Part shown: piece by piece, positions 1 to 64,000 of the stretch | How the letters are laid out: every line of letters starts with the position of its first letter | How positions within the stretch are numbered: the first letter of the stretch is position 1 | Assembly (NCBI GenBank): GCA_035758845.1 | Contig: DASTVZ010000012.1 | Location: 35,097 to 99,096 of the forward strand | Direction of reading: 5' to 3' | DNA from: Vicinamibacterales bacterium | GTDB lineage: Bacteria > Acidobacteriota > Vicinamibacteria > Vicinamibacterales > 2-12-FULL-66-21 | DNA: 64,000 bases | The notes under the pieces: generated by a model | Told to the model about the DNA's origin: nothing | What the model saw: only the letters and a program-made list of their open reading frames with translations | Databases searched by the model: none | Position numbers and translations under genes: made by a program

Positions 1-316
1 AGTGCAGATCGCCGAGCCACAACGCGGCCGGCACATGACCGGGGTTGAGAGCGAGGGCGCGCTCGAACCGGGATCGTGCCACCTCGTTCTGCCCGAGCAT
101 GAAAGCGGCGACGCCAGCGCCAAAAGAGAGGGTGGCGTCGCCCGGCTCCAGCGCAGCTGCCTCGGTAAAGGTAGTCAGCGCGTCACCGAAACGGCGGGCG
201 TCGATCGCTGCCGTGCCGGTACGCGCGAGCGTGCTTGCATCCTGGCCACGAGCCTCACCAGTCACCAATACGACGAGGCTCAGCGCAGCCAGTGCTGTGA
301 ACCGTCTGATAGACAC
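1..316 (-). CDS. TPR-repeat protein with N-terminal signal peptide (5' part only; continues past the left edge)
   Basis: Minus-strand frame is open from GTG at 316 to position 1. It translates as VSIRRFTALAALSLVVLVTGEARG, then TPR-like FGDALTTFTEAAALEPGDATLSFGAGVAAFMLGQNEVARSRFERALALNPGH. It is absent from the ORF track because it has no stop in the window. Confidence 0.55.
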   Translation of the reverse strand, partial: MSIRRFTALAALSLVVLVTGEARGQDASTLARTGTAAIDARRFGDALTTFTEAAALEPGDATLSFGAGVAAFMLGQNEVARSRFERALALNPGHVPAALWLGDLH

Positions 317-452
317 TGAGCGGTCGAGCGTGCAAAAAGAGTCCCGCGAAAACTGCCGGAAAACTTCCCATGTGTTCGATCGGCACGGCATTTTGTCGCT
401 TGTGGCGTCTACAAAAGTCTGCCTCCACTACGGTTTCCTCTCGCCCTCTGCT

Positions 453-481
453 ACACATCACGATGTGTGTAATAATGTGTG
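453..481 (+). promoter_or_regulatory. Putative vapBC operator/promoter
   Basis: Perfect inverted repeat ACACATC-ac-GATGTGT at 453-468. Direct ATGTGTG repeats at 463-469 and 475-481 flank a TAATAAT box and end 2 nt before the vapB ATG. Confidence 0.45.
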
Positions 482-482
482 G

Positions 483-683
483 ATGGCGACGAATCTCGAC
501 CTCGATCCGGCGCTGGTTGATGAAGCGGTCGCGGTCGGTGGACGCCGCACCAAGAAGGAGGCAGTCACCGAGGCACTCCGCGAATACATCGCGAGACGGC
601 GCCAACGTTACATCACCGCGCTGTTCGGAAAGGTCGCGTACGAACCTACGTACAACTACAAGAAGCAGCGGCGCCGCAGATGA
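483..683 (+). CDS. vapB: Type II antitoxin, VapB family (DUF2191/Arc-MetJ-like)
   Basis: Internal ATG of ORF 45..683 gives 66 aa: MATNLDLDPALVDEAVAVGGRRTKKEAVTEALREYIARRR. The 4-nt ATGA overlap with the downstream PIN gene is typical of TA pairs. Confidence 0.8.
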   Translation: MATNLDLDPALVDEAVAVGGRRTKKEAVTEALREYIARRRQRYITALFGKVAYEPTYNYKKQRRRR

Positions 684-1090
684 GGGTGCTGGTCGATACG
701 TCCGTCTGGTCACTGGCGCTGCGGCGCCGCGCCCGACTCGACGAGCCCGTGGTCGAGGAACTGCGCTTCCTGATCGACCAGGGGCGTATCGCGATGATTG
801 GACCGATCCGCCAGGAACTGTTGAGCGGCATCCGAACACTGGAGTCGTTCGAACGGCTGCGGGATCACCTGCGACCGTTCGTTGACGAACAGCTGGAGAC
901 GGCGGACTTCGAACGCGCAGCCGAACACTTCAACACCTGCCGGGCGCGAGGCGTGCAGGGCACGAATACCGATTTCCTCATCTGCGCCGTCGCCGAGCGC
1001 CGCAAGCTCCCGATTCTGACCAGCGACACCGACTTCGTCCGGTTTGCGAGAGTCCTCCCAATCGAACTGCACGGCCGAACTACGGAGTGA
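680..1090 (+). CDS. vapC: PIN-domain ribonuclease toxin VapC
   Basis: 136 aa, starting MRVLVDTSVWS (first acidic PIN residue), with a later TSDTDF motif. Translationally coupled to vapB. Confidence 0.85.
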   Translation: MRVLVDTSVWSLALRRRARLDEPVVEELRFLIDQGRIAMIGPIRQELLSGIRTLESFERLRDHLRPFVDEQLETADFERAAEHFNTCRARGVQGTNTDFLICAVAERRKLPILTSDTDFVRFARVLPIELHGRTTE

Positions 1091-1191
1091 CAGCCGCTCG
1101 TGGTGATGTGGCTGCAAGCTGCGCGCCTCAGGCAAGTGCATGAAGAGATGAGTCGGGTCTCGGGGATGATTCTGGTACTCTCTAAGCCGCA

Positions 1192-2055
1192 ATGCTCAAT
1201 ATCAAACGTGTAGGAGTCATTGGCGCAGGAACGATGGGCAACGGGATCGCCCAAGTGTTCGCGCAAAAAGGATTCGAAGTACAGCTCGTCGACCTCGCGG
1301 CACCGGCACTTGACAGAGCGAGAACCTCCATCGAGAAGAGCCTCGACAAGTTCGTCGACAAGAGCAAGCTCACCAGGGACGAGCGCGACGCGGCGCTGTC
1401 GCGTCTCACGATCGGCACCAGCATCGATGCCCTCGCGACCGCCGACTACATCGTCGAAGCAATTGTCGAGGACGAGAGCACCAAGCGTGCGTTGTTCTCC
1501 CGGCTCGATACGCTGACCCGTCCGCACGTCATCCTGTCGTCGAACACGTCATCGATCTCCATCACCACGCTCGGGGCCGCCACCAAACGGCCCGACAAAG
1601 TGCTGGGCATGCATTTCATGAACCCGGTGCCGCTGATGGCGCTGGTGGAATTGATCCGCGGGCAAGCCACGTCGGCTGAATCCATGCTCACGGCAGCCGA
1701 GTTGTGCATGGAACTCGGCAAGACCGGCATAGAAGCCGCCGACTACCCCGGGTTCATCGCCAACCGCATTCTGATGCCGATGATCAACGAAGCGATCTTC
1801 GCGCTCATGGAAGGGGTTGGCACGCCGGATGCGATCGATGCGGTGATGAAGCTGGGCATGAATCATCCAATGGGACCGCTGGCGCTGGCCGACTTCATCG
1901 GCCTCGACGTGTGCCTCGCGATCATGAACGTCCTGCACAATGGGCTGGGAGATCCGAAATACCGTCCGTGTCCTCTGCTTCGACGCATGGTTGCGGCCGG
2001 ACACCTGGGGCGCAAGAGCGGCCGCGGTTTTTATGAATACCAGTCGCAGGGGTAG
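1192..2055 (+). CDS. hbd: 3-hydroxybutyryl-CoA dehydrogenase
   Basis: 287 aa with Rossmann motif VGVIGAGTMGNGIAQV. The 3-hydroxyacyl-CoA dehydrogenase pattern holds throughout, ending GRKSGRGFYEY. Confidence 0.85.
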   Translation: MLNIKRVGVIGAGTMGNGIAQVFAQKGFEVQLVDLAAPALDRARTSIEKSLDKFVDKSKLTRDERDAALSRLTIGTSIDALATADYIVEAIVEDESTKRALFSRLDTLTRPHVILSSNTSSISITTLGAATKRPDKVLGMHFMNPVPLMALVELIRGQATSAESMLTAAELCMELGKTGIEAADYPGFIANRILMPMINEAIFALMEGVGTPDAIDAVMKLGMNHPMGPLALADFIGLDVCLAIMNVLHNGLGDPKYRPCPLLRRMVAAGHLGRKSGRGFYEYQSQG

Positions 2056-2057
2056 AT

Positions 2058-2984
2058 CTATTGGGCGAAGTAGCCTCGCCGCGCGGTTACCTTCCCTGAC
2101 CTCCCTTTCAGTTTGACGTCGAGCCGATGCCATCCGGTCGGCGACACGCCGGTCGGCGTGTAGGACAAGACGTAGCGATCGCGAAATTCCGCGAGCGTTT
2201 GCGTAAACGTCGCGCGCAGATCTCTATTTGAAGTGGCGAACATCACTCGCCCGCCAGTTTCCTCGGTGAGGTTGTCGAGAAACTTGCCGGCTTTCTCGAT
2301 GGTTATCACCTTCGCCGCTGTGATACCGGTCCTGCCAGATGTCGACGACATTGTGTATGCATAACGCTGTTCCCCGATTGCGACCGCGTAGACGACGGCG
2401 TCGGTCCGTTTCGCCGCTTCGATCACAGCCGACGGGCGGAGCCAGCTCGCCGTGTCCGCACCATCGCTGAAGACCAAGACAAGCGTCCGTCCAGGATCCG
2501 CCTCTCGCAGGGCGAGCGCAGCAAACGCCGCGTCGCGAAGCGACGTGGCGCCTTGCGCTGAGAGCGTCGCGAACGCACCCTGAATCTGCTGCCGGCTCGG
2601 CGTCAGCGGCGCCAGCAGCCGAACACGTGTCGCAAAGGACACCAGCGCAACACGGTCGTCTGGTCGTAATCGTTCCAGCAACGATTGCGCCGCCTGGACG
2701 AGCGCGTGCAGCCGGTCCCCGGCCACGCTGCCGCTCGTATCGAAGGCGAGGATGAGATTGAGCGGGATCTGCTCGACCTCGAATTCGGATACCTTTTGCA
2801 GCACGCCCTCATCTCGCAATTCGAAATCCTTGGCACTGAGTCCGCGAACCAGTTCCTGCCCATGCGTGACCAACACGTCGACGCGGACGCCAATGGTCCC
2901 CGACGTGAATCGCTGCGCAGGTACAGAAGGTCCAGCGATGACGATGATGAGCGCCACGGCACACGCGGCGTGAAGCCGAATCAC
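2058..2984 (-). CDS. VWA-domain protein (secreted or membrane-anchored)
   Basis: ORF 2058..3059 trimmed to the GTG at 2984, which overlaps the upstream stop (GTGA). Hydrophobic N-terminus AACAVALIIVIAG, then MIDAS-like LILAFDTSGSVAG. Confidence 0.7.
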   Translation of the reverse strand: MIRLHAACAVALIIVIAGPSVPAQRFTSGTIGVRVDVLVTHGQELVRGLSAKDFELRDEGVLQKVSEFEVEQIPLNLILAFDTSGSVAGDRLHALVQAAQSLLERLRPDDRVALVSFATRVRLLAPLTPSRQQIQGAFATLSAQGATSLRDAAFAALALREADPGRTLVLVFSDGADTASWLRPSAVIEAAKRTDAVVYAVAIGEQRYAYTMSSTSGRTGITAAKVITIEKAGKFLDNLTEETGGRVMFATSNRDLRATFTQTLAEFRDRYVLSYTPTGVSPTGWHRLDVKLKGRSGKVTARRGYFAQ

Positions 2985-4027
2985 GGGTGGATCATCCTTC
3001 GCGCTTCTTCGACGTACCCCGGACCACGCCATGCGGTTCCGCGCGAGTACCAGAACCATGGATCCGCCGTATCGGGAACATCTCGCGCACGCGCGCTCGA
3101 ACGCACGTCCTCGGCCGCCTCGGCGCGGGCGCCGCGTGCATGCCGCACGTGTGCAAGGGCGACGTATGCCGATTGCGCGGTGGGCATCATCGCCACGGCC
3201 GCGCTGTAGCGTCGTTCGGCTTCCACGGTGTCGCCGCGCTTCTCGAGCGTCTCTCCTTCAAACAGCCTGGCGAGATATTGGTACGGCATTTCTGCGGCTG
3301 GGCCGATCTGTCCCAGGACTTTCATTCCCTCGGCGTCATTACGAAGCACGAGCACGCGGCCAAGCCGCAAACGTGCTTCGGCCAGGGTCGGGGCAACAAT
3401 GAGTGCCTGCCGATAGTGTCGTTCGGCATCGCCCAAATCCCCCTTCACATCGGCATCATCCTCGTGATTCATCCACCAGGCCATCTCCTCAGTGGCGCCG
3501 AGCGCCAAGAGGAGCTCCGCAGAGTCGCCGCTTGGATCGCGGGCATGCTCGCCGAATTGCTTTGCCGTCCTGACCAACCGGCCCTCGTGGAGAAGCGCGA
3601 GCACGAGGAGCGGCCACTGTTTGACGAACGGAGAGGCGCGACCGCGTGATCTGAGCTTGGCGACGTACGTCTCGGAGAGCGCGATTTGGTACCGGAACTC
3701 CCCCTCGTTGTGCCGGGTGAGCGCGACAAATGCGCGCGCCGTGTGCAACATGACCGCGCCGCAAATCGTAGCGGCCGCTCGTTCGGAGTCTTCCTTGTTC
3801 TTGCCGTCGAGTGCTTTGAAGAGCGCGTCCCGCTCGGCCGTCACCTCGGCGGCCATGATCCTCGCGAGTTTGTTCAGTGCGAGTTCGTCCTGACCTTGAC
3901 GAAACAGATCGATCGCGTCGGCATAGGGGGTCGTCGCACCCTGCGTCGATGCGCGCACGACGTGACACAGCGCGAGCCCGAGGACCAGGACACCCAACGC
4001 CGCTCGCACAGCAGGGCGTATCCGCAC
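2981..4027 (-). CDS. TPR-like repeat protein with signal peptide
   Basis: ORF 2981..4432 trimmed to GTG 4027, giving RIRPAVRAALGVLVLGLALC. The rest is helical TPR-like repeats. Coupled to the VWA gene. The start is uncertain. Confidence 0.5.
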   Translation of the reverse strand: MRIRPAVRAALGVLVLGLALCHVVRASTQGATTPYADAIDLFRQGQDELALNKLARIMAAEVTAERDALFKALDGKNKEDSERAAATICGAVMLHTARAFVALTRHNEGEFRYQIALSETYVAKLRSRGRASPFVKQWPLLVLALLHEGRLVRTAKQFGEHARDPSGDSAELLLALGATEEMAWWMNHEDDADVKGDLGDAERHYRQALIVAPTLAEARLRLGRVLVLRNDAEGMKVLGQIGPAAEMPYQYLARLFEGETLEKRGDTVEAERRYSAAVAMMPTAQSAYVALAHVRHARGARAEAAEDVRSSARARDVPDTADPWFWYSRGTAWRGPGYVEEARRMIHP

Positions 4028-4189
4028 ACGCGAAGAATACTGGTTCGCGACGCACTCCGCGCAAGCACGAAAAAGCTCGCGCCGTGTGCGAGAACAGGAC
4101 AGCGCTTCGACTGCCGCCGCGGGAAGCGTCAAAAACCTTCGAGAATTTGCCGTGTTTTGCCGGCATGTCCCTTGCGAAATGTCGGCGCG

Positions 4190-5380
4190 ATGCTGACCAC
4201 GGCCACGCAGACCGCACAGGATTCGTTTGCTCCCGCCACGATCGATACACCTGATATTGCCGCACGCCCAGCGCCGGAAAACGGCACGGGGAGCGCCGCG
4301 CCGGTGCTTCGACGTGAGCCCGCCATCAACGCGATGTTCCGTCGCATGTGTGAGCTCAAGGCGTCGGACCTGCACATCAGCGCATCGGTCGCACCGCTCG
4401 TCCGCAAGGATGGCGAGATGCGCCGGCTGCACGAAGCGGCAGGCCCCCTGACGTCAGAGATGGTCCTGACGCTGCTCAAAGAGATCATGCCGGTGGTGAA
4501 TCAGGCGGAGTTCGAGGCACGTCACGACACCGACTTCGCATACGAGATCGCAGGGCTCGCGCGATTCCGCGCCAACGTGTTCATGGATCGTCAGGGCGTC
4601 GGTGCGGTGTTCCGCGTCATCCCGTCGAAGATTCTGACCGCGGAGCAGCTCGAACTGTCGGCGCACGTCCTGGAGCTCTGCAAACTGACCAAAGGCCTGG
4701 TCCTCGTGACCGGCCCGACGGGGTCCGGAAAGTCGACGACGCTCTGCGCGATGATCGACTACATCAACCGGAACCGGACCGATCACATCATCACGATCGA
4801 AGATCCGATTGAATTCGTGCACCAGAACCAGAAGTGCCTGATCAATCAGCGCGAGGTGCACAACCACACGCGATCGTTCAAGGACGCGCTCCGCGCGGCG
4901 CTGCGCGAAGACCCCGACGTGCTGCTCGTCGGTGAACTGCGCGACCTCGAGACCATCGCAATCGCGATCGAGACCGCGGAAACCGGCCATCTCGTGTTCG
5001 GCACCCTGCACACGACGACGGCGGCTTCGACGGTGGATCGCGTGATTGACCAGTTCCCTGCCGATCGACAGGCCCAGATCCGGGTGATGCTGTCGGAGTC
5101 GCTACGCGGCGTCATCGCGCAGACGCTGTGCCGGAAGATCGGCGGGGGACGGGTCGCTGCACTGGAGGTGCTGCTCACCAACGGTGCGATCAGCAATCTC
5201 ATTCGCGAAGGCAAGACGTTCCAGATCCCGTCGATGATGCAAGTCGGCCGGGCTCAGGGCATGGTTTCGCTGAACGATGCGCTTGCCGATCTCGTGAAAA
5301 AGGGCCTGGTGGCGCCCGAGGAAGCGATTCTTCGCGCCGTCGACAAGGCGGGACTCGAGACCCTGCTCAAGCGGCGGTAG
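4190..5380 (+). CDS. pilT: Type IV pilus retraction ATPase PilT
   Basis: ORF 3686..5380 trimmed to ATG 4190. Contains Walker A GPTGSGKSTT and the PilT His-box AIETAETGHLVFGTLHT. Confidence 0.85.
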   Translation: MLTTATQTAQDSFAPATIDTPDIAARPAPENGTGSAAPVLRREPAINAMFRRMCELKASDLHISASVAPLVRKDGEMRRLHEAAGPLTSEMVLTLLKEIMPVVNQAEFEARHDTDFAYEIAGLARFRANVFMDRQGVGAVFRVIPSKILTAEQLELSAHVLELCKLTKGLVLVTGPTGSGKSTTLCAMIDYINRNRTDHIITIEDPIEFVHQNQKCLINQREVHNHTRSFKDALRAALREDPDVLLVGELRDLETIAIAIETAETGHLVFGTLHTTTAASTVDRVIDQFPADRQAQIRVMLSESLRGVIAQTLCRKIGGGRVAALEVLLTNGAISNLIREGKTFQIPSMMQVGRAQGMVSLNDALADLVKKGLVAPEEAILRAVDKAGLETLLKRR

Positions 5381-5400
5381 TTCCCGGCGGTCGGTGTTCG

Positions 5401-5901
5401 CTACTCGCGGCTCGGCGATCGGTTTCTGCGCAGCAGGACGATCATGGCGAGCGGGACGAGAATCAGCAGCTCGCGCCCGAGCGCGAGCAGGTTGACCGTC
5501 CAGAACTCCGGCAACCAGTAGCGCCGCGAAATCGCCATGAAGACGTGCCATGGGGATTCGAAGTACTCATGGCTGAACGGCCATAGCGCCATGATGCCGA
5601 TCGGCGGCGACGAATCGCTCCCCAGCCAATCAAGCAGCGTGTGCGACGCGTAAGCGAGCGCGATCGCACACGCGAGGACCGCGTCACGCGGTCGCGCAAC
5701 CAACCAGGTCACGATCCCCACGATCAGGGCAGCACCAATGCCGTGCGATGGTCCGCTGTGTGCGCCGACCAGGAGATCCAGATCCGCCGCCATTCCTGCG
5801 GCGGCGTAGGTAGCAATCCGCCGCGCTGTGTCCTGGCGTGGCAGTGAGACAAGCGATCCAGCAATCACGCCCGCGATGGCGTGACCTATTGGGGACGGCA
5901 T
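5401..5901 (-). CDS. Membrane-bound metal-dependent hydrolase, YdjM/DUF457-like
   Basis: 166 aa, multi-TM, with N-terminal PSPIGHAIAG and a HTLLDWLG motif. Lies next to recA; YdjM is an SOS-regulon member in E. coli. Confidence 0.6.
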   Translation of the reverse strand: MPSPIGHAIAGVIAGSLVSLPRQDTARRIATYAAAGMAADLDLLVGAHSGPSHGIGAALIVGIVTWLVARPRDAVLACAIALAYASHTLLDWLGSDSSPPIGIMALWPFSHEYFESPWHVFMAISRRYWLPEFWTVNLLALGRELLILVPLAMIVLLRRNRSPSRE

Positions 5902-5924
5902 GTGTAGCTCGGAGATCCTTTTCT

Positions 5925-6075
5925 TTTACTTTGCGCTGGGGCTCCACCCCCAGCGCCTTGCCAGCGCTCGCTCCCTTCGCTCGCGCCGTTTGATCCGCTG
6001 CACTTGGACCCTCAGTGAGGCATCCTGTCGCTGAGGGTTCCAGACGCCAAAAGCCAGCAGCCAACAGCCGGCACG
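5925..6075. repeat. Patchwork of short palindromic intergenic repeats
   Basis: Hairpin GCGCTGGGG-ctccac-CCCCAGCGC at 5933-5956. Hairpin CCCTCAG..CTGAGGG at 6009-6037. Motif GCCAAAAGCCAGCAGCCAACAGCC at 6046-6069. Each recurs elsewhere in the window. Confidence 0.7.
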
Positions 6076-6213
6076 CGTCGCATTTTTCGCAACCGCGCAG
6101 CATTTTTGGCGGTTCAGGATCTGCGACGTGCCACGACCAGAGGCGAAAGTCGATCATCGCCGTAAGCTGCTGATTTTGGGCCATCTAGCCTATGCAGCTT
6201 CACAGATTTTCGC

Positions 6214-6243
6214 TTGACTTTCTCCCCGGCACACTCCTAGAAT
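6214..6243 (+). promoter_or_regulatory. Probable sigma-70 promoter of recA
   Basis: TTGACT (6214-6219), 18 nt, TAGAAT (6238-6243), about 105 nt upstream of the recA ATG. Confidence 0.5.
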
Positions 6244-6348
6244 GCAGTCGCTGTCGTTCATTCATTTTGCGGCCATGACCTTCCTTGTCACGACCACGCT
6301 GCACAATGGCTCGACAGTCAACTGCATTCACGTCAGGAGCGCCACCGT

Positions 6349-7395
<1,047 letters not shown>

Positions 7396-7409
7396 ACGTT
7401 TGAAAGGCA

Positions 7410-7438
7410 AAAGGGAAAAGGTTCTACCTTTTCCCTTT
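7410..7438. terminator. Bidirectional hairpin between recA and the convergent FHA gene
   Basis: 12-bp stem AAAGGGAAAAGG / CCTTTTCCCTTT with loop TTCTA. The FHA stop codon (7424-7426) lies in the loop. Confidence 0.6.
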
Positions 7439-8254
7439 CTCCACAGCCACCCGCAGCCGAGCGTGCCCGAGCACAATCTCGTCGGCTGTCTCCAACCTCG
7501 TGCCCCGTGCCCCGGCGGGTACTCTGATCGCCCGTCCGTTGCGAACGATCGTCGTCCCGTGCGCGCTGCGGTCGTCCCACAGGCGATAAGACCGATCCTG
7601 CGCGTCGAACTCGATGTGGGCATGCCGGCGCGAGACGGTGCGGTTCTCGTCGGGTCCATCCTCGATGAACGCCACGTGGTTCGTCCGAATCAATCGTTGC
7701 CGCTGGTCCACGACATCGGATCGGCGGCCAATATCGATGCGCCCTCTGGTGAACGCATAATTGCGCTGTTCGGCCGTCCCCTTGATCACGGCGAGCTTCA
7801 GACGCAGGATTGCGTCATTGACCTGCGCGGCGGGAGCCTGCTTCTCCTCTGACCGGTCGGCGCGATCGAACTCGACATGAAAATCAGCCTCTGACCAGTC
7901 AGCCGCACGCCGTCGAACGTACACGACGGGCACGTCGAGCGTGTCGAGCGTGCAGCCAGATGATTTCAGCCGCTCGATCAGTCGGTCGGAGAGCGACGGC
8001 GGCCCGTCGAATACTGCCGCAGCCCGCGCACGTGATTCCTTGTCGCCGGCAATCACCTGGACACGGACGCGATTGAACGGAAACACGCGACGGCCGCGCC
8101 CGATATCCTGAATCTCCGCTTCGGCGCGATCGAGCACACCGTGTACGATCTCGATCGGCGAGGTCGTGGTTCTGCCGACGAACTCCACCACCGCAGCATC
8201 GACCGTCCTGCTGATCCGCCGTTCCAATTTCCGCGCCTTCGACGCAAAGTCCAT
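7424..8254 (-). CDS. FHA-domain protein (FhaA-like: DUF3662-type N-terminus plus C-terminal FHA)
   Basis: 276 aa. FHA signature IGRRSDVV...NRTVSRRHAHIEFD...GTTIVRNG. AAGGAG Shine-Dalgarno (SD) sequence 6 nt upstream. Last gene of the operon. Confidence 0.8.
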   Translation of the reverse strand: MDFASKARKLERRISRTVDAAVVEFVGRTTTSPIEIVHGVLDRAEAEIQDIGRGRRVFPFNRVRVQVIAGDKESRARAAAVFDGPPSLSDRLIERLKSSGCTLDTLDVPVVYVRRRAADWSEADFHVEFDRADRSEEKQAPAAQVNDAILRLKLAVIKGTAEQRNYAFTRGRIDIGRRSDVVDQRQRLIRTNHVAFIEDGPDENRTVSRRHAHIEFDAQDRSYRLWDDRSAHGTTIVRNGRAIRVPAGARGTRLETADEIVLGHARLRVAVEKGKR

Positions 8255-8269
8255 TGCTGCTCCTTGGGG

Positions 8270-11200
8270 TCATTTCGCCAGGCCCAGCGCCGCCGCTGCT
8301 GCCACGATTTCGCCCGCCGCAGGAGCTGCGCCCTGGCCGCCGTAGCCTGCGTTCTCGAGAATGACGGCGACAGCAACGCGGCGGGTCGCGGCGCCGTACG
8401 GCGCAAATCCAACGAACCATGAATGCGATGGTGCACCACTGACTTCTGCCGTACCCGTCTTCCCCGCGATTGGAACCGGCACCGTCTTCACGCTCCGGCC
8501 GGTGCCGTCGACAACCACGTCACGCATGTAGCTGCCAAGCGTTCTTGCGATCTCGACGGGAATAAACGGATGCAACGCCGGCTTGGTATCGCTCGCTCGA
8601 ACTCGAACCTCGCGGAGATTACCGTCGGCGGCAATCGCGGCCGCGATCGCGGCCATTCGAAGCGGCGACGCGACGACTTCCCCCTGGCCGTATCCAACCT
8701 GCGGCAGCGTATCCCGGATGAGTGGCACCGAGTTGTTTCGCGCGAGCGAAACCTCCGCCGGTTGCGCGACGCTGAGCAAGGCTTGCGGACCCAACTTGAC
8801 GGCCAGTTGGGCGAAGTATGCATTGCAGGACACGACCAGAGCCCGATGCATGTCGATCGTGCCGTGCGGATGCGTGTCGAGCACGTCGTCGCGTATCGGC
8901 CGCGTGAATCCTGGCATCTTTACACCGACGCGATTATCCGGAAGCCGGCTGCAGGTAAACGTCTGCGACGACAAACTCTCCTCACGCCTGAGTGCCGCGG
9001 CCGCAGTGAGAAGCTTGAACGTCGACCCTGGCGGATAGAGTCCGTACCGAGCCCGGTCGAGGAGCGCTTCGTTCTCGCCTTCATCGGCAGCGGATCCTTC
9101 CTCGCGCATTCCGTCGACCGGCCAGGGGTAACTGACGCTCGCCAGCAGATCGCCTGTAGCTGGGTCGACGACGACTGCTGCGGCGCGACCACTGGAGGAT
9201 CGGCGCGCGTACGCCGCGATGATCGCCGCCGCGCGAGCCTGAAGACGCGCATCAACCGTCAGTTGTAATTGGCGATGCGGGTTCATCACCGCCTTCACGG
9301 CGGGATAATCAGGATCGAAACGATGACGAAATACCGCGACAAGGTCACGATAGTCACGTCGCAGCGCGGTGGCTTCTCCGCCCGCAGCGTCGCGTATCGC
9401 GACCATCGTTTGATGATCGTCGAAACCCCTCAGCGCTGACTCGCTGTCTCGTTCGACAAATGACGTGTTGGATGCACCCCAGTTCCGTCGCGTGCGTGCA
9501 TCGCCCAACAGATGAAACGCACGTCCGCCGAGCGGGTAACAGCGCGCTCCACGAGCCGCACACGAACCGTCCACAGGAAAACCCAGCTTCGCATACGCCG
9601 GTGCGGCCTTCCGCGCCAGTTCCACATCGTCGGTCGCCATCGCGAGACCGTTGCGATCGACGATGCTCCCGCGCGGGATCTGTCGGACGACGTCGAGGAG
9701 CCGCGGATTGTATTGGAAACGACGCAGGCCATCGGCCTGCAAACCGAGGTGCGGCTTCGCGAAGAGATCATCGGCGCGGCCAACCACGGTCAACCCTGCG
9801 ATGGTGACGAGGAATATCCCGGCTGCCGCCAACCCGCCATTCAGCCAACGCACGGGGGCACGGAACGCCGTGAGATCGGCGCGAGCAGCCGAGTCCGATC
9901 GGATCGAGGACAGCAATCCGAGCGCCGCGAAATTCGCAACCATTGCCGAGCCGCCGAAACTCAGAAATGGCGTGACGACTCCCGTCAGCGGAACGATGCC
10001 GAGGGTGCCGCTCATCATGAGCAGCGCCGGCACAACGAGAAAGAGCGCCAGCGTGAGCGCGAGAAAGAAGCCGTAGTCGGTCGACGCTTTGCGCGCGGTG
10101 TTGACGGCGCGAGCGACGAGTGCCGCATATACCAGTGCCACAGCCAGCAGTCCGGCAAATCCAAGCTCCTCGGATACTGACGCGAGGATGAGATCGGTAT
10201 GGCCCGCGGGCAGATAGCGCGTGTCGCCGAGACCCGGACCGGCGCCAAACCGGGCTCCGGTCGACATCGCCCACAGTGCGTGAGCAATCTGATCGCCGCC
10301 GCGCGCCACGTTGTCCCATGGTGCTTGCCACATGCGAACGCGATCGGCGAGTGTCGCGGAGATGCCGAGTTGATAGCCGACGTAAAAACCCGTCGCGAGA
10401 AGCACGCAGCCGGCCAGTGCCATTCCAATCGTGCCGCGCGCAACCGCATAGACGACAAGGAAGACAACCGCGAGCATCAACGCCGGGCCGAGGTCGCGCT
10501 GTCCAAAGAACAACGTCAGCGCAGCTGCGACGCCGATCAGAACTGGAGCGGCATAACGCGCGCGCGGCAGGTTCAGCCACGACGGCACCGCCACGTTACC
10601 GATCTGATTGCTGCGCACTGCCCGGAGCAATTCCCAATGGCGCGAGAAGTAGCCGGCGAGAAATAAGGCAAGCAGAATGCGGATTGCCTCAATCGGCTGA
10701 AAAAACCCCAGGTTGACCTTGGCGCCGCTGCCCACCGGACCCGATCCGAGCGGCGACAGGAGCAAGAGCGACAGCACGAAGACAGCCGCCAGCGGCAGAT
10801 AGCTGAGAGCTTTCAGACTGCTCGTCCGAACGTTGACGAAGGACAGCACCGTCGCAGCGACAAGCCCCGCGAGCACCCCTTCGACATACCGTGGAAACAG
10901 GAGTAGATCGCGAACCGGATCCGGACGGCTGATCATCGCTGCCAGCCCCAGCGCCGTCAGGAGATGCGCGGCAATGAGAAGCACGCGATCGCCGCGCAGC
11001 TTCCTCGCGCGCCAGATGAGGGACACAGCGTGAAACCCGACGAGATACAACACCGTCCAGATAGCGAGGGATCTGCGGACCGTCGAGAGGTCGCGAACAA
11101 CGAGCGACGGCTTGATGCTGCTCAATTGCGCGCTGGTCAGCAGAGACACCGACGACGGCGGGTCCCGTCGAGATGACTTGGCGCGTTCACGCTCCTCGGC

Positions 11201-11623
11201 AAGCCGCTCCCGGAACGCGGCTGCCGATGGCGCGCGATCGATCGCGGCGGCCGGAACGCGCGCCCTCGCGAGCGTGCCGACGTTTGAAAGCAGACGGCGG
11301 CTGCCATCGGCATTCGTCAAAAAAGACACCAACTGCTGCACGGCAATCCGTCGATCGGCCGCAAGAGGGAATGCGGATTCGAGTGCCACTCCGAGACGCT
11401 CTGACGAGAGTGATGCGTTCAGGTTGACGACACCGTCGGCCGCTGACTCCGTGTGAGGAACACGTACGACACCTAGGTAGGTCGCGAAGAGCAGGATGGC
11501 GGCGAAAATGGAGACGGCCGCCAGCAGCAATTCCAGTGGCTCGGCGACTATCGCGCCAGCGATGGCAGGTCGAGCCCAACGGCCGGCGTCGCGATCGGCT
11601 GCAGTCTTGTACGTTACAGCCAT
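8270..11623 (-). CDS. Fused SEDS glycosyltransferase (FtsW/RodA family) and class-B PBP transpeptidase
   Basis: 1117 aa. Layout: N-terminal TM plus about 150-aa domain, then a multi-TM SEDS core (FQPIEAIRILLALFLAGYF), then a transpeptidase with STFK, SCN and KTGT motifs. Confidence 0.85.
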   Translation of the reverse strand: MAVTYKTAADRDAGRWARPAIAGAIVAEPLELLLAAVSIFAAILLFATYLGVVRVPHTESAADGVVNLNASLSSERLGVALESAFPLAADRRIAVQQLVSFLTNADGSRRLLSNVGTLARARVPAAAIDRAPSAAAFRERLAEERERAKSSRRDPPSSVSLLTSAQLSSIKPSLVVRDLSTVRRSLAIWTVLYLVGFHAVSLIWRARKLRGDRVLLIAAHLLTALGLAAMISRPDPVRDLLLFPRYVEGVLAGLVAATVLSFVNVRTSSLKALSYLPLAAVFVLSLLLLSPLGSGPVGSGAKVNLGFFQPIEAIRILLALFLAGYFSRHWELLRAVRSNQIGNVAVPSWLNLPRARYAAPVLIGVAAALTLFFGQRDLGPALMLAVVFLVVYAVARGTIGMALAGCVLLATGFYVGYQLGISATLADRVRMWQAPWDNVARGGDQIAHALWAMSTGARFGAGPGLGDTRYLPAGHTDLILASVSEELGFAGLLAVALVYAALVARAVNTARKASTDYGFFLALTLALFLVVPALLMMSGTLGIVPLTGVVTPFLSFGGSAMVANFAALGLLSSIRSDSAARADLTAFRAPVRWLNGGLAAAGIFLVTIAGLTVVGRADDLFAKPHLGLQADGLRRFQYNPRLLDVVRQIPRGSIVDRNGLAMATDDVELARKAAPAYAKLGFPVDGSCAARGARCYPLGGRAFHLLGDARTRRNWGASNTSFVERDSESALRGFDDHQTMVAIRDAAGGEATALRRDYRDLVAVFRHRFDPDYPAVKAVMNPHRQLQLTVDARLQARAAAIIAAYARRSSSGRAAAVVVDPATGDLLASVSYPWPVDGMREEGSAADEGENEALLDRARYGLYPPGSTFKLLTAAAALRREESLSSQTFTCSRLPDNRVGVKMPGFTRPIRDDVLDTHPHGTIDMHRALVVSCNAYFAQLAVKLGPQALLSVAQPAEVSLARNNSVPLIRDTLPQVGYGQGEVVASPLRMAAIAAAIAADGNLREVRVRASDTKPALHPFIPVEIARTLGSYMRDVVVDGTGRSVKTVPVPIAGKTGTAEVSGAPSHSWFVGFAPYGAATRRVAVAVILENAGYGGQGAAPAAGEIVAAAAALGLAK

Positions 11624-13644
11624 GGGATGCGGTCAACGGTCGCGCCGTCCAATGGCAAGCCTTCGAGTGGCATCTTGGGGCTGTCAGAGGTGCGGGCAGG
11701 CGGATCCGCCAGCGCAGTTCCTGGATCGACGAGTTGCTGATCCAGCTCGCGCTGGATCGACCGTTCACCAATTTGATCGAGCGATCGCTGCGTACGGCGG
11801 AGATTGGTTGCAACGCCCGGAAAACCCGGCACGCGTTCGTAGAGTCCCTGCGCCTGACGATAGGCATCAGAAGCGCGGCGCAGATACTCGGCCTCCTGCG
11901 GCATATCCGCAAGTTGCCGCGCCGTCTGCCACAGGCTGTCGCCTCGCGCCCGATACCCGTCAGCGAGCTGTGCCGTTTCGCGATCGCCGATGGTGTAGCC
12001 ACGCTTCTCGGCTTGTTTCAGCGCGTCCGACGCGCGATCGACATCCTCGAGGCCGTAGATGAAGACGCGCGCCAGCCCGAGGAACGGATCTGGCCAGTCG
12101 CGCCGCAGCTCCGCCGCTTCTCGAAATGCCGACACCGCCTCGGTGAAATGCTGATTCGCCGTTGCCGCGCGGTGGCGGAGCTTATCCGCTTCCCCATCGA
12201 TCCGATGCAGGTGCCCTTCGCAATATCGAAGTGACGCCTTTAACATTGTGCTGCCTGGGGCGAGAACGAGCGCGTGTTGCAGGCTGCGCTGCGCGATCTG
12301 CCACTGTCGCTCGCGAACCGTTGGTACGGTGCTGCGGTAGTTCGCGATCACCTGATCCGAGAGCGAGCCGACACGGCTGGTCAACGTCCGTTCGAGACCA
12401 TGAACTCCCATCCGCAGATAGCTGCGATGCGACAGGACGTCGTACTGCGACCAGATGTCTTCCATGCCCTCGAGATCGCGCGTCGCCGCCGCCGCGGCCA
12501 CGCGACTCGCTCTGAACCCCACGATGAGTTCGTTCGACACGAGCAGCAGGGCCGCGAGCATCAACGCGCTCCGTAGCCGAGTTCGCTTGACCCTCACGGG
12601 CGCAGGCATCGGCGGCTTCGCCGGCGCGGCTTGCCCGCCTGTCGTCGCCACTGCGGTCGAGGGCGGCGTTGCCCGTGGAACCGAACGATCCGTGCGGCGG
12701 GTCGCTTCCAGATCGAGACCGGCGGCGGGTCGCGTCCGCCGCGTCGGCGCTTCATCAGCGTCGGCGTGAAACGCGAAGGTAAGCGCCTCCGGATCCTGTC
12801 CGGCTCGCACTCGATCCAGGTCGGCGATCACGGCGGCTGCCGACGGATACCGATCAATCGATTGTGCCGCCAGCAGCCGTCGGACGATGGCACGTAGACC
12901 GGCAGGGCACGTATCCGGAAGCGGCCGTTGCCCGTAGCCCGCGCGAATCTCTTGTTCCAGCCGGCGTGTGTCGGAGGCATGGAACGGCAACGTGCCGCTC
13001 AAGAGTTCATAAAGAATCACGCCGAGCGCCCAGAGATCCGCTTTCGCGTCGACCTCGGTCGACTCGAGCCGTTCGGGCGACAAGTACGGCATGCTCCCGA
13101 AGTCGTTGCGCGTAACTTTGCGGCTGAGCGACAACGCCTTCGCAATCCCGAAGTCGAGGACCTTGATGTCGCCGGTTTCCGAGAGCCGGACGTTGCGTGG
13201 TTTCAAGTCGCCGTGAACGAGCGCCCAGAACTCGCGTCCGTCGATGGACGTTTTGAAACGGTGAGCCGCATCAAGAAACCGGCACAACTCTGAAGCGATC
13301 CTGGTCGCTTCAGCCGGGCTCACCGGCCCACGCGCGATCACATCCGAAAGGTTCTCGCCGTGGACGTACTCCATCGCGATGAAGTAGTACGGGGGCTCAT
13401 CGCCTTCCTCATACACGCGAGGAACCAGTCCGCATGCTTCGGCAAGCTGACCTTGCAGGCGCGCGCCCCACCGTTCGGCATCGAGAATCTCGCGCGCCTC
13501 TCGATCCTGGCCCATCGGAACCAGCTTGAGCGCAACCTGCCGCGGCTGTCGCGTATCTTGTGCGAGGAAAACCGCGGCCATCCCGCCGCGGCCAATCTCA
13601 CGCGCGATTTCATACGGTCCCACCCGCTGAAATACGGTCGTCAT
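11614..13644 (-). CDS. Ser/Thr protein kinase with TM segment and helical extracytoplasmic domain
   Basis: 676 aa with GRGGMAAV glycine loop, VALK lysine, catalytic loop HGDLKPRN and DFGIAK. One TM (ALMLAALLLV). The start overlaps the PP2C stop (ATGA). Confidence 0.9.
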   Translation of the reverse strand: MTTVFQRVGPYEIAREIGRGGMAAVFLAQDTRQPRQVALKLVPMGQDREAREILDAERWGARLQGQLAEACGLVPRVYEEGDEPPYYFIAMEYVHGENLSDVIARGPVSPAEATRIASELCRFLDAAHRFKTSIDGREFWALVHGDLKPRNVRLSETGDIKVLDFGIAKALSLSRKVTRNDFGSMPYLSPERLESTEVDAKADLWALGVILYELLSGTLPFHASDTRRLEQEIRAGYGQRPLPDTCPAGLRAIVRRLLAAQSIDRYPSAAAVIADLDRVRAGQDPEALTFAFHADADEAPTRRTRPAAGLDLEATRRTDRSVPRATPPSTAVATTGGQAAPAKPPMPAPVRVKRTRLRSALMLAALLLVSNELIVGFRASRVAAAAATRDLEGMEDIWSQYDVLSHRSYLRMGVHGLERTLTSRVGSLSDQVIANYRSTVPTVRERQWQIAQRSLQHALVLAPGSTMLKASLRYCEGHLHRIDGEADKLRHRAATANQHFTEAVSAFREAAELRRDWPDPFLGLARVFIYGLEDVDRASDALKQAEKRGYTIGDRETAQLADGYRARGDSLWQTARQLADMPQEAEYLRRASDAYRQAQGLYERVPGFPGVATNLRRTQRSLDQIGERSIQRELDQQLVDPGTALADPPARTSDSPKMPLEGLPLDGATVDRIPWL

Positions 13645-15347
13645 CGTCTGCCTCTTCCCGCACGCGCCGGCGGAGCGATCGGACGCTCCGCGGGTGCGCT
13701 GACGAACCAGTTGTCGCGAAGGATTGCCGCGCGGCCGGCGCCTGGAACAACGAGCGAGTCTGGACCGACACTGTGAAAGGTGTTGCCGGTGATCACGGGA
13801 CGCGCGGCCGCTTCGACGAGCAGCGTACCTGGCGCGCGCTCGGATCCGGCATTACGTGTAAACGTGTTGTGCGTGATCCGTGGTGAACTTCCAGCCCTGA
13901 CGACAAGAGCGGCGCCTGGATTGTCGTGGAGATCGTTGCCGAGGAGCGAGCCGCCACCGTTGCCCACATACTCCACCGCGGCGTTGCGAGCGCCGCTGAT
14001 GTCGACATCGCTCACTGTCACGGTCGAGTTGCGAATCACAATGCCGACGCCAAGTGGTGTGGCGGCGTCACCTTCGATGCGAAAACCGGAAATGTGCGCG
14101 TCGCTGACGTCGAACGCGACAACAGCCGCATCGGTTTCAGATGCGCCACCTGGCAATCGCAGCGTTGCAGCACGCGGAACCCGGCTGCTGATCCGGACGC
14201 CCGTCTTCAACCGAATCTGCTCCCGGTATTCTCCGGGTTCAACAAGGATTTCTGTTCCGGGCGCGGCGCCGATCACGGCTGCGGCAATGGATCGGCCGGG
14301 TGTCACACGGACCGGCGATGAATCAGGCGAGCTACCCGACGGTGCGCCAGCAAGCGACCACAATCGGATCAATCTGTCGAGTGGAAGGCGATGCCGCTGA
14401 CCGTAAGCGCCGATTCCCGCGACGGCAAACAGCAGAACCACCAGAACCGCAGTGCGCCATCGTCGCCGCGGTTTTTTCGTCTGAGCACTCGGAACATCGC
14501 CGGCGGGCGCCGAGGTGGCGACACGCCGATCCGACGCCGCCGCGATCGAGACCCTGCGCTGTCGCAGATCCCGGGTGTCTTCTCCTTCCGCAAAACGCGG
14601 CCCTTCTGCGTAGACAACAGTGACGTTGTCCTTGCCTCCCGCCGCATTGGCAGCATCGATGAGCGCGTGAACGATCTCGAACGGATGGCCGGCAAAATCG
14701 GAGACGATTTCAGTGATCGTCGCGGAGGTCACTTGGTCGGTCAGCCCATCGCTGCAGAGAAGCAGCGCCGCGTCGCTTTCGAGCGGCGCACGAAACACAT
14801 CGATGAACTCGGGATCATCCAGATCGTGGTGGTCGGACCCGACGTCGCGATACACCTCGTTTCGACGTGGGTGCTGCATCGCCTCGAGTTCGCTCAGTTC
14901 GCCCGCGTCTTCGCGTTCGCCCACCGGCGAGTGGTCGCGCGTCAGCTTTTCGATGCCTCCGGCGCGCAGTTTGTACAGCCGCGTATCGCCGACGTGGCCG
15001 ATTATGACGTCGCCGTTACTGACGACGGCGATGGTCAGAACACAGGCCATGCCCTGCCATTCAGCACGAAGCGACGCGAGACGATGGACTTCGTTATTGG
15101 CGAGCGCGATCGCTTCCCGGACGCGATCCTCGACCGGACCCGTCTCTCGCTCCAGGCGGGCCCTGACCGTCGCTAATGCCGTCTCGGCAGCTTTCTCCCC
15201 CGCCGCCTGGCCGCCGACGCCGTCCACGACGATGAAGATCCCGTGGGCCGCATCACAGTGGAAGCGATCCTCGTTGCCCGACCGTTGCAGCCCGGGATGG
15301 CTATCGCCGGCGGCATTAAATGTCGTGCCGGCTTGCATGAGCGGCAT
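13641..15347 (-). CDS. PP2C-family Ser/Thr phosphatase fused through a TM segment to a right-handed beta-helix (PbH1-like) domain
   Basis: 568 aa with PP2C motifs NEDRF, VVDGVGG, LLLCSDGL and GGKDNVTVV. TM segment WRTAVLVVLLFAVAGIGAY. C-terminal repeats carry N/G-rich turns. Confidence 0.85.
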   Translation of the reverse strand: MPLMQAGTTFNAAGDSHPGLQRSGNEDRFHCDAAHGIFIVVDGVGGQAAGEKAAETALATVRARLERETGPVEDRVREAIALANNEVHRLASLRAEWQGMACVLTIAVVSNGDVIIGHVGDTRLYKLRAGGIEKLTRDHSPVGEREDAGELSELEAMQHPRRNEVYRDVGSDHHDLDDPEFIDVFRAPLESDAALLLCSDGLTDQVTSATITEIVSDFAGHPFEIVHALIDAANAAGGKDNVTVVYAEGPRFAEGEDTRDLRQRRVSIAAASDRRVATSAPAGDVPSAQTKKPRRRWRTAVLVVLLFAVAGIGAYGQRHRLPLDRLIRLWSLAGAPSGSSPDSSPVRVTPGRSIAAAVIGAAPGTEILVEPGEYREQIRLKTGVRISSRVPRAATLRLPGGASETDAAVVAFDVSDAHISGFRIEGDAATPLGVGIVIRNSTVTVSDVDISGARNAAVEYVGNGGGSLLGNDLHDNPGAALVVRAGSSPRITHNTFTRNAGSERAPGTLLVEAAARPVITGNTFHSVGPDSLVVPGAGRAAILRDNWFVSAPAERPIAPPARAGRGRR

Positions 15348-15442
15348 TAGGGGTAATCAGCAGCGGCAACCCAGACCAATACGAGGGCGAGTGCCAGCAG
15401 CGCTGCCAGAATCAGAAACCGGGCGGAGAGAAGCCACGTCAT
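15347..15442 (-). CDS. Small single-pass membrane peptide (31 aa)
   Basis: Not in the ORF track. Sequence MTWLLSARFLILAALLALALVLVWVAAADYP. Its ATG overlaps the upstream FHA stop (ATGA) and its TAA overlaps the PP2C ATG (TAATG). Confidence 0.55.
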   Translation of the reverse strand: MTWLLSARFLILAALLALALVLVWVAAADYP

Positions 15443-16299
15443 GGGCGCGCAATCTCGAACTGCAGGAACACCGTATCAGCAAGGCCGATGCGCGACCCGG
15501 CTGGTAATGGACTTTCCCTGCCATTCTCGCGTTTGGTTCCGTCGGCAACCTCGAAGCCCTTCGGAACCGGCTGCCCGTTCACTGTTGTGCCGAGCGTACT
15601 CAGGTCAATGATGAAGAACGCTCCGGAGCGGGCGTCGCGCCGAATGCGGGCGTGTTCCCGCGATACATCTACAGACGAATCGATGCGCACGTCGGCTTTG
15701 TAGGCGATGCCGCCACGGCCAATCACGATCGAGTCGCGCGAGATCTCGAAGGTATGCGGACCGGAGTTGTCCTCGTATTGCAAGCGTGCATGGACGACGG
15801 TTGAAGCGGGTCCTGGCCGGCTCACCGTCTCTTCGCGCCTGGTCGTCCGCTGGCCGACGTGCACAGTCGTGATCCGTCGCGTCCGCTGACCGGCGCCCAA
15901 ATCGTCGCCGCTCGCCGGTAACATCAACTCCGAGTGGATCAGGATGTCTCCGGGGGCCAGCTCCTCGTCGGCGTCCGGGTGAAACTCGATCTGCCATTCG
16001 CGTCCGGCATTCTCGACCGGCATCGAACTGCCGGTCAGGCGATCGATATAGCGGCGATACGCAGGTGGATTGTTCAGCTTCCGCAGTTCCTCTTCGAGCG
16101 CGCGCGCCGTCTGTTCCTGCAGAATCGGAACGAGCGATTCCACGCGCGAGAACTCTTCCGGATGCAGATACACGACGAAACGGTTCGGCGCGAGCGTTGA
16201 GTACTTGAGCGGCTCGAGGTTATTCCGCATGTTCTCGAGAACGGCATCGATGAGGTCGCGCGCTGGTCGCTTCGGTGTCGTTGCGGACTGAGAGCTCAT
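15439..16299 (-). CDS. FHA-domain protein (FhaA-like)
   Basis: ORF 15439..16662 trimmed to ATG 16299 (MSSQSATTPKRPARDLIDAVLENM). C-terminal FHA motif IGRGG...VSREHARIRRD...GTTVNG. Confidence 0.8.
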   Translation of the reverse strand: MSSQSATTPKRPARDLIDAVLENMRNNLEPLKYSTLAPNRFVVYLHPEEFSRVESLVPILQEQTARALEEELRKLNNPPAYRRYIDRLTGSSMPVENAGREWQIEFHPDADEELAPGDILIHSELMLPASGDDLGAGQRTRRITTVHVGQRTTRREETVSRPGPASTVVHARLQYEDNSGPHTFEISRDSIVIGRGGIAYKADVRIDSSVDVSREHARIRRDARSGAFFIIDLSTLGTTVNGQPVPKGFEVADGTKRENGRESPLPAGSRIGLADTVFLQFEIARP

Positions 16300-16421
16300 A
16301 GACGCTGGGGGCGCTTGCGGCGCGATTCTACAGAACGAACGCGCCTGAAGACACGAAGATCGCACCCGACGTCTGACAATACGATCAGGAACTGTGCAAG
16401 TTCGAGAAATCTGGACGGAGG

Positions 16422-16775
16422 CTACTTCACGTCGGACAGAACGACCAGGATTTCCCCGGGACGAACCAGGCCGAGTTGCTGCCTGGCCACGAGCTCGAGC
16501 GTGGCGGCGTCGTGTTGCAGTCGATGGACTTCGCCGCGGAGCGCCTCGTTTTCGCGCTGCAAATCGGCGAGATGCTGCTTGACACGAAGGAGATCCTGGC
16601 GGGACCTGATGATCTGGAAGAGTCCGCGTTCCCCGAAGATGGCGTCGAGGAGCAGCACGCATCCAAGGAAGACAACCGCGAGGCGGACGTGCCGCGAACG
16701 GCGACGTCGCTTCTCAAGTGTGTTCGCCGCGGCGACATCGGCGACTGAACGCGCCTCACCGGTCATGCACTGCAC
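16422..16775 (-). CDS. ftsB: Septum formation initiator FtsB/DivIC family
   Basis: 117 aa: basic N-terminus, one TM (LAVVFLGCVLLL), a coiled coil (LADLQRENEALRGEV), then ARQQLGLVRPGE. Confidence 0.75.
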   Translation of the reverse strand: MQCMTGEARSVADVAAANTLEKRRRRSRHVRLAVVFLGCVLLLDAIFGERGLFQIIRSRQDLLRVKQHLADLQRENEALRGEVHRLQHDAATLELVARQQLGLVRPGEILVVLSDVK

Positions 16776-16848
16776 CGTACCAGACCGCGATCAGAAGTAC
16801 AAGCAAAAACTGTTATGATGAGGGTTCAGTTCTCGAGCGTTCTTCCGG

Positions 16849-16921
16849 GCCGAGGTAGCTCAGTTGGTAGAGCACACGCCTGAAAAGCGTGGTGTCGGCA
16901 GTTCAATTCTGCCCCTCGGCA
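16849..16921 (+). tRNA. tRNA-Phe (anticodon GAA)
   Basis: Manual cloverleaf. Acceptor GCCGAGG/CCTCGGC, D-arm GCTC-AGTTGGTA-GAGC, anticodon arm CACGC-CTGAAAA-GCGTG, T-arm GGCAG-TTCAATT-CTGCC, discriminator A. CCA is not encoded. Confidence 0.9.
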
Positions 16922-16944
16922 TTTCCCTTTTCCCTTTTCCCTTT

Positions 16945-17400
16945 TTACTGGCGCCAGTAATACGCGCGGCCCTGATTCCAATTGACGGCAAACAACAATC
17001 CGCCGTCCTTGGCACGATAGACGCGCGTGCCGGTCGCAGCGATACGGCTGCCATCGAGTGGGCCGCGCAGCACCTTCGGCCACCACTCGATGCGCGCCGG
17101 CACGTCGCCCGGCAGACCGTCGGCCGCAATCTCTTGCGGCTCGAGCAACGCACGAAGCATGCCTTCCTCCTCGTGGGGAAACTCGAAGAGGCCCCAGCGC
17201 TGCAACGTGCCGGGCACGTGTCCTTCGCGAATGTCGTGCGAGCTGGTGGGCAATCCTTCCGGAATCCAGCCATTCGCGATCGCCCCGGCCTGACGCGCCT
17301 CGGCGAGCGTCGCATAAGAGTTCGTTTGCGCCTTGACTCCGGCGCAGGCCGTGAGCAACGGCGCGGCAACCAGAGCCGCGCAGAGAGCGATCCGCATCAT
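16945..17400 (-). CDS. Hypothetical lipoprotein
   Basis: ORF 16945..17415 trimmed to the ATG at 17400, which overlaps the upstream stop (ATGA). Lipobox AAPLLTAC. No recognisable domain. Confidence 0.55.
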   Translation of the reverse strand: MMRIALCAALVAAPLLTACAGVKAQTNSYATLAEARQAGAIANGWIPEGLPTSSHDIREGHVPGTLQRWGLFEFPHEEEGMLRALLEPQEIAADGLPGDVPARIEWWPKVLRGPLDGSRIAATGTRVYRAKDGGLLFAVNWNQGRAYYWRQ

Positions 17401-18221
17401 GGGGCGCTGAACCATCGAGCATACAGCTCGGGTCGACGGTGCCGCATGAACAGCCGCTCGGCGTGCGATGTAGACACCTGACGCAGATCCAGATCTGCAA
17501 CGAGGGTCGCGTCCGCCAGCCGCGGCGCTCTCGCCAGCACGACACCGTCGGGGGCGCAGACGAAAGACTCACCAGCAAAGGTGAGGCAGGCCTCCGCACC
17601 GACCCGATTACACAGCGCGATGAAATAGCCGTTCTGAAACGCCGCGACGCGCATCTCCGCTTCATAGAGACCGTCTGGCCACTCGTCAATCGCACCGGCC
17701 TGCGGGACGACTACCAGCTCGGCGCCATTCAGTTTGAGCGCGCGCATGTATTCCGGATAATGGCGGTCATAACAGATCGCAACCCCAATAACGCCAGCCT
17801 TGGTCTGGTAGACAGGCGCGCCGGTATCACCTGGCGCGTAATATCCCTGCTCGTGGAAGCACGCGTAATCGGTGATATGCATCATCCGGGTCCGTCCCAG
17901 CAGCGAGCCGTCGGCATCGATCACCGGGGAACAATCGTACGCGCGCGTACCATCGCGCTCATACAAGTTGAGAACAGTCACGACGCCCAGTTCGCGTGAT
18001 CTCCGCGCGAACGCATCGGTGAGCGGACCGGGAACGGCCTCGGCAAGATCCAGCGCGCCCGCCTGCGCCGGACGCTGGGGGTGAAACGGTTCGAACGCGA
18101 GCTCAGCAAACGCAATCACAACCGCGCCGTCGCGGGCGGCGCGTTCCATCGCGTTCAGACCTCGCCTGATGTTGTCAGCCTTATCGGCGGCGGCATGCTG
18201 CTGCACGAGTGCGACGCGCAT
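17397..18221 (-). CDS. Carbon-nitrogen hydrolase (nitrilase superfamily)
   Basis: 274 aa: MRVALVQQ..., catalytic-region FAELAF, and IGVAICYDRHYPE with the Cys. Confidence 0.8.
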   Translation of the reverse strand: MRVALVQQHAAADKADNIRRGLNAMERAARDGAVVIAFAELAFEPFHPQRPAQAGALDLAEAVPGPLTDAFARRSRELGVVTVLNLYERDGTRAYDCSPVIDADGSLLGRTRMMHITDYACFHEQGYYAPGDTGAPVYQTKAGVIGVAICYDRHYPEYMRALKLNGAELVVVPQAGAIDEWPDGLYEAEMRVAAFQNGYFIALCNRVGAEACLTFAGESFVCAPDGVVLARAPRLADATLVADLDLRQVSTSHAERLFMRHRRPELYARWFSAP

Positions 18222-18244
18222 GCCGCGATCATAGTCGCGATTTC

Positions 18245-18335
18245 AGTTCCGCCTACGCCAAGGCTCCTACCTTCGCCGAGGCTCCGGTGGGCCGCCGTGC
18301 CTTGGCGGGGGCTAGCCGGCGGACCGCCGTAGCTT
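18245..18335. repeat. Partial copy of the GC-rich intergenic repeat family
   Basis: CCGCCTACGCCAAGGCTCC matches the reverse complement of the 56345-56433 element (CCGCCTACGCCGAAGGCTCC). Confidence 0.5.
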
Positions 18336-18760
18336 CAGCGAAGGCTGGTTCGATCGGTCTTGACTTTGTGGGAAGGCGGAGAGGCGACGACGACCCATTC
18401 GGCACGCCGCTCGCCGGCTGATTCACGATAGCGAACCTTCACGCGTTCACCTTTGTGTGCCGCTAACTCCGAGGCTTTGATCGTTTTGGATCCCTGACGA
18501 ATCGTCGCGTCGCTTTGCAGCAGGAATCGCTGTTTGCCGCTCGCGGTTTTTACGACGATCTCGGTTGCCTGATCGTCGATCTGATCCAGCGTACCGACCA
18601 TTGACCGTTCCGGAGGCTGTTCGGCGCCTACTCCAACATCCGCCGCCGCGCTCGCGTCTCGGGCGGGTGCTGCATGAGCTGTCAGGCTGGCGGGACGAAC
18701 TGTGGGCACCACCATCAGAACGGAACTTGTAATCGCGAGGAGGAGGATGGTCAGCCGCAC
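18335..18760 (-). CDS. Hypothetical secreted protein
   Basis: ORF 18335..19174 trimmed to GTG 18760, preceded by GGAG. Signal-like VRLTILLLAITSSVLMVV. No domain recognised and the start is uncertain. Confidence 0.4.
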   Translation of the reverse strand: MRLTILLLAITSSVLMVVPTVRPASLTAHAAPARDASAAADVGVGAEQPPERSMVGTLDQIDDQATEIVVKTASGKQRFLLQSDATIRQGSKTIKASELAAHKGERVKVRYRESAGERRAEWVVVASPPSHKVKTDRTSLR

Positions 18761-18956
18761 GGGTACTCCGCACTCGGTCTCGCGGTTCCAGCCGACGAGG
18801 GGAATCGCGGAAATAGTGCCCGTCAACGCCGCAGCTGGAGGAGTCGACCGGGGAGTCCAGCCAATCGCCACGACGCCGGCGGGCACCAATCCTGAACACA
18901 ATCCCGGTGCCAGCACGGTTGCGGCTCGATAGAATGAAACAAAGCGTCTTGTTGCA

Positions 18957-20564
18957 ATGACTTCGACGATTGCTACCTCTGAGCTCGATCCAGTTGCGAC
19001 CGAGCAGCAGCGCCCCAGCGGGGCAAAATTGCGCCCAGGCATCTCGCTGCGTCTCCGGCTGGCACTGCTCGTTGCGCTGAGCGTCGCCATCGTCATCGGC
19101 ATCGAAGCCTTTCTCGAAATCCGTGTCTTCGAGCGAACCGTCGAACACGATCTCCTCGATACCGCGCGCATCACCGCGCTGGCGGTCGCAGACGATTACG
19201 AACTGAGAAGTGATCCGGTCGACGTCGACGGCCTCTCGATCGACCTGCACGACCTGGTGGTCAGCGCACCAACGCTCCGCACGCTCACGATTGTTCAACT
19301 CGGCGGTGACACGCCAACCGTGGTCGCCAGTACGTCCACTGGTGAGCTGCCGGAAGCGATTGCGCTCGGCGTCAGTGCCGTTCGCGCCGCATCGACGATG
19401 TCGGAGACGGTCTCTCCGGGCGCGATCGCGGTGGCGGTTCCCCTCGTGCGCGCTGATGGAACACGTGCCGCGGCGGTGGCCACGGTTTCACTGGGAGCAC
19501 TCCAGCAACTTCGAACCAAGGGACGGCAGGTGACGTTGTGGTTTACTCCCGCCGCCATTGTGGTCCTGACGTTGCTTGTCGATTGGCTTGGACGCCGGCT
19601 GATTCATCGTCCGATCGGTCTGATTCGCGACACGATGGCTCGCGCGGGAGCTGGCGACTTCACCGCGCGTGCGCAGCAGTCACGGCCGGACGAAATCGGG
19701 AGTGTTGCCGCCGGCCTGAACGACATGCTGCAGCGGCTTCAAGATTTTCACGAGGCGTTGCAGGAACGGGTCAACGAAGCGACCGTCGAATTGCGATTGC
19801 GGAATGCCGAACTGGTCGAGACCTATCAGCGCGTGTTCGCCCTTCGCGAGGCGCTCGCGCGGGCCGAACAAGTGGCGGCGGTGGGTCAAACGGCCGCGAG
19901 CGTGGCGCATCAGGTCGGAACGCCGCTGAATCTGATTTCCGGCTACGTCCAGATGCTGCAGGAGGACGCGTCGGTCGATCCAAAAACGGCTCGACGACTT
20001 CAGATCGTGCAAGAGCAGATTGCCAAGGTCACGTCCGTTGTACGTAGCGTCCTCGATCACTCGAGACGACCGGGCAACCGCGCGTCGATCGCGCTTCGGC
20101 CGCTGTTGACTCGTGTCGCCGACGTGGCCAGACCCAAGCTCGATGCATCGCGGATCGCACTCAACCTTGATGTCTCGGATGCGTTGCCGCCGATCTGGGC
20201 CGATTCGGAAGAACTCGAGCTCGCCATTTTGAATCTCGTGACCAACAGTCTCGACGCCATGCCCGGGGGAGGGACGCTGTCAATCCGCGCGGCCACCTCT
20301 GAAACAGGTGTGCGCGTGGAGGTCAGCGACACGGGAACCGGAATTCCACAGGAACTGCTGCCTCGCATTTTTGATCCATGGGTGACGACCAAGACCGCGG
20401 GCCACGGCACTGGCCTGGGCCTGAGCATTACGCACGACGTCATCGCGCGTCACGGCGGAACCATCGTGGCGGCCAGCGATCCGGGCCGCAAAACCGTCTT
20501 CACTATTGAGCTGCCGTCAGCGCTGGCAGCGGAGACCGTTGATGTCCAAAATTCTGATCGTTGA
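18957..20564 (+). CDS. Sensor histidine kinase (periplasmic domain, HAMP, HisKA, HATPase)
   Basis: 535 aa with two TM segments. HAMP (RPDEIGSVAAGLNDML), H-box ASVAHQVGTPLN, G-boxes DTGTGI and GTGLGL. Confidence 0.85.
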   Translation: MTSTIATSELDPVATEQQRPSGAKLRPGISLRLRLALLVALSVAIVIGIEAFLEIRVFERTVEHDLLDTARITALAVADDYELRSDPVDVDGLSIDLHDLVVSAPTLRTLTIVQLGGDTPTVVASTSTGELPEAIALGVSAVRAASTMSETVSPGAIAVAVPLVRADGTRAAAVATVSLGALQQLRTKGRQVTLWFTPAAIVVLTLLVDWLGRRLIHRPIGLIRDTMARAGAGDFTARAQQSRPDEIGSVAAGLNDMLQRLQDFHEALQERVNEATVELRLRNAELVETYQRVFALREALARAEQVAAVGQTAASVAHQVGTPLNLISGYVQMLQEDASVDPKTARRLQIVQEQIAKVTSVVRSVLDHSRRPGNRASIALRPLLTRVADVARPKLDASRIALNLDVSDALPPIWADSEELELAILNLVTNSLDAMPGGGTLSIRAATSETGVRVEVSDTGTGIPQELLPRIFDPWVTTKTAGHGTGLGLSITHDVIARHGGTIVAASDPGRKTVFTIELPSALAAETVDVQNSDR

Positions 20565-21897
20565 TGACGACGGCGAGACATGCCGATTCATGGCGGAGCT
20601 GCTCGAGCGGCCCGATCGAGAAATGCGGACAACGCAGGACGCCAGTGAAGCGTTGACCCTGGCGAAGCAGCCGTTCGACCTGCTGATCTCCGACATCAAT
20701 CTCGATGCCCAGCAAAATGGCATGGACGTGCTTCGCGCGTTCAAACAGTCGAACCCGCGCGGGCACGTTGTCCTGATCAGCGGCTTTGGCACGCTGCAGA
20801 CCGCCATCGACGCGGTTCGCGCCGGCGCCTTTGACTACATCAGCAAGCCGTTCAACATTTCCGAGGTGAAGGCCACCGTCGAACGTGCGCTGTCCGATGT
20901 CGGTACGCCGGCGGCACCGCGGCCGTCGCTCGACGTGCCACCGCCCGGTCTCATCGGCCGAACCGCCGGAATGTTGTCGGTCTATAAACAAATCGCACAT
21001 GCCGCCAATGCTGTGGCGCCTGTGCTGATCATCGGTGACAGCGGCACCGGCAAAGAGCTGGTCGCGCGCGCCATCCACGCACACGGCCGGCGGTCGGCGC
21101 GGCCGTTCGTCCCGATCAACTGTGGTGCACTCACCGAGAGCGTGCTCGAATCAGAGCTGTTCGGACATACGCGCGGATCGTTCACCGGCGCCATTGCCGA
21201 CACCAAAGGCATATTCGAGCAGGCGACGGGTGGCACCGTGTTTCTCGACGAGATCGGTGAAACCTCGCCCGCCCTTCAAGTGAAACTGCTGCGGGTGTTG
21301 CAGGAAGGCGAAGTGAGACCGGTTGGCGGCAGCCGCCTCGTCAAAGTTGATGTGCGTGTCGTCGCCGCCACCAACGTCGACCTCGAGCGTGAAGTGACGG
21401 CGCAGCGTTTCCGGCAGGATCTCTTCTACCGTCTGAGCGTCATCGTCATCCGCGTGCCGGCGTTGCGTGATCGTCGCGAAGACATCCCCCTGTTGATCCA
21501 GACGTTCCTGGCAAACGCGTGCGCCCGCGCCGGCCGCAGAGTCGAGCTCTCCCCCGCGGCGATTTCAGCGCTGACGTCGTACCGGTGGCCCGGCAACGTG
21601 CGCGAGCTCGAAAACACGATCGAGCGCCTGGTCGTGTTCAGCCGCGGATCGGTCATCGACGTCGCCGATCTTCCGTTCAAAGCGACAGGACCCGACCTGC
21701 ACGAGCGGCTGTTTGCGGACTTGCCGTCGCTTGACGAGATCGAGCGACGCTATCTGCTTCACGTGATCGAGCAGGTCGGCGGCAATCGCACTCGCGCCGC
21801 AGAGGTGCTGGGCATCGATCGGCGGACGCTTTACCGGATGGCGGAGAGGTTCAGTATTGATTTGAAGGAAGACATACCGGGCAGCGGGGCGGCCTGA
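20542..21897 (+). CDS. Sigma-54-dependent response regulator (NtrC family)
   Basis: ORF 20506..21897 trimmed to ATG 20542 (MSKILIVDDD). AAA+ GDSGTGKELVA, GAFTGA-like loop, C-terminal HTH. Overlaps the kinase 3' end. Confidence 0.9.
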   Translation: MSKILIVDDDGETCRFMAELLERPDREMRTTQDASEALTLAKQPFDLLISDINLDAQQNGMDVLRAFKQSNPRGHVVLISGFGTLQTAIDAVRAGAFDYISKPFNISEVKATVERALSDVGTPAAPRPSLDVPPPGLIGRTAGMLSVYKQIAHAANAVAPVLIIGDSGTGKELVARAIHAHGRRSARPFVPINCGALTESVLESELFGHTRGSFTGAIADTKGIFEQATGGTVFLDEIGETSPALQVKLLRVLQEGEVRPVGGSRLVKVDVRVVAATNVDLEREVTAQRFRQDLFYRLSVIVIRVPALRDRREDIPLLIQTFLANACARAGRRVELSPAAISALTSYRWPGNVRELENTIERLVVFSRGSVIDVADLPFKATGPDLHERLFADLPSLDEIERRYLLHVIEQVGGNRTRAAEVLGIDRRTLYRMAERFSIDLKEDIPGSGAA

Positions 21898-21900
21898 TCG

Positions 21901-23178
21901 TCACGCCGCCTCCCACCGCCGGGCGAGAAGCCGGGCAAGCGACAGGAACACGCAGGTCAAGGTCACGAGCACCAGAATCTGCGGCCACAGTTGCCAGATC
22001 GCAGCCTGACGCCAGAAGACTTTCAAATACCCGTCAAGTGCCCACGCGTTGAAGGTCAGCAGCCCCACCTTCTGCATGCTCTCACTCATGAGAAATCGCG
22101 GGAACATGCTGCCGCCGAGCGCGGACATCGTCAGAATCAGGATCGTCGAAAAGCCAGAGAGCTGCCCGCGGCTTTTGGCCAGCGACGCGAGCACGAGGCC
22201 GAGCGCCGCCGCCGCTGCAGCGGTAAAGAGCGTCATGACCGCGAATCCGGGAAGATGCGAAAAGAGCGGCAATCCAAACGCCACTCTCCCCCACAGGAAC
22301 ATCACCGTCAGCTGAAGGCATCCAATCAGCGCGAGCAGAATCCATTTGCCGACGAGTACGCCGGTCATCCCGATGTTCGTTGATAGCAGCCGCTCGAGCG
22401 TACCGGTTTCGGCCTCGTCCAGCAGCGCACCGCCAGCGCCGGCGACAGAAGAGAACAGCAGAAACATCACGCCGATTCCCGCGGCGTAGAACGAGATCAA
22501 CGAACCGCGACGATTATCCGTTCGCATGACGTCGACGACGTCGACGGTGATCGGCATTGCGCCGGTCGCGGCGCTGTTACCAGTGCCACTGGCTTGTCCC
22601 TGCGCCTTCAACCGCGGAAGCCACTGATCAACAGCGACCTTCTGCTGTGGCGTCATCGCCCCGCCGTATTTCTCGAACTGGCGCATCCCTCCCTGCATCA
22701 GGAGATCGGGCGCCGCCGTCATCGCCACCTTCTGCAGGAGCCCAAGGACCATCTGTGGTGCGATGCGATCGGACACGTCGGACAGCAGCTGCACAGACGG
22801 CCCGCCGCCGGCAAAACCGTTCGCCGAAATCGCGGTTCCCAGACCAGCCGGGATGACAACAGCAACGGGCACGTCACCGCCGCGAACCAGCCGCTCGGCT
22901 GCCGCGCGGTCGAGAACGGTGCCCTTGCCCGAGGCGTCTGTCGTCGTCTGCGTTCGCAAGCCTTGCTCGTTCCTCAAACCTTCGATCAGGCGGGCACTGA
23001 CTTCGCTGTGATCCTCGTCCACGACGGCGATGCGGATTCGTGCCGTCGCCGCATCTCCCTGGCCGCCAAAGACGCTCGCGAAGATCGAGAAGAACACAAT
23101 GGGAAGGAGAAAGGTCAGCGCCTGCGCAACACGATCGCGTCGCAGGTTGGTCCAGCCGACCCACATCAAAGTTCGCAT
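21901..23178 (-). CDS. ABC-2 type transporter permease
   Basis: 425 aa: N-terminal TM, a large extracytoplasmic loop and a C-terminal 5-TM bundle. The start shares 1 nt with the ATPase stop (TAATG). Confidence 0.75.
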   Translation of the reverse strand: MRTLMWVGWTNLRRDRVAQALTFLLPIVFFSIFASVFGGQGDAATARIRIAVVDEDHSEVSARLIEGLRNEQGLRTQTTTDASGKGTVLDRAAAERLVRGGDVPVAVVIPAGLGTAISANGFAGGGPSVQLLSDVSDRIAPQMVLGLLQKVAMTAAPDLLMQGGMRQFEKYGGAMTPQQKVAVDQWLPRLKAQGQASGTGNSAATGAMPITVDVVDVMRTDNRRGSLISFYAAGIGVMFLLFSSVAGAGGALLDEAETGTLERLLSTNIGMTGVLVGKWILLALIGCLQLTVMFLWGRVAFGLPLFSHLPGFAVMTLFTAAAAAALGLVLASLAKSRGQLSGFSTILILTMSALGGSMFPRFLMSESMQKVGLLTFNAWALDGYLKVFWRQAAIWQLWPQILVLVTLTCVFLSLARLLARRWEAA

Positions 23179-24113
23179 TACTCGCGCAGCTCCCGGCCGG
23201 TTAAATGAATGAACACCGACTGCAGACTCGGACCGCGCACGTCGACGTCGTCGACGGCACGCCCCGCGGTCCTGATGTCATCGAGGAGTGGGGGCAATTC
23301 GGTGGCGACATCCTGCATCCGCGCTTTCACGATGCGACCGTCGCCATCGAGCGCCGGCCCATTGTTGCGCCCGGTAATCGCCATCGCTGTGTCTCCGTCG
23401 ATCGGCGCGTCGAGCCGAAGCGTCACGAGGCGGAACCGGCCGACAGTCTGGTCGACCAGTTCTGACATCGTGCCGGCCGCGATTACTTTGCCGTGGTCGA
23501 TGATCACGGTGCGCGAGCACCGTGCTTCTGCTTCCTCGAGGTGATGCGTCGTTAACAGCAGCGAGACACCCGACTGCGCGAGATCCGCGAGCATGTCGTA
23601 GATTCGGTCGCGACTCTGCGGATCGACGCCAACGGTTGGTTCATCGAGCAGGACGACACGGGGCCGATGGAGGACGCCGCACGCAATGTTCAACCGGCGG
23701 CGCATTCCGCCCGAGAACTGCTTGACCAGGTCGGTCGCCCGGTCCAAGAGACCGATCCGTTCCAGCGCCCAATCGACCTGGTGCGCGAGGTCTTTTCCGG
23801 TAAGACCGTGCAAGCCGCCGAATGCCTCGAGGTTCTCACGCGCCGTCAGCAGCGGATACAGCGCAATCTCCTGAGGCACGATTCCGAGCTCCGGAGCCGT
23901 GCGCCTGCCATCGAGCACGCGATCGAACAGCCGAATCTCGCCGCTGTCGAGGCGCACGCGACCCGTGATCGCCCGAATGAGCGTGGTCTTCCCCGCGCCG
24001 TTTGGCCCGAGCAGCGCCAGCAACTCGCCATGCCGAAGCTCGAAGGTTGCGCCGTTCAGCGCGGCAACGCTCCCGAATCTCTTTCGCGCATCGCGGATCG
24101 AGAGAACGTTCAT
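23178..24113 (-). CDS. ABC transporter ATP-binding protein
   Basis: 311 aa with Walker A GPNGAGKTT, signature FSGGMRRR and Walker B VVLLDEPT. Confidence 0.9.
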   Translation of the reverse strand: MNVLSIRDARKRFGSVAALNGATFELRHGELLALLGPNGAGKTTLIRAITGRVRLDSGEIRLFDRVLDGRRTAPELGIVPQEIALYPLLTARENLEAFGGLHGLTGKDLAHQVDWALERIGLLDRATDLVKQFSGGMRRRLNIACGVLHRPRVVLLDEPTVGVDPQSRDRIYDMLADLAQSGVSLLLTTHHLEEAEARCSRTVIIDHGKVIAAGTMSELVDQTVGRFRLVTLRLDAPIDGDTAMAITGRNNGPALDGDGRIVKARMQDVATELPPLLDDIRTAGRAVDDVDVRGPSLQSVFIHLTGRELRE

Positions 24114-24190
24114 GCCGGTAGCTTACGTCGGATGATCGGTGGCGTTCGCGGTTCCCGGCGAATGGCGGGCGCCGAGCGGCGGATGGCGAA

Positions 24191-25264
24191 TCAGTCGCGT
24201 CCCTTTTCCTTGATTCGCTTCTGCGCGGCTTTCGTCAAGACCTTCCAGCGACGCCGTTCCTCGATTTGCGTCCGCTGATCGAGCTGGCGGGCGTGAAACG
24301 CCTGCTCGTCTTGCAGTTTGTGATAGCTCTCCAGACGCCCGCGCGCCAGTGCTCCCGACGACACTGCGTCGAGAACCGCGCACCCGGGTTCTTCCCGGTG
24401 GCGGCAATCTCGAAATCTGCAACTGCCTGCGAGTTCCTCGATGTCGCCGAACGCATCGCGCACATCCCCGCTGTCCCAGAGCTGCAGTTCGCGCATTCCC
24501 GGCGTATCAATCAGGACTCCCGCTTCGGGCAGAACAATCATCTGGCGGGCCGTGCTCGTGTGCCTTCCGCGGCTGTCCGACTCGCGCACGTCGACCGTCT
24601 TCAGCAGGTCTTGTCCGACGAGGCGGTTGACGATGGTTGACTTCCCGACACCGGACGATCCCAGCAAAGCCGCGGTCTGACCGGTACCGAGATATTGACG
24701 GAGTACGTCGACACCCGCGGGCACCTGGCAGGACACGACATGAACCGGGACATCGCCGACCGATGCGCGGACGACGTCTGCCATCGCCGCAGCGTCGGCG
24801 GCAAGATCAGCCTTGTTCAGAACCACAACCGGCGAAGCACCGCTTTCGACCGCGACCAGCAGATACCGTTCGATCCGTCGTGGATTGAAATCGCCGTCGA
24901 GACCGGCGACAAGAAACACGGTGTCGATATTTGCCGCGACAACCTGCTCCTCGGTTGGATCCCCGGCCGCCCGGCGCGAGAAGCGGCTTCGTCGGGGCAA
25001 CACGGCGACGATTCGGCTGTCGCCGGAATGCTCCGGCGGCTGAACGGCAACCCAATCGCCGACCGCTGGGAAATCCGCGCGGGTCGCTGCGCGGTGGCGA
25101 AGACGGCCGGATACCCGCGCGAGCGATTCTCCCGCCTCGGTGATCACGCGATAGATGTGGGTGTGCTCGAGCGCGACTCGACCGGGAGCAAAACCTTCAG
25201 CCGCAAAGGGAGCAAATGCGTCAGCCAGCGCGGGCGTCCATCCGAGGCGGAACAGCGCAGTCAC
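24191..25264 (-). CDS. rsgA: Ribosome small-subunit-dependent GTPase A
   Basis: ORF 24191..25405 trimmed to the GTG at 25264, which overlaps the upstream stop (GTGA). Contains LNKADL, GSSGVGKST and the C-terminal zinc motif CRFRDCRHREEPGC. Confidence 0.85.
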   Translation of the reverse strand: MTALFRLGWTPALADAFAPFAAEGFAPGRVALEHTHIYRVITEAGESLARVSGRLRHRAATRADFPAVGDWVAVQPPEHSGDSRIVAVLPRRSRFSRRAAGDPTEEQVVAANIDTVFLVAGLDGDFNPRRIERYLLVAVESGASPVVVLNKADLAADAAAMADVVRASVGDVPVHVVSCQVPAGVDVLRQYLGTGQTAALLGSSGVGKSTIVNRLVGQDLLKTVDVRESDSRGRHTSTARQMIVLPEAGVLIDTPGMRELQLWDSGDVRDAFGDIEELAGSCRFRDCRHREEPGCAVLDAVSSGALARGRLESYHKLQDEQAFHARQLDQRTQIEERRRWKVLTKAAQKRIKEKGRD

Positions 25265-27387
25265 GCGAGTGTCTGCGATGATACCCGTTCTTCGGGATCC
25301 GGGATCCGCTGTCCGGGATCCGGAATCCGGGGTTCTCGGGGCTGCTCCGCGGTTTTCAGCAAGCACCGCAGCACTTCCGCGACACTCCATGCCTGCGCGA
25401 TGCACCCACGCGGCACGTAGGGAGAATCAGCGTCGAAGATCTCGCTGATCGAACCAACACACGCCTGGTTCAAGTGTGCATCGAAGCCCAGAAGGAGATC
25501 TTTCGCGCCGCCGCGGTCGTCCGGATAGACCTTGAGCCACGCATCGACGAACGGACCGATCAACCACGCCCAGACCGTGCCCTGATGATACGCCGCGTCG
25601 CGCGATCGCAGATCGCCAAAGTACTTCGGCTTGTAATCAGCATGCCCTGGCGCAAGCGAGCGGAGACCGAGAGGCGTCAAAAGGCGACCGCGGACGACCT
25701 TCATTACGGCCGTCCAATGCTTGCGATCGAGGACGGGACTGTCCAATGAAATCGCAAACACCTGATTCGGCCGGCACGCGGCATCGTCCCCCTGCGGTCC
25801 GTCGACGACGTCGTACAGGTAACCGCCCTTTCCGTACCAAAACCGATCGTTGAACGCGCGCTCCGCTCGGAGGGCCCTCCCCTCTAAATCGAGGGCCAGC
25901 GCACCCTCCGGGACTCCAAGCTCATTCACCCAACGTTGAAGCAGACGTAGCGCGTTGAACCAGAGCGCGTTGATCTCCACTGCTTTCCCGCGCCGTGGCG
26001 TGACCACCCAGTCGTCGACCTTCGCGTCCATCCACGTCAGCTGATAGCCATCGGCCCCTTGTCTCAAGAGGCCGTCATTCTCGTCAACGCCAATGCCGAA
26101 GCGCGTCCCCTGCACGTGGCAACGAACGATCTCGATGAACGTCGGCAACAACAGGCGAAGTGTGTCGTAATCCTCGGTCACCCGGACGTAGCGATCGACC
26201 GCGTGAAAAAACCACAAGGTGGCATCGGCCGTGTGGTAGAGACCTTCACGCGCGCCATCAGGAAACATGTTCGGGATCAGCCCATCTCGAACGTAGTGGC
26301 CGAATGTGCGCAGGATGTAGGCCGCCTCACGATAGCGACGCGTGGACAGCGTCAGCCCTTCGAGACTGATCATCGTGTCGCGGCCCCAGTCCGTGAACCA
26401 GTGATACCCCGCGATCACAGTACGAACGTGTTCACCGGCGGCGCGCGCCCGGGCCGCTTCCTCTGCGCGCCCGGCGGGTGTGATCACGAATTGATCGGCC
26501 GCAAGCACGAGCTCGCACGCAAGATGCTCGCGAGGCGGACCGGCGATCTCGAGCAAGTGACGACGCCGATCGAGTTCAGCCTGCGCGGCATGTTCTGGAC
26601 TCAACGCTTCAATGGATTCCCACGTTTCGCTGGAGGCAATCAGCGTGACCGGCTGGCCGTCGTGCAGATCCACGCGAAAATATCCAGGGCTCCACAGCGA
26701 TCCCACCGACTCGTAGCCCCGCAGCTTCTCCATCGTGTACGGGACTTCGGGTGTGCCCACCTCATCGAGCGTGAGCGCGGCGCGTTCACCGTGCAGCCGC
26801 AGCCGGAGCACGGGAAGACCTGGTCCGGCACACACCTCGTAGCGGTTTTTGACCGCATTGAGCGTGTAAGGCAAGGAGCCACCTTCTGTGACAGGTGCTT
26901 CGTACGAACGGAAATGCATAGACGGCCGCAGAGTCAGGCGAAGCGGACCTTTGCCGGCCAGCAGGCGGTACGTCACATGGGTGGTGTTGTGGCCGTGCGG
27001 CATCAGCACCCGCTTCTCGACTCCGAAGCCGCCGAAGTCGTACACCCAGACCGGCAGGCCGAGATCGAGACGAAACTCGATCAAGTGACCGCCTCGATCC
27101 GCGGCGTTCGTTCCGGCAACCTGGCTCTCGTCGCCGAGCCAGCTGACCTGTCCAGTGCCGAACCGCACGCGTTCGAGAAGATGGTTAAGGAGGACCATGC
27201 GCCCGAGGGGTGCCGGCAGAGACGATACGAGAAGACCGTGATAGCGGCGAGTGACGACCCCAGCCACCGTCCCCGATGCGTAGCCACCGAGCCCGTTTGC
27301 GACGAGCCATTCGAGCCGCGGCATTGGCGCGTCAGTGTCCCTGTCCTGCGGATTTTCAATTCGGCGCGTCAATTCAAGTGGTGCCAT
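25261..27387 (-). CDS. Glycogen debranching enzyme (amylo-alpha-1,6-glucosidase, GDE_C family)
   Basis: 708 aa with the archaeal/bacterial GDE pattern (GYHWFTDWGRDTMISL, WMDAKVDDWVVTPRRGKAVEINALW). The C-terminal tail is encoded by a CGGGATC repeat. Confidence 0.8.
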   Translation of the reverse strand: MAPLELTRRIENPQDRDTDAPMPRLEWLVANGLGGYASGTVAGVVTRRYHGLLVSSLPAPLGRMVLLNHLLERVRFGTGQVSWLGDESQVAGTNAADRGGHLIEFRLDLGLPVWVYDFGGFGVEKRVLMPHGHNTTHVTYRLLAGKGPLRLTLRPSMHFRSYEAPVTEGGSLPYTLNAVKNRYEVCAGPGLPVLRLRLHGERAALTLDEVGTPEVPYTMEKLRGYESVGSLWSPGYFRVDLHDGQPVTLIASSETWESIEALSPEHAAQAELDRRRHLLEIAGPPREHLACELVLAADQFVITPAGRAEEAARARAAGEHVRTVIAGYHWFTDWGRDTMISLEGLTLSTRRYREAAYILRTFGHYVRDGLIPNMFPDGAREGLYHTADATLWFFHAVDRYVRVTEDYDTLRLLLPTFIEIVRCHVQGTRFGIGVDENDGLLRQGADGYQLTWMDAKVDDWVVTPRRGKAVEINALWFNALRLLQRWVNELGVPEGALALDLEGRALRAERAFNDRFWYGKGGYLYDVVDGPQGDDAACRPNQVFAISLDSPVLDRKHWTAVMKVVRGRLLTPLGLRSLAPGHADYKPKYFGDLRSRDAAYHQGTVWAWLIGPFVDAWLKVYPDDRGGAKDLLLGFDAHLNQACVGSISEIFDADSPYVPRGCIAQAWSVAEVLRCLLKTAEQPREPRIPDPGQRIPDPEERVSSQTLA

Positions 27388-29245
27388 ATTCCGTTACAGG
27401 CGAGCCGACCAGCAGAACGGCAGCTTCGCCAGGCAGTCTCCATTCCGACTGCTGGTTGAGCGGCGGAGTGCCGTTGCCACCGTAGGCTATCGACTCGCTG
27501 CTCCACAGAAGTGACCACCCATCCGGCCCTGGAGGTGCGAGCAGCGGTTCCGGCGCAGGGCTCAATTCCAGATCGCATCCAGGATTCACGATCAGGAGGT
27601 AGTGCTCCGCGCGTCCAAAGTATCGAAGTGCCATGACGTTGGTCCGCAGAACCGCGCCATCGACACGTTCGGGATGCGAAATCGTCTTGTGCTCACGCCG
27701 TAGCCGCAACAGGTCGCGATGGAGCGCGTACGCCCACGCGTGCGTCGTCCGCTGATTCAAATCGAGCTTGCACTCGAGAAACGTCGCTTCGTCCACTGGT
27801 GACGGCAACGCTGGACCGACGGCTGGATCCGACACACTCGCGAACTGTGACAGAAATTCGCGGCGGCCGCTGCGGATTCCCTCGCGGAGCGACTCGCGGT
27901 GATCGGCAAAGAACAGAAACGGCGCCGATGACGCGAACTCCTGTCCTTGAAACAAGAGCGGCGTCGCCGGTCCGAGCAAGGTCAGCGCGGTCATCGCGCG
28001 ATATCGCCCTGGAGATGACAACTGATGCAGACGGCGACCGAATGCCGAGTTCGCGACCTGATCGTGATTCTCGAGGTAAGCGACAAACGCATGAGCAGGA
28101 AGATCGAGTGCAGGCGTGCCACGGGTTTTTTTCTGCCACGCGTACCACTGCCCCTGATACAGGTACCCGTACTTCGCGCAGGCGATGAGTTCCGCCGCCG
28201 AGCCGGTGTAATCCGTGTAGTAGGCTTCGCGCCGGCCGGTCAAGGCCACGACCGCGGTGTGGTGATAATCGTCATTCCACAACGCGTCGAGTCCATATCC
28301 TCCTTCCGCCGGTGGCCGAACCAGCTTCGTTTCCTGCGGTTCGTTTTCAGCAATCAGATAGACGCGCTTCTGTCCGGCCGCTTCGCGGGCTCGACGAACC
28401 ATGGATTCGATGACGTGCTCGCGCGACGCATCTTTGACGTCCTGTGTGGCATCGAACCGCAACCCGTCAAAATGAAACTCATCGATCCAGTAGCCGGCGT
28501 TCTCGACGAAGTAGGCGCGCGCCGGTTCGCTATCTTCAAAGTTGATCGCGCGTCCCCAGTCGTTCTTGTATCGATCGGTGAAGTAGTCCGCGGAGAACTC
28601 TTCCAGGTAGTTACCATCAGGACCGAGATGGTTATAAACGACGTCAAGGATCACCCCGAGTCCGGCGACGTGCGCGCGATCGATGAACGCGCGCAGATCG
28701 TCTGGTGTACCGTACAGCCGCGTCGGGGCATACAGATTGACACCGTCGTATCCCCAGCCGAAGCGACCGGCGAAGTCACCGACCGGCATCATTTCGATCA
28801 CGGTGATCCCGAGATCGGCTAACGCGTCGAGTTCGTTTGCCGCGGCAGCCCACGTGCCCTGCGGCGTGAACGTGCCGACGTGCATCTCGTACAGGACCTG
28901 ACCTTCTGGTTTCACTCCAGCCCACGCCTGATCGGTCCATGTGAAGGCGTCGGGATCGATGACTTCGGATGGCCCGTGCGGTCCGTCCGGCTGAAAACGC
29001 GAGACGGGATCCGGCCGGAGTCGGTCGCCGTCCAACCGAAACCAGTACCGGGTGCCGGCGGAAACGCCCGAGACAGTCCGCTCGAACATGCCGTCCTCGC
29101 CCCGCGTAAGTTCGTGGCTCTCACCACGATCGATCACGAACTCGACGCGCCTGCACCGAGGCGCCCAGACCCGGACCTCCGCGGTTCGCGAACCTAACAG
29201 CTCGACCCCTCCCGACAAGCGACGCTTCGAGGGTGAAATCGGCAC
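27374..29245 (-). CDS. treZ: Malto-oligosyltrehalose trehalohydrolase
   Basis: 623 aa, GH13. Contains MPVGDFAGRFGWGYDGVNLYAP, GLGVILDVVYNHLGPDGNYL and GLRFDA. Confidence 0.8.
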   Translation of the reverse strand: MPISPSKRRLSGGVELLGSRTAEVRVWAPRCRRVEFVIDRGESHELTRGEDGMFERTVSGVSAGTRYWFRLDGDRLRPDPVSRFQPDGPHGPSEVIDPDAFTWTDQAWAGVKPEGQVLYEMHVGTFTPQGTWAAAANELDALADLGITVIEMMPVGDFAGRFGWGYDGVNLYAPTRLYGTPDDLRAFIDRAHVAGLGVILDVVYNHLGPDGNYLEEFSADYFTDRYKNDWGRAINFEDSEPARAYFVENAGYWIDEFHFDGLRFDATQDVKDASREHVIESMVRRAREAAGQKRVYLIAENEPQETKLVRPPAEGGYGLDALWNDDYHHTAVVALTGRREAYYTDYTGSAAELIACAKYGYLYQGQWYAWQKKTRGTPALDLPAHAFVAYLENHDQVANSAFGRRLHQLSSPGRYRAMTALTLLGPATPLLFQGQEFASSAPFLFFADHRESLREGIRSGRREFLSQFASVSDPAVGPALPSPVDEATFLECKLDLNQRTTHAWAYALHRDLLRLRREHKTISHPERVDGAVLRTNVMALRYFGRAEHYLLIVNPGCDLELSPAPEPLLAPPGPDGWSLLWSSESIAYGGNGTPPLNQQSEWRLPGEAAVLLVGSPVTEYGTT

Positions 29246-29248
29246 CGT

Positions 29249-30802
29249 TTACGGCCTCGCGCGCCGGCGATCGCGGCGGGCCAAGCGCGCGATTTCCGCG
29301 GTGAGCAGAGCCGGTTCCACCGGCTTTGGCAGATCCCGATGAACCTCAGAAATGAGCCGACCCAGACGAGGGTCGCTTCTACCACGCGCCGTCAACGCCA
29401 GGGCGGGAATGCGTCCGCCGCGGTCCGAATCGAGCGACTCGACTCTCCCGACGAGCGAATAGGAATCGTGACGCGGCGAGTCCGCATCGCTCACCAGAAC
29501 GTCCGGATGCCACGCCTCGAGCGATTCGAGTCCCTCCGCGACGGACCCCGCAATCTGCACCTCGGCGCCGCGTTGATGTAAGACCGTCCGCAGCAGCTCG
29601 TGTGCTTCAATGTCGTGATCGACGACGAGCACACGCATGCCGTGTAGTGAATCGGTCGCGAATGGACCAACAGTCGATATCTCACGACGCGACTCAAATT
29701 CGCGGAGCTCTACCGATTGAGCCGGAAGTCGGATGATGAAGATGGCCCCGGCAGCGTCGTCGCGATTCCGTGCCTCGATCTCACCGCCGTGCAGTTCGAC
29801 GAGTTGCTTGACGAGCGCAAGGCCGACACCAAGCCCGCCCGACACGCGGGTCAGCGATGAATCGGCCTGAGTGAAACAATCGAAAATGCGCGGCAGAAAA
29901 CTCGGATCGATGCCCGGACCGCTGTCGGTCACTTTGAGGGTGGCTTCGTCGCCGTGTGTCGCGGCAACCACTGCGACCCTGCCGCCGCGCGGCGTGAACT
30001 TGATCGCATTCGATAAGAGGTGCCACACGATTTGACGCAGACGCGCTGGATCACCAAGGACAACGACCGGCGACTTTGGGATGGTCACGTCGAGCGACAC
30101 CTCTTTCGCTCGGGCGGCAGATTCCGCCGCCGATGCCGCCTGCCGTGCCGCTTCACCGATCGTCGTGGGTTGACATTCAAGCTGCAACTCGCCGGTCAAC
30201 GCTTTCGATACTTCCAGCAAGTCACCCGTCAGTTGAGCCTGCAGCTTGACGTTGCGTTCGATGGTTTCGAGTCCGCGATCCGACAGATCGCGATCGAGTT
30301 TGCCGGTGCGCAGTAGATGGACCCATCCGAGCATCGCATTAAGGGGTGTTCGAAGTTCGTGAGACACGGTCGCGAGAAACTGATCTTTCATCCGGTTTGC
30401 CGCCTCGCCTTCTCGGCGGGCCGCCAGGGCCACACGAGTCTGCCGTTCCGCGGAGCGTCGGGCGGCGCGAAGTTCCGAAACGACGGCCGTTAACAGCAGA
30501 CCTTGCAAAACGAAGAGGGCAAGATGAGTTGCAACCTGCGCGACCGTAGCGGGCTCCCGGGACGCGCCCACCCACCCCAGCGCCGCGCCAAGAATGACCG
30601 CGGCCAGCGCCGGGCCTGTCCCGGCAAACCACGCGCTTGCGAGCACTGCCGTTCCGAGAAGAAGGAACTTGCTCACCTCGTCCAGGGCCGTGGCGGTCGT
30701 CGCGTCGACGATGAACACGACCGACACCGCTGCCATCGCGATCGCAAAGCGCAGCGGCGCTGGAAAGGTCGGAAACGGGTAGGCGTCAGCCGGTCGACTC
30801 AT
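29249..30802 (-). CDS. Hybrid sensor histidine kinase/response regulator
   Basis: 517 aa: membrane N-terminus, H-box FLATVSHELRTPLN, HATPase (DSGPGI, GLGVGL), and a C-terminal receiver (RVLVVDHD...DVLVSDADS). Confidence 0.85.
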   Translation of the reverse strand: MSRPADAYPFPTFPAPLRFAIAMAAVSVVFIVDATTATALDEVSKFLLLGTAVLASAWFAGTGPALAAVILGAALGWVGASREPATVAQVATHLALFVLQGLLLTAVVSELRAARRSAERQTRVALAARREGEAANRMKDQFLATVSHELRTPLNAMLGWVHLLRTGKLDRDLSDRGLETIERNVKLQAQLTGDLLEVSKALTGELQLECQPTTIGEAARQAASAAESAARAKEVSLDVTIPKSPVVVLGDPARLRQIVWHLLSNAIKFTPRGGRVAVVAATHGDEATLKVTDSGPGIDPSFLPRIFDCFTQADSSLTRVSGGLGVGLALVKQLVELHGGEIEARNRDDAAGAIFIIRLPAQSVELREFESRREISTVGPFATDSLHGMRVLVVDHDIEAHELLRTVLHQRGAEVQIAGSVAEGLESLEAWHPDVLVSDADSPRHDSYSLVGRVESLDSDRGGRIPALALTARGRSDPRLGRLISEVHRDLPKPVEPALLTAEIARLARRDRRRARP

Positions 30803-30877
30803 AACGGTTCAGCAGCCGCGTGTTGGCAAATCACTGCTATCCCGTCCGTCGGTCGCAACGGGCATGCCACGCTTGGG

Positions 30878-31657
30878 TCAGTTCGTTGAGATGCGAGTCG
30901 GACGCTCGGAGGCTGCGATCGGCGAGTTATCGAGTGTTTCCGCTGCTTCGAGCGAGGATGTCCCCGATGCCTCCGGCTGCTCGGGGCGCGCTACCTCCGC
31001 AGGGCCGAGAACCTCGTCAATCAGCCCATATTCCCTGGCACGAGCGGCATCGAGATAGAGATCGGTGCGCTTGGTGTCTCGGATGATTTGCCGAAGAGGC
31101 TTACCGGAACGATCGGCAAGTATTCGATAGATCTGGCTCTGCATCTGTTTGAGGCGATCGAGATGCTGGGCCGCGGCGGAAGTGGATTGCCACCCTGCCC
31201 ATTTCGCCGGTTCGTGAATCATGATCCACGAATGTGGAAACGCGAACCGCCTTCCCTGGCTGGCCGCCTGCAGGACGATCGATCCCATCGAGTAGGCCAT
31301 ACCCTGAACGACGATGGTGATCTCGTACCCGGTAGAGACGAGATATCTGATGGTGTCGTGGAGTGCCAACCCATCCGTTACATTGCCGCCAGCACTGTTG
31401 ATATAGATCGTGATCGGTTTGCGGCTTTCGTTCGCGAGTTCACGAAGCCGCTCGATCGCCTGCCGCGCCGTGTCCTTCTCGATGTCGCCGACCAGATAAA
31501 TGTCACGAAGTCGATCGGAATGTTCTTTTTTGACGAGTTCCCTGACCGCATCGACCAATTCATTGAGCAAACGATCACTGAATTCGCTCATGAGTGTTTT
31601 GTTCGCATGAGCCGTGCCGAATTCAGCCAGCTGAGCGGTCACGTATTGGAATGACAA
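30878..31657 (-). CDS. ClpP-like (S14 family) serine protease paralogue
   Basis: Contains INSAGGNV, the Ser in GMAYSMGS and the His in WIMIHEP, but lacks the canonical ClpP N-terminal segment. The start may be ATG 31591, since 31657 overlaps the upstream gene by 35 nt. Confidence 0.65.
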   Translation of the reverse strand: MSFQYVTAQLAEFGTAHANKTLMSEFSDRLLNELVDAVRELVKKEHSDRLRDIYLVGDIEKDTARQAIERLRELANESRKPITIYINSAGGNVTDGLALHDTIRYLVSTGYEITIVVQGMAYSMGSIVLQAASQGRRFAFPHSWIMIHEPAKWAGWQSTSAAAQHLDRLKQMQSQIYRILADRSGKPLRQIIRDTKRTDLYLDAARAREYGLIDEVLGPAEVARPEQPEASGTSSLEAAETLDNSPIAASERPTRISTN

Positions 31658-32240
31658 ATTTCTCAGCGGTATGCGTCTCCGAAAAACTCACAACCTTCAC
31701 ATCGACGAGGCCTGCTTTCTTTCCCGCCGCCATCACTTCTGACTCGGTGATCGCCGCCGATCCTTTTGGCCTAATCACCCACAGTGCGCCACTCGGTTTC
31801 AACGATCGCCTCAACGCACGGAGCCCATCGAGCATGTCACGCCGCGATGCGCCGTAGAAGACCAGGTCGGTCCCTTCGGCGGGAGCGATCCTGACAACGC
31901 GCGCGCCGCCCGCCTTTATTTCGCGCACTAAATCCGCATGTCGCTCGCCAGCAATCAGCGCGCTCATGCCTGCCTTCACACCGAGTTTGTCGAGCCTCGA
32001 CGGGGGACTTGTAATCCGATTCGCCCATCGGCCGGCAACGGCTCCAATATCAAAGATCGCGGTTGTCTTGCCGAACCGCACAACCAACGACCCCTCGTTC
32101 GCAACTGCGGACGCGATGCTCTTCAAAGGAATCGCGAGTCGCGTAGGGCCGCGAAAGATCAAATCATGCTGCTCCAGGACCGCTTTTCCTTCAGCAACCT
32201 CGCCCCCGAGCCGGAGGGTACACTGTGCCTCGTATCCCAT
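31623..32240 (-). CDS. DUF3052-like protein
   Basis: 205 aa. The pattern (LGVKAGMSALIAGE..., ALWVIRPKG) is recalled from the DUF3052 family. Function unknown. Confidence 0.5.
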   Translation of the reverse strand: MGYEAQCTLRLGGEVAEGKAVLEQHDLIFRGPTRLAIPLKSIASAVANEGSLVVRFGKTTAIFDIGAVAGRWANRITSPPSRLDKLGVKAGMSALIAGERHADLVREIKAGGARVVRIAPAEGTDLVFYGASRRDMLDGLRALRRSLKPSGALWVIRPKGSAAITESEVMAAGKKAGLVDVKVVSFSETHTAEKFVIPIRDRSAG

Positions 32241-32243
32241 TGA

Positions 32244-32759
32244 TCAACTCCTCGCCTGCGATCCGGCGAGCCGCTTCTCGAGCGAGGCCATGTAGGACCG
32301 GATCGTGCCTTCGTACCCAACAATGAATCGAGCCACGAATCGGAACAGCGGGTTATAGATCTCGCCGTCTTCAGTGATGGTGAGTCGGCTGCCTGTCTCC
32401 TCCGGCATGATCTCGTAGGTCCACGTGCCGCCGAATGGCAGTTTCGGATCCGCGATCCGTCCGACCAGGACGCGCGGCGGTTCCATGCGCTCCACGGCGA
32501 GCCTCATTTTTCCTGATCGTCCCTCCTCGATCCACACGGGATAACCGTTGCGATCCGGGAGCCGTTCGACGCGCGTGACGCCTGCACGCCATGAGGGAAA
32601 GCCCTCGACATCCGTGATGGTCGACCAGATCACGTCTGGAGGAACGGGAAAGCTTTTCGTCACCGAGGCACGGTGTGACTGTCCGAGACGCGATCCAATC
32701 ACTGCGGCGAGCGCGAGCACGAGAGCAAGCGCGACGACGGTTATCAGAACCCACTTCAT
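32244..32759 (-). CDS. SRPBCC (START/polyketide-cyclase-like) family protein with N-terminal TM
   Basis: 171 aa: MKWVLITVVALALVLALAAV, then PPDVIWSTITDVEGFPSWR. ATGA overlap with marR. Confidence 0.6.
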   Translation of the reverse strand: MKWVLITVVALALVLALAAVIGSRLGQSHRASVTKSFPVPPDVIWSTITDVEGFPSWRAGVTRVERLPDRNGYPVWIEEGRSGKMRLAVERMEPPRVLVGRIADPKLPFGGTWTYEIMPEETGSRLTITEDGEIYNPLFRFVARFIVGYEGTIRSYMASLEKRLAGSQARS

Positions 32760-33238
32760 AGCGGTTGCTCCTTGGTTGGTTGGGTTGGAGGAGCGACGTG
32801 CGGTCTGTGCGAGGCCGTCGCGAGAAGCGCGAGGCCGTGAATCGCGGCGGCACGCTCGCCTTCGGTCAATCGCGAGAGAAGCGCCTCGACACGGGACGGA
32901 TCCAACACCGACGACGCTTCGCGGATGCGCACGCCCGCCGATGTCAGTCGCACGTGCACGCGGCGGCGGTCGGCGCCGTCGCGGGCGCGAGCCACGTAGC
33001 CCTTGCGTTCGAGTCGATCGATTGCCAGCGACATCGTGGCAGGCGTGACTCCCATGTGTCGCGCGAGATCGTTGACGGTTGTCGGGTCGAGTTCATCGAG
33101 GTGGTCGAGGATGCTCGCCTGGTGCCGGCTCAGGAGCCGCCGGGAGTCGGGATCGCGGACGTGGCGCGTGTGGCAGGCGAAGTAGATCTGCGGATAGAGC
33201 GTCAGCACCTGTCGCACGGCGTCGACGATCGAAGTCAT
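32756..33238 (-). CDS. MarR family transcriptional regulator
   Basis: 160 aa with winged HTH TVNDLARHMGVTPATMSLAIDRLERKGYVARARDGADRRRV. Confidence 0.85.
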   Translation of the reverse strand: MTSIVDAVRQVLTLYPQIYFACHTRHVRDPDSRRLLSRHQASILDHLDELDPTTVNDLARHMGVTPATMSLAIDRLERKGYVARARDGADRRRVHVRLTSAGVRIREASSVLDPSRVEALLSRLTEGERAAAIHGLALLATASHRPHVAPPTQPTKEQPL

Positions 33239-33545
33239 GTCAGGCAGGAATAATATATTGTTTTGTCAAAATAAATTAAAATAGTTGCGAAAGTCCTAAA
33301 CCACAGCGTGGACGATTCCGTCCAATTGCGCGTTAGTTCTGAGTTTACGAGCGCGCGGCTTCTGGGGCAGCTAACACACCAGAGCCAGGAGCTGGCGGCC
33401 AAGAGCCAGCAGCCAACAAGCGTAGAATGTGAGTGTTCGTTTCCGGGACGACGGGGTTCGCAAACGGTCATCCTTCAGCCATCGAGGCCTCCGGGTCAGG
33501 CCAATAACTATCGGATATTCAGAGTGTTAGTCATGACGTCCGCAG

Positions 33546-33561
33546 TGGCACTCGATTTGGA
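33546..33561 (+). promoter_or_regulatory. Candidate sigma-54 promoter upstream of the macA-like operon
   Basis: TGGCAC-tcgat-TTGG, which matches consensus TGGCAC-N5-TTGC except for the last C. About 85 nt upstream of the ATG at 33647. An NtrC-type activator is encoded immediately downstream. Confidence 0.45.
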
Positions 33562-33646
33562 CTAACTGTGCACACTCGTCCGCCTTCGCGCTAGACGCGC
33601 TTGCGCGCGCTAACGGCGAGACGGCTCCAGGCACAGAGGCAATTAA

Positions 33647-34906
33647 ATGGTCGACATCGCAAGATCACCCGAATTCAAGCGGAAAAAGAAAATCCGTCAA
33701 ATCCTGTACGGCACCGCCGCGCTCGTTGTCATCATCCTGATTTCAGTTGGCGTGTCGCGGCTCAAGCCGGCGGCACCGTCAGTCGAACGCTCGACGATCT
33801 GGATCGGCACGGTCAAGCGCGGCCCGATGATTCGACAGGTTCGCGGATCGGGAACCCTGGTACCGGAAGAGATCCGGTGGATCCCCGCGACCACGTCGGG
33901 ACGGGTGGAAACGATTCTGCTGCGACCAGGGGCGCAGGTGAAGCCGGACACGGTCATCCTCGAGATGAGCAATCCCGACCTTCAGCAACAGGTCAGAGAA
34001 GCACAGCTGGCCTATCAGTCGGCGCAAGCCGCGTTTGTCAACCGCAAGGCCGAGCTCCAAAGTTCGTTACTGAGCCAACAGAGCGACGTGGCGAGCATCA
34101 AGGCGGCGGCTACCAAGGCAGCCCTGACGCTCGAGGCGCAGGACAAGCTCTACAAAGATGGTCTCGTCTCAGAGATCCAGTTCAAGCAATCGAAGAGCGA
34201 TAAGGAAGAACTGGAGAACCGGCTGAAGATTGCCGAGAACCGCCTCGTAATCTCGACCGAAGGGATGCAGTCGCAGCTCGCGCCGCAGGAAGCGGACGTC
34301 GATCAAAAGCGCGCGGCCTACGAGCTGCGCATACGCCAGCTCGATGACCTGAAGGTGAAGGCGGGGATGAGCGGCGTCCTGCAGGAAGTGCCGGTCGAGC
34401 GCGGCGCCCAAGTACAGGCCGGCGCTCCCCTCGCGCGCGTCGCCGATCCTACGACCTTGAAGGCCGAGGTGCGCATCGCAGAAACACAGACCAAGGACAT
34501 TCGCATCGGGCAGTACGCCGAGGTCGACACCCGGAACGGAACCGTGAAGGGCAGGGTCGCTCGAATGGACCCGAAGTCTACGGGCGGCACCGTCGGCGTG
34601 GACATCACCCTCGAGGGAGAGCTCCCGTCTGGCGCCCGGCCCGATCTGAGCGTCGACGGCACGATTCAACTCGAAAAGCTCGATAACGTCGTCTTCGTCG
34701 AGCGGCCCGCGTTCGGTCAGGAGAACAGCACGGTCGGTCTGTTCAAACTGACCGGCGACGGCGAAGCCATCCGGACCAACGTGAAGCTTGGCCGCACGTC
34801 TGTCAGTCAGGTTGAAATCCTCGAGGGATTGCAACCGGGCGATCAGGTCGTTCTGTCGGACATGTCCGCGCAGGACTCATTCGATCGGATTCGGATTTCC
34901 GGGTAA
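33647..34906 (+). CDS. HlyD/MacA-type periplasmic adaptor subunit
   Basis: 419 aa: N-terminal TM, a coiled-coil hairpin and beta-barrel domains (GMSGVLQEVPVERG, RIGQYAEVD). Confidence 0.8.
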   Translation: MVDIARSPEFKRKKKIRQILYGTAALVVIILISVGVSRLKPAAPSVERSTIWIGTVKRGPMIRQVRGSGTLVPEEIRWIPATTSGRVETILLRPGAQVKPDTVILEMSNPDLQQQVREAQLAYQSAQAAFVNRKAELQSSLLSQQSDVASIKAAATKAALTLEAQDKLYKDGLVSEIQFKQSKSDKEELENRLKIAENRLVISTEGMQSQLAPQEADVDQKRAAYELRIRQLDDLKVKAGMSGVLQEVPVERGAQVQAGAPLARVADPTTLKAEVRIAETQTKDIRIGQYAEVDTRNGTVKGRVARMDPKSTGGTVGVDITLEGELPSGARPDLSVDGTIQLEKLDNVVFVERPAFGQENSTVGLFKLTGDGEAIRTNVKLGRTSVSQVEILEGLQPGDQVVLSDMSAQDSFDRIRISG

Positions 34907-34960
34907 GAAAGCACAACGTCGCCCGCCGGCCTCCGCCGGCGCGTGAGAAAAGGAGCCACG

Positions 34961-35707
34961 ATGAACACGTCCGCGCCCACGCTGATCCATCTTGACGGCG
35001 TCACCAAGGTTTTTTTCACCGACGAAGTCGAGACGCACGCGCTTGCCGGAATCCACCTGGAGATCAAGACCGGCGAGTACATTGCGATTGCCGGGCCATC
35101 GGGCTGCGGCAAGTCCACGCTGCTGTCGATCCTGGGCCTGCTCGATTCACCGACGGAGGGCAAGTACACGTTGAACGGCAAGCCCGTCGCGGACCTCCCG
35201 CTCTCGGAACGCGCGCGTGTGCGCAACCGCGAGATCGGGTTCATCTTCCAGAGCTTCAACCTGATTGGCGATTTGAATGTCTACGAGAACGTCGAGCTTC
35301 CGCTGACGTATCGAGGCATGAAGTCCGCCGAACGCAAGGAACGCGTGATGGCCGCGCTCGAGAAAGTCGGCATGGCGCATCGCGCCAAACACCTGCCCAG
35401 CCAGCTCTCTGGCGGTCAGCAGCAGCGGGTCGCGGTGGCGCGCGCGGTCGCCGGTTCCCCATCGATTCTGCTCGCCGACGAGCCGACCGGAAACCTGGAC
35501 TCGAAGAACGGCGAGGCGGTGATGGAACTGCTGCGCGAACTGCACCGTGAAGGCGCCACCATCTGCATGGTGACCCACGACCCGCGTTATGCGCGCCATG
35601 CCGATCGATCGATTCATCTCTTCGACGGCCGTGTCGTCGAGGAAGACGGCAGCAGGCATCGGGGCGAGAAGGAGCTCGAAGAGAGCGGCTTCGACGTGAC
35701 CCACTGA
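34961..35707 (+). CDS. MacB/LolD-type ABC ATP-binding protein (no permease gene follows)
   Basis: ORF 34943..35707 trimmed to ATG 34961 with AAGGAG SD. Walker A GPSGCGKST, signature LSGGQQQR, Walker B ILLADEPT. Confidence 0.9.
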   Translation: MNTSAPTLIHLDGVTKVFFTDEVETHALAGIHLEIKTGEYIAIAGPSGCGKSTLLSILGLLDSPTEGKYTLNGKPVADLPLSERARVRNREIGFIFQSFNLIGDLNVYENVELPLTYRGMKSAERKERVMAALEKVGMAHRAKHLPSQLSGGQQQRVAVARAVAGSPSILLADEPTGNLDSKNGEAVMELLRELHREGATICMVTHDPRYARHADRSIHLFDGRVVEEDGSRHRGEKELEESGFDVTH

Positions 35708-35716
35708 GGTAAAGCC

Positions 35717-35777
35717 TTCAGCTCTCAGCTTTCAGCCAACAGCTCTCGCGGGCTGATGGCTGAGCGCTGACCGCTGA
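35717..35777. repeat. Palindromic TCAGC-rich intergenic element
   Basis: Stem CAGCCAACAGC (35733-35743) pairs with GCTGATGGCTG (35752-35762), flanked by further TCAGC/GCTGA units. Shares AGCCAACAGC with 6046-6069 and 33398-33421. Confidence 0.6.
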
Positions 35778-35786
35778 TTGCTGACT

Positions 35787-37211
35787 ATGCTCATCACCGA
35801 CCATCTTCGCAGTCCCCGCAACGAATCGGTTGAAACCGTCCGGCACCCTGTGCGGCCGAGTGAGCCGCGGGTGTTGATCGCCGACGACCAGGCCGACGTC
35901 CTGGAAGCGCTCCGCCTGCTGCTGAAGGCAGAGGGCTTTCAGCTCGAAACCGCGTCGTCGCCCGCCGGCGTGCTTGCGGCGGTGGAAGCGCGCGAGTTCG
36001 ACGTCGCGCTCATCGATCTCAATTACGCGCGCGACACCACCTCTGGCGAAGAAGGACTCAACCTGCTGTCGCGCATCCAGAGCATCGATCCGACGCTGCC
36101 GGTCGTGGTCATGACCGCCTGGGGCAGCGTCGAAGTCGCGGTCGAGGCGATGCGGCGCGGGGCGCGCGACTTCGTGCAAAAACCGTGGGACAACGCGCGG
36201 CTGCTGGCGATCATTCGCACGCAAATCGAACTGAGCCAGGCGCTCCGCAAGGGGCAGCGTCTCGAGGCCGAGAACTCGCTGTTACGTGGCGAGGGCATGC
36301 CGAAGCTAATCGCCGAGTCGTCGGCGATGCAGAACGTGCTGCAGGTCATCTCGCGCGTCGGCCCGTCGGACGCCAACGTGCTGATCCTCGGCGAGAACGG
36401 CACCGGCAAGGGAGTCGTGGCCCGTGCCCTCCACGCGGTCTCGAGCCGCGCGTCACGGCCGATGGTGGTCGTCAATTCAGGCGGCGTCTCGGAAGGCGTG
36501 TTCGAAAGCGAGTTGTTCGGGCACGTGCGCGGCGCGTTTACCGATGCGAAGAGCGATCGCGTCGGCCGCTTCGAACTGGCCGATCAAGGCACGCTCTTTC
36601 TCGACGAGATCGCGAACGTGCCACTGAGCCAGCAGGCCAAGCTTCTGCGCGTGATCGAGACCGGCGAGTTCGAGCGTCTGGGTTCCTCACGGACGCGGCG
36701 TGTCGACACACGGATCATTTCGGCGACCAACGCCAATCTCGTCGACGAGGTCAGCGCGGGACGATTTCGACAGGACCTGCTCTTCCGGTTGAACACGATC
36801 GAGATCAGGCTGCCTCCGCTGCGGGATCGTCGCGAGGACATCCCGCTGCTGGCGCAACACTTCCTGCGCCAGCACGCACAGCGGTATCGCAAACGGCTGA
36901 CCGGCTTCGAGAGCGGCGCGATGCAGATCCTGCTCGAACATCCGTGGCCGGGAAACGTGCGCGAACTCGATCATGCGATCGAGCGCGCCGTGCTGATGGC
37001 GCCGGGGCCGCTGGTGAAAGCCGCGGACCTGGGCCTGCGCGCGGCTCGTGAAGGAGGCGGACGGCTGGAGGACATGAGCCTCGAAGACGTCGAATGCTTC
37101 CTGATCAAAAAGGCCATGACCCGCTTCGACGGCAACGTGAGCCAGGCGGCCAAGGCCTTGGGCCTGAGCCGCAGCGCGCTGTACCGCCGACTGCAGCGGT
37201 ACGGACTCTAG
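35787..37211 (+). CDS. Sigma-54-dependent response regulator (NtrC family)
   Basis: ORF 35778 (TTG) trimmed to ATG 35787. Receiver RVLIADDQ...DLNY, AAA+ GENGTGKGVVA, GAFTDA loop, C-terminal HTH. Confidence 0.9.
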   Translation: MLITDHLRSPRNESVETVRHPVRPSEPRVLIADDQADVLEALRLLLKAEGFQLETASSPAGVLAAVEAREFDVALIDLNYARDTTSGEEGLNLLSRIQSIDPTLPVVVMTAWGSVEVAVEAMRRGARDFVQKPWDNARLLAIIRTQIELSQALRKGQRLEAENSLLRGEGMPKLIAESSAMQNVLQVISRVGPSDANVLILGENGTGKGVVARALHAVSSRASRPMVVVNSGGVSEGVFESELFGHVRGAFTDAKSDRVGRFELADQGTLFLDEIANVPLSQQAKLLRVIETGEFERLGSSRTRRVDTRIISATNANLVDEVSAGRFRQDLLFRLNTIEIRLPPLRDRREDIPLLAQHFLRQHAQRYRKRLTGFESGAMQILLEHPWPGNVRELDHAIERAVLMAPGPLVKAADLGLRAAREGGGRLEDMSLEDVECFLIKKAMTRFDGNVSQAAKALGLSRSALYRRLQRYGL

Positions 37212-37308
37212 AAAGGGAAAGCGCCTGCGGCCCGAGCGAGGCGCCGGAGGGAAGCGACGCGAAGCGGCGCCGCCGAGCGAGAGCGAGCGGGGGTGGGGCC
37301 CCGCGAGC
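37212..37308. repeat. GC-rich intergenic repeat (inverted copy of 56345-56433)
   Basis: GCGCCTGCG...GAAGCGGCGCCGCCGAGCGAGAGCGAGCGGGGGTGGGGCCCCGCGAGC aligns with the reverse complement of 56345-56433. Confidence 0.75.
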
Positions 37309-37356
37309 AATAAAAATGCGGACAGCCGCCTCACAGGGTAAATTTGTCGCTCGCAG

Positions 37357-38748
37357 ATGGCCACACCGAAGCGTGAACCCCGCCTAAGTCACGACCGCCG
37401 CATCCTCCTGATGGCGCTCGCCTCGGCACTTCCCGGGGCCGCGATCTCACTCATCTTTCTCTGGACCGGCGACTACACGCCGAAGGTCCAGTGGACGCTC
37501 TCGGTTCTCATCATCACGTTCTGTCTCGGCTTCGCGTTTGCGCTTCGCGAGCGTGTCGTCCTGCCGTTGCAGACGCTGTCGAATCTGCTCGCCGCCCTGG
37601 GGGAAGGAGACTTCTCCATTCGCGCGCGCGGCGCGCGCGGCGGCGATCCGCTCGGCGAGGTGATGATCGAAGTGAACGCGCTGGTTGAGACACTTCGCCA
37701 TCAGCGCCTCGATGCGCTCGAGGCGACGACGCTCTTGCGGAAGGTGATGGCGGAGATCGATGTCGCCGTGTTCACTTTCGATGAAGATCAGGAGTTGACG
37801 TTCGTCAATCGCGCCGGCGCACGGTTATTGAGCCAGGCGGCCGAGCGCCTGCTCGGTCGGCACGCGGAGGATCTCGACCTCGGCGACTACCTGACCGGCG
37901 AAGCGCCACGCGTCATCAACACGGCATTTCCCGGCGGCGTGGGCCGCTGGGAAATCCGCCGCAGTCAGTTTCGCCAGGGCGGCCGCCCGCACGAGCTGCT
38001 GGTGCTATCGGATCTGAGCCAACCGCTTCGCGAGGAGGAGCGGCAAGCGTGGCAGCGACTGATACGCGTCATCGGACACGAAATGAACAACTCGCTGGCG
38101 CCAATCAAGTCGATTGCCGGCAGCCTGGCGACGATCGTCGAACGCGAACCCCCGCCGGCCGACTGGCGCGACGACGTGCAACGCGGACTTGGGGTCATCG
38201 CCTCGCGGTCGGAGGCCTTGAGCCGGTTCATGAACGCGTACGCGCGGCTGGCGAAACTTCCTCCGCCCAAGCTCGCGCCGCTGGATGTCGGGACCTTTGT
38301 CGATCGCGTGGTGACACTCGAAAAGGCGCATCACATTTCCGTTGCGATCGGCCCACGGCTGACGATCCAAGGCGATGGCGATCAGCTCGAGCAACTGCTC
38401 ATCAATCTCATTCGCAACGCTGTCGATGCTGTTCGCGAGACCGGCGGTGGCGTGATCGTCGGGTGGCAACGCCTGGGTGGTTCGTACCCGCCGGCGATGG
38501 AGTTGTGGGTCGAGGATGAAGGCCCCGGACTGTCCAATACCGGCAATCTTTTCGTACCGTTCTTCACGACAAAGCCAGGCGGTTCGGGCATCGGCCTCGT
38601 CCTGAGTCGCCAAATCGCCGAAGCACACGGCGGAAGCCTGGTGCTCGAGAATCGCGCGGATCGTCAAGGCTGCCGCGCCAGCCTGCGACTGCCGTTGCAC
38701 GCCTTCGCGCAGCTGCGTGCTGATAACCTGGCCCACACCGCGTCGTAG
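37357..38748 (+). CDS. Sensor histidine kinase (NtrY-like: 2 TM, HAMP, PAS, HisKA, HATPase)
   Basis: 463 aa with H-box IGHEMNNSLAPI and G-boxes DEGPGL and GSGIGL. Confidence 0.85.
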   Translation: MATPKREPRLSHDRRILLMALASALPGAAISLIFLWTGDYTPKVQWTLSVLIITFCLGFAFALRERVVLPLQTLSNLLAALGEGDFSIRARGARGGDPLGEVMIEVNALVETLRHQRLDALEATTLLRKVMAEIDVAVFTFDEDQELTFVNRAGARLLSQAAERLLGRHAEDLDLGDYLTGEAPRVINTAFPGGVGRWEIRRSQFRQGGRPHELLVLSDLSQPLREEERQAWQRLIRVIGHEMNNSLAPIKSIAGSLATIVEREPPPADWRDDVQRGLGVIASRSEALSRFMNAYARLAKLPPPKLAPLDVGTFVDRVVTLEKAHHISVAIGPRLTIQGDGDQLEQLLINLIRNAVDAVRETGGGVIVGWQRLGGSYPPAMELWVEDEGPGLSNTGNLFVPFFTTKPGGSGIGLVLSRQIAEAHGGSLVLENRADRQGCRASLRLPLHAFAQLRADNLAHTAS

Positions 38749-38765
38749 CGAAGGGGCGGCATCGG

Positions 38766-39092
38766 TCAACCACGCGCAACGCTGACAATCGCGCCGGTTC
38801 GACGATCGATTTCGAAGATTCGAGTCTCGAAGAGTTCAGGTGGCTGTCCGGGCAGACGACCGCGGATCGTCACCCGCCACACTCGTTGTCCTGCCGCTGA
38901 AGCTTTGACCGCTTCGACGCTCGATGGCGCGAACGTCACCTGTGATCGTGCGATGTCAACCGCACGCTCGCGGGTGATCTCCGTCATCGTCGAGCGCGCG
39001 CATCCTGCCAGGAGCAGTGCGCTCACGACAAGCCATGCAATCGACCGTAAGCGTGGCATAAAAGGCCGGACGCTCGGAGCGTCCGGCTTCAC
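38766..39092 (-). CDS. PepSY-like small lipoprotein
   Basis: 108 aa with lipobox LLLAGC and a PepSY-like core (AVDIARSQV...VWRVTIRG...IFEIDRRTGAIV). The start may be ATG 39059. Confidence 0.5.
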   Translation of the reverse strand: MKPDAPSVRPFMPRLRSIAWLVVSALLLAGCARSTMTEITRERAVDIARSQVTFAPSSVEAVKASAAGQRVWRVTIRGRLPGQPPELFETRIFEIDRRTGAIVSVARG

Positions 39093-39103
39093 ATCTATCG
39101 GCC

Positions 39104-39919
39104 CTACTGATGGTCGCGTTCCGGATCGGCCCAGAACACATGAGTGATGATCTTGTGGCCGCGCCCGAAATCGAGTTCAAAGGTTTGTGCGCGTCCATTC
39201 CGGCTGGAGCTTACGAGACGGCCCCACTGACCGGGGCCATCAACGCTCAGATCCGACATCGCAGCCGGCGCGCCCTGTGGCAGTAAAGCTCCAATGGTCG
39301 TGGTGGTGTCGCGATGGGAGTAGATCTCGACGATCTCATCGTAATCATGCTGGTCCGGATGTTCGTTGCTCGGACCGTAGGTACCGCCACCTGCCGGCTC
39401 GTTCGTGTAGTCCATGCACGATCCAAGATTCGTGTTCGCGAAGTTTTCATCCTGGTGATCGAGTCCAAGGTCGTGGGCGATTTCCTGGCAGGTGACGAGA
39501 CGCCGCCACGCGTCCGTGTCGTACCGTGGCATGTTGAAGTAATAGTCGTTCAGCTTCGTGACGCCCTGAGTGATGTGGGTGCCACCGGTGATCCAGATCT
39601 GCGCAATCCCCAGCCAGCCGGTATTGCCGTACCGCGAGTTGCACACTTCTATCCTTCCTGCGGTCGGACGGCAGTTCTTGGGGTTCGCCAGTCCTGCAAC
39701 TTTTTGCAGGTCGAGGACCGCCGACTGGCTCCAGTCGGCGATCGCCTCGTCGAGAAACGCATCCCACTGACTGCTGACGTTATCGCCGGCCTTCAATGTG
39801 AACGTGTCCGTTGTGCGAGCCCAGTGATAACCGTTCCAGGAATGATTTGCCGAGAGAGTCGCTCCAGCCAGCATTGCGACGAACACACCGATACCGAGGC
39901 GGACAGAAGGACTGGGCAT
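39104..39919 (-). CDS. Secreted metzincin-like protein with variant motif QEIAHDLGLDH
   Basis: ORF 39104..41110 trimmed to ATG 39919 (MPSPSVRLGIGVFVAMLAGATLSA signal peptide). The motif fits xExxHxxGxxH, with Gln where the first His is expected. Confidence 0.5.
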   Translation of the reverse strand: MPSPSVRLGIGVFVAMLAGATLSANHSWNGYHWARTTDTFTLKAGDNVSSQWDAFLDEAIADWSQSAVLDLQKVAGLANPKNCRPTAGRIEVCNSRYGNTGWLGIAQIWITGGTHITQGVTKLNDYYFNMPRYDTDAWRRLVTCQEIAHDLGLDHQDENFANTNLGSCMDYTNEPAGGGTYGPSNEHPDQHDYDEIVEIYSHRDTTTTIGALLPQGAPAAMSDLSVDGPGQWGRLVSSSRNGRAQTFELDFGRGHKIITHVFWADPERDHQ

Positions 39920-40054
39920 TAGGCATACCTCCAAGGGAGACTGAAGCGTTCCGTGGGGAGTGCCCGTTAGTATACGCGAAGATGTGACAGACTGCAGGTC
40001 CAATATCGCATCGCGGTTGAGCTCCGCTGAAATTACAAAGCTGGAATTACAAGA

Positions 40055-41179
40055 ATGTGGAGACGATTTTTCGACGGGACTGTTCACCCTCGAGCGCTGT
40101 TCATTGCTCTTGCAGCAACGCTGGTTGCTGCCTGGATTGTATCCAGGCTTGCGCGACGGCTGGCGACGGCGGGCCTGCGCGCCATGCTGCACGACACGGT
40201 CGCAACATCGAGTCCGCACGTCCGCACGCCACTGAGAATCATTTCGGCCACCGCGTTCGCACTCGCCGCTGCCGTGTTGCTCTTTCCGGCATTTGAACTG
40301 GTCGGCTTGAGACCGCGGACCGGCGTGCATCTCCGCGCCCTCTCCGATTGGACCTTTGGTGCGGGCCTGAGAATCGTCCTGATCGTGCTCCTCGCCTACG
40401 CGGTCGTCAGAATGACGGCGCTCGTCGTTCGCCGCTTCGAGCACGAGATGAGCCTTGGCACGGATCTCGACGCGCTGGAGCGCGGCAAGCGCGCCCGGAC
40501 GCTCGGCTCGGTCATTCAAAACGTCACGACAGCCCTGGTCGTCGGGATCGCGCTCCTGATGGTCCTGCATCTGCTCGAGCTGGACATCACGCCCGTCCTG
40601 ACCGGAGCCGGCATCGCTGGACTTGCCGTGGGGTTCGGCGCGCAGACCCTCGTGCGCGACATCATCAGCGGGTTTTTTCTCATTCTCGAAGATCAGATCC
40701 GGGTTGGCGATGCGGCGTCCATCAACGGCGCGGATGGAATCGTCGAAGCCATCAACCTGCGCACCGTCGTTTTGCGCGATGCCGAGGGCACCGTGCACGT
40801 TTATCCGAACGGCGCGATCAACAACCTCGCAAATCGCAGCAAAGACTTCTCCTATTACATGATCGATCTCTCGATGTCCTATTACGACGATCCGGATCGG
40901 GTCGCCGCTGTCTTGCACGAGATTGGCGCTCAGATGCAGGCCGACCCGACGTTCGGACCGTCGATTCTCGAGCCGATCGAAGTGCTCGGCGTGGATTCGT
41001 TCGGTGACTGGTCGGTGAAATTGAAGGCGCGGATCAAGACCGTGCCGCTCAAGCAGTGGTACGTCGGCCGCGAGTTCCGGAAGCGCGTGGTCAAGGCATT
41101 TGTGCACCACGGGTTCGCGATTCCGTTCCCGGTTCCGTCAACCGCCACGCCCCCGTCTTCACCTGAGACGCTTCAGTAG
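40055..41179 (+). CDS. Mechanosensitive ion channel (MscS family)
   Basis: 374 aa with several TM segments. MscS core [36 protein letters not shown]. Confidence 0.85.
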
Positions 41180-42057
41180 CCGCTGCCAGGCGCCGTCGCA
41201 GGCTTCTGCCCGCGCGACTCCTGAACGATCTTGACGCCGGCGCTGGCGCCGACGCGGCTCGCCCCGGCGGCAACCATGGCCTTGAGGCCCTCGAGATCGC
41301 GGACCCCGCCAGCAGCCTTGACGCCCATGTCTGCCCCGACGACGCGTCGCATCAGCGCGACATCGGCGGCGGTTGCGCCGCCCGACGCAAATCCGGTCGA
41401 GGTTTTCACGAAGTCCGCAGCCGCCGCCTTCGCCAGCGTGCACGCGGTGATCTTTTCGTCGTCGGTCAGGAGCGCGGCTTCGATGATCACTTTGCTCGTC
41501 ACGCCGCACTGCCGGCACGGCTCGACGACCGCTTCGATATCGCGTTCGACCGTGCGAAGATCGCCCGATTTCAACGCGCCGATGTTGATCACCATGTCGA
41601 TTTCGGTGGCGCCATCGAAGATCGCGCGACGCGTTTCGTAGTTCTTCGCGTCGGCGGGTGTCGCGCCGAGCGGAAAGCCGACAACGGAACAGACGCCAAC
41701 GCCGCTGCCGCGCAGGAGCCGAGCCGCGGTCGCGACCCAGGTGGGATTCACGCACACGGTGGCAAAGTGAAACTCCGCCGCTTCACGGCATAACCGCTCA
41801 ATGTCCGCCCGGGTGGCATCGGGCTTCAACAATGTGTGGTCGATCATGCCCGAGACGCCGGCGGCGCCGCCGGCCGCGTGCACGCCGAAACGTGTCGCGC
41901 CGGCATCAATGACATCGCGAAGTCTCTCCGGGCAGCAGTCGAGAAGCACCGAATGGCAGGCGCATCGCGAGGCTCCCGCTTTCGACGAACGCTGTGCCGC
42001 GATCACCTCTTCGGTGATGATCTCGATCAGCCGCTGGAGGTCCTGCGGGTTCAACAC
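41173..42057 (-). CDS. deoC: Deoxyribose-phosphate aldolase with a ~70-aa N-terminal extension
   Basis: DeoC core IDHTLLKP...ATVCVNP...FVKTSTGF...VKAAGGVR. It is preceded by [22 protein letters not shown] and a Cys/His cluster, CACH...CC. Confidence 0.8.
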
Positions 42058-42058
42058 A

Positions 42059-42706
42059 TCAGTCCTTGGAGAAACGTTCCTCGAGCCGCCGGATTTTTAT
42101 CAAGCGCCGGATGTGGCGCGGCTCGCGCATCGGAGTGCCGAGCCAGACGTCGACAATACGCATCGCAGCATCCGGCCCATCGATGAGCGATGTTCCAAGG
42201 GTCAATACGTTGGCGCCGTTGTGTTCGCGGGAATATCGAGCGATGGTTTCGGTCGGACACATCGCCGCGCGCACGCCGCGCACCTTGTTGGCCGCGATCG
42301 CGGACCCGATCCCTGCCCCATCGATCGCGATCCCGGCGTCGGACTCACCTCTCGCGACGCTGCGCGCGACCTCGCCCGCGATATCGGGATAGTCGACGGT
42401 CTCGGCGGTATTCGTTCCAACATCGATCACGGCAAGGCCGCGGCCGCGGAGGTGTTCGACGAGCGCCCGTTTCATTGCGATCCCGTTGTGATCGTTTCCG
42501 ATGACCACACGCCGGATGTCGTTGGTCGGCGCAAGATTGCCTGGCAACCCTTCGTCGCTCGAACCGGAGCGAACGACCGTCACTCGACGGGCGGCCAGTG
42601 TATCGCGCGCCAGCGGCGTCACATGCCCGGTCGGCGAGAGCTCGACGGTGGCGCCGATATCGAGCGTCCGCGCGTCGGCTTCAGTGATGATGTCGAATTT
42701 CTTCAT
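42059..42706 (-). CDS. rpiB: Ribose-5-phosphate isomerase B with a ~65-aa N-terminal extension
   Basis: ORF 42059..42793 trimmed to ATG 42706 ([15 protein letters not shown]...VTPLARDTL). RpiB core VVIGNDHNG...[24 protein letters not shown]. Confidence 0.75.
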
Positions 42707-42713
42707 CCCGGAG

Positions 42714-43232
42714 CTAGCTTTCGTCGTCGAGGACCGCGATGTACGGGAGATTGCGAAATTGCTCGGCAAAGTCGAGACCGTACCCGACAACAAAGTGATC
42801 TTCGATCGTAAATCCGATGTATTCGACGGTCACCGCGACCTGGCGTCGCGAGGGCTTGCTCAGCAAACATGCCGTGCGAAGCGTCTTCGGTGACCGTGCT
42901 CGCAAGATCTCCTGGAGATACGTCAGCGTCAGACCCGTATCGACAATATCTTCGACGATGACGATGTGCCGTCCGTGCAACCCCGAGTCGAGATCCTTGA
43001 GCAGTCGAACTTCGCCGGACGATTTCGTGCTCTTGGCATAACTCGATACCGCAATGAAGTCGAGCGTCACGCGTGTGCTCATCGCGCGCACCAGGTCGGC
43101 CGTGAACATAAAGCCGCCTTTCAGCACGCAGACGAGATGTATTTCCTCGCCCGCCGGGTAGTCGCGCTCGATCTGTCCAGCCAGCTCTCGAATCCGGGAC
43201 TGAATGGTCGCGGCATCGAGCAAAACGTTCAT
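42714..43232 (-). CDS. hpt: Hypoxanthine phosphoribosyltransferase
   Basis: 172 aa with VCVLKGGFMFTADL and PRPP motif IVIVEDIVDTGLTL. Confidence 0.9.
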   Translation of the reverse strand: MNVLLDAATIQSRIRELAGQIERDYPAGEEIHLVCVLKGGFMFTADLVRAMSTRVTLDFIAVSSYAKSTKSSGEVRLLKDLDSGLHGRHIVIVEDIVDTGLTLTYLQEILRARSPKTLRTACLLSKPSRRQVAVTVEYIGFTIEDHFVVGYGLDFAEQFRNLPYIAVLDDES

Positions 43233-44617
43233 CGAACTGCTACCTTCACTTTCTCAGCCAGGGCCCTGGCGTCCGCCAACACGCGCCTTTCGTCGAGTGT
43301 CGTCACTTTTCGATCGCGCATCAGAATACGGCCGTTGACGATCGTCGTCTTCACATCGTCGCCGCGCGTCACGTAGACGAGGTGTGACAACGGATCGTAC
43401 ATCGGTGTCTGACGCGCGGCGGTCATCGAGACGGCAATGGCGTCCGCACGTTTGCCGGCTTCGAGCGATCCGATCAGGTTCTCCAGTCCGAGCGCTCGAG
43501 CGCCGTCGATCGTTGCCATTTCGAGCGCCTTGCGCGCAGGAACGGCGCGTGGATCGTTGGTCTGCAGTTTCGCGAGGAACGCGGCTTGACGCATCGCCTC
43601 GAACATGTCGAGGTCGTTATTGCTCGCCGCTCCATCCGTTCCGAGACCCACGACAAGCCCGCTGCGCTGCATGTCCGACACCTTGGCCGCGCCGCTCGCA
43701 AGCTTCATGTTGCTTTCGGGATTGTGCGACACGGACACGTGATGCCGCGCCAGGATCGTCATGTCGGCCGGCGACAACCAGACGCCATGGGCGGCAATCG
43801 TCCGCGGGCCCCAGAATCCAAGACCGTCGAGATACGCCGCCGGCGACGCCTGGTGCGCCTCGGCAGACGTTTTCATCTCGTCGGACGTCTCGGAAAGATG
43901 AATGAGGACGGGGACGCGCGCGCGGTCGGCGAGCGCGCGCGCCGCCTTCAACGTGCCGCTGTCGAGCGTGTACATCGAATGAGGCGCAACCGCGGGCACA
44001 ATCAGGTCGTCGTTTGCAAACTCCTGGATGAACAGCTCGGTGCGCGCCAGCCCCTCCTTTGGCGTCTTCGCGTCAGGCGACGGAAACTGGATGATCGTCT
44101 CCCCCAGCACGCCGCGCAGACCGGCATCCCGGGTGACCCGCGCGATCTCTTCTTCGAAGTAATACATGTCGGCGTAGGTGGTCGTCCCGGACTCGATCAT
44201 CTCGAGCGCCGCCAGGCGCGTGCCTGCCCGGACAAAATCAGGCGTAACGGTCTTTGCCTCCGCTGGAAAAATGTACTTCTGCAACCAGTCCATCAACGCG
44301 AGATCGTCGGCCAGCCCGCGATACAGCACCATGGGAGCATGCGTGTGCGTGTTGATCAGGCCGGGCATGACCACCTGCCCCGAAGTATCGATCACCGTCT
44401 GGCTGGAGTAGCGGGACGCGATCGCGTCAGGAGTGTCAACAGCCGCGATGTTCCGTCCATCGATCGCCACCGCACCGGGCGACACGACGCGGCCTGACGG
44501 ATCCATAGTCACGACGATTCCGCCGGTCAGGATGAGTGAAACCGTCTGACGCTGCTGATTCGGTGCAAGAACGATCGCCGCGGCGAAAAGAAGTAAAACA
44601 GGCGCGCGTAGGAGCAT
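43229..44617 (-). CDS. Amidohydrolase (MtaD/ATZ-TRZ deaminase-like) with a signal-like N-terminus
   Basis: 462 aa with metal motif PGLINTHTHAPM, then HLSE and GTDGAASNNDLD. N-terminus MLLRAPVLLLFAAAIVLA. Confidence 0.7.
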   Translation of the reverse strand: MLLRAPVLLLFAAAIVLAPNQQRQTVSLILTGGIVVTMDPSGRVVSPGAVAIDGRNIAAVDTPDAIASRYSSQTVIDTSGQVVMPGLINTHTHAPMVLYRGLADDLALMDWLQKYIFPAEAKTVTPDFVRAGTRLAALEMIESGTTTYADMYYFEEEIARVTRDAGLRGVLGETIIQFPSPDAKTPKEGLARTELFIQEFANDDLIVPAVAPHSMYTLDSGTLKAARALADRARVPVLIHLSETSDEMKTSAEAHQASPAAYLDGLGFWGPRTIAAHGVWLSPADMTILARHHVSVSHNPESNMKLASGAAKVSDMQRSGLVVGLGTDGAASNNDLDMFEAMRQAAFLAKLQTNDPRAVPARKALEMATIDGARALGLENLIGSLEAGKRADAIAVSMTAARQTPMYDPLSHLVYVTRGDDVKTTIVNGRILMRDRKVTTLDERRVLADARALAEKVKVAVR

Positions 44618-44664
44618 GAACGAGGAATTGTATCAAGGGCAGTCAGCTTCCTTTAATGCGGCGC

Positions 44665-44702
44665 TTTCCCTTTTGCCTTTTGCCTTTTCCCTTTTGCCTT
44701 TT
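44665..44702. repeat. Tandem CCTTTT(G/C) heptamer/octamer array
   Basis: TTCCCTTTTGCCTTTTGCCTTTTCCCTTTTGCCTTTTA directly upstream of upp. Related CCCTTTTCCC runs occur at 7427-7438 and 16922-16944. Confidence 0.6.
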
Positions 44703-44713
44703 ATAGTCATCCT

Positions 44714-45337
44714 GTGCCCGTTCATCTCGTTTCACATCCGCTCGTGCATGACGCCCTCGCGACGCTGCGAGACCGATCCACGCCGCCCGAGATCTTCCGC
44801 CGGATGGCGGTGCGCATCAGTCTTCTGCTCGCCGCCGAGGCGACCCGTGACGTACCCGCAGTCGACGTAACTGTCGAATCACCACTCGGGCCCGCGGCCG
44901 GGCGTCGCATCACACGTGATGTCGTGGTTGTTCCCGTCCTTCGTGCCGGGCTCGGGATGCTCGATGCCGTGCTCGAACTGATTCCGACGGCCCGGGTCGG
45001 GCACATCGGCCTGCAGCGCGACGAGCTCACGGCCGTGGCTTCGCAGTATTATTCGAAGCTGCCGTCGGATCTCAGCCGCAGTTTCGTGCTGATGATCGAT
45101 CCGATGCTCGCCACTGGCGGCAGCGCCGTCGCCGCGCTCGATTTACTCAGGACGGCCGGCGCCCACGACGTGCGGATGATCTGTATCGTCGCGGCGCCAG
45201 AAGGCGTGGCGCTCGTCGAGCGGCATCACCCCGACGTGCAGGTCTTCACGCCGGTCGTCGACAGCGGCCTGAATGCGCACAAGTTCATCCTGCCAGGACT
45301 CGGTGATTTCGGTGATCGACTCTACGGAACCGAGTAA
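44714..45337 (+). CDS. upp: Uracil phosphoribosyltransferase
   Basis: 207 aa, GTG start. Contains HPLVHDALATLRD, LRAGLGM, the PRPP motif MIDPMLATGGS and GLGDFGDR. Confidence 0.9.
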   Translation: MPVHLVSHPLVHDALATLRDRSTPPEIFRRMAVRISLLLAAEATRDVPAVDVTVESPLGPAAGRRITRDVVVVPVLRAGLGMLDAVLELIPTARVGHIGLQRDELTAVASQYYSKLPSDLSRSFVLMIDPMLATGGSAVAALDLLRTAGAHDVRMICIVAAPEGVALVERHHPDVQVFTPVVDSGLNAHKFILPGLGDFGDRLYGTE

Positions 45338-45342
45338 GATGG

Positions 45343-45412
45343 GACCCGGATCCCGAGCACGAAAGAACACGGATAGATACGGACACGGATGAACACGGAT
45401 AATCACGGACAC
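45343..45412 (+). repeat. Periodic CACGGA motif array
   Basis: CACGAAAGAA-CACGGATAGAT-ACGGA-CACGGATGAA-CACGGATAAT-CACGGAC. The same motif and orientation relative to the downstream gene occur at 53234-53319. Confidence 0.65.
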
Positions 45413-45453
45413 ATTCGACAGGTGACGGCTCGTCGCCGCAACGCGGAGGCGCT

Positions 45454-46302
45454 ATGAAACCGACGCGGAAGACAGTTACCGTCGAACGTCGCGCACAGCC
45501 GCGTGTCGCTGACGGCAAGTGGCGAACCGCGCTGACCAGCATCACGCCGAACAAGATTCTCGTCCGCGGATATCCGCTCGACGAGATCATGGGCCGCCTC
45601 ACCTTCGGCGAGGCGATTTACCTGCTCCTTCTCGGCGAGTGTCCGTCGCCGGGCATCGGCCGGCTGATGGAAGCGATCCTGGTGTCGTTCATCGACCATG
45701 GGGCAACGCCGCCTTCGACGCTCGCCGCCCGCAACACGGCGACGACTGGAGCCTCGCTGCGAGCCTGCGTGGCCGCGGGGGTCCTCGGCTTCGGCCGCTA
45801 TCACGGCGGCGACATCGAGAGCTGCATGGAGTTCCTCGATGCCGGACTTGCGCTCGTCCGCAGCGGTTCGTCGTACACCGACGCCGCGGCACAGATCGTC
45901 GAACGATGGAAACAGACCGGCGATGCGCTGCCGGGATTCGGTCACCGATTCCACACACGGGATCCGCGTGCCGCTCGTCTCTTCCAGATGGCTCTCGAAC
46001 TCGAGGTCGAAGGCACGCACATCCAGATGATTCGCGCGGTCGAGATGTGGCTTCACACGAACCACGAGCCGGATGAACCCGCGATGCCCATCAACATCGA
46101 TGGCGCAATTGCCGCGGTGTGCAGCGATCTCGGCATGCCTCCGACCGTCGCCAACGCGCTGTTCATCATTTCGCGGGTACCGGGAATCGCCGCCCAGGCG
46201 CAGGAGGAGATGAACCGCGAGCATCCGATGCGGCAGATCGATCCGAAGGACTACATCTACGATGGCCCATTGGAGCGGCGGTTACCGGAGAGGAGAAAGT
46301 AG
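45454..46302 (+). CDS. Citryl-CoA lyase / short citrate-synthase-family protein
   Basis: 282 aa with the citrate-synthase-like catalytic region GFGHRFHTRDPRA and an N-terminal LTFGEAIYLLLLG. Confidence 0.65.
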   Translation: MKPTRKTVTVERRAQPRVADGKWRTALTSITPNKILVRGYPLDEIMGRLTFGEAIYLLLLGECPSPGIGRLMEAILVSFIDHGATPPSTLAARNTATTGASLRACVAAGVLGFGRYHGGDIESCMEFLDAGLALVRSGSSYTDAAAQIVERWKQTGDALPGFGHRFHTRDPRAARLFQMALELEVEGTHIQMIRAVEMWLHTNHEPDEPAMPINIDGAIAAVCSDLGMPPTVANALFIISRVPGIAAQAQEEMNREHPMRQIDPKDYIYDGPLERRLPERRK

Positions 46303-46320
46303 GAGCTGAAAGTGCAATTT

Positions 46321-47760
46321 TCAGTATTTCGTCTGGGACGGATCGACCTTATCGATCCACGCCAGAATCCCACCCTTGAGGTTGCTGACGCGGGTGAACC
46401 CGCGTTCCTGGAGCAACGACACGGCCTTCGCGCTTCGTCCACCCATCTTGCAATGCACGATCATCTCTCGGTTGCGATCGAGCTCACCCGTGCGCTGCGC
46501 CAGCTCACCGAGCGGGATGAGCTTCGAGCCTTCGATCCGGCAGATCTGGTATTCGTTTGGCTCGCGCACGTCCAGCAGGAAGAAATCCTCGCCGCGGTCC
46601 CTCTTCGCCTTCATCTCCTCGACAGTGACCTCCGGCACACCAGCCGATGCCGGCTGCGCGTGCGCTGGGACGACGCCGCAGAACTGGTCGTAGTCGATGA
46701 GCGCGTGGATGCTGGGATGATCGCCGCAGATCGGGCACTCGGGATCGCGCCGAAGTTTCAGCTCGCGGAACCGCATCTGCAGGGCGTCGTACAGCAAAAG
46801 ACGGCCGATGAGCGGCTGACCACTCCCGAGAATCAGCTTGATCGCTTCGGTCGCTTGAATCACGCCAATCACGCCGGGAAGCACGCCGAGCACGCCACCT
46901 TCAGCGCAGCTCGGAACCAGACCTGGAGGCGGCGGCTCGGGATACAGGCACCGGTAGCACGGGCCACCCTTGACCGCGAACACTGACGCCTGTCCGTCAA
47001 ACCGGAAGATGCTGCCGTAGGCGTTCGGCTTTCCGAGCAGCACGCACGCGTCGTTCACCAGATATCGCGTCTGAAAGTTATCCGTGCCGTCGAGGATGAC
47101 GTCGTAGTCCTTCAGCACGTCGAGCGCGTTCTTCGAGGTCAGCGCGAGTTCGTGCATCACGACCTTGACTGACGGATTCATCGCCGTCAATCGATCGCCC
47201 GCCGCTTCCAGCTTCCGCTTGCCGACGTCTGTCGTGTCGTAGATCACCTGGCGGTGCAGGTTGCTCGCGTCGACGGCGTCGAAATCGACGAGACCAAGCG
47301 TGCCAACTCCGGCGGCGGCGAGATACATCGAGGCTGGCGCGCCCAGCCCTCCCGCGCCGACGCACAGGACCCGGGCCGCCTTCAACTTGCGCTGCCCGTC
47401 AACACCGACCTCCGGCATGATCAAGTGCCGGCTGTAGCGCTGCACCTCTTCACGCGTGAGTTCGGGCGCGTCGACGGCGGCCCCCGACCCTCCGGCAACC
47501 GAAGGGACAATGCTGATCGTGTCGCCGGCGCTCAGCGGGGTCTGCTCGCGGTCGAGGTGACGAATGTCTTCGTCGTTCACATAAATGTTCACGAAGCTGC
47601 GGAGACGACCGTCCTCGTTGTAGAGGTGCCGTCGCAGGTCACCGTATTGGCCGACGAGACGTTGCAGCGCGTCACCGACGGTCCTGCCTTCAACTTCGAC
47701 GAACTCCTGCTTCCCGGCGAACGGACGAAGCGGCGTCGGAATCAGAATGCGATGGGGCAT
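46321..47760 (-). CDS. Fusion protein: MoaD/ThiS-like sulfur-carrier domain, then MoeB/ThiF-type E1 adenylyltransferase, then rhodanese
   Basis: ORF 46321..47928 trimmed to ATG 47760. Residues 1-93 form a beta-grasp domain ending IVPSVAGG. Then YSRHLIMPEVG...VGAGGLGAP, CxxC pairs, and a C-terminal rhodanese with the active loop HCKMGGRS. Confidence 0.8.
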   Translation of the reverse strand: MPHRILIPTPLRPFAGKQEFVEVEGRTVGDALQRLVGQYGDLRRHLYNEDGRLRSFVNIYVNDEDIRHLDREQTPLSAGDTISIVPSVAGGSGAAVDAPELTREEVQRYSRHLIMPEVGVDGQRKLKAARVLCVGAGGLGAPASMYLAAAGVGTLGLVDFDAVDASNLHRQVIYDTTDVGKRKLEAAGDRLTAMNPSVKVVMHELALTSKNALDVLKDYDVILDGTDNFQTRYLVNDACVLLGKPNAYGSIFRFDGQASVFAVKGGPCYRCLYPEPPPPGLVPSCAEGGVLGVLPGVIGVIQATEAIKLILGSGQPLIGRLLLYDALQMRFRELKLRRDPECPICGDHPSIHALIDYDQFCGVVPAHAQPASAGVPEVTVEEMKAKRDRGEDFFLLDVREPNEYQICRIEGSKLIPLGELAQRTGELDRNREMIVHCKMGGRSAKAVSLLQERGFTRVSNLKGGILAWIDKVDPSQTKY

Positions 47761-47783
47761 GTGAAAACTGTCCTTTTGTTGAA

Positions 47784-49043
47784 TTACACCTGCGGCAACG
47801 CCGCCGCCTGATCCCCCGATCGGAGGTACGCTTCGAAATCCTCGAGCGATCGCCCGATTTCGACCCTCGGCGCGACGCGCGGACCGGTCGTCTCCGCCGC
47901 GGTCTTGTAACCGTTCCCGGTAATGCACACCACGACCGACTCGTTCGATGGTATGACGCCCGCGCGGACCAGTTGGATCGCGCCTGCCAGTGTCGCACCG
48001 CCCGCCGGTTCGGTGAACACGCCTTCGGTCTCCGCCAAAAGCTCCATCGCCTGCAGAATTTCGTCGTCACTCGACGCCACACCAGTGCCGCCGGTTGATT
48101 TGACCGTCCGAACGACCTGGAAGCCGTCAGCAGGATTTCCGATCGCAATCGACTTCGCAATCGTGGCCGGTTTTACCGGTTCAGGAAATTCGAGATCCTG
48201 CTGGAGCGCGCGCACGACCGGTGCGCATCCCGCCGCCTGAGCCGCATGAATCTTCGGCAACTCGCCATCGACGAGGCCGATCTCACGCAACTCGCGGAAG
48301 CCGCGAAGGATGCGCGGAAGCAGTGTTCCTCCCGCAACCGGCGAGACCAGATGCTGCGGAAATCGCCAGCCTAGTTGTTCGGCGACCTCGAATCCTACGG
48401 TCTTGGCCCCTTCGGCGTAGTAACTCCGCAGGTTGATGTTTGCGAATCCCCATCCGAGCCTGTCCGCGATCTGCGTACAGAGCCGGTTCACATCGTCGTA
48501 GTTTCCGCGCACGCCGATGAGATGTGGCCGGAAGACGGCGGAACCGAGCACCTTGCCAAGTTCGAGGTCGTGGGGAATGAAAACGTAGCACTCGAGACCA
48601 AGTCGGGCGGCATGCGCCGAGACGCTGTTGCCGAGATTACCAGTGGAAGCGCAACCAAACACGGTGAATCCGAGTTCCACCGCGCGCGTCGCAGCCATCG
48701 ACACAACGCGATCCTTGTAGGACAGCGTCGGATGATTCACCGAATCATCTTTGATATACAGCTCCTGCAATCCAAGCCGCTTCGCCAGCCGATCCGCGCG
48801 AATGAGCGGCGTGTACCCCGAATGAAACCCGGTTCGCGGCTCGCCGGTGATCGGCAGCAGCTCCTTGAAGCGCCACACGTTCCTGGCGCGCCGCTCGATG
48901 AGATCGCGCGTCACGGCACCACGAACGGCATCGTAATCGTAGGCAACCTCCAGCGGGCCGAGACACTGATCGCAGACCCACAGTGCTTCGGCGGGGAACT
49001 TCGTCCCGCACAAGTGGCACTGCAGCCCTGTCATGAACGTCAT
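47784..49043 (-). CDS. Threonine-synthase-like PLP enzyme (second ThrC paralogue, candidate homocysteine-forming enzyme)
   Basis: 419 aa with an N-terminal Cys4 ribbon (CHLCG...CDQC) and PLP-lysine motif HPTLSYKDR. The start overlaps the thrB stop (ATGA). Confidence 0.75.
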   Translation of the reverse strand: MTFMTGLQCHLCGTKFPAEALWVCDQCLGPLEVAYDYDAVRGAVTRDLIERRARNVWRFKELLPITGEPRTGFHSGYTPLIRADRLAKRLGLQELYIKDDSVNHPTLSYKDRVVSMAATRAVELGFTVFGCASTGNLGNSVSAHAARLGLECYVFIPHDLELGKVLGSAVFRPHLIGVRGNYDDVNRLCTQIADRLGWGFANINLRSYYAEGAKTVGFEVAEQLGWRFPQHLVSPVAGGTLLPRILRGFRELREIGLVDGELPKIHAAQAAGCAPVVRALQQDLEFPEPVKPATIAKSIAIGNPADGFQVVRTVKSTGGTGVASSDDEILQAMELLAETEGVFTEPAGGATLAGAIQLVRAGVIPSNESVVVCITGNGYKTAAETTGPRVAPRVEIGRSLEDFEAYLRSGDQAAALPQV

Positions 49044-49984
49044 GCGTGACCTTTCCGATGCACTCGCACGGTTCGCACCGTGCAGGCTATCCGTTCCTTT
49101 CGATACGCCTCGCGAAGCATTCGTTCAGCTGCCGTGGTCCTGCCGGTTGTAAACGCCGCAATCGACGGCCCAGCCCCGCTCAGGCAGAACCCGATCACAT
49201 CAGGATGCCGCACACTGAGCACTCGACGCAAACCCGGCACAAGCCGCTCGCGATACGGCTGATGCACGCGATCCCCGAGCGCCTCCCGAAAACCCTCGAC
49301 GTTGCCGGTGCCGAGCGACCCCAACAGCAATGCGAGATGCTGCAGATTGAACACCGCATCGGGAAGCGGTAGTCGCCGCGGCAACACTCGGCGCGAAACT
49401 GACGTCCGCAACTCCGCATCGGGCGTCGCGACGACGATTCGCCATTTCGCGGGCCATGGCCATTGTGTCACGGCTATGGACCCGTCGTTCGCAACGCAAC
49501 AACTCGTAAATCCGCCGAAGAGCGCCGGCGCCGCGTTATCCGGGTGCCCTTCAATCTCGGTCGCCAAACGCAGGATGTCGTCGGCGGGCCGTCGTCCGTT
49601 GACCAGCTCGCCGAGTCGTAGACCGGCAATGGCGGCCGCCGCGCTGCTGCCAAGCCCGCTTCGAAGTGGAATTTCGCTCTTTACATCCACGACGAGCGAC
49701 GGAGTCCGAGCCCGCGTCCGCGACGACGGAAAGTTCCGAAACGCCTCTTCGATTCGATTCGGACCACCGAGGGGTCCATTCGCGAAGCGGCACTCGAGCC
49801 GGCCGCGCCCGTCAGCGATCACTGCCGCGACCCGCACTCGAAGATACAAACTGACGGCAACGCCAAGCGTGTCGAATCCGGGGCCAAGATTGGAGATCGA
49901 CGCGGGAACGACGATCTCCTGTCCTGTCGCGCCGTCGCTCCGGCGAGAACGGAGCGCAGGCGCACCCGGTCCTACGCGCTGCAT
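49040..49984 (-). CDS. thrB: Homoserine kinase
   Basis: 314 aa, GHMP kinase, with PASISNLGPGFD and IPLRSGLGSSAAAA. Confidence 0.85.
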   Translation of the reverse strand: MQRVGPGAPALRSRRSDGATGQEIVVPASISNLGPGFDTLGVAVSLYLRVRVAAVIADGRGRLECRFANGPLGGPNRIEEAFRNFPSSRTRARTPSLVVDVKSEIPLRSGLGSSAAAAIAGLRLGELVNGRRPADDILRLATEIEGHPDNAAPALFGGFTSCCVANDGSIAVTQWPWPAKWRIVVATPDAELRTSVSRRVLPRRLPLPDAVFNLQHLALLLGSLGTGNVEGFREALGDRVHQPYRERLVPGLRRVLSVRHPDVIGFCLSGAGPSIAAFTTGRTTAAERMLREAYRKERIACTVRTVRVHRKGHA

Positions 49985-51822
49985 TCGCCGTCCATGACCT
50001 CCGGGTTGAACGCATGATCCTCGCCGGGATCGATAAAGTCGGCCGGCAGGGCATCCTCAGGCGTCATCTGCTCGAGATCCGCAAGCGCCGCGCGGGCCCG
50101 TGCCGTATCGACGCGCTGGAAGAATGCGGGGGCCGTCTCACCGGTGTTGTGCTCATCCTGATAGAGACGCAGCAATCGCTCGACCGCTTCAGGGACGCGA
50201 CGGGCAGGTATCTTCGCCGTCAGCCGTCCAAAGCTCGCCGCCTGCTGACCAGCGCCGCCGCCGAGCATCACGAAGTACTGCGGCACGACACGATCGCCAA
50301 GTTTTCGGATGCTCCCCTGGAATCCAATCGTCGCAATGTGATGCTGCCCGCACCCGTTCGGACATCCGCTGATCTTGATCTTTGCCTCCGACGCTTCGCG
50401 CAACAGCTTCGCCGGCTGCCTCTCCAAGTTGTCGCCGATCAATCGCGCGAGGCCTCGCGATTGCGTGACCGCGAGACGGCATGATTCCGCCCCCGGGCAA
50501 CTCGTCACATCGGTGATTGTGCTCGCACCCGAGAGACCGAGGCCAGCCGCGGCAAGCCGGCGATACAGACCGGGCACCTGTCCGCTTCGCACCCAGCGCA
50601 TCACCACATTCTGATCGACGGTCACCCGCACCATGCCGTCGCTATACGCTCTCGAGAGCAGCGCCAGCGCGCGCATCTGCCCGGCGGTGATGTCGCCGAG
50701 CACGAGCGACACGATCACCTCGCAGTACTCTCCCTGCTTCTGCGGCCGCAGATTCGTCTGCAGCCATTCCGTCCGCTCACGTCCGGGGCTGCCGTCGGTC
50801 GGGTGAACCTCCGGGACGATGCCTGGCCCTTTCACGGGACCAGCAGTCACGAGCGCCGTGATGTCAGCAATCGCAGGTTGCGGCAGCCGCTCGCCGTCGG
50901 GCGGCCCCTCAACTGGCGGATGCTCAGGATCGAACGGCAACTCCGCGCCACCGTTCGCGCGCAAATCCTCGAGCTCATGATGGAACGCCGCGTGCCATGC
51001 GTCCCACCCCATCGACTTGACGAGGAACTTCAGCCGGTTGCGTTGCTTGTGCTCGTAGTCGCCATGTTTATGGAACACGCGCAGCACTGCTTCCGCGACC
51101 ATCAAAATGTCGCAGGCGGGCAGGAACTCGTACAGCGACGCGCCTGAGCGGCACATGATCGCGGTGCCGCCCGCGACCTGTACGCGGAACCCACGTCGAC
51201 CGGAACCGTCCGGCGCCATCATGGCGCGCCATCCGATGTCGTTAATCGAGGTGACGGCGTGGTCCTCGGACGCGCAGCCTTCGAATCCAATCTTGAATTT
51301 CCGCGGCAGCACGGAGCTGAGTGGATGACGCAGTAAATACCGCGACATAGCTTCGGCGTAGGGTGTGACGTCGAACACTTCGTCGCGGGCAACGCCGGCG
51401 TGTGGACAGGCCGTGATGTTTCGCACCGAGTTCCCGCACGCCTCGCGCGTCGTCAGGCCAGCCTCGGCGAGATGGCGCATCGCCGGCTCGGCATCGTGCA
51501 GGCGCACAAAGTGCAGCTGCATGTTCTGCCGTGTGGATATGTGACCGAATCCGCGCGAGTAGCGCTCCGCCACATCAGCGAGCGCTTCCAGCTGCGAGGC
51601 GTCGAGCACGCCTTGCGGGATCTTGACGCGCAACATCTGCGCGTCCATGTCCTGCCGCTGCCCGTACGTGCCGCGGAGCAACCGGAACTTCCGCCACTCC
51701 TCGGGAGAGATCTCGCCGCGCTCGAACTTGTCGAGCATCTGTACGAACGAATCGATGTCCGCCGTGTCAGCGAAAGTCAGCCGACTGCGGCCGTACGTGC
51801 GGGGGTCGTCTAAAACAGCCAT
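49972..51822 (-). CDS. Sulfite reductase hemoprotein (ferredoxin-type NirA/Sir family)
   Basis: 616 aa with siroheme/4Fe-4S cysteine motifs TSCPGAESCRLA and SGCPNGCGQHH. Context is sulfur metabolism and siroheme synthesis. Confidence 0.8.
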   Translation of the reverse strand: MAVLDDPRTYGRSRLTFADTADIDSFVQMLDKFERGEISPEEWRKFRLLRGTYGQRQDMDAQMLRVKIPQGVLDASQLEALADVAERYSRGFGHISTRQNMQLHFVRLHDAEPAMRHLAEAGLTTREACGNSVRNITACPHAGVARDEVFDVTPYAEAMSRYLLRHPLSSVLPRKFKIGFEGCASEDHAVTSINDIGWRAMMAPDGSGRRGFRVQVAGGTAIMCRSGASLYEFLPACDILMVAEAVLRVFHKHGDYEHKQRNRLKFLVKSMGWDAWHAAFHHELEDLRANGGAELPFDPEHPPVEGPPDGERLPQPAIADITALVTAGPVKGPGIVPEVHPTDGSPGRERTEWLQTNLRPQKQGEYCEVIVSLVLGDITAGQMRALALLSRAYSDGMVRVTVDQNVVMRWVRSGQVPGLYRRLAAAGLGLSGASTITDVTSCPGAESCRLAVTQSRGLARLIGDNLERQPAKLLREASEAKIKISGCPNGCGQHHIATIGFQGSIRKLGDRVVPQYFVMLGGGAGQQAASFGRLTAKIPARRVPEAVERLLRLYQDEHNTGETAPAFFQRVDTARARAALADLEQMTPEDALPADFIDPGEDHAFNPEVMDGECSA

Positions 51823-51827
51823 TGCTC

Positions 51828-52598
51828 TTATCCCAGCAACGCAGACGTACGAGCGGAGGTCTGCTCGCGCTCCTGCGCCGCGATGATTACGGCGAGCGCG
51901 GTCACAGCGCCCACCACGATGATGCCCGGCAGATTCTCCTGATCTTCGATTGCCGCCGAATGGATCGCGTCGAGCGTGCCGTGCCAGGACTGCTCACCCT
52001 CGTGAGAGATCCCAATCAGCACCGCAGCCGGGGTATTCGGCGCCCATCCGGCAGCGAGCAACTCGTTGGCAATTGCCGCACGGTTTGCCATTCCCATCAA
52101 TACGACGACCGTCGCGCTCGCCGGCGCGAGCGAACGCAGAACCGGCGCATACGCCGATTCTGCATGTCCCGAGACGACAACAAAGCCCGACGCGAGGCCG
52201 CGATGTGTCACTGGGATTCCGGCGAGCAGCGGGGCCGCTATGGCGCTGGAGATCCCGGGAACGATCTCGCATTCAATCCCGGCGGCAGCCAGCGCGAGTG
52301 CTTCTTCCCCGCCGCGCCCGAACACAAACGGATCGCCGCATTTCAAGCGGACGACCTGATGACCGCGGCGCGCTTCGCGGATCATCAGCCGGTTGATCGC
52401 ATCCTGCGTGATCGCGGGACGGCCGGCCCGCTTACCGACGAAAAACCGCCGCGCGCGCGGTGCGAACTGCAGCGTGTCGGAATCGATTAACGCATCATAG
52501 AGCACCAGATCCGCCTTTTCGAGGCGCCTGATCGCCCTGAGCGTCAGAAGTTCGGGATCTCCCGGACCGGCGCCGACGAGTGATACGCGTCCTGTCAT
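51828..52598 (-). CDS. cobA: Uroporphyrinogen-III C-methyltransferase
   Basis: ORF 51828..52763 trimmed to the ATG at 52598, which overlaps the upstream stop (ATGA). Contains VSLVGAGPGDPELLT and VRLKCGDPFVFGRGGEE. Confidence 0.9.
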   Translation of the reverse strand: MTGRVSLVGAGPGDPELLTLRAIRRLEKADLVLYDALIDSDTLQFAPRARRFFVGKRAGRPAITQDAINRLMIREARRGHQVVRLKCGDPFVFGRGGEEALALAAAGIECEIVPGISSAIAAPLLAGIPVTHRGLASGFVVVSGHAESAYAPVLRSLAPASATVVVLMGMANRAAIANELLAAGWAPNTPAAVLIGISHEGEQSWHGTLDAIHSAAIEDQENLPGIIVVGAVTALAVIIAAQEREQTSARTSALLG

Positions 52599-53206
52599 TG
52601 CACGAACTCCGGATCGCGACCTGTCGTTCGATCGCGATCGTGCGATGACGCGCGTGACTCGTACAGCGCATTCAGTGCGTCGAGAAGTTGCGGACGCCGC
52701 GCGGCCATCGGAACACCTCGAGCCCGCCATGACTCGCGAATCTCGCGTGCACGTGCGTTCCACTGACTCAGCGTCAGATCATCGGGGAGCATGTAATCGA
52801 TCGCTTCGCGAAGAAGACCCGCGAGTGCCGGTGCTGCGCCGTCGGTGGAGATGGCCAGCGTTACACCGGGACGTCTGACGACGCCCCCGAGATAGACCGT
52901 CGCGTTGGAGGGATCGTCGACCGCATTGACGAACACCTGACGCCGTTCCGCTTCGTGCGCAACAGATCGGTTGACGTCGGACGGAGCCGCCGCGACGACG
53001 AACCATGCCCCATCAAGGTCAGTCGGCTCGAACGCCCTCTGAATGATGTCGACGCCGGCGGCTCGGATCGCATTGCACACGTCGGGCGCGACGACCACGA
53101 CGTGGGCGCCTGCTGCCTGGAGGGCGGCGAGCTTCGATGCGGCAACCGGCCCACCGCCGACCACCACCACGCGACGACCCTGGAGCTTCAGGAACGCGGG
53201 AAACAA
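52595..53206 (-). CDS. Precorrin-2 dehydrogenase / sirohydrochlorin ferrochelatase (SirC/CysG N-terminal type)
   Basis: 203 aa, TTG start. Typical N-terminus FPAFLKLQGRRVVVVGGGPVAASK. Confidence 0.8.
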   Translation of the reverse strand: MFPAFLKLQGRRVVVVGGGPVAASKLAALQAAGAHVVVVAPDVCNAIRAAGVDIIQRAFEPTDLDGAWFVVAAAPSDVNRSVAHEAERRQVFVNAVDDPSNATVYLGGVVRRPGVTLAISTDGAAPALAGLLREAIDYMLPDDLTLSQWNARAREIRESWRARGVPMAARRPQLLDALNALYESRASSHDRDRTTGRDPEFVQ

Positions 53207-53233
53207 CGCGATGACGACATCTCCTTTTCTCGA

Positions 53234-53319
53234 CTTGGTCCGTGTTAATCCGTGGCTTGGTCCGTGTTCTTCCGTGTTAATCCGTGGCTTGGTCCGTGTT
53301 CTTCCGGGTTAATCCGTGG
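53234..53319 (-). repeat. Tandem 32-nt repeat built from periodic CACGGA motifs, in the 5' UTR of the sulfite-reduction operon
   Basis: Plus-strand units CTTGGTCCGTGTTCTTCCG(T/G)GTTAATCCGTGG, two full copies plus one 22-nt copy. On the minus strand this reads CCACGGATTAA-CACGGAAGAA-CACGGACCAAG repeated. Confidence 0.8.
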
Positions 53320-53322
53320 CTT

Positions 53323-53360
53323 AAATAAAAAAGCCCGGAAGGCTTTGGCCTCCCGGGCTT
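53323..53360 (-). terminator. Intrinsic terminator (attenuator) of the Cys leader
   Basis: Minus strand: GCCCGGGAGGC-caaa-GCCTTCCGGGC (11 bp including one G.U), followed by TTTTTTATTT. Confidence 0.8.
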
Positions 53361-53398
53361 CGGTTACATCTCGTTGCGCTGGATGTTGTTTCAGGACA

Positions 53399-53482
53399 TC
53401 AACGCGTGGACCGAAGGCAGGGAAGCCCTACGAGCTGCATACAGCAGCAACAAATACACGCGCAGGTATTCCCTGAAAACAT
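53399..53482 (-). CDS. Cys-rich leader peptide (27 aa)
   Basis: Not in the ORF track. ATG TTT TCA GGG AAT ACC TGC GCG TGT ATT TGT TGC TGC TGT ATG ... TGA translates to MFSGNTCACICCCCMQLVGLPCLRSTR. Lies between a promoter and a terminator, upstream of sulfur-assimilation genes. Confidence 0.7.
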   Translation of the reverse strand: MFSGNTCACICCCCMQLVGLPCLRSTR

Positions 53483-53490
53483 TCGGTCAG

Positions 53491-53519
53491 TTATAACGTT
53501 CACTCGTCCGTAAAGTCAA
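53491..53519 (-). promoter_or_regulatory. Sigma-70-type promoter of the Cys leader
   Basis: Minus strand: TTGACT, 17 nt, TTATAA. The leader ATG starts 8 nt after the -10 box, so the transcript may be leaderless. Confidence 0.6.
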
Positions 53520-53623
53520 GCCGGACGCCCGGATATGGCCGTTTCACGCGGGGATTGCGAGGTCCAACCTTGATCCGGGGGGCTTCGCCTCCAGCGGGCG
53601 CGCCCGTGGCGCGCCTTGCCGCA

Positions 53624-54949
53624 TCACGCCGGAATCGCGAGATCGAGGCGGCGGCGGATCTGATCGTAATCGTTGGGCAGCTCAATAGGGCGATTGGCCT
53701 GAGTAGTGGCGATTCCGGGGAGCTTCCCGGCGTGATAATCGGCCTTGAAATCGGTGAATTTCAGGCCGCTTGCCGTCGAAATGACGACGACCCGCTCGTC
53801 CCGCTTGATTTCGCCACGCTTGGCCAGTTTGATGAGCGCGGCGAGGGCGACCCCCGTGTGCGGACATGCGAACATCCCGGTCCGGTCCGCTCGTGCGACC
53901 GCGTCGGCAAGCTCCTGTTCGCTCGCCTGCTCCACCAATCCGTTGCAGCGTTGAAGGGCGCCAATAGCTTTCTGGATTGAAACAGGATTCCCGATCTGTA
54001 TGGCTGAGGCCATTGTCGGTTTCGCCACCACCGGCTCGAATCGCCAGCCGTTTCGTGACGCGAGATACAACGGGTTCGCCGCTTCCGCCTGAGCAGCGAT
54101 CAGGCGTGGCACGCGCGCGACCAGACCCAGATCGCGCATCATTTCGAATCCAGCGGCGAACGCGCCGATGTTTCCGAGGTTACCGCTCGGAACAACCACG
54201 ACGTCCGGTACTTGCCAATCGAACTGTTGCGCAATCTCGATCGAGGCGGTCTTCTGTCCTTCGAGCCGCAGGCTGTTCATCGAGTTTGCCAGGTAAAGGC
54301 CTTCCTCTTCAGCCAGCTTCTTGATGATCGCCATGCAACCGTCGAAGTCCGTGTCGATCGACAGAACAGTCGCACCGTTGGCGAGCGGTTGAACAAGTTG
54401 CGCGACGGTGACCTTGCCTCGAGGAAGTACGACGATCGCTGGAATTCCTGCCGCCGCCGCGTACGCGGCGAGTGAGGCCGATGTGTCACCAGTGGATGCA
54501 CAGCCGACGGCGCGGATCTGATGCCCGTTCGCGATCATCTGCCGCACCATCGAGACGAGCACCGTCATCCCGAGGTCCTTGAAGGAACCGGTATGCGAGT
54601 TGCCGCACAACTTCACCCAGACTTCTTCGATTCCGATGCCGCGTCCGAAAGCCTCGGCGAGGAAGAGATTCGTGCCCCCCTCATCCATCGAGACGACGTT
54701 GTTGTCGTCGATTTGCGGGCAGACCCATTCCTTCTTGCCCCAGACGCTGGACCCGTACGGCCATGTGGTTCGCTTGTAACGCTCGTCGAACAACCGCATC
54801 CACGCCGCGGCGCTCCGATCGCGTAGGGCTTCCAGATCGTGTGCGACCTCGAGCAGGCCTCCGCACGTCGGGCAGCGATAGATGATGGTGTCGAGCGCGT
54901 ACGACCCCGGGCATCCGGCAATACAACGAAATGCAGCTCGGTAGCTCAT
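53624..54949 (-). CDS. thrC: Threonine synthase
   Basis: 441 aa with PLP-lysine motif [11 protein letters not shown] and an N-terminal CxxC...CPTCG ribbon. Directly downstream of hom. Confidence 0.9.
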
Positions 54950-55021
54950 CTCAACCCTAATCGCTAGTCGCTGATTACTAATCTAGAAGGGTCAAAACTC
55001 CAGGGTTTGACCCTCTTTCAT

Positions 55022-56332
55022 TTAAACGGTCGCGACCGGAGCGGCCACGGAGGCCGGCAGCGCTTCTCGCGACAACACCGGCAGCGCGACCGGCGCTTCT
55101 CCATGAAACTCGAACGCTGAAAGATCCTTCATCGCGCGCTCGATCGACGAAACGGGCGACGGCTCGAGGCTGACGACAAACGGCCGGCGGCCGACTGGAA
55201 AGCCTGGCTCCTGCAGGATGGCGTCGATGTTGATCGAATGACGAGCGAACGCCGACGCCAGCGACGCGATGATGCCAGGCCGGTCGGCAACCGTGAAACG
55301 TACATAGTACGCGCTTGTGAACTCCGGCGACACGTCCGCGTGGAGCACCCCGGAGCGGAGCCCGTATGGCACCTCGTCCCTGGCGATTGCCAGCAAGTCC
55401 GAGACAACGGCGACGGCGGTCGGTTCTCCGCCTGCGCCTGGGCCACCAAACGTCGTTTCTCCGCCAAACCGGCCCTGCAGGGTCACGATGTTTTCACTTC
55501 CACGAACGCGCGCGAGCGGCGACTCGAGCGGCACCAGCGCCGGTCCCACCGCGGCGCGAACCAGGCTTGAATCGCTCGTCCGCTCCGCCCACGCAACCTG
55601 CCGAATGGTACACCCCATCTGACGCGCGTAGACGAAATCCACGGCGTCAATCGCGTCGATCCCGCGGGTCTGAATCGCGTCCGGCGTCACGTCGACGGCG
55701 AGAGCAATCTGCGACAGGATCGCGAGCTTGGCCTGGGCATCGATGCCGTCGATATCCTGCGACGGATCTGCCTCGGCCAGTCCCAGCGTTTGCGCGTCAG
55801 CCAATGCCTCGCGGAACGGCAGGTGCTCGCGTTCCATTCGACTGAGGATGTAATTGCAGGTGCCGTTCAGGATTCCTGTCACGCGCGTCAGGCTGTCGCC
55901 CGCGAGTCCATGCTCGATCGCGCGAACCACCGGCACACCACCGGCAACCGCTGCTTCAAATCTCAGATGCCGTTCCAGTCGCGATGCCTCGGCGAGGAGC
56001 TCGGGGCCGCGATGCGCGATCACTTGTTTGTTTGCGGTGACCACCGACTTGCCCGCTTGGAGCGCCTTGCGAATCCAACACTCGGCCGGTGAACGTCCGC
56101 CGATCAACTCCACGAAGACATCGACATCATCGGCAAGCGCGTCGTCGATCGACTCGGTCCAGCGAACCCTGGGATCGATCCAGGGGACGCGTTTCCGTTC
56201 GATCCCGCGATTGACGATCACGGTCAGGCGCAGCTCGGGAGGGGCGAGTTCCTGAAGCAGCCTGGCAACGGAGCGTCCGACGGTTCCGAAGCCGGCAATT
56301 GCGACACGTGTGGGTCTGTTAGCGCGCGTCAT
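55022..56332 (-). CDS. hom: Homoserine dehydrogenase (with C-terminal ACT domain)
   Basis: 436 aa with VAIAGFGTVGRSV, VVTANK and GILNGTCNYIL. Confidence 0.9.
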   Translation of the reverse strand: MTRANRPTRVAIAGFGTVGRSVARLLQELAPPELRLTVIVNRGIERKRVPWIDPRVRWTESIDDALADDVDVFVELIGGRSPAECWIRKALQAGKSVVTANKQVIAHRGPELLAEASRLERHLRFEAAVAGGVPVVRAIEHGLAGDSLTRVTGILNGTCNYILSRMEREHLPFREALADAQTLGLAEADPSQDIDGIDAQAKLAILSQIALAVDVTPDAIQTRGIDAIDAVDFVYARQMGCTIRQVAWAERTSDSSLVRAAVGPALVPLESPLARVRGSENIVTLQGRFGGETTFGGPGAGGEPTAVAVVSDLLAIARDEVPYGLRSGVLHADVSPEFTSAYYVRFTVADRPGIIASLASAFARHSINIDAILQEPGFPVGRRPFVVSLEPSPVSSIERAMKDLSAFEFHGEAPVALPVLSREALPASVAAPVATV

Positions 56333-56344
56333 ACAGCAACCTCA

Positions 56345-56433
56345 CTGCGCGTGGGGCCCCACCCCCACGCGCTCTCGCTGGGCGGCGCCGCTTCACGCCG
56401 GAGCCTTCGGCGTAGGCGGACGCAGGCGCTCTT
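56345..56433. repeat. GC-rich intergenic repeat with core hairpin GCGCGTGGGG-ccccac-CCCCACGCGC
   Basis: Aligns in inverted orientation with 37212-37308. Its core resembles 5933-5956, and its distal part resembles 18249-18267. Confidence 0.75.
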
Positions 56434-56435
56434 TC

Positions 56436-56473
56436 AAAAAAAAACCCGCCGGCGTTTTCAAGCCGGCGGGTTT
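56436..56473 (-). terminator. Intrinsic terminator (attenuator) of the Thr/Ile leader
   Basis: Minus strand: CCCGCCGGC-ttgaaaac-GCCGGCGGG, followed by T9. About 100 nt upstream of hom. Confidence 0.8.
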
Positions 56474-56498
56474 GGTCGAGCGCGATTTCTTTGTGAAC

Positions 56499-56594
56499 TC
56501 AGATTGCGTTCGCCAACCGACCACCGGCATGAGACGTTCGCGGCGTGCGAATTCGCATGCACATCGGGCACGTGATGGTGATCGTCGCAAACAT
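56499..56594 (-). CDS. Thr/Ile-rich leader peptide (31 aa)
   Basis: Not in the ORF track. ATG TTT GCG ACG ATC ACC ATC ACG TGC CCG ... TGA translates to MFATITITCPMCMRIRTPRTSHAGGRLANAI. Confidence 0.7.
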   Translation of the reverse strand: MFATITITCPMCMRIRTPRTSHAGGRLANAI

Positions 56595-56636
56595 GCAGTC
56601 TCGAGGGCACGATCTTCAGACCGTGCCGAAACAGCG

Positions 56637-56666
56637 AGTATAGAAGTCGGGCAATGCGAACGTCAA
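56637..56666 (-). promoter_or_regulatory. Sigma-70-type promoter of the thr leader
   Basis: Minus strand: TTGACG (56666-56661), 18 nt, TATACT (56642-56637). Confidence 0.6.
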
Positions 56667-57004
56667 GTCGACAGCGTTCACCGTCACGCTGAAACGTTAC
56701 CGCCGGTTACGTCGAAGGTACGAAGAAGCGAAGGTGTCGTTCGCATGCAGTTCTCGGACATCCTGACGCGCGAAGCGCGTGGCGGCGGACGCCTTGTCTC
56801 TGCCCGGCTGGCGCACTGGGCTCCAGCCGGGGTCATCTTGTCATTTCAGACATTTAGCTGTTCTTCGATTCTTCAATTCTTCGCCGTAAGACCAGTGGGT
56901 ACGTCTCAGCTCGACAGTGGGCGCTTCTTTGCTATTAGCGTACTTTATGATGTTGAAAACATTATAAATTTGACTTCATTGCCATGACCGGTCAGGATAA
57001 ACCC

Positions 57005-57082
57005 ATGCGCTTTCGCGTACCTGCCGTCGTCGGTGTCGTAGGCCGGATTAGCGGCCGGCCGGAGACCGCTCCAGGCGAGTGA
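57005..57082 (+). CDS. Val-rich leader peptide (25 aa)
   Basis: Not in the ORF track. AGGA SD lies 7 nt upstream. ATG CGC TTT CGC GTA CCT GCC GTC GTC GGT GTC GTA GGC ... TGA translates to MRFRVPAVVGVVGRISGRPETAPGE. An in-frame ATG at 56984 would add 7 aa. Confidence 0.6.
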   Translation: MRFRVPAVVGVVGRISGRPETAPGE

Positions 57083-57112
57083 ACGGCGCCACAATTCAGT
57101 AAAGAGACACCA

Positions 57113-57152
57113 GGGGCCGTCACTCGAACCAGAGGCGACGGCCCTTTCCTTT
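57113..57152 (+). terminator. Terminator-like hairpin (attenuator) upstream of pheA-ilv
   Basis: GGGCCGTC (57114-57121) pairs with GACGGCCC (57137-57144), followed by TTTCCTTT. It ends 46 nt before the pheA GTG. Confidence 0.55.
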
Positions 57153-57197
57153 AGGGGCGGGCCCGACGGTCCGTCGCGGTGAGGAGGAAGGGTCAGC

Positions 57198-58064
57198 GTG
57201 CGAGTCGCGTATCAAGGGGAACCAGGCGCTTTCAGTGAAGCCGCCGTGCTGCGGCTGCTGCCGGATGCTGAGCCGCGCCCATACCCGACCTTCGACGAGG
57301 TGTTCGATGCCGTCTCAAACGGGTCGGTCAACCTCGGTGTGGTGCCGATCGAAAACTCCATCGGCGGATCGATTCACCGCAATTACGACCTGCTGGTGCA
57401 GCGCGAGCTCTCAATCGTCGGCGAAGTGCAGGTGCCGGTGGTGCACAACCTGCTCGCGCTCCCCGGAGTGCGCCTCGAGGAAGTTCGCCGAGTGCTGTCG
57501 CATCCTCAGGCGTTGGCCCAGTGCGCGGCGTTCCTGCGCGGGCTCGAACACGTCGAGGCGATTGCGACCTACGACACCGCGGGCAGCGCAAAGATGGTGC
57601 GCGACGAACAGCGTCGCGACACGGCGGCCATCGCGTCCGAGCGTGCCGGCACCCTCTTCGGGCTGGAATCGCTGCGCGCCGGCATTCAGGACTACGACGA
57701 CAACATCACACGCTTTCTCGCCATCTCGCGTCAGCGCGTGCCGCTCGGCACACCGGACAAGACCAGCCTCGTCTTCACACTGAAGAGTGCTCCAGGAGCG
57801 CTGTTCAAAGCGTTGAGCGTGTTTGCGCTCCGCGACATCGATCTGTCCAAGCTTGAATCCCGTCCCGTGCCTGGACGTCCGTGGGAATACCTGTTCTATC
57901 TCGACGTCGCCGCCGCGCGAGAGGATCTGCAGTGCGCCCGCGCCATGGTGCACCTCGCTGAATTTGCGCCATCGCTTCGTACCCTGGGGTCGTACCCGCG
58001 ATGGCGCGAGCCGGAGGCGAACGCGGAAAACGTTCCGGCGCAGGAAGGAGCGCGCCGTGGCTGA
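57198..58064 (+). CDS. pheA: Prephenate dehydratase (with ACT domain)
   Basis: 288 aa, GTG start after GAGGAGGA. Contains [24 protein letters not shown] and an ACT region ending ESRP. Confidence 0.9.
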
Positions 58065-59745
58065 CGACACCGCGCGACCACTGAAGTGGCAAAGCGGCGG
58101 AATCACTGACGGTCCAAGTCGCGCGCCCGCGCGCGCCATGCTGCACGCATCCGGATTCACCGCTGCGGATCTCAATCGTCCGCTTGTGGGTGTCGCGAAC
58201 ACCTGGATCGAGATAGGCCCGTGTAACTATCACCTGCGAGATCTCGCCGCGTCGGTGAAGAGCGGCATCCGCGCGGCGGGCGGGACGCCGATGGAGTTCA
58301 ACACGGTCTCGATTTCCGACGGGATCACGATGGGCTCAGCCGGCATGCGGACGTCGCTGGTGAGCCGCGAAGTGATCGCGGATTCGATCGAACTGGTGGC
58401 GCGCGGCAACCTCTTCGACGCGATCGTCGTCCTCGTTGGCTGCGACAAGACGATTCCCGGCGGAGCGATGGCGCTCGCCCGGCTCAACATTCCCGGTTTG
58501 ATCCTCTACGGCGGGTCGATTGCGCCGGGCCGGTTCGCCGGTCACGACGTCACGATCCAGGACGTGTTCGAGGCAGTCGGCGCGCACGCCGCCGGACGCA
58601 TGACCGATGCCGATCTTCGCGACATCGAGACGCACGCATGCCCTGGCGCCGGGGCATGCGGCGGTCAGTTCACCGCAAACACAATGGCCACGGCGTGTGA
58701 ATTCCTCGGGCTCGCACCCATGGGAAGCGGCGATGTGCCGGCCGTCGATGCCTCGAAGAGTTCCGTCGCAGAACGGACCGGCGCCATGGTGATGGACGTC
58801 CTGAAACGCGGCGTCCGTCCGTCACACGTCGTTACCCGCGAATCACTCGAGAACGCGATTGCGGCAGTGGCCGCTACCGGCGGTTCCACCAATGCGGTGC
58901 TTCACCTGATGGCGATCGCGCGCGAAGCTGGCGTCAAACTGGCGCTCGAGGATTTCGATCGGATCAGCGCGCGCGTGCCATTGCTGGCGGATCTGAAACC
59001 GGGCGGACGGTTTGTCGCCGTCGATCTCCATCGCGCAGGTGGTACGCGTCTGGTCGCGCAGCGCCTGCAGGCGGCAGGAGCGCTGCACGCGAGCGCAATG
59101 ACCGTCACCGGCAAGACGATCGGTGAAGAGGCCGCGCAGGCAAAGGAAACACCTGGACAGGAAGTCGTTCGCCCCGTGTCGTCGCCGCTGAAACCGACAG
59201 GTGGTCTGGTTATTCTCCGCGGCAACCTCGCTCCCGACGGCTGCGTCGTCAAGGTTGCCGGACACGATTTCGGAATTCATCGCGGACCGGCACGTGTGTT
59301 CGAAGGCGAAGAAGCCGCCTTCGCAGCGGTGCAGGCCGGTCGCATCAAAGCCGGCGACGTCGTCGTCATCCGCCATGAAGGCCCGAAAGGCGGACCTGGG
59401 ATGCGCGAAATGCTTGGCGTCACCGGGGCCATTGTCGGCGCCGGCCTGGGGGAGTCGGTCGCGCTGGTGACCGACGGACGCTTCTCTGGCGCCACGCATG
59501 GCCTGATGGCCGGCCATGTTGCCCCCGAAGCCGCGGCAGGCGGACCGATCGCGGCGGTTCACGAGGGGGACATGATCACGCTCGATCTGCCGGCGAGAGG
59601 CATTCACGTCGATATTTCTGATAGCGAGATGGCCGAGCGCTTGCGCCAGTATCGGCCGCAACCGCCGCGGTTCACCAGCGGTGTGATGGCGAAATACGCA
59701 CGGCTTGTATCATCCGCTGCTGAGGGCGCTGTAACGAGTGCGTAG
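58057..59745 (+). CDS. ilvD: Dihydroxy-acid dehydratase
   Basis: ORF 57823..59745 trimmed to GTG 58057 after AGGAAGGAG. Contains [18 protein letters not shown] and TDGRFSG. Confidence 0.92.
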
Positions 59746-59764
59746 CTGTCAGTTTTGGGCTTTT

Positions 59765-59905
59765 GGTTTTGCGTTCTAGGTTTTGCGTTCTCGGTTCTGG
59801 TTTTCGTTTTGGTTTGCGGGTCCGTGCGGGATTTTGGCTTTCCGCTGGAACTCACAACCAGGAACGACAACCAAGAACGAAAACGAAGAACGGAGAACGC
59901 AAAAC
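59765..59905. repeat. Long imperfect inverted repeat in the ilvD-ilvB spacer
   Basis: Left arm 59780-59814 (GTTTTGCGTTCTCGGTTCTGGTTTTCGTTTTGGTT) pairs with right arm 59869-59905. A direct partial copy of the left arm lies at 59765-59777. Confidence 0.8.
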
Positions 59906-59927
59906 TAAAAACAGGTAAGGGACACAA

Positions 59928-61640
59928 ATGAAGTTAACAGGTGCACAAATCCTTTGGGAATGCCTGGTTCGCGAGGGCGTGACGGATATCTTCGGATATC
60001 CGGGCGGCGCGATCCTGCCGGCCTACGACGCAATGCTGGACTATCCGATCCGGCACGTGCTCGTGCGGCACGAACAAGGAGCGACGCACATGGCCGACGG
60101 CTACGCGCGCGCGAGTGGCGGCGTCGGTGTCGCGATTGCCACATCAGGCCCGGGCGCGACCAACATGGTCACCGGTATTGCCACCGCGATGCTGGACTCC
60201 TCGCCCATCGTCTGCATCACCGGGCAAGTTGGCAGCCGTTTGATCGGCAGCGACGCCTTCCAGGAAATCGACATCACCGGCATCACGCTGCCGGTAACGA
60301 AGCACAACTACCTGGTCACGCGCGCGGAGGATATTGCCAAGGCTGTGCGCGAAGCATTCGTCATCGCGAAGTCGGGCAGGCCGGGACCGGTCCTCATCGA
60401 CATCACGAAGGATGCGCAGCAGTCGTCGTGCGAGTTCGACTGGGACGCGGCCGCGCCCTCAGTGCCTGGGTGGCGATCCGCCCCCGAAACCCCCGACACG
60501 TCCCTGGCCCATGCCGCAGCCATCCTGAACGCGGCCGAACGCCCGGTCATTCTCGCGGGTCACGGAGTGATGATCTCTGGCGCCATGGACGAACTGCGCG
60601 CCCTCGCCGAACGCGCGCAGATCCCCGTGGCGATGACGCTGCTCGGGATTGGCTGCATGCCGGCGTCGCATCAGCTCAACATCGGGATGATGGGCATGCA
60701 CGGCGAAGCGTGGGTCAATCACGCAATCCAGGAAGCCGATCTTCTGATCGCTGCCGGCATGCGCTTCGATGACCGGGTGACCGGAAACCTCAAGACCTAC
60801 GCACCCCACGCCAAGAAGATTCACATCGAGATCGACCCCTCGGAAATCAACAAGAACGTTGCGGTGGACGCAGCACTCATCGGTGATCTCCGATCGGTCC
60901 TGAAACGCCTGTTACCGTCTATCGCGCAGGGTAATCGCGAGAAATGGGTTGGGCACATCAACGAACTCAAGGGGGACTCCGCCGTGCGCGACATTCAGTC
61001 GCTGCCCGATGATGGGCATCTCTACGCGGCGCATGTGATCAACGACCTCTGGCGGGCGACGCGGAGCACGGAAACGATCGTGGTCACCGACGTCGGCCAG
61101 CACCAGATGTGGGAAGCGCAGTACTACCACCACGAGGCGCCGCGATCGCTGATCACCTCGGGTGGACTGGGGACGATGGGATTTGCCGTGCCGGCGGCGA
61201 TCGGCGCCAAGCGCGCGCGGCCGGACGCCGAAGTCTGGGCAATCGTCGGCGACGGTGGATTCCAGATGACGATGTGCGAGCTGGCCACGGCAGTGCAGGA
61301 AGGCATTGCCGTCAAGGTCGGCATCATCAACAACGGTTATCTGGGCATGGTGCGGCAGTGGCAGGAGTTCTTCTACGAGCGTCGCTACGCGGCCACCCCG
61401 CTCTCCGGTCCCGACTTCGTCAAGCTGGCTGAAGCATTCGGTATTCGAGGCATTGGCGTCTCCAAGCGCGCGGAAGTCAATCCGGCAGTTGAAGAGGCGC
61501 GCAATCATGCAGGTCCCGTGGTCGTCGACTTCCGAGTGGAACAGGAAGATACCGTCTATCCGATGGTGCCGGCCGGCGCCGACCTGCACGCGATGATCCG
61601 CCGACCCAATCCGATCGTCGAAACCGGCGCGGACGTGTAA
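59928..61640 (+). CDS. ilvB: Acetolactate synthase large subunit
   Basis: 570 aa with IFGYPGGAILP and ThDP motif GGLGTMGFAVPAAIGA...GDGGFQM...NN. Confidence 0.93.
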   Translation: MKLTGAQILWECLVREGVTDIFGYPGGAILPAYDAMLDYPIRHVLVRHEQGATHMADGYARASGGVGVAIATSGPGATNMVTGIATAMLDSSPIVCITGQVGSRLIGSDAFQEIDITGITLPVTKHNYLVTRAEDIAKAVREAFVIAKSGRPGPVLIDITKDAQQSSCEFDWDAAAPSVPGWRSAPETPDTSLAHAAAILNAAERPVILAGHGVMISGAMDELRALAERAQIPVAMTLLGIGCMPASHQLNIGMMGMHGEAWVNHAIQEADLLIAAGMRFDDRVTGNLKTYAPHAKKIHIEIDPSEINKNVAVDAALIGDLRSVLKRLLPSIAQGNREKWVGHINELKGDSAVRDIQSLPDDGHLYAAHVINDLWRATRSTETIVVTDVGQHQMWEAQYYHHEAPRSLITSGGLGTMGFAVPAAIGAKRARPDAEVWAIVGDGGFQMTMCELATAVQEGIAVKVGIINNGYLGMVRQWQEFFYERRYAATPLSGPDFVKLAEAFGIRGIGVSKRAEVNPAVEEARNHAGPVVVDFRVEQEDTVYPMVPAGADLHAMIRRPNPIVETGADV

Positions 61641-61650
61641 CGAGGCCCCC

Positions 61651-62205
61651 ATGAAGATGCATATTTTCACTGTCTACGTCGAGGACCTGCCCGGCGTCCT
61701 GAACCGCGTCGCGTCACTGTTCCGCCGGCGCAACTTCAACATCATTTCGCTTGCCGTCGGACACAGCGAGACGCCCGGCGTTTCCCGCATGACCATCGTC
61801 GTCCAGACTGATGCTGGCGGCGCGCAGCGCATAGCGGCGCACTTGTACAAGTTGATCAACGTGCTCCGTGTCGAGGACATCACCGACCGTCCTGCCGTCG
61901 TTCGCGATCTCGCATTGATTAAAGTGAGCGCGGATCGGGAACACCGTCCTCCGCTCATGCAGCTGGCGGAAGTCTTCGGCGCCCGCGTCGTCGACGTCGC
62001 GCCGGAGTCAATCGTGATCGAGATGGCCGGATCCGAGGCAAAGATCGACGGCTTGCTCGAAGTTCTGCGACCGTACGGTGTGCTCGAACTGGTTCGGACT
62101 GGTCGCGTCGCCATGTCGCGCGGCGTCGGCAGCGGATCGCCGGCGGCCGGACACGGACCGGCTGTGATTCCCGATACGCAGACGGGAGTGTCGTATTCCG
62201 TCTAG
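61651..62205 (+). CDS. ilvN: Acetolactate synthase small (regulatory) subunit
   Basis: 184 aa with ACT domain HIFTVYVEDLPGVLNRVASLFRRRNFNIISLAVG. Confidence 0.9.
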   Translation: MKMHIFTVYVEDLPGVLNRVASLFRRRNFNIISLAVGHSETPGVSRMTIVVQTDAGGAQRIAAHLYKLINVLRVEDITDRPAVVRDLALIKVSADREHRPPLMQLAEVFGARVVDVAPESIVIEMAGSEAKIDGLLEVLRPYGVLELVRTGRVAMSRGVGSGSPAAGHGPAVIPDTQTGVSYSV

Positions 62206-62224
62206 AGTGCTCCTGACAACAACC

Positions 62225-62368
62225 TTCACTGTCACGCAGCATCCCTGTCCTCGAGAAAACAGGAGAAAGGAGAAGAGAGAACAAGAATCTGATTTCCTAA
62301 AGACTTAGAATTCTCCTTTCTCCTGTCTCCTGTGATCTCTTAAGACAGGAATGCAGCGTGACAGTGAA
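62225..62368. repeat. Nested inverted repeat (composite hairpin) in the ilvN-ilvC spacer
   Basis: Outer arms 62225-62249 and 62344-62368 match at 23/25 positions. Inner arms 62259-62274 and 62311-62326 match at 16/16. Confidence 0.85.
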
Positions 62369-62431
62369 TACCGAGAGTTAGAACGCGAAACCTGAAACTG
62401 CCACAATTCCTGATTTCCCGGAGGCTTCCCA

Positions 62432-63451
<1,020 letters not shown>

Positions 63452-63460
63452 TCTGCAGCA

Positions 63461-64000
63461 ATGGATCTGAGACAGCTGGAGATTCTGCGTGCGATTGCCG
63501 AGAGCGGCTCGTTCACGGCGGCCGGCGCCCGCCTGAACGTCTCGCAATCGGCAATCAGCCGTCAGATCCTGCTGCTCGAGGAAGAATTCAAGGAGCCGCT
63601 CTTTATCCGCTTCGGCCGGCGGATCCAGATCACGCCGACGGGCGAAGTCCTCCTGCAGTTGAGCCATCGCGTCTTCGCCGACATCCGCGACACCTCCGAG
63701 AGCATCCTCGACACGAAGAAGAAGCTGTCGGGGACGTTGCGGCTGGTCGGCGGGATGACGGTGTGTCTCTACGTCTTTCCTCCCCTGCTGAAAGAGTTCC
63801 GCCGTCGCCACCCCGACGTTGATATCAAGGTGATCACGGGTGGCACGCCACGGCTGCTGCGCAAGCTTCGTTCTGGTGCCGCCGATCTCGGTTTGCTGAC
63901 GTTGCCGACCGACGACTCGGCGCTGGCGACGGTTCCAGTCATTCACGAGGAGCTGCTTCTCGTTGCGCCTCCGGCGAACCGTCTCGCCAACGGCCGCGCG
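63461..64000 (+). CDS. LysR-family transcriptional regulator (N-terminal 180 codons; runs off the right edge)
   Basis: Not in the ORF track because it has no stop. MDLRQLEILRAIAESGSFTAAGARLNVSQSAISRQILLLEEEF is a typical LysR HTH. Confidence 0.8.
   Translation, partial: MDLRQLEILRAIAESGSFTAAGARLNVSQSAISRQILLLEEEFKEPLFIRFGRRIQITPTGEVLLQLSHRVFADIRDTSESILDTKKKLSGTLRLVGGMTVCLYVFPPLLKEFRRRHPDVDIKVITGGTPRLLRKLRSGAADLGLLTLPTDDSALATVPVIHEELLLVAPPANRLANGRA

What the first reader, a model, noticed from the sequence alone, without database searches (positions are those of the whole stretch)
46321..53206. Six-gene operon links siroheme, sulfite reductase, homoserine kinase, a ThrC-like enzyme and a sulfur-carrier/E1/rhodanese protein
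Gene order on the minus strand is sirC, cobA, sir, thrB, thrC-like, then moaD-moeB-rhodanese. The junctions are tight: ATGA, 5 nt, 13-nt overlap, ATGA and 23 nt. The set would supply reduced sulfur (siroheme plus sulfite reductase) and an activated carbon skeleton (O-phosphohomoserine from ThrB). It would also supply a fold-type-II PLP enzyme and the machinery to make a protein thiocarboxylate. Protein-thiocarboxylate sulfur donors are established for CysO/CysM, for HcyS/MetY, and, as I recall, for a ThrC-like MetM with carrier MetO acting on O-phosphohomoserine in Streptomyces. Here the whole route, from sulfite to a probable homocysteine-forming step, appears packed into one transcription unit under a Cys-codon leader. 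I have not seen that arrangement described.
Basis: inference. Interest (0 to 1): 0.8.

Follow-up and report, generated by a model that had tools for sequence, protein, structure and literature searches.

The report
Sulfite-to-homocysteine operon with fused sulfur carrier
A soil Acidobacterium (order Vicinamibacterales) packs sulfite reduction, homoserine activation and a recently discovered protein-thiocarboxylate route to homocysteine into one cysteine-controlled operon, so it is an elaborated variant of a known pathway and not a new kind of system.

Summary
Six minus-strand genes have exactly the reported junctions: sirC, cobA, sir, thrB, a ThrC-like gene, and a MoaD/ThiS–E1–rhodanese fusion. 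They sit behind a conserved Cys-codon leader with an intrinsic terminator.

The 419-aa ThrC-like protein is not a canonical threonine synthase. A plant-type ThrC lies just upstream, next to hom. The 419-aa protein falls (40/40 bootstraps) in a separate, multi-phylum clade. In that clade the gene is usually followed by a ~91-aa carrier ending in GG, and in five lineages it is preceded by a SAM riboswitch. These are the hallmarks of MetM/MetO (Hasebe 2024). The clade also has a remodelled phosphate-site signature.

The carrier here is MetO/CysO-like but fused to its E1. Its Gly-Gly is therefore internal (VAGG|S) and must be released by proteolysis. A relative carries a JAMM protease at exactly this position; the window has none.

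The operon and its leader recur in more than 15 independent metagenome contigs.

It is a new variant of a known kind, distinguished by the carrier–E1 fusion, the co-operonic sir/siroheme/thrB genes, and a Cys attenuator where relatives have a SAM riboswitch. Met and Cys genes elsewhere in the genome could not be checked.

The parts
53490..53519 (-). Promoter-like site of the sulfur operon: -35 TTGACT (53519-53514), 18-nt spacer, -10 TATAAC (53495-53490)
   Evidence: Read from the sequence. Both hexamers are conserved in 13 distinct homologous leaders. The consensus scan does not list it, because the last base of the -10 is C. It is therefore inferred.
53399..53482 (-). Leader ORF MFSGNTCACICCCCMQLVGLPCLRSTR*: 7 Cys in 27 codons, 6 of them within codons 7-14
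   Evidence: The peptide is conserved with synonymous and conservative changes in 11 variants, MF[SA]G[NK]TCAC[IN]CCCCMQ...
53322..53361 (-). Intrinsic terminator of the attenuator: 14-bp stem with 9 GC pairs, 4-nt loop, T-run
   Evidence: z = -4.2. The stem is kept in all variants, with changes near the loop and G.U to G-C or A-U switches. In a co-transcriptional fold, a ribosome stalled at Cys codons 7-14 lets the upstream segment pair 12 of 14 nt of the left arm. A ribosome at the stop codon leaves that arm free.
53239..53322 (.). 32-bp tandem repeat, 2.6 copies, between the terminator and the sirC ribosome-binding site; variable among relatives
   Evidence: Relatives have different repeat units or none. 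Function unknown.
52595..53206 (-). sirC-like gene: precorrin-2 dehydrogenase/ferrochelatase (CysG N-terminal type), 203 aa, TTG start
   Evidence: PF13241; TIGR01470, 133 bits. Homologous contigs have a gene call of the same length.
51828..52598 (-). cobA: uroporphyrinogen-III C-methyltransferase, 256 aa; its start overlaps the sirC stop (ATGA)
   Evidence: TIGR01469, 271 bits; NF004790, 279 bits. Junction.
49972..51822 (-). Siroheme/[4Fe-4S] sulfite reductase of the ferredoxin-dependent NirA/SirA type, 616 aa
   Evidence: PF01077 and PF03460, two copies each. It aligns to tobacco NiR and M. tuberculosis NirA. It has PRKFK where NiR has PRKWN. The second Lys is recalled as the sulfite-reductase hallmark. 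sirC-cobA-sir are also linked to metM-like genes in other orders in L005, L006 and L009.
49040..49984 (-). thrB: homoserine kinase, 314 aa; supplies O-phosphohomoserine
   Evidence: TIGR00191, 216 bits against a cut-off of 168. It overlaps sir by 13 nt and the next gene by ATGA.
47784..49043 (-). MetM-like ThrC paralogue, 419 aa, with an N-terminal Zn ribbon; predicted O-phosphohomoserine-dependent homocysteine synthase
46321..47760 (-). Fusion protein, 479 aa: MetO/CysO-like carrier, then MoeZ-type E1, then rhodanese
   Evidence: PF02597, PF00899 and PF00581. NF005902 MoeZ 532 bits and NF005646 560 bits, both below their whole-protein cut-offs (647 and 633); NF006444 MoeB 475 bits against a cut-off of 449. 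Conserved in more than 120 clusters.
47488..47760 (-). Carrier domain, aa 1-91, ending ..IVPSVAGG (Gly90-Gly91 at 47493-47488), followed by the invariant Ser92
   Evidence: It aligns over its full length with standalone carriers that end PA[IV]AGG downstream of metM-like genes (E 1e-14 to 1e-26). It also aligns with M. tuberculosis CysO, 3dwg_C (E 1e-14). G90, G91 and S92 are invariant.
46732..47436 (-). E1 adenylation domain (ThiF/MoeB) with GAGGLG, two CxxC pairs and the loop Cys (PSCAEGG)
   Evidence: PF00899, 277 bits. Matches MoeB 1jw9 and Uba4 6yub. Motifs read from the translation.
46351..46626 (-). Rhodanese domain with the active-site loop HCKMGGRS
   Evidence: PF00581, 69 bits. The Cys is invariant (C437).
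53624..54949 (-). Context: canonical plant-type threonine synthase, 441 aa, in a separate hom-thrC unit
   Evidence: Arabidopsis TS 1e5x, 566 bits, E 4.5e-169. Only 28% identical to the 419-aa protein.
55022..56332 (-). Context: homoserine dehydrogenase (hom) with an ACT domain
   Evidence: NF004976, 394 bits.

Best explanation
**What it is.** This is a self-contained sulfur-assimilation and homocysteine operon of a Vicinamibacterales (Acidobacteriota) bacterium.

**Proposed route.**
1. SirC and CobA make siroheme for the sulfite reductase Sir, which reduces sulfite to sulfide. The family assignments are shown; the chemistry is inferred from the families.
2. ThrB phosphorylates homoserine, which comes from the adjacent hom gene, to O-phosphohomoserine.
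3. The last gene is translated as a polyprotein. A MetO/CysO-type carrier is released by cleavage after Gly91 (VAGG|S). The protease is probably a JAMM/Mec-type enzyme encoded elsewhere. This step is inferred; the precedents are a relative's operon and the cleavage of M. tuberculosis MoaX between Gly82 and Ser83.
4. The MoeZ-type E1 adenylates the carrier's C-terminus. Sulfur from sulfide, or from a persulfide on the rhodanese Cys, converts it to a thiocarboxylate (inferred from CysO/MoeZ and HcyS/HcyF).
5. The MetM-like PLP enzyme replaces the phosphate of O-phosphohomoserine with this sulfur to give homocysteine. A carrier-homocysteine adduct needing the same protease is a possible intermediate. 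Family membership is shown; the activity is inferred.

O-phosphohomoserine is thus the Thr/Met branch point, as in plants, with a plant-type ThrC competing for it.

**Regulation.** Expression is set by a classical leader-peptide attenuator. Ribosomes stalled at the Cys codons allow an antiterminator to form. Fast translation lets the terminator form. The operon is therefore induced by cysteine limitation.
For: - **Gene identities and tight junctions:**
- **A canonical ThrC is present separately:**
- **The 419-aa protein lies in the MetM-like clade:** 40/40 bootstraps. It has all 13 clade-specific residues.
- **Carrier adjacency:** about 65 of 80 genome loci from more than 10 phyla have a ~91-aa GG-ending carrier directly downstream. 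Several also have E1 and JAB genes.
- **SAM riboswitch (RF00162):** it precedes the gene or its operon in five lineages.
- **Literature:** MetM/MetO/Mec/MoeZ steps are described in the GapMind 2026 preprint 10.1101/2024.10.14.618325. The Microcystis homologue is 51.6% identical to S. albulus MetM, and its neighbouring carrier 47% identical to MetO (PMC12172450).
- **Carrier domain is MetO/CysO-like:**
- **Fusion is conserved, with invariant GG-S:**
- **Relative L002:** it has the same operon with a JAMM gene (HSHPDAPAEPSQHD) inserted between the metM-like gene and the fusion. All four loci with a JAB gene have C-terminally extended carriers.
- **Precedent for cleavage:** MoaX must be cleaved at Gly82|Ser83 to be active (PMC4326299).
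- **Sir looks like a sulfite reductase:** it has PRKFK, not the PRKWN of NiR. sirC-cobA-sir are linked to metM-like genes in other gene orders.
- **Leader, terminator and antiterminator:**. They are conserved in 13 variants.
- **Operon recurs in independent contigs:**
Against: - No JAMM/Mec protease occurs anywhere in the 64-kb window, by motif, tblastn or HMM search. None occurs in L085-L102 either. Release of the carrier is therefore unproven.
- Close relatives (L005, L006, L009, L003, at 71-74% identity) have the metM-like gene with hom, thrB or sir but no carrier or E1 nearby. Free sulfide may therefore suffice.
- The regulator senses Cys, not SAM or Met.
- thrB, which is also needed for threonine, sits behind the Cys attenuator. 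This is physiologically awkward and unexplained.
- The Microcystis homologue did not behave clearly as a MetM in vivo and showed threonine synthase and deaminase activities in vitro (PMC12172450).
- The Sir protein's nearest solved relatives are nitrite reductases.
Confidence: 0.62

Rival explanations
1. The MetM-like enzyme uses free sulfide from Sir directly, acting as an O-phosphohomoserine sulfhydrylase. The carrier-E1-rhodanese fusion would then serve another thiocarboxylate-dependent process, such as Moco synthesis, tRNA thiolation or CysM-type cysteine synthesis. It would be co-regulated only because it also consumes reduced sulfur.
For: The nearest relatives outside this lineage keep metM-like, thrB and sirC-cobA-sir together without any carrier or E1 in about 9 kb on either side (L005, L006, L009). 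MoeZ of mycobacteria is known to serve both Moco and cysteine synthesis (PMC3227635). The Microcystis study mimicked MetM activity with Na2S.
Against: Across phyla the carrier gene is the most constant neighbour of metM-like genes. The fused domain is orthologous to those carriers. In L002 the order is metM-like, JAB, fusion, with overlapping reading frames. GapMind describes MetM as dependent on the MetO thiocarboxylate.
Confidence: 0.15
2. The N-terminal MoaD-like domain is never released. It acts in cis as a docking or regulatory domain of the E1, and a separate free carrier encoded elsewhere is the real sulfur donor.
For: Iyer et al. 2006 (PMC1779556) describe ThiF proteins with a fused N-terminal Ub-like domain. 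These co-occur with standalone ThiS, which implies a different role for the fused domain. No protease is present in the window.
Against: The Campylobacter-type fused domains are described as distinct from ThiS. Here the domain aligns end to end with standalone MetO/CysO carriers and keeps the terminal AGG motif, which is invariant together with the following Ser. No standalone carrier is found in the operon or the window (method applied). L002 places a JAMM protease immediately upstream.
Confidence: 0.12
3. The PLP enzyme makes cysteine from O-phosphoserine plus thiocarboxylate, like M. tuberculosis CysM/CysO. thrB would then be in the operon only for threonine synthesis.
For: The operon is controlled by Cys codons, not by SAM. 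The carrier domain matches CysO.
Against: The enzyme is a ThrC homologue and not a CysK/CysM type (TIGR01136, 28 bits against a cut-off of 344). Its clade is SAM-riboswitch controlled in five lineages. thrB is translationally coupled on both sides. thrB or hom adjoin metM-like genes in several gene orders.
Confidence: 0.06
4. The 419-aa protein is simply a second threonine synthase isozyme, and the cluster is a fortuitous juxtaposition of thr and sulfur-assimilation genes.
For: It passes TIGR00260 (254 bits) and is annotated as threonine synthase everywhere. In L003, L013 and L017 the orthologue sits next to ask/hom with no sulfur genes. The Microcystis homologue shows weak threonine synthase activity.
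Against: A plant-type ThrC is already present next to hom. The clade is separate with 40/40 bootstraps, and its residues are altered at ThrC positions T88, S155, N157 and R160. It has carrier and SAM-riboswitch contexts. It scores below the NF006050 cut-off (298 against 303).
Confidence: 0.05

Closest known systems
MetM/MetO thiocarboxylate pathway of Streptomyces albulus (Hasebe et al. 2024, AEM 90:e01247-24; summarised in GapMind 2026, 10.1101/2024.10.14.618325)
   Same: A ThrC-homologous PLP enzyme acts on O-phosphohomoserine. A small GG-ended carrier is encoded with it, and a MoeZ-type E1 with rhodanese activates it. The family is often misannotated as threonine synthase. Relatives of the window protein carry the same SAM riboswitch control.
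   Different: Here the carrier is fused to the N-terminus of its E1. thrB, sulfite reductase and the siroheme genes are in the same operon. Control is by a Cys-codon attenuator, not a SAM riboswitch. No Mec/JAMM gene is nearby. Identity to actinobacterial family members is only about 47%, and the S. albulus sequence itself was not compared.
HcyS/HcyD/HcyF/Sir/MetY cluster of Wolinella succinogenes (Krishnamoorthy & Begley 2011) and the 'row 4e' sulfur-assimilation neighbourhoods of Iyer, Burroughs & Aravind 2006 (PMC1779556)
   Same: A sulfite reductase is clustered with a ThiS/MoaD-type carrier, an E1 and a homocysteine-forming PLP enzyme. The carrier precursor needs C-terminal trimming.
   Different: The PLP enzyme there is MetY (fold type I, using O-acetylhomoserine), not a ThrC-type enzyme using O-phosphohomoserine. 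Those E1s lack rhodanese and co-occur with SirA. A JAB gene is present there. There is no thrB gene and no carrier-E1 fusion.
CysO/CysM/Mec/MoeZ cysteine pathway of Mycobacterium tuberculosis
   Same: The carrier domain matches CysO (3dwg_C, E 1e-14). The E1 with rhodanese is MoeZ-like. A phosphorylated amino-acid acceptor is used (O-phosphoserine there).
   Different: CysM is a CysK-type enzyme and the product is cysteine. All components are separate genes.
MoaX, the fused MoaD-MoaE molybdopterin synthase of M. tuberculosis (PMC4326299)
   Same: A sulfur-carrier domain is fused upstream of a partner enzyme, with an internal Gly-Gly followed by Ser. Cleavage between Gly82 and Ser83 is required for activity.
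   Different: The partner there is MoaE, not the E1, and the pathway is Moco synthesis. The protease is unidentified there as well.
Cysteine-codon leader ORFs: polycysteine uORFs of mycobacteria (10.1101/834739) and predicted Cys leaders in Actinobacteria (PMC1262725)
   Same: A short upstream ORF with a run of Cys codons controls sulfur and cysteine genes.
   Different: The actinobacterial cases lack an intrinsic terminator. Here a full classical attenuator is present: leader, antiterminator and a 14-bp terminator with a T-run.

Membership tests
MetM (thiocarboxylate-dependent O-phosphohomoserine to homocysteine synthase) | Fold-type II PLP enzyme homologous to ThrC, with the Schiff-base Lys | tested here: met
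   PF00291, 216 bits; TIGR00260, 254 bits. The Lys in ..LSYKDR.. is invariant (K110). It aligns to K61 of T. thermophilus ThrC.
MetM (thiocarboxylate-dependent O-phosphohomoserine to homocysteine synthase) | Phylogenetically separate from canonical ThrC and grouped with characterised MetM | tested here: inconclusive
   Separation from ThrC is met: 40/40 bootstraps and 13 signature residues. The link to characterised MetM is indirect. It rests on the Microcystis clade member (L080), reported as 51.6% identical to S. albulus MetM, and on SAM-riboswitch-controlled actinobacterial members.
MetM (thiocarboxylate-dependent O-phosphohomoserine to homocysteine synthase) | Encoded together with a MetO sulfur-carrier gene | tested here: met
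   A carrier domain starts 23 nt downstream. The same adjacency is seen in about 65 of 80 loci.
MetM (thiocarboxylate-dependent O-phosphohomoserine to homocysteine synthase) | SAM riboswitch upstream, as reported for S. albulus | tested here: not met
   Rfam finds no riboswitch in the window; a Cys leader is present at that position. The feature is met in relatives L004, L019, L021, L028 and L073. It is a regulatory feature, not a catalytic one.
MetM (thiocarboxylate-dependent O-phosphohomoserine to homocysteine synthase) | Converts O-phosphohomoserine plus MetO thiocarboxylate to homocysteine | not testable with these tools
   This needs an enzyme assay.
MetO/CysO-type sulfur carrier | ThiS/MoaD beta-grasp domain of about 90 aa | tested here: met
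   PF02597, 58 bits; TIGR01687, 52 bits against a cut-off of 49.5; NF041918, 60.6 against 60. CysO 3dwg_C, E 1e-14.
MetO/CysO-type sulfur carrier | Free C-terminal Gly-Gly available for adenylation | tested here: not met
   The GG (aa 90-91) is internal and followed by 388 more residues. A free end requires proteolysis, which is not shown. The domain is therefore a carrier precursor at best.
MoeZ-type E1 (adenylyltransferase/sulfurtransferase) | ThiF/MoeB adenylation domain plus a C-terminal rhodanese with a catalytic Cys | tested here: met
   PF00899, 277 bits, and PF00581, 69 bits. NF006444 MoeB scores 475 bits, above its cut-off of 449. The MoeZ-named model NF005902 scores 532 bits, below its whole-protein cut-off of 647, so the MoeZ label rests on the domain architecture. 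The HCKMGGRS Cys is invariant.
Wolinella-type HcyS/HcyD/HcyF/Sir/MetY cluster | MetY (O-acetylhomoserine sulfhydrylase) as the acceptor enzyme, and a JAMM protease in the cluster | tested here: not met
   No MetY-type or JAB gene occurs in the operon or window. The system works like that cluster but is not a member.
Canonical threonine synthase | Conserved residues at T. thermophilus positions T88 (STGNT), S155, N157 and R160 (NSxNxxR). I recall T88, S155 and R160 as phosphate ligands needed for product-assisted catalysis. | tested here: not met
   The window has L137, N204, R206 and Y209 at these positions. All eight canonical ThrCs in the alignment keep T/S/N/R. The functional role of the residues is recalled from memory, not verified here.
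Classical leader-peptide transcription attenuator | Short ORF with a run of regulatory codons, an intrinsic terminator, and a mutually exclusive antiterminator dependent on ribosome position | tested here: met
   in silico only. Conserved in 13 variants.
Assimilatory sulfite reductase (as opposed to nitrite reductase) | Siroheme/[4Fe-4S] NIR_SIR architecture with the Lys-x-Lys anion-binding motif | tested here: inconclusive
   The architecture is met. The window has PRKFK where tobacco NiR has PRKWN. The diagnostic value of this motif is recalled from memory. The nearest PDB hits are NiRs and M. tuberculosis NirA.

The most novel reading that the evidence does not exclude
The operon may be a complete, autonomous sulfite-to-homocysteine module with three unusual properties.
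1. The sulfur carrier is made as a ubiquitin-style precursor fused to its own E1, and must be cut after Gly-Gly by a trans-encoded JAMM protease before it can be charged. That would be a bacterial metabolic counterpart of ubiquitin-precursor processing.
2. O-phosphohomoserine is the Thr/Met branch point, as in plants, and is partitioned against a plant-type threonine synthase.
3. Homocysteine, not cysteine, is the first organic sulfur compound. Cysteine would be made by reverse transsulfuration, which would explain why the whole module is governed by a Cys-codon attenuator.
Probability: 0.3. Interest if true: 0.65.

Novelty: new variant of a known kind. Interest (0 to 1): 0.5.

Why it matters
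- It would extend the MetM/MetO route, known experimentally only from Streptomyces since 2024, to Acidobacteria, one of the most abundant soil phyla.
- It would show the route wired directly to sulfite reduction and homoserine activation.
- The survey done here shows that the MetM-like/MetO pair occurs in at least ten phyla. These include Aquificaceae and Acidimicrobiales, relatives of organisms for which Price et al. 2018 found no known homocysteine pathway. Most of these proteins are annotated as 'threonine synthase'.
- The conserved carrier-E1 fusion offers a clean system for asking how internal Gly-Gly carriers are released.
- The Cys attenuator is a rare example of a complete classical attenuator that senses cysteine.

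Tried and rejected
1. **Papers not held.** Hasebe 2024 (PMC11497804), Krishnamoorthy & Begley 2011 (PMC3089676), Tran 2011 (PMC3176619) and Murakawa 2011 (PMC3024773) could not be read. Statements about them rest on citing papers or on memory, and are marked as such.
2. **S. albulus MetM sequence.** It could not be obtained. Cluster look-ups of representatives gave only unnamed or Micromonosporaceae entries.
3. **AlphaFold model of the fusion.** It was unusable (mean pLDDT 45.6, pTM 0.33, from a shallow alignment). No structural search was run.
4. **Search for a JAMM/Mec protease in the window.** A loose HxHx(6-14)Sx2D motif gave only hits in non-coding frames. tblastn with the L002 JAB and an HMM built from four JABs found nothing.
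5. **An apparent unfused variant.** L095 seemed to have separate carrier and E1 ORFs. This turned out to be an in-frame TAA inside the carrier domain, either a sequencing error or a pseudogene, and not a stop after GG.
6. **Full-length thermodynamic folding of the leader.** It always keeps the terminator. Only the co-transcriptional model, without the right arm, shows the antiterminator.
7. **Cysteate synthase and CysK/CysM membership.** Both were rejected for the 419-aa protein: TIGR03844 scores 86 against a cut-off of 325, and TIGR01136 scores 28 against 344.
8. **Other Met or Cys genes in the window.** None was found (synteny annotation).

Full report
**1. The observation**

The six minus-strand reading frames exist as described. 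Profile searches identify them as follows:
- a CysG-N-terminal-type precorrin-2 dehydrogenase/ferrochelatase (sirC, 52595-53206)
- uroporphyrinogen-III methyltransferase (cobA; real start at the ATG at 52598)
- a two-module NIR_SIR siroheme/[4Fe-4S] reductase (49972-51822)
- homoserine kinase (TIGR00191, 216 bits against a cut-off of 168; 49040-49984)
- a 419-aa ThrC homologue (47784-49043)
- a protein with ThiS, ThiF and rhodanese domains (real start at the ATG at 47760; 479 aa)

Reading the junctions base by base gives ATGA, 5 nt, a 13-nt overlap, ATGA and 23 nt with an AAAAGGA ribosome-binding site.

Upstream lies a 27-codon ORF, MFSGNTCACICCCCMQLVGLPCLRSTR* (53482-53399). A 14-bp GC-rich hairpin with a T-run follows at 53361-53330. 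Rfam finds no known riboswitch in the region.

Closest homologues are from Vicinamibacterales MAGs of the phylum Acidobacteriota.

**2. Is it more than chance?**

The same order recurs in metagenome contigs L085-L088: hom, thrC, a gap of about 300 nt, sirC, cobA, sir, thrB, the ThrC-like gene and the fusion, with a convergent citryl-CoA lyase gene after it. A pattern search for the leader found 14 further contigs, L089-L102. Wherever sequence is available, the leader is followed by the terminator and by sirC and the downstream genes.

The three-domain fusion occurs in more than 120 protein clusters at 87-99% identity. It is therefore not an assembly artefact.

**3. What is the ThrC-like protein?**

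The window encodes two ThrC homologues that are only 28% identical.
- The 441-aa protein next to hom matches Arabidopsis threonine synthase at 566 bits (E 4.5e-169). It is the canonical enzyme.
- The 419-aa protein matches bacterial ThrC structures at only 169-197 bits. It falls just under the NF006050 cut-off (298 against 303).

An exhaustive search of representative proteins shows a large family of ~420-aa relatives at 35-60% identity.

I scanned one genome per species with a family alignment. This gave 80 loci from Acidobacteriota, Planctomycetota, Verrucomicrobiota, Cyanobacteria, Nitrospinota, Nitrospirota, Chloroflexota, Binatota, Actinomycetota, Aquificota and others.

In a neighbour-joining tree the family separates from eight canonical ThrCs in 40 of 40 bootstraps. 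Some of those ThrCs come from the same loci as family members. The window protein nests inside the family, in a Vicinamibacteria clade that also has 40/40 support.

Thirteen positions are at least 90% conserved within the family and differ from the residue conserved in ThrCs. The window protein has the family residue at all thirteen.

Four of these positions align to T88, S155, N157 and R160 of T. thermophilus ThrC, and the numbering was verified by alignment. The window protein has L137, N204, R206 and Y209 there. I recall T88, S155 and R160 as ligands of the phosphate that steers ThrC toward threonine. That role could not be verified here.

**4. Functional context of the family**

Carrier genes:
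- In about 65 of the 80 loci, the gene is followed directly by a ~91-aa ThiS/MoaD-type ORF ending PA[IV]AGG.
- Several loci add an E1 gene. Four add a JAB/JAMM protease.

Regulation:
- A SAM riboswitch (RF00162, 69-89 bits) precedes the gene or its operon in Micromonospora, Binataceae, Verrucomicrobiota, Planctomycetota and Acidimicrobiales.

These are the features by which MetM/MetO was found and defined in Streptomyces albulus (Hasebe et al. 2024). The evidence for that comes from two sources:
- PMC12172450 reports the Microcystis protein as 51.6% identical to MetM, next to a carrier 47% identical to MetO. The Microcystis locus L080 belongs to the same clade as the window protein.

The family also occurs in Aquificaceae and Acidimicrobiales. 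Relatives of these organisms were singled out by Price et al. 2018 as lacking every known homocysteine pathway.

I conclude that the 419-aa protein belongs to the MetM-type family. Two caveats apply. The S. albulus sequence itself was not compared. The Microcystis enzyme also showed threonine synthase and deaminase activities in vitro.

**5. The carrier-E1 fusion**

Residues 1-91 of the last protein align end to end with the standalone carriers of other phyla (E 1e-14 to 1e-26). They also align with M. tuberculosis CysO (3dwg_C, E 1e-14). The rest of the protein is a MoeZ/Uba4-type E1. It has the GAGGLG motif, two CxxC pairs, the loop cysteine, and a rhodanese domain with the active-site loop HCKMGGRS.

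The carrier's Gly-Gly is internal (…IVPSVAGG|SGAAV…). G90, G91 and S92 are invariant across 24 homologues. A thiocarboxylate needs a free C-terminus, so the domain must be cut out.

Three observations make this plausible:
- A relative with an 81%-identical MetM-like protein (L002) has the same operon with a 141-aa JAMM protease inserted between the metM-like gene and the fusion. Its motif is HSHPDAPAEPSQHD.
- All four loci with a JAB gene have C-terminally extended carriers. Most carriers that end exactly at GG have no JAB gene nearby.
- M. tuberculosis MoaX, a MoaD-MoaE fusion, is active only after cleavage between Gly82 and Ser83, which is the same GG|S junction (PMC4326299).

Against this, no JAMM gene exists in the 64-kb window or in L085-L102. 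Iyer et al. 2006 also describe N-terminal Ub-like domains on ThiF proteins that are probably not carriers. An AlphaFold model of the fusion was too poor to use.

**6. Sulfite reductase, thrB and the upstream genes**

The reductase aligns best with plant nitrite reductases and with M. tuberculosis NirA. It has PRKFK where tobacco NiR has PRKWN, and I recall the second lysine as the sulfite-reductase hallmark.

sirC-cobA-sir are linked to metM-like genes in other gene orders in L005, L006 and L009. thrB or hom adjoin metM-like genes in L003, L005-L008, L010, L013 and L017. The association of the MetM-like enzyme with homoserine activation and sulfite reduction is thus a recurrent theme in Acidobacteria. 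It is not a one-off.

Those relatives lack a nearby carrier and E1. This is the main support for the rival model in which free sulfide is the donor.

No other Met or Cys gene lies in the window (synteny annotation). The proposed genome-wide test for metX/metY/cysK could not be run.

**7. Regulation**

The leader region has three conserved elements:
- The promoter-like hexamers: TTGACT, an 18-nt spacer, and TATAAC.
- The leader peptide, MF[SA]G[NK]TCAC[IN]CCCCMQ.., which is conserved with synonymous changes across 13 distinct variants.
- The terminator hairpin, which is kept through changes that preserve pairing.

Folding the whole leader always yields the terminator. I then modelled the RNA as it exists before the right arm of the terminator is transcribed. 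With a ribosome stalled at any of Cys codons 7-14, the segment GGGCUUCCCUGCCUUCGG… pairs with 12 of the 14 nt of the left arm (-34.8 kcal/mol). With a ribosome at the stop codon, that arm stays free. This is the logic of a classical attenuator that induces the operon when Cys-tRNA charging is low.

Cys-codon leaders have been described in Actinobacteria, but without intrinsic terminators (PMC1262725; 10.1101/834739).

Sensing Cys and not SAM fits an operon that carries the cell's sulfite reductase. It would fit best if cysteine is made from homocysteine. That is untested.

One point is unexplained. thrB, which is also needed for threonine synthesis, lies behind the Cys attenuator.

**8. Comparison with what is known, and verdict**

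Functionally the system combines two known designs:
- the MetM/MetO/MoeZ route, which uses O-phosphohomoserine as acceptor;
- the Wolinella HcyS/HcyD/HcyF/Sir/MetY arrangement, in which a sulfite reductase is clustered with a carrier, an E1 and a homocysteine-forming enzyme. This is summarised as row 4e of Iyer et al. 2006 and described in PMC8191291.

It is not a member of the Wolinella type. It has no MetY and no JAB gene, and its E1 carries a rhodanese domain.

The new features are:
- the conserved carrier-E1 polyprotein;
- thrB and the siroheme genes in the same operon;
- the complete Cys attenuator.

The weakest steps are carrier release and carrier-versus-sulfide use. I rate it a new variant of a known kind, of moderate interest.

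Noticed in passing
window 56442-56666 (minus strand), upstream of hom: The hom-thrC unit has its own attenuator-like leader. It has a promoter-like site (TTGACG-18-TATACT, 56666-56637), the ORF MFATITITCPMCMRIRTPRTSHAGGRLANAI* (ATG near 56593), and a 12-bp terminator with a T9 run (56473-56442). Homologous Thr/Ile/Met-rich leaders and the same terminator occur in L085, L088, L090 and L099.
   Followed up: partly
L002 1380-1780, upstream of the aspartate kinase gene: This relative lacks the internal Cys leader and has AK-hom-thrC-sirC-...-fusion as one contiguous run. The short ORF upstream of AK reads MGCCCCTCIATNTSMRNRIMRICVSGGVCCVSAP*. This looks like a composite Cys plus Thr/Ile/Met leader. 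My simple search found no T-run terminator there.
   Followed up: partly
window 53624-54949 (minus strand): The canonical ThrC is of the plant type (566 bits to Arabidopsis TS 1e5x, aligned over chain residues 45-471). Plant TS is SAM-activated, as I recall, and competes for O-phosphohomoserine at the Thr/Met branch point. The same branch point is implied here. Whether the bacterial enzyme keeps the SAM site was not examined.
   Followed up: no
window 53239-53322: A 32-bp tandem repeat (2.6 copies, 98% matches) lies between the attenuator terminator and the sirC ribosome-binding site. Relatives have different repeat units (L085, L095, L100) or none (L088, L090, L094, L102). Function unknown.
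   Followed up: partly
L029 3206-3853 and L041 10279-10800: In two loci the MetO-like carrier domain is followed after GG by a long extension (…PPKLIK.P.I…VTNIR…). It resembles the NIL domain of the DUF39/NIL-ferredoxin homocysteine system. Both loci also encode an E1 and a JAB protease. This resemblance was not tested with profiles.
   Followed up: no
L095 8177-8179: One metagenome copy of the fusion gene has an in-frame TAA inside the carrier domain (HLDR*QTQ). It is probably a sequencing error or a pseudogene. It is not a natural unfused variant.
   Followed up: yes
window 7424-16662 (minus strand): This is a cluster of two FHA-domain proteins, a PP2C phosphatase with a beta-helix region, a Ser/Thr protein kinase, and a 1117-aa FtsW/RodA-transpeptidase fusion. 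It resembles the actinobacterial fhaA-fhaB-pstP-rodA-pbpA-pknB cell-division cluster, but with RodA and the PBP fused.
   Followed up: no
window 6328-7659 and 62378-63946 (minus strand): Two long ORFs (443 and 522 aa) have no Pfam match at E 1e-5. The second may be a non-coding frame, because it overlaps a plus-strand ORF with higher GC3.
   Followed up: no
window 16849-16921 (+): A single tRNA-Phe (GAA) is the only Rfam or ARAGORN hit in the window.
   Followed up: yes

What the first reader, a model, noticed from the sequence alone, without database searches (positions are those of the whole stretch)
46321..47760. Sulfur-carrier beta-grasp domain ending in GG is fused in-frame to its own E1 and a rhodanese
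Residues 1-93 read as a MoaD/ThiS/CysO-type domain ending IVPSVAGG. The chain then continues directly (SGAAVDAPELTREEVQRYSRHLIMPEVG) into a MoeZ-like adenylyltransferase and a rhodanese with the loop HCKMGGRS. Carrier function normally requires a free C-terminal Gly-Gly carboxylate. A covalent fusion therefore implies either proteolytic release or a non-canonical role for the domain. A JAMM-type release protease is known for QbsE/QbsD, HcyS/HcyD and CysO/Mec. No JAMM protease gene is present in the operon or window.
Basis: partly seen in the sequence, partly recalled or inferred. Interest (0 to 1): 0.62.

Follow-up and report, generated by a model that had tools for sequence, protein, structure and literature searches.

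The report
Sulfur carrier fused to its activating enzyme
A soil acidobacterium encodes its small cysteine-pathway sulfur-carrier protein as the front end of the enzyme that must activate the carrier's free tail; the carrier is almost certainly cut loose by a dedicated peptidase found elsewhere in the genome, and this fused layout is common and has arisen repeatedly in the phylum, so it is a variant of a known system, not a new one.

Summary
The minus-strand gene at 46321-47760 (479 aa) encodes a CysO-type beta-grasp carrier (res 1-91, ending VAGG), a short disordered linker, a MoeZ-type E1 and a rhodanese.

It is not an artefact. All 120 closest database clusters have the same three domains. 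Among 80 species genomes with a close carrier, 36 are fused and 44 are free, and the state changes at least 7-10 times on the E1 tree.

The Gly-Gly is invariant in fused proteins that are only 39-61% identical, while the linker varies from about 3 to more than 25 residues. Free relatives carry 0-24 junk residues after GG.

In 79 of the 80 loci a JAMM peptidase gene lies just upstream, usually in the order cysM-JAMM-carrier-E1. However, the genome has two, and one is fused to CysM on another contig. That one is the ortholog of the operon JAMM.

Best reading: a precursor cut after GG by the JAMM. The released carrier then serves CysM and probably the adjacent ThrC-like enzyme, a MetM-type homocysteine synthase. 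Orthologs of that enzyme carry SAM riboswitches and MetO-like carriers.

The fused E1 is the genome's only E1. Cleavage is inferred, not shown. This is a variant of a known system and of moderate interest.

The parts
47488..47760 (-). CysO-type beta-grasp sulfur-carrier domain (res 1-91), ending VAGG (G90-G91)
   Evidence: Pfam ThiS E 9e-16. A carrier profile hits M. tuberculosis CysO 3dwg_C at E 1e-24 over its full length. AF2 pLDDT is 92, with TM 0.87 to 3dwg_C. GG is invariant in 15 fused representatives.
47464..47487 (-). Linker SGAAVDAP after the Gly-Gly (res 92-99); predicted cleavage is between G91 and S92
   Evidence: pLDDT is below 50 for res 90-116. Linker length and sequence are not conserved among fused homologs, and the first residue after GG is mostly A or S.
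46666..47463 (-). MoeZ/MoeB-type adenylyltransferase (E1) domain (res 100-365). It has the Arg helix (RYSRH), the GAGGLG nucleotide loop, two CxxC pairs (268-271, 342-345) and Cys285 in PSCAEGG
   Evidence: Pfam ThiF E 1e-82. NCBIfam PRK08762 MoeB scores 475.7 bits against a cut-off of 449. Foldseek matches Uba4 6yub, MoeB 1jw9 and ThiF 1zud. It is the only ThiF-family gene in the genome.
46351..46626 (-). Rhodanese domain (res 379-470) with active-site loop HCKMGGRS (436-443)
   Evidence: Pfam Rhodanese E 4e-19; motif position.
47784..49043 (-). ThrC paralogue (419 aa) 23 nt upstream of the fusion gene; probable MetM-type O-phosphohomoserine-dependent homocysteine synthase and client of the carrier
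   Evidence: Pfam PALP and the thrC model. It scores only 197 bits to solved threonine synthases. Orthologs at 47-61% identity have a SAM-I riboswitch directly upstream in 10 of 10 loci, and a MetO-like carrier gene directly downstream in 7.
49040..49984 (-). Homoserine kinase ThrB, which makes O-phosphohomoserine; it overlaps the next gene by 4 nt
   Evidence: TIGR00191 thrB scores 216 bits against a cut-off of 168; coordinates.
49972..51822 (-). Sirohaem-dependent sulfite reductase (NirA/Sir type), which supplies sulfide
   Evidence: Pfam NIR_SIR and NIR_SIR_ferr, two copies each.
51828..53206 (-). Sirohaem synthesis genes (uroporphyrinogen-III methyltransferase; precorrin-2 dehydrogenase / CysG N-terminal domain type)
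   Evidence: NCBIfam PRK06136, TIGR01469 and TIGR01470.
53330..53503 (-). Cys-rich leader ORF (53399-53503, ...TCACICCCCM...) followed by a 14-bp-stem terminator (53330-53361); it heads the operon
   Evidence: ORF found and terminator. An earlier follow-up report (e1-5033950) reads it as a cysteine attenuator.

Best explanation
The gene encodes a precursor. A CysO-type sulfur carrier is translated as the N-terminal 91 residues of the cell's only MoeZ-type E1-rhodanese enzyme. A JAMM/MPN+ metallopeptidase cuts the Gly91-Ser92 bond. The most likely candidate is the JAMM domain fused to cysteine synthase CysM on another contig (G000:C203:7417-8979). This is the same type of reaction that Mec-type JAMMs perform every catalytic cycle when they hydrolyse the CysO-Gly-Gly-cysteine adduct. 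Cleavage yields a roughly 10-kDa carrier with a free Gly-Gly carboxylate and a free E1. The E1 adenylates the carrier, and the rhodanese persulfide converts it to the thiocarboxylate. The thiocarboxylate donates sulfide-level sulfur to CysM to give cysteine. It probably also donates to the adjacent ThrC paralogue, a MetM-type enzyme that turns ThrB-made O-phosphohomoserine into homocysteine. The freed E1 must also activate MoaD and ThiS in trans. The fusion arose from the ancestral adjacent gene pair, carrier then E1, by loss of the stop codon. It is tolerated because the pathway already contains a GG-specific peptidase. Shown here: the domain identities, GG conservation, genomic partners, distribution and riboswitch context. 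Inferred: the cleavage itself, which JAMM does it, and both client reactions.
For: Domains and fold. GG is invariant while the linker varies from about 3 to more than 25 residues in fused proteins of 39-61% identity. Free relatives of the fused domain (57-69% identical in the 80 species loci, and more in metagenome proteins) end GG plus 0-24 unconserved residues, so trimming after GG is a family trait. Of the 80 species loci, 36 are fused and 44 are free. 79 have a JAMM gene, or a CysM::JAMM gene, directly upstream, mostly in the order cysM-JAMM-carrier-E1/Rhd; the exception, L072, lies near a contig end. Three loci have both a CysM::JAMM fusion and a carrier::E1 fusion side by side, and two of these (L094, L035) are the window's nearest relatives on the E1 tree. 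All 80 operon JAMMs are closer to the window genome's CysM-fused JAMM (mean 44% identity) than to its solo JAMM (26%), and both JAMMs keep the E...HSHP...S..D motif. Single chains exist that carry JAMM, carrier, E1 and rhodanese together, with GG retained (P0266, P0279). The genome has only three ThiS-family genes: MoaD beside MoaE, ThiS beside ThiG, and this fusion. CysM::JAMM therefore has no other carrier. Twenty of 36 fused genomes have three or fewer ThiS-family hits. There is only one E1 in the genome. The fused/free state changes at least 10 times, with at least 7 forced by well-supported branches, on a 77-sequence E1 tree. Precedents from papers: DRJAMM cleaves the MoaD-MoaE linear fusion (PMC8832034); HvJAMM1 cleaves a SAMP1-MoaE fusion (PMC4443979); Mec matures MetO in the MetM/MetO pathway (PMC13759103, citing Hasebe 2024). 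MetM link: SAM-I riboswitch upstream of 10 of 10 orthologs examined, and MetO-like carriers downstream of 7. ThrC#1 next to hom is the plant-type threonine synthase (566 bits to 1e5x). The operon is tightly packed behind a Cys leader.
Against: No experiment or proteomic datum shows cleavage. The JAMM partner is not in the operon here, and the solo JAMM (C164) cannot be excluded. S. albulus MetM could not be compared directly. In same-order relatives the ThrC#2 ortholog sits in hom-(thrB)-thrC#2 units without a riboswitch. One complete genome (G122) has it as its only ThrC-family gene, so this clade may retain threonine synthase activity. The E1 needed for Moco and thiamin lies in a cysteine-attenuated operon, which is unexplained.
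Confidence: 0.68

Rival explanations
1. The N-terminal beta-grasp is never released. It is a built-in regulatory or scaffold domain of the E1, like the Ubl domain at the N-terminus of some Campylobacter-type ThiF proteins, which keep a separate solo ThiS. The real carriers would be other proteins.
For: N-terminal Ubl-E1 fusions with a second solo ThiS are described in Iyer et al. 2006 (PMC1779556). The linker can be only about 3-4 residues in some homologs. No cleavage data exist.
Against: The domain is a close CysO homolog, 57-69% identical to free carriers of cysM-JAMM-carrier operons. GG is invariant. The genome has no other CysO-type carrier for CysM::JAMM or the MetM-like enzyme. Most fused genomes have only MoaD, ThiS and the fusion. 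The fused and free states interconvert repeatedly.
Confidence: 0.1
2. The carrier is released, but by the solo 134-aa JAMM (G000:C164, L008 9933-10337) or by an unrelated protease, not by the CysM-fused JAMM.
For: The solo JAMM has an intact catalytic motif and scores as high on Prok-JAB as the fused one. Stand-alone JAMMs such as DRJAMM cleave MoaD-MoaE (PMC8832034).
Against: All 80 operon-encoded JAMMs next to this carrier family are orthologous to the CysM-fused domain, not to the solo one. The nearest relatives keep CysM::JAMM directly beside the fusion gene.
Confidence: 0.15
3. The adjacency to ThrB and the ThrC paralogue is incidental. ThrC#2 is an ordinary, second threonine synthase, and the carrier serves CysM only.
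For: Same-order orthologs lie in hom-(thrB)-thrC#2 units without riboswitches. G122 has this type as its only ThrC-family gene. It passes the thrC model cut-off.
Against: Thirteen of 15 same-order genomes hold both ThrC#1 and ThrC#2 types. Here ThrC#2 and thrB are in the Cys-leader/sulfite reductase operon while ThrC#1 is with hom. More distant orthologs are SAM-riboswitch controlled and paired with MetO-like carriers.
Confidence: 0.25
4. The fusion is an assembly or sequencing artefact: a lost stop codon or a frameshift.
For: None found.
Against: The same in-frame architecture appears in 120 of the 120 nearest clusters, from four data sources, and in 36 species genomes with different linkers.
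Confidence: 0.01

Closest known systems
CysO-CysM-Mec-MoeZ protein-thiocarboxylate cysteine pathway (Mycobacterium tuberculosis; Iyer et al. 2006 operon type 4c/4d)
   Same: The carrier is a CysO homolog (E 1e-24, TM 0.87 to 3dwg_C). The E1 is a MoeZ-type adenylyltransferase with a C-terminal rhodanese. The partners are a CysM-type synthase and a Mec-type JAMM. Relatives keep the cysM-JAMM-carrier-E1 gene order.
   Different: Here the carrier is fused to the E1 and the JAMM is fused to CysM, giving two chains instead of four. The two chains are unlinked in this genome. The JAMM must also perform a one-off precursor cleavage, not only adduct hydrolysis.
MetM/MetO O-phosphohomoserine route to homocysteine (Streptomyces albulus; Hasebe et al. 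2024, as summarised in PMC13759103 and PMC12172450)
   Same: A ThrC-homologous enzyme lies next to a ThiS-family carrier. ThrB supplies O-phosphohomoserine. MoeZ and a Mec-type JAMM are required, and MetO needs JAMM maturation. Orthologs of the window's ThrC#2 carry SAM riboswitches and downstream MetO-like genes.
   Different: There is no dedicated free MetO here; the only candidate carrier is the CysO-type domain fused to the E1. Control is by a Cys leader rather than a SAM riboswitch. Direct similarity to S. albulus MetM was not testable.
JAMM-processed linear fusions of MoaD/SAMP carriers (D. radiodurans MoaD-MoaE cut by DRJAMM/DR0402; H. volcanii SAMP1-MoaE cut by HvJAMM1; HcyS-Ala cut by HcyD; QbsE cut by QbsD)
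   Same: A beta-grasp carrier whose Gly-Gly is followed by more polypeptide and is exposed by a JAMM metallopeptidase (PMC8832034, PMC4443979). The HcyS and QbsE cases are from general knowledge.
   Different: The C-terminal passenger here is the carrier's own activating E1, not its sulfur-acceptor enzyme or a short tail.
MoaD-MoeB(-rhodanese) fusions catalogued in Archaea and bacteria (PMC11237513)
   Same: The same domain order was noted. That paper mentions moaD-moeBR fusions in Poseidoniales and unclassified Euryarchaeota with over 55% identity to Acidobacteria proteins.
   Different: That paper files them under molybdopterin synthesis and does no functional or context analysis. Here the context is cysteine and homocysteine synthesis, and the genome has a separate MoaD next to MoaE.
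Ubl-ThiF fusions of delta/epsilon-proteobacteria and Firmicutes (Iyer et al. 2006, PMC1779556)
   Same: A beta-grasp domain sits at the N-terminus of an E1-like adenylating domain.
   Different: Those Ubl domains are described as distinct from ThiS, and the operons keep a second solo ThiS. Here the fused domain is itself the conserved GG-bearing carrier and no solo copy exists.

Membership tests
ThiS/MoaD/CysO sulfur-carrier (beta-grasp) family | Beta-grasp fold with family-level sequence similarity | tested here: met
   Pfam PF02597 E 9e-16. NF041918 scores 60.9 bits against a cut-off of 60. Profile versus CysO 3dwg_C gives E 1e-24. AF2 pLDDT 92, TM 0.87-0.89 to CysO structures.
ThiS/MoaD/CysO sulfur-carrier (beta-grasp) family | Gly-Gly at the end of the beta-grasp domain | tested here: met
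   VAGG at residues 88-91. G90 and G91 are invariant in 15 fused representatives, and GG is present in all 80 species loci.
ThiS/MoaD/CysO sulfur-carrier (beta-grasp) family | Free C-terminal Gly-Gly carboxylate available for adenylation | tested here: not met
   In the encoded chain, 388 residues follow GG. Whether the mature protein has a free GG cannot be told from sequence, so this concerns the precursor only.
MoeZ/MoeB-type E1 adenylyltransferase with rhodanese | ThiF-family Rossmann domain with nucleotide loop, Arg helix, Zn CxxC pairs and a C-terminal rhodanese with active-site Cys | tested here: met
   PF00899 E 1e-82 and PF00581 E 4e-19. GAGGLG 135-140, RYSRH, CYRC 268-271, CPIC 342-345, HCKMGGRS 436-443. 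PRK08762 scores 475.7 against 449. The MoeZ equivalog PRK07878 scores 532.5, below its cut-off of 647. Foldseek matches Uba4, MoeB and ThiF.
CysM-Mec-CysO-MoeZ cysteine pathway | Co-occurrence with a CysM-type PLP synthase and a JAMM (Mec) peptidase with an intact metal site | tested here: met
   CysM::JAMM at G000:C203:7417-8979 matches the cysM model at 357 bits (cut-off 394; the cysKM subfamily scores 343.4 against 344.15, just under). Prok-JAB E 9e-25. The motifs ECCG and HSHP...S..D are present. Synteny holds in 79 of 80 related loci.
CysM-Mec-CysO-MoeZ cysteine pathway | Carrier thiocarboxylate formation and sulfur transfer to O-phosphoserine; JAMM hydrolysis after GG | not testable with these tools
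   This needs biochemistry.
MetM/MetO homocysteine pathway | ThrC-homologous enzyme genetically tied to a ThiS-family carrier and to methionine regulation | tested here: met
   It is adjacent to the fusion gene (23-nt gap). Orthologs at 47-61% identity have a SAM-I riboswitch in 10 of 10 loci (64-83 bits against a gathering score of 44.4) and a downstream GG-plus-tail carrier in 7.
MetM/MetO homocysteine pathway | Orthology to the characterised S. albulus MetM; homocysteine synthase activity with O-phosphohomoserine | tested here: inconclusive
   The reference sequence and paper are not held. The orthogroup is set apart from other ThrC types by an identity gap (47% or more versus 39% or less). 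However, G122 has this type as its sole ThrC-family gene.

The most novel reading that the evidence does not exclude
The fusion is a zymogen-like, pre-loaded complex. The tethered carrier would occupy the carrier site of the (dimeric) E1 and so block the genome's only E1. Cleavage by the JAMM domain of CysM::JAMM would do two things at once. It would create the Gly-Gly carboxylate already seated at the adenylation site, and it would license the E1 to serve MoaD and ThiS. One peptidase tied to cysteine synthase would then gate all thiocarboxylate-dependent sulfur traffic: cysteine, homocysteine, molybdopterin and thiamin. The very short linkers in some homologs, with GG only about 10-11 residues before the conserved Arg of the E1 N-terminal helix, are compatible with this but do not show it.
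Probability: 0.15. Interest if true: 0.65.

Novelty: new variant of a known kind. Interest (0 to 1): 0.4.

Why it matters
The finding shows that the 'free C-terminus' rule for ubiquitin-like sulfur carriers is routinely met after translation in a major soil phylum. A pathway that already owns a Gly-Gly-specific JAMM peptidase can tolerate anything after GG, including the carrier's own E1, so the carrier and E1 genes fuse and split repeatedly.

It has practical value for annotation. These proteins are currently named 'MoaD family protein', 'SAMP1' or 'adenylyltransferase/sulfurtransferase'. The neighbouring MetM-like gene is called threonine synthase, so cysteine and methionine routes are mis-scored in Acidobacteriota.

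It also offers a simple natural substrate for studying bacterial JAMM specificity. And it links a CysO-type carrier to a probable MetM-type homocysteine synthase outside Actinobacteria.

Tried and rejected
- Frameshift or assembly artefact: rejected.
- 'No JAMM available': rejected at genome level.
- SAM riboswitch or any other Rfam element in the window's own operon: none found, only a tRNA. Control here is by a Cys leader instead.
- Reading the Hasebe 2024 MetM paper, or obtaining the S. albulus MetM sequence: not held, so direct orthology could not be tested.
- Showing that MetM is the only route to homocysteine: inconclusive. The genome has one true Cys/Met-PLP enzyme that falls below all equivalog cut-offs. 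It also has a weak, partial MetX-like hit, and the tool's controls never reach that model's cut-off either.
- Whole-model Foldseek search: it only recovers the E1, so the N-domain had to be folded separately.
- Docking geometry of the tethered carrier on the E1: not assessable. The model coordinates cannot be read, and the linker is low-confidence.
- Same-order ThrC#2 orthologs: no riboswitch and no adjacent carrier. This weakens the MetM reading but does not overturn it.
Full report
**Observation.** The finding's coordinates hold a minus-strand gene, 46321-47760, of 479 codons. Homologs of 479-480 aa begin at the same M-(P/A)-H-R-I-L-I-P, which supports the ATG at 47760 over the upstream GTG at 47928. 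Pfam finds ThiS (res 5-91), ThiF (109-343) and Rhodanese (379-470). NCBIfam finds MoeB/MoeZ models over res 97-479 and SAMP1/MoaD models over res 11-91. The carrier ends VAGG at residues 88-91, followed by SGAAVDAPE and then the E1's N-terminal helix LTREEVQRYSRH. The rhodanese loop HCKMGGRS is at 436-443. The E1 keeps its nucleotide loop, both CxxC pairs and the PSCAEGG cysteine.

**Fold.** An AlphaFold model of the whole chain (pLDDT 83.5) has a confident N-domain and a disordered stretch at residues 90-116. It matches Uba4, MoeB and ThiF. Folded alone, the N-domain has pLDDT 92 and superposes on M. tuberculosis CysO (3dwg_C, TM 0.87, 41% identity), on the Amycolatopsis CysO, and on SAMP1, Urm1 and MoaD. 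A sequence profile of the carrier family hits CysO at E 1e-24 over its full length.

**How common it is.** All 120 best 90%-identity clusters (87-99% identical, from several data sources) have the three-domain architecture, and one is named Vicinamibacterales. Among 50%-identity representatives, about 15 of the best 150 are fused, at 41-61% identity; the rest are ordinary MoeZ proteins of about 390 aa. In an alignment of 15 fused representatives, G90 and G91 are invariant. The linker after them ranges from about 3 to more than 25 unconserved residues and usually starts with Ala or Ser.

A scan of species-representative genomes with a carrier profile returned 80 loci, nearly all Acidobacteriota (Vicinamibacteria, Bryobacterales, Terriglobia). 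In 36 the carrier runs in frame into E1-rhodanese, and in 44 it is a separate gene immediately upstream of E1-rhodanese. On a tree of the 77 usable E1 sequences, the fused/free state needs at least 10 changes, and at least 7 are forced by well-supported branches. Fusion and fission have therefore happened repeatedly.

**Partners.** In 79 of the 80 loci a JAMM gene (or a CysM::JAMM gene) lies directly upstream, almost always in the order cysM-JAMM-carrier(-)E1/rhodanese. This is the CysM-Mec-CysO-MoeZ cluster type described by Iyer et al. 2006. The free carriers end GG plus 0-24 unconserved residues, so trimming after GG is a general need of this family. This agrees with the statement that Mec matures MetO.

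In three loci CysM and JAMM are also fused and sit beside the carrier::E1 fusion. Two of these (L094, L035) are the window protein's nearest relatives on the E1 tree. Single chains also exist with JAMM-ThiS-rhodanese-ThiF (P0266) and JAMM-beta-grasp-ThiF-rhodanese (P0279), each keeping the internal GG.

**This genome.** The whole-genome search places no JAMM match on the window's contig C194. The 100%-complete genome does have two strong Prok-JAB genes. One is a 520-aa CysM::JAMM fusion on contig C203. The other is a solo 134-aa JAMM on C164. Both have intact catalytic motifs. All 80 operon JAMMs are closer to the CysM-fused domain (mean 44% identity, up to 70%) than to the solo one (26%), so the fused domain is the Mec ortholog.

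The genome has exactly three ThiS-family genes: MoaD beside MoaE, ThiS beside ThiG, and the fusion. It has exactly one ThiF-family E1, the fused one. Two things follow. CysM::JAMM has no carrier other than the fused domain. The E1 must also serve MoaD and ThiS in trans.

The same pattern is seen elsewhere. Twenty of 36 fused genomes have three or fewer ThiS-family hits. The fused-type E1 is the sole E1 in 10 of 27 genomes checked; Bryobacterales-type genomes add a separate MoeB.

**The neighbour.** The fusion gene is the last gene of a tight minus-strand operon. The overlaps or gaps between these genes are 4-23 nt. An 87%-identical relative shows the same synteny.

The other ThrC in the window, next to hom, is a plant-type threonine synthase (566 bits to Arabidopsis TS). 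ThrC#2 is distant from every solved threonine synthase (197 bits).

Across 301 genomes of the phylum, ThrC#2 has a distinct orthogroup at 47% identity or more; other ThrC types fall at 39% or less. In the ten orthologs of other families that I examined (47-61% identity), a SAM-I riboswitch sits directly upstream in all ten (64-83 bits against a gathering score of 44.4). In seven, a small GG-plus-tail carrier gene follows directly downstream. This is the metM-metO layout reported for Streptomyces albulus, as summarised in PMC13759103 and PMC12172450.

There are caveats.
- In same-order relatives the ortholog sits in hom-(thrB)-thrC#2 units without a riboswitch.
- Thirteen of 15 such genomes also have ThrC#1, but one (G122) has ThrC#2 as its only ThrC-family gene.
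- The S. albulus sequence could not be compared.

I put the MetM-type function at roughly 0.6-0.65.

**Mechanism.** The most likely sequence is as follows.
1. The precursor is made when cysteine is scarce.
2. The JAMM of CysM::JAMM cuts after Gly91. This is the same chemistry it uses on the CysO-Gly-Gly-Cys adduct.
3. The E1 adenylates the freed carboxylate, and the rhodanese persulfide converts it to a thiocarboxylate.
4. CysM and the MetM-like enzyme use the thiocarboxylate.
5. The freed E1 also serves MoaD and ThiS.

Fusion gives 1:1 synthesis of carrier and E1, and it costs nothing because the GG-specific peptidase is already part of the pathway. That would explain the frequent fusion and fission. 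Precedents for JAMM cleavage of linear carrier fusions exist: DRJAMM on MoaD-MoaE and HvJAMM1 on SAMP1-MoaE. None of the cleavage or transfer steps has been shown for this protein.

**Novelty.** The architecture is not unseen. Sources annotate it under various names, and PMC11237513 lists moaD-moeBR fusions and mentions Acidobacteria. Iyer et al. 2006 described a different Ubl-ThiF fusion. I found no functional treatment of a CysO-type carrier fused to its own E1.

Four points appear to be unreported in the papers I could search:
- the recurrence of the fusion across the phylum;
- the paired CysM::JAMM fusion;
- the all-in-one JAMM-carrier-E1-rhodanese chains;
- the link to a MetM-like enzyme.

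Overall this is a variant of a known system and of moderate interest.

Noticed in passing
G000:C203:7417-8979 (L007 7417-8979, + strand): A cysteine synthase (CysM-type PLP domain) is fused to a C-terminal JAMM peptidase domain (520 aa). It is unlinked to any carrier gene. The same double fusion sits next to carrier::E1 fusions in L035, L070 and L094.
   Followed up: partly
L030, L033, L036, L038, L051, L057, L063, L075, L103 (carrier gene ends, about 6270-6300 in most loci): Free-standing carriers of a Terriglobia clade end GG plus short cysteine-rich tails (CARRCICR, SSLRCICS, RPLRCACS, SVTCCICS, SSPRLLVCCCC, CC and others), right before the E1 gene. This could be a Cys-codon sensor coupling E1 translation to cysteine supply, or a persulfide relay.
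   Followed up: no
window 46666-47463 and whole genome G000: The fused E1 is the only ThiF-family gene in the genome, yet it is the last gene of a cysteine-attenuated operon. How MoaD and ThiS are activated when cysteine is plentiful is unexplained.
   Followed up: partly
L148-L159 (e.g. L152 8270-8373, L149 8289-8389): SAM-I riboswitches lie directly upstream of 'threonine synthase' genes in many Acidobacteriota, often followed by a small GG-plus-tail ThiS-family gene. These look like unannotated metM-metO pairs outside Actinobacteria.
   Followed up: partly
G000:C42:48454-49596 (+): There is a third ThrC-family gene in the genome (39% identical to ThrC#2, 31% to ThrC#1). Its context and role were not examined.
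   Followed up: no
P0266 (634 aa), P0279 (619 aa), P0252 (486 aa) from metagenomes: Other domain orders of the same parts occur in single chains: JAMM-ThiS-rhodanese-ThiF, JAMM-beta-grasp-ThiF-rhodanese and ThiS-rhodanese-ThiF. Each has an internal GG after the carrier.
   Followed up: partly
window 53330-53503 (minus strand): A leader ORF, MNVITDRMFSGNTCACICCCCMQ..., is followed by a 14-bp-stem terminator with a T run, upstream of the sirohaem/sulfite reductase/thrB/ThrC#2/fusion operon.
   Followed up: partly
G122 (same order), L144: A complete genome whose only ThrC-family gene is the ThrC#2 type, in a hom-thrB-thrC#2 unit near a sulfite reductase. This suggests the clade may be bifunctional or may have switched function within the order.
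   Followed up: no

What the first reader, a model, noticed from the sequence alone, without database searches (positions are those of the whole stretch)
53323..53519. Cysteine-codon leader peptide with a complete attenuator in front of a sulfite-reduction operon
On the minus strand, about 100 nt after thrC, a near-consensus promoter is present: TTGACT, 17 nt, TTATAA. An ATG follows only 8 nt after the -10 box, so the transcript may be leaderless. The ORF encodes MFSGNTCACICCCCMQLVGLPCLRSTR. It has 7 Cys in 27 codons, 6 of them within codons 7-14, immediately followed by Met. The TGT/TGC run produces a visible local GC dip. Mutually exclusive pairings can be read off the sequence. Segment 1, CAGGGAA (codons 3-5), pairs with segment 2, TTCCCTG (codons 20-22). 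Segment 2, GGCUUCCC, pairs with segment 3, GGGAGGCC. Segment 3 is the 5' arm of an 11-bp terminator hairpin followed by TTTTTTATTT. The downstream genes are siroheme synthesis, sulfite reductase and sulfur-transfer enzymes. The logic is that of the trp, his and thr attenuators, applied to cysteine. I do not know of an experimentally characterised Cys-codon attenuator.
Basis: partly seen in the sequence, partly recalled or inferred. Interest (0 to 1): 0.85.

Follow-up and report, generated by a model that had tools for sequence, protein, structure and literature searches.

The report
Cysteine-sensing leader attenuator for sulfite reduction
A tiny cysteine-rich reading frame followed by a transcription stop signal sits in front of a soil bacterium's sulfite-reduction genes and most likely turns them on when cysteine runs short; the same device heads sulfur-assimilation operons in about 60 related Acidobacteriota genomes, but the principle is already known from other bacteria.

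Summary
On the minus strand there is a promoter-like site, then an ATG 7-8 nt after the -10 box. A 27-codon ORF follows with 7 Cys (6 in codons 7-14), then a 14-bp terminator with a T-run, then sirC-cobA-sir-thrB-metM-like-moaD~moeZ. The window comes from a Vicinamibacterales (Acidobacteriota) genome. In 62 of 81 related loci a poly-Cys short ORF lies at the head of the sirC-cobA-sir operon, or of longer cysH/sat operons. In 44 of the 48 loci studied in detail, TTGAC lies 33-43 nt before the start codon (about 1% by chance). All 48 were chosen for having a terminator, and that terminator covaries. The peptides agree only in the Cys run. A segment inside the ORF, 13-20 nt after the last Cys codon, can pair with the terminator's 5' arm, and it matches its own terminator better than foreign ones. 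The best reading is a ribosome-mediated, probably leaderless, Cys-tRNA-sensing transcription attenuator. Polycysteine leaderless sORF attenuators were shown experimentally in mycobacteria in 2020, where they act on translation. A Cys-codon terminator attenuator was predicted upstream of cysS in Rhodobacterales in 2021. This is an undescribed family of a known kind. Nothing here is experimentally tested.

The parts
53514..53519 (-). -35 box TTGACT
   Evidence: Read. cTTGAC is invariant in the 44 of 48 related leaders that have it 33-43 nt upstream of the start codon; about 1% is expected by chance.
53490..53496 (-). -10 region: TTATAA with a 17-nt spacer, or TATAAC with an 18-nt spacer
   Evidence: Read. 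A conserved TA lies 23-25 nt after the start of TTGAC across the family. The consensus scanner did not accept it.
53399..53482 (-). Leader ORF of 27 codons plus TGA: MFSGNTCACICCCCMQLVGLPCLRSTR. The ATG lies 7-8 nt after the -10 box, so the transcript is probably leaderless.
   Evidence: ATG, frame, Cys run and stop are conserved in L001, L002, L004 and L005. The alternative GTG at 53503 is not conserved.
53441..53464 (-). Regulatory Cys codons 7, 9, 11, 12, 13 and 14 (TGC/TGT), the proposed ribosome stall site. Codons 7-9 also form the 5' strand of a protector helix with codons 25-27 (53408-53402).
   Evidence: Across the family, TGT 128 and TGC 115 are both used, and TGY falls in frames 0/1/2 at 243/61/27.
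53410..53427 (-). Segment 2, GGCUUCCC-UGC-CUUCGGU (codons 19-24), the 5' strand of the antiterminator
   Evidence: Constrained folds. Duplex energy is -22.9 kcal/mol against -14.4 for shuffles, with 0 of 200 as good.
53347..53364 (-). Segment 3, ACCGAAG-CCC-GGGAGGCC, the 3' strand of the antiterminator. It overlaps the terminator's 5' arm.
53330..53361 (-). Intrinsic terminator hairpin with 14 pairs and loop CAAA
   Evidence: Across 48 loci 91.7% of cells are paired, 8 pairs show changes on both sides, and 0 of 500 shuffles reach the covariation score.
53320..53329 (-). T-run TTTTTTATTT after the hairpin
53239..53322 (-). Spacer between terminator and sirC. It is filled by 8 copies of (C)ACGGA at about 10-nt spacing (a 32-nt unit x2.6). 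It is part of the read-through 5' UTR, and its role is unknown.
   Evidence: Not conserved in the closest relatives.
52595..53206 (-). sirC-like precorrin-2 dehydrogenase / siroheme synthase N-terminal domain, the first regulated gene. Its start appears to be TTG at 53206, and the SD AAGGAG lies at 53226-53221.
   Evidence: NCBIfam TIGR01470, 1.4e-38.
51828..52598 (-). cobA, uroporphyrinogen-III C-methyltransferase. It overlaps the sirC stop.
   Evidence: NF004790, 2.5e-83.
49972..51822 (-). Ferredoxin-type sulfite reductase (NirA/SirA family)
   Evidence: NF007126, 1.9e-83, below the curated cut-off. In relatives it is linked to cysH and sat/cysC.
49040..49984 (-). thrB, homoserine kinase
   Evidence: TIGR00191, 5e-64.
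47784..49043 (-). Second threonine-synthase homologue with an N-terminal Zn ribbon, a candidate MetM-type homocysteine synthase
Evidence: TIGR00260, 2e-75.
46321..47760 (-). MoaD/ThiS-like sulfur-carrier domain fused to a MoeZ-type E1 and a rhodanese domain, the last gene of the operon
   Evidence: NF005902, 5.6e-160, over residues 98-479. MoaD/SAMP1 over residues 11-91.

Best explanation
This is a ribosome-mediated transcription attenuator that reads cysteinyl-tRNA supply.

Transcription is inferred to start at or within a few bases of the ATG at 53482, so the 27-codon leader would be translated as a leaderless mRNA.

When Cys-tRNA is plentiful:
- The ribosome runs through codons 7-14 and on over segment 2 (codons 19-24) to the UGA while RNA polymerase makes segments 3 and 4.
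- Segment 2 is then covered by the ribosome. In untranslated RNA it is locked in a hairpin closed by Cys codons 7-9 pairing with codons 25-27.
- The 14-bp hairpin and U-run form, and transcription stops at about 53325.

When Cys-tRNA is scarce:
- The ribosome stalls in the Cys run, and its front edge ends just before segment 2.
- Segment 2 pairs with ACCGAAG-CCC-GGGAGGCC, which takes the terminator's 5' arm.
- Polymerase reads on into sirC-cobA-sir-thrB-metM-like-moaD~moeZ. This raises siroheme synthesis, sulfite reduction and thiocarboxylate-dependent homocysteine synthesis.

Shown here: the sequence features, their pairing potential, and their conservation and co-variation in relatives.
Inferred: the transcription start, translation of the leader, stalling, and the response to cysteine.
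For: Anatomy in the window:
- The promoter, ATG, Cys run, stop, hairpin and T-run are all present.
- With a ribosome footprint placed on any of Cys codons 7-14 and the 3' arm not yet made, the fold contains the 2:3 helix (-35 to -43 kcal/mol). With the footprint on codons 20-28 it cannot form.
- Nascent RNA of 84-118 nt sequesters segment 2.

Comparative evidence from 80 Vicinamibacterales/Acidobacteriota loci, all with sirC-cobA-sir:
- Frames with at least 5 Cys in 9 codons number 46 on the operon strand and 6 on the other, mostly 1.5-1.7 kb upstream of sir.
- 48 loci have a Cys sORF plus a terminator of -20 to -32 kcal/mol directly before sirC.
- 62 of 81 loci have a leader. In some it heads cysH-sat/cysC-sirC, TauE, or CysM-like+JAB-cysH operons.
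- TTGAC lies 33-43 nt before an in-frame ATG/GTG in 44 of 48 loci, against 1% by chance. Peptides are 19-36 aa.
- Peptides share only the Cys run. TGT and TGC are used about equally, and TGY is strongly frame-biased.
- The terminator covaries.
- Antiterminator: 56% of loci beat 95% of dinucleotide shuffles. The partner always lies inside the sORF, 13-27 nt after the last Cys codon (13-20 nt in the loci that beat shuffles).
- Each segment 2 prefers its own terminator arm over foreign ones (Wilcoxon p = 2e-6; permutation p about 5e-5).

Precedent: Cys-codon sORFs do attenuate Cys operons in mycobacteria.
Against: - There are no expression data of any kind.
- The -10 box is non-canonical and the scanner rejected it.
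- I found no published evidence for leaderless translation in Acidobacteriota.
- Counted column by column in the window's register, the antiterminator is only 62% paired, no better than a 1-column slide. The register differs between subfamilies, so formal covariation is inconclusive.
- Equilibrium folds of the truncated transcript sequester the 5' arm almost as often without a stalled ribosome (31-32 of 44 loci) as with one (40 of 44). The switch therefore has to be kinetic and is not demonstrated.
- The subfamily with CCCGCGAATCGG terminators (L010, L031, L039, L054, L059) shows no significant antiterminator.
- L028 keeps the promoter and terminator but has no Cys run.
- In the relatives where segment 2 lies 36-55 nt before the stop, a ribosome at the stop codon would not cover it.
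Confidence: 0.78

Rival explanations
1. The leader works by translational attenuation of the mycobacterial Ms5788A type, or by a mix of both levels. The sORF senses Cys-tRNA, but the output is access to the ribosome-binding site of sirC rather than termination.
For: This is the only experimentally proven Cys sORF mechanism. In many relatives the hairpin ends only 2-25 nt before the sirC start, so it could also hide the start region.
Against: In the window the SD (53226-53221) lies about 100 nt beyond the terminator. The Cys tract pairs with it worse than shuffled sequences do (-10.5 against -15.9 kcal/mol). Every family member studied in detail has a GC-rich hairpin plus a U-run, which is the signature of intrinsic termination.
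Confidence: 0.08
2. The sORF encodes a functional Cys-rich micropeptide, for example a metal- or redox-binding peptide or a precursor peptide. The hairpin is then simply its terminator.
For: The ORF is conserved with its start and stop. It has 3-9 Cys, which could bind metals.
Against: Outside the Cys run the peptides are not alignable between subfamilies, and the number and spacing of Cys vary. Within the close family the sORF's 3' part (CTTCGGTCCACGCGTTGATG and most of segment 2) is invariant down to 81% Sir identity, while flanking non-coding sequence varies, which points to constraint at the RNA level. The element always precedes sulfur-assimilation genes on the same strand.
Confidence: 0.04
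3. The element is an RNA or protein-binding switch in which the Cys codons are incidental. The terminator would be controlled by a metabolite-binding RNA or an RNA-binding protein. Alternatively the hairpin is just the hom-thrC terminator next to a chance ORF.
For: There is no terminator between the thrC stop (53624) and the leader, so the hairpin probably also ends hom-thrC transcripts. An ACGGA array of unknown role lies just downstream.
Against: No Rfam family matches the window or ten relatives. The upstream neighbour varies (thrC, metM, cysH, divergent genes), while the leader keeps its own TTGAC promoter. The frame bias of TGY and equal use of TGT and TGC argue for decoding. The ACGGA array is absent from the closest relatives.
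Confidence: 0.05

Closest known systems
Classical leader-peptide transcription attenuators of the trp, his, thr, leu and ilv operons (Enterobacteria and others)
   Same: A short ORF rich in codons for the pathway's amino acid. A terminator hairpin with a U-run before the first structural gene. An alternative helix that uses the terminator's 5' arm and a segment just 3' of the regulatory codons. A protector pairing in untranslated RNA.
   Different: The amino acid is cysteine. The leader has no room for a Shine-Dalgarno sequence, because the start codon lies 6-10 nt after the -10 box, so it is probably leaderless. The phylum is Acidobacteriota. No sequence or model similarity: Trp_leader scores 16.6 bits against a gathering score of 41.
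Polycysteine leaderless sORF attenuators of mycobacteria (Ms5788A, Rv0815A, Rv2334A and others; Canestrari et al. 2020, bioRxiv 10.1101/834739 / Mol Microbiol 114:93)
   Same: An unannotated short ORF at the very 5' end of the transcript. A run of Cys codons. It heads operons of cysteine and sulfur metabolism. Several independent copies occur per lineage, a 'Cys ribulon'. Copies are conserved by Cys run and position rather than by sequence.
   Different: In Ms5788A the Cys tract pairs with the SD of the next gene, control is translational, and there is no terminator. Here there is a strong covarying intrinsic terminator plus an antiterminator, and the Cys tract does not pair with the SD. The Cys run here is in the middle of the sORF, not at its C-terminus. 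The phylum is unrelated.
uORFC-8-2 motif upstream of cysS in Rhodobacterales (Brewer et al. 2021, PMC8632094)
   Same: A predicted ribosome-mediated attenuator with conserved Cys codons in a uORF and a terminator stem with a U-run.
   Different: It has only two tandem Cys codons, regulates the Cys-tRNA synthetase gene, occurs in alpha-proteobacteria, and was not described as leaderless. It is a prediction only. No model was available to test membership.
Candidate Cys leader peptides upstream of cys/cbs operons in Actinobacteria (Seliverstov et al. 2005, PMC1262725)
   Same: Short ORFs with runs of Cys codons before cysteine biosynthesis operons.
   Different: Those have no recognisable terminator, and Rho dependence was suggested. 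Here the terminator is the best-supported part.

Membership tests
Leader-peptide (ribosome-mediated) transcription attenuators | A short ORF immediately upstream of a biosynthetic operon, enriched in codons of the amino acid the pathway supplies | tested here: met
   7 Cys in 27 codons, against 1.6% Cys in neighbouring proteins. The operon encodes siroheme synthesis, sulfite reductase and sulfur transfer. The same arrangement occurs in 62 of 81 loci.
Leader-peptide (ribosome-mediated) transcription attenuators | An intrinsic terminator between the leader ORF and the first structural gene | tested here: met
   A 14-bp hairpin plus T-run. Across 48 loci 91.7% of cells are paired and 0 of 500 shuffles reach the covariation score.
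Leader-peptide (ribosome-mediated) transcription attenuators | A mutually exclusive antiterminator formed by the terminator's 5' arm and a segment freed when the ribosome stalls at the regulatory codons | tested here: met
   In the window, a 15-16 pair helix between 53427-53410 and 53364-53347 forms in folds with a footprint on Cys codons 7-14. In the family, 56% of loci beat shuffles and each segment 2 prefers its own arm (p = 2e-6).
Leader-peptide (ribosome-mediated) transcription attenuators | Compensatory base changes that support the antiterminator, column by column | tested here: inconclusive
   In the window's register only 62.4% of cells pair, equal to the -1 slide. Registers differ between subfamilies.
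Leader-peptide (ribosome-mediated) transcription attenuators | The leader is translated, and read-through rises when the cognate charged tRNA is scarce | not testable with these tools
   Support is indirect only: conserved start, frame, stop and codon identity.
Mycobacterial polycysteine leaderless sORF attenuators | At least 2 consecutive Cys codons in an sORF heading a Cys/sulfur-metabolism operon | tested here: met
   Four consecutive Cys (codons 11-14) in the window. Operon content.
Mycobacterial polycysteine leaderless sORF attenuators | The start codon is the 5' end of the transcript (leaderless) | tested here: inconclusive
   The geometry fits. There are 7 nt from the -10 box to the ATG in the window, and TTGAC lies 33-43 nt before the start in 44 of 48 loci. 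There is no mapping of the transcription start.
Mycobacterial polycysteine leaderless sORF attenuators | The Cys tract base-pairs with the SD of the downstream gene, giving translational control without a terminator | tested here: not met
   The Cys tract:SD duplex is -10.5 kcal/mol, weaker than the shuffled mean of -15.9. A strong terminator is present.
uORFC-8-2 motif (Rhodobacterales cysS leader) | Located upstream of cysS, with two tandem Cys codons near positions 14-15 inside the first stem | tested here: not met
   The downstream gene is sirC, not cysS. No covariance model was available.
Any Rfam 15 family | A score at or above the family's gathering threshold | tested here: not met
   The best matches on the element's strand score 16-17 bits against thresholds of 39-41. 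Nothing matched the leaders of ten relatives or elsewhere in the window.

The most novel reading that the evidence does not exclude
Vicinamibacteria (Acidobacteriota) may run much of assimilatory sulfate reduction and cysteine/homocysteine synthesis through a family of leaderless polycysteine sORFs. These would act as classical terminator/antiterminator attenuators. That would make a 'Cys ribulon' evolved independently of the mycobacterial one, and working at the level of transcription rather than translation. It would also be the first indication that leaderless translation is used for regulation in this phylum. The terminated RNA of about 160 nt could have a role of its own.
Probability: 0.55. 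Interest if true: 0.6.

Novelty: new member of a known kind. Interest (0 to 1): 0.5.

Why it matters
Gene regulation in Acidobacteriota is almost unstudied, although they are among the most abundant soil bacteria. [quoted passage not shown] This element gives a concrete, testable regulator of sulfur assimilation in the phylum. It has a clear input (Cys-tRNA) and a clear output (termination). It shows that cysteine sensing by poly-Cys short ORFs is not confined to mycobacteria. It also links leaderless initiation with classical transcription attenuation. In practice it offers an RNA family for annotation, which Rfam lacks. It also explains why automated pipelines leave a 400-nt unannotated gap before sirC.

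Tried and rejected
- Rfam search of the region at permissive E-values, of ten relatives and of the whole window found no family. Trp_leader, RybB and others are terminator-only noise.
- The consensus promoter scan found no hit, because of its strict -10 rule.
- An alternative GTG start at 53503 (34 aa) was rejected. It is CTG in L002 and L004.
- Other Cys-rich frames in the window (for example + 20988-21038 and 21284-21316) lie out of frame inside a sigma-54-type regulator gene and are noise.
- Column-wise covariation of the antiterminator on the 48-sequence alignment was inconclusive, because the register shifts between subfamilies. RNAalifold returns only the terminator.
- Three-state equilibrium folding (stalled, at stop, naked) did not separate the states. 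I therefore do not claim a thermodynamic switch.
- The Cys tract:SD pairing of the mycobacterial mechanism is not present.
- I did not build a covariance model, because an alignment fitted to the structure would have biased the pair counts.
- I did not scan metagenomes, because the hits would carry no taxonomy.
- Literature searches for an Acidobacteria Cys leader found nothing. The library covers open-access papers only.

Full report
**1. The observation**

Reading the minus strand gives the following.
- TTGACT lies at 53519-53514. After 17 nt comes TTATAA (53496-53491). The same bases can be read as 18 nt plus TATAAC.
- ATG lies at 53482.
- The ORF encodes MFSGNTCACICCCCMQLVGLPCLRSTR, with TGA at 53401-53399.

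The mechanical ORF list shows the same frame from an upstream GTG. That GTG is CTG in two close relatives, whereas the ATG is invariant.

The hairpin at 53361-53330 has 14 pairs and a 4-nt loop and is followed by TTTTTTATTT. The 166-nt transcript folds at -67.9 kcal/mol, with z = -5.1.

This is the only frame in the 64-kb window with at least 5 Cys in 9 codons. The GC dip exists but spans the whole intergenic region. The consensus promoter scanner did not accept the site. No Rfam family matches.

**2. Context**

Downstream on the same strand, with overlapping or nearly abutting reading frames, lie these genes:
- sirC-like (53206-52595)
- cobA (52598-51828)
- a NirA/SirA-type sulfite reductase (51822-49972)
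- thrB (49984-49040)
- a second threonine-synthase homologue with a Zn ribbon (49043-47784)
- a MoaD-like domain fused to MoeZ and rhodanese (47760-46321)

The last three look like the O-phosphohomoserine / thiocarboxylate route to homocysteine (MetM, MetO, MoeZ) summarised in the GapMind 2026 preprint. That assignment is inferred, not tested.

Upstream are hom and thrC. There is no terminator between the thrC stop (53624) and the leader.

**3. Relatives**

A search with the sulfite reductase returned 80 loci. Nearly all are titled Acidobacteriota or Vicinamibacterales MAGs, with 96% to 56% identity. sirC-cobA-sir is contiguous wherever the contig allows, while the upstream neighbours vary.

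- Frames with at least 5 Cys in 9 codons occur 46 times on the operon strand and 6 times on the other. Most lie 1.5-1.7 kb upstream of sir.
- In 48 loci a Cys sORF (at least 3 Cys in 9) is followed by a hairpin and T-run of -20 to -32 kcal/mol just before sirC. The last Cys lies 27-75 nt before the stop, and the stop lies 16-54 nt before the hairpin.
- With three criteria together (at least 4 Cys, TTGAC promoter, terminator), 53 units are found.
- Some of these head longer or different sulfur operons:
  - leader-cysH-sat/cysC-sirC (L029, L035)
  - leader-TauE (L049)
  - leader-CysM-like+JAB-cysH on the opposite strand (L031)
- Overall, 62 of 81 loci have a leader. The rest are truncated contigs, have other genes directly upstream of sirC, or lack one. 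L028 keeps the promoter and terminator but has no Cys run.

**4. Evidence that the ORF is decoded**

- Peptides from different subfamilies share only the Cys run.
- Cys makes up a median 18% of leader codons, against 1.6% in neighbouring proteins.
- TGT (128) and TGC (115) are used about equally.
- TGY falls in the sORF frame 243 times, against 61 and 27 in the other two frames.
- cTTGAC is invariant in the 44 of 48 loci that have it 33-43 nt before an in-frame ATG or GTG. Chance would give 1%.
- A conserved TA marks the -10 box, 6-10 nt before the start codon. That leaves no room for a Shine-Dalgarno sequence.
- The start codon therefore lies at or within a few bases of the predicted transcription start. 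The leader is probably leaderless. This rests on geometry alone.

**5. RNA structures in the window**

- With the terminator's 3' arm absent and a 28-nt footprint placed on any Cys codon from 7 to 14, the fold contains a helix between GGCUUCCC-UGC-CUUCGGU (53427-53410, codons 19-24) and ACCGAAG-CCC-GGGAGGCC (53364-53347). With the footprint on codons 20-28 the helix cannot form.
- Energies of the full transcript:
  - MFE (protector plus terminator): -67.9 kcal/mol
  - the 2:3 conformer: -57.1 kcal/mol
- Nascent RNA of 84-118 nt locks segment 2 in a hairpin closed by Cys codons 7-9 pairing with codons 25-27.

**6. RNA structures in the family**

- Terminator: 91.7% of cells are paired, 8 of 14 pairs change on both sides, and no shuffle or slide matches it. 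RNAalifold agrees.
- Antiterminator:
  - The best duplex between the region after the stalled footprint and the 5' arm beats 95% of dinucleotide shuffles in 56% of loci. Against random natural segments the figure is 33%.
  - The partner always lies inside the sORF. It begins 13-27 nt after the last Cys codon, and 13-20 nt in the loci that beat shuffles.
  - In a 48x48 matrix, each segment 2 binds its own arm better than arms differing at 4 or more of 16 positions. Wilcoxon p = 2e-6. With one representative per arm class p = 4e-4. Permutation p is about 5e-5.

Limits:
- In the window's register the column-wise count is only 62% paired, equal to a 1-column slide.
- A subfamily with CCCGCGAATCGG arms shows no significant partner.
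- Equilibrium folds do not separate stalled from unstalled states. The decision must therefore be kinetic, as in classical attenuators, and it is not demonstrated here.

**7. Mechanism**

Cys-tRNA scarcity would stall the ribosome in codons 7-14. That leaves segment 2 free to capture the terminator's 5' arm, and polymerase reads into the operon. With ample Cys-tRNA the ribosome covers segment 2 on its way to the UGA, and the hairpin forms.

The mycobacterial alternative, in which the Cys tract pairs with the SD, is not supported. The duplex is weaker than shuffles, and the SD lies about 100 nt beyond the terminator.

**8. Comparison with what is known**

- The logic is that of the trp, his and thr attenuators.
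- Cys-specific precedents exist:
  - candidate Cys leaders without terminators in Actinobacteria (PMC1262725)
  - experimentally proven polycysteine leaderless sORFs in mycobacteria, which act translationally (10.1101/834739)
  - a predicted Cys-codon terminator attenuator before cysS in Rhodobacterales (PMC8632094)
- I found nothing for Acidobacteria. The library searched holds open-access papers only.

**9. Verdict**

The novelty is more modest than claimed. This is an undescribed and widespread family of a known kind, and it combines leaderless geometry with a classical terminator/antiterminator. Interest is 0.5.

Noticed in passing
window 53239-53322 (-) and 45355-45412 (+): There are two arrays of (C)ACGGA repeated every 10-11 nt. 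Each lies on the sense strand just upstream of a gene start: sirC, and the ORF at 45454-46302. ACGGA-N5-ACGGA-N5-ACGGA matches 4 times, against 0.03 expected. They could be a phased protein-binding array on DNA, or GGA-type sites for an RNA-binding protein. Neither was tested.
   Followed up: partly
L001/L003/L004 (spacer before sirC), L006 about 4600-4640, L077 about 4440-4510, L072 upstream of its leader promoter; window 44665-44702: Relatives carry different short tandem repeats around the leader and the sirC start. Examples are AACTGGTA x up to about 12, CCGAGGTC, TAGTTGG and GTGAACCC, and most lie in the spacer before sirC. The window also has TTTGCCT x5.4 just before the upp-like gene. 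Repeats of 7-10 nt next to gene starts seem to be a habit of these genomes. Their sequence is not conserved even between genomes with 94-96% identical Sir.
   Followed up: partly
window 46321-47760 (-): A MoaD/ThiS-like sulfur-carrier domain ending ...VAGG is fused in frame to a MoeZ-type adenylyltransferase with a rhodanese domain. The carrier's C-terminal Gly-Gly would have to be freed by cleavage for it to work.
   Followed up: no
window 47784-49984 (-): thrB and a second threonine-synthase homologue with an N-terminal Zn ribbon sit inside the sulfite-reductase operon. A canonical thrC lies just upstream of the leader. The pattern fits the MetM/MetO/MoeZ route from O-phosphohomoserine to homocysteine.
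   Followed up: partly
window 53188-53220 (-): A 10-codon ORF (MSSSRCFPRS) starts at an ATG directly abutting the AAGGAG SD and overlaps the presumed TTG start of sirC (53206) in another frame. The stretch AGGAGATGTCGTCATCGCGTTGTTTCCC is identical in L001 and L004, but TTG is CTC in L002 and L005. The true sirC start, and any coupling between the two frames, is unclear.
   Followed up: no
L014 6394-6509: A SAM riboswitch (82 bits) lies directly after sir in this relative. In the window's lineage thrB and the MetM-like gene follow sir directly under the Cys leader, and no riboswitch is present.
   Followed up: no
L028 about 4250-4480: This Luteitalea sp. MAG keeps the TTGAC promoter and the GCCCGGGAGG terminator before sirC but has no Cys run. 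It is either a decayed leader or an assembly artefact.
   Followed up: no
L031 3112-3201 (-), L059 1203-1286 (-), L049 1032-1133, L029 1944-2027, L035 1732-1818: Further poly-Cys leader units head other sulfur operons: CysM-like+JAB fusion-cysH, TauE/SafE, and cysH-sat/cysC. The gene after the L059 unit was not identified. This suggests a multi-operon cysteine regulon.
   Followed up: partly
window 53400-53440 (-) and the same stretch in L001, L002, L004, L005: In the window's subfamily a Met codon directly follows the Cys run (CCCCM). In this lineage thrB and the MetM-like gene follow sir directly. Other subfamilies place Met inside the run (CMC) or lack it, so there is no consistent link to methionine sensing.
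   Followed up: no
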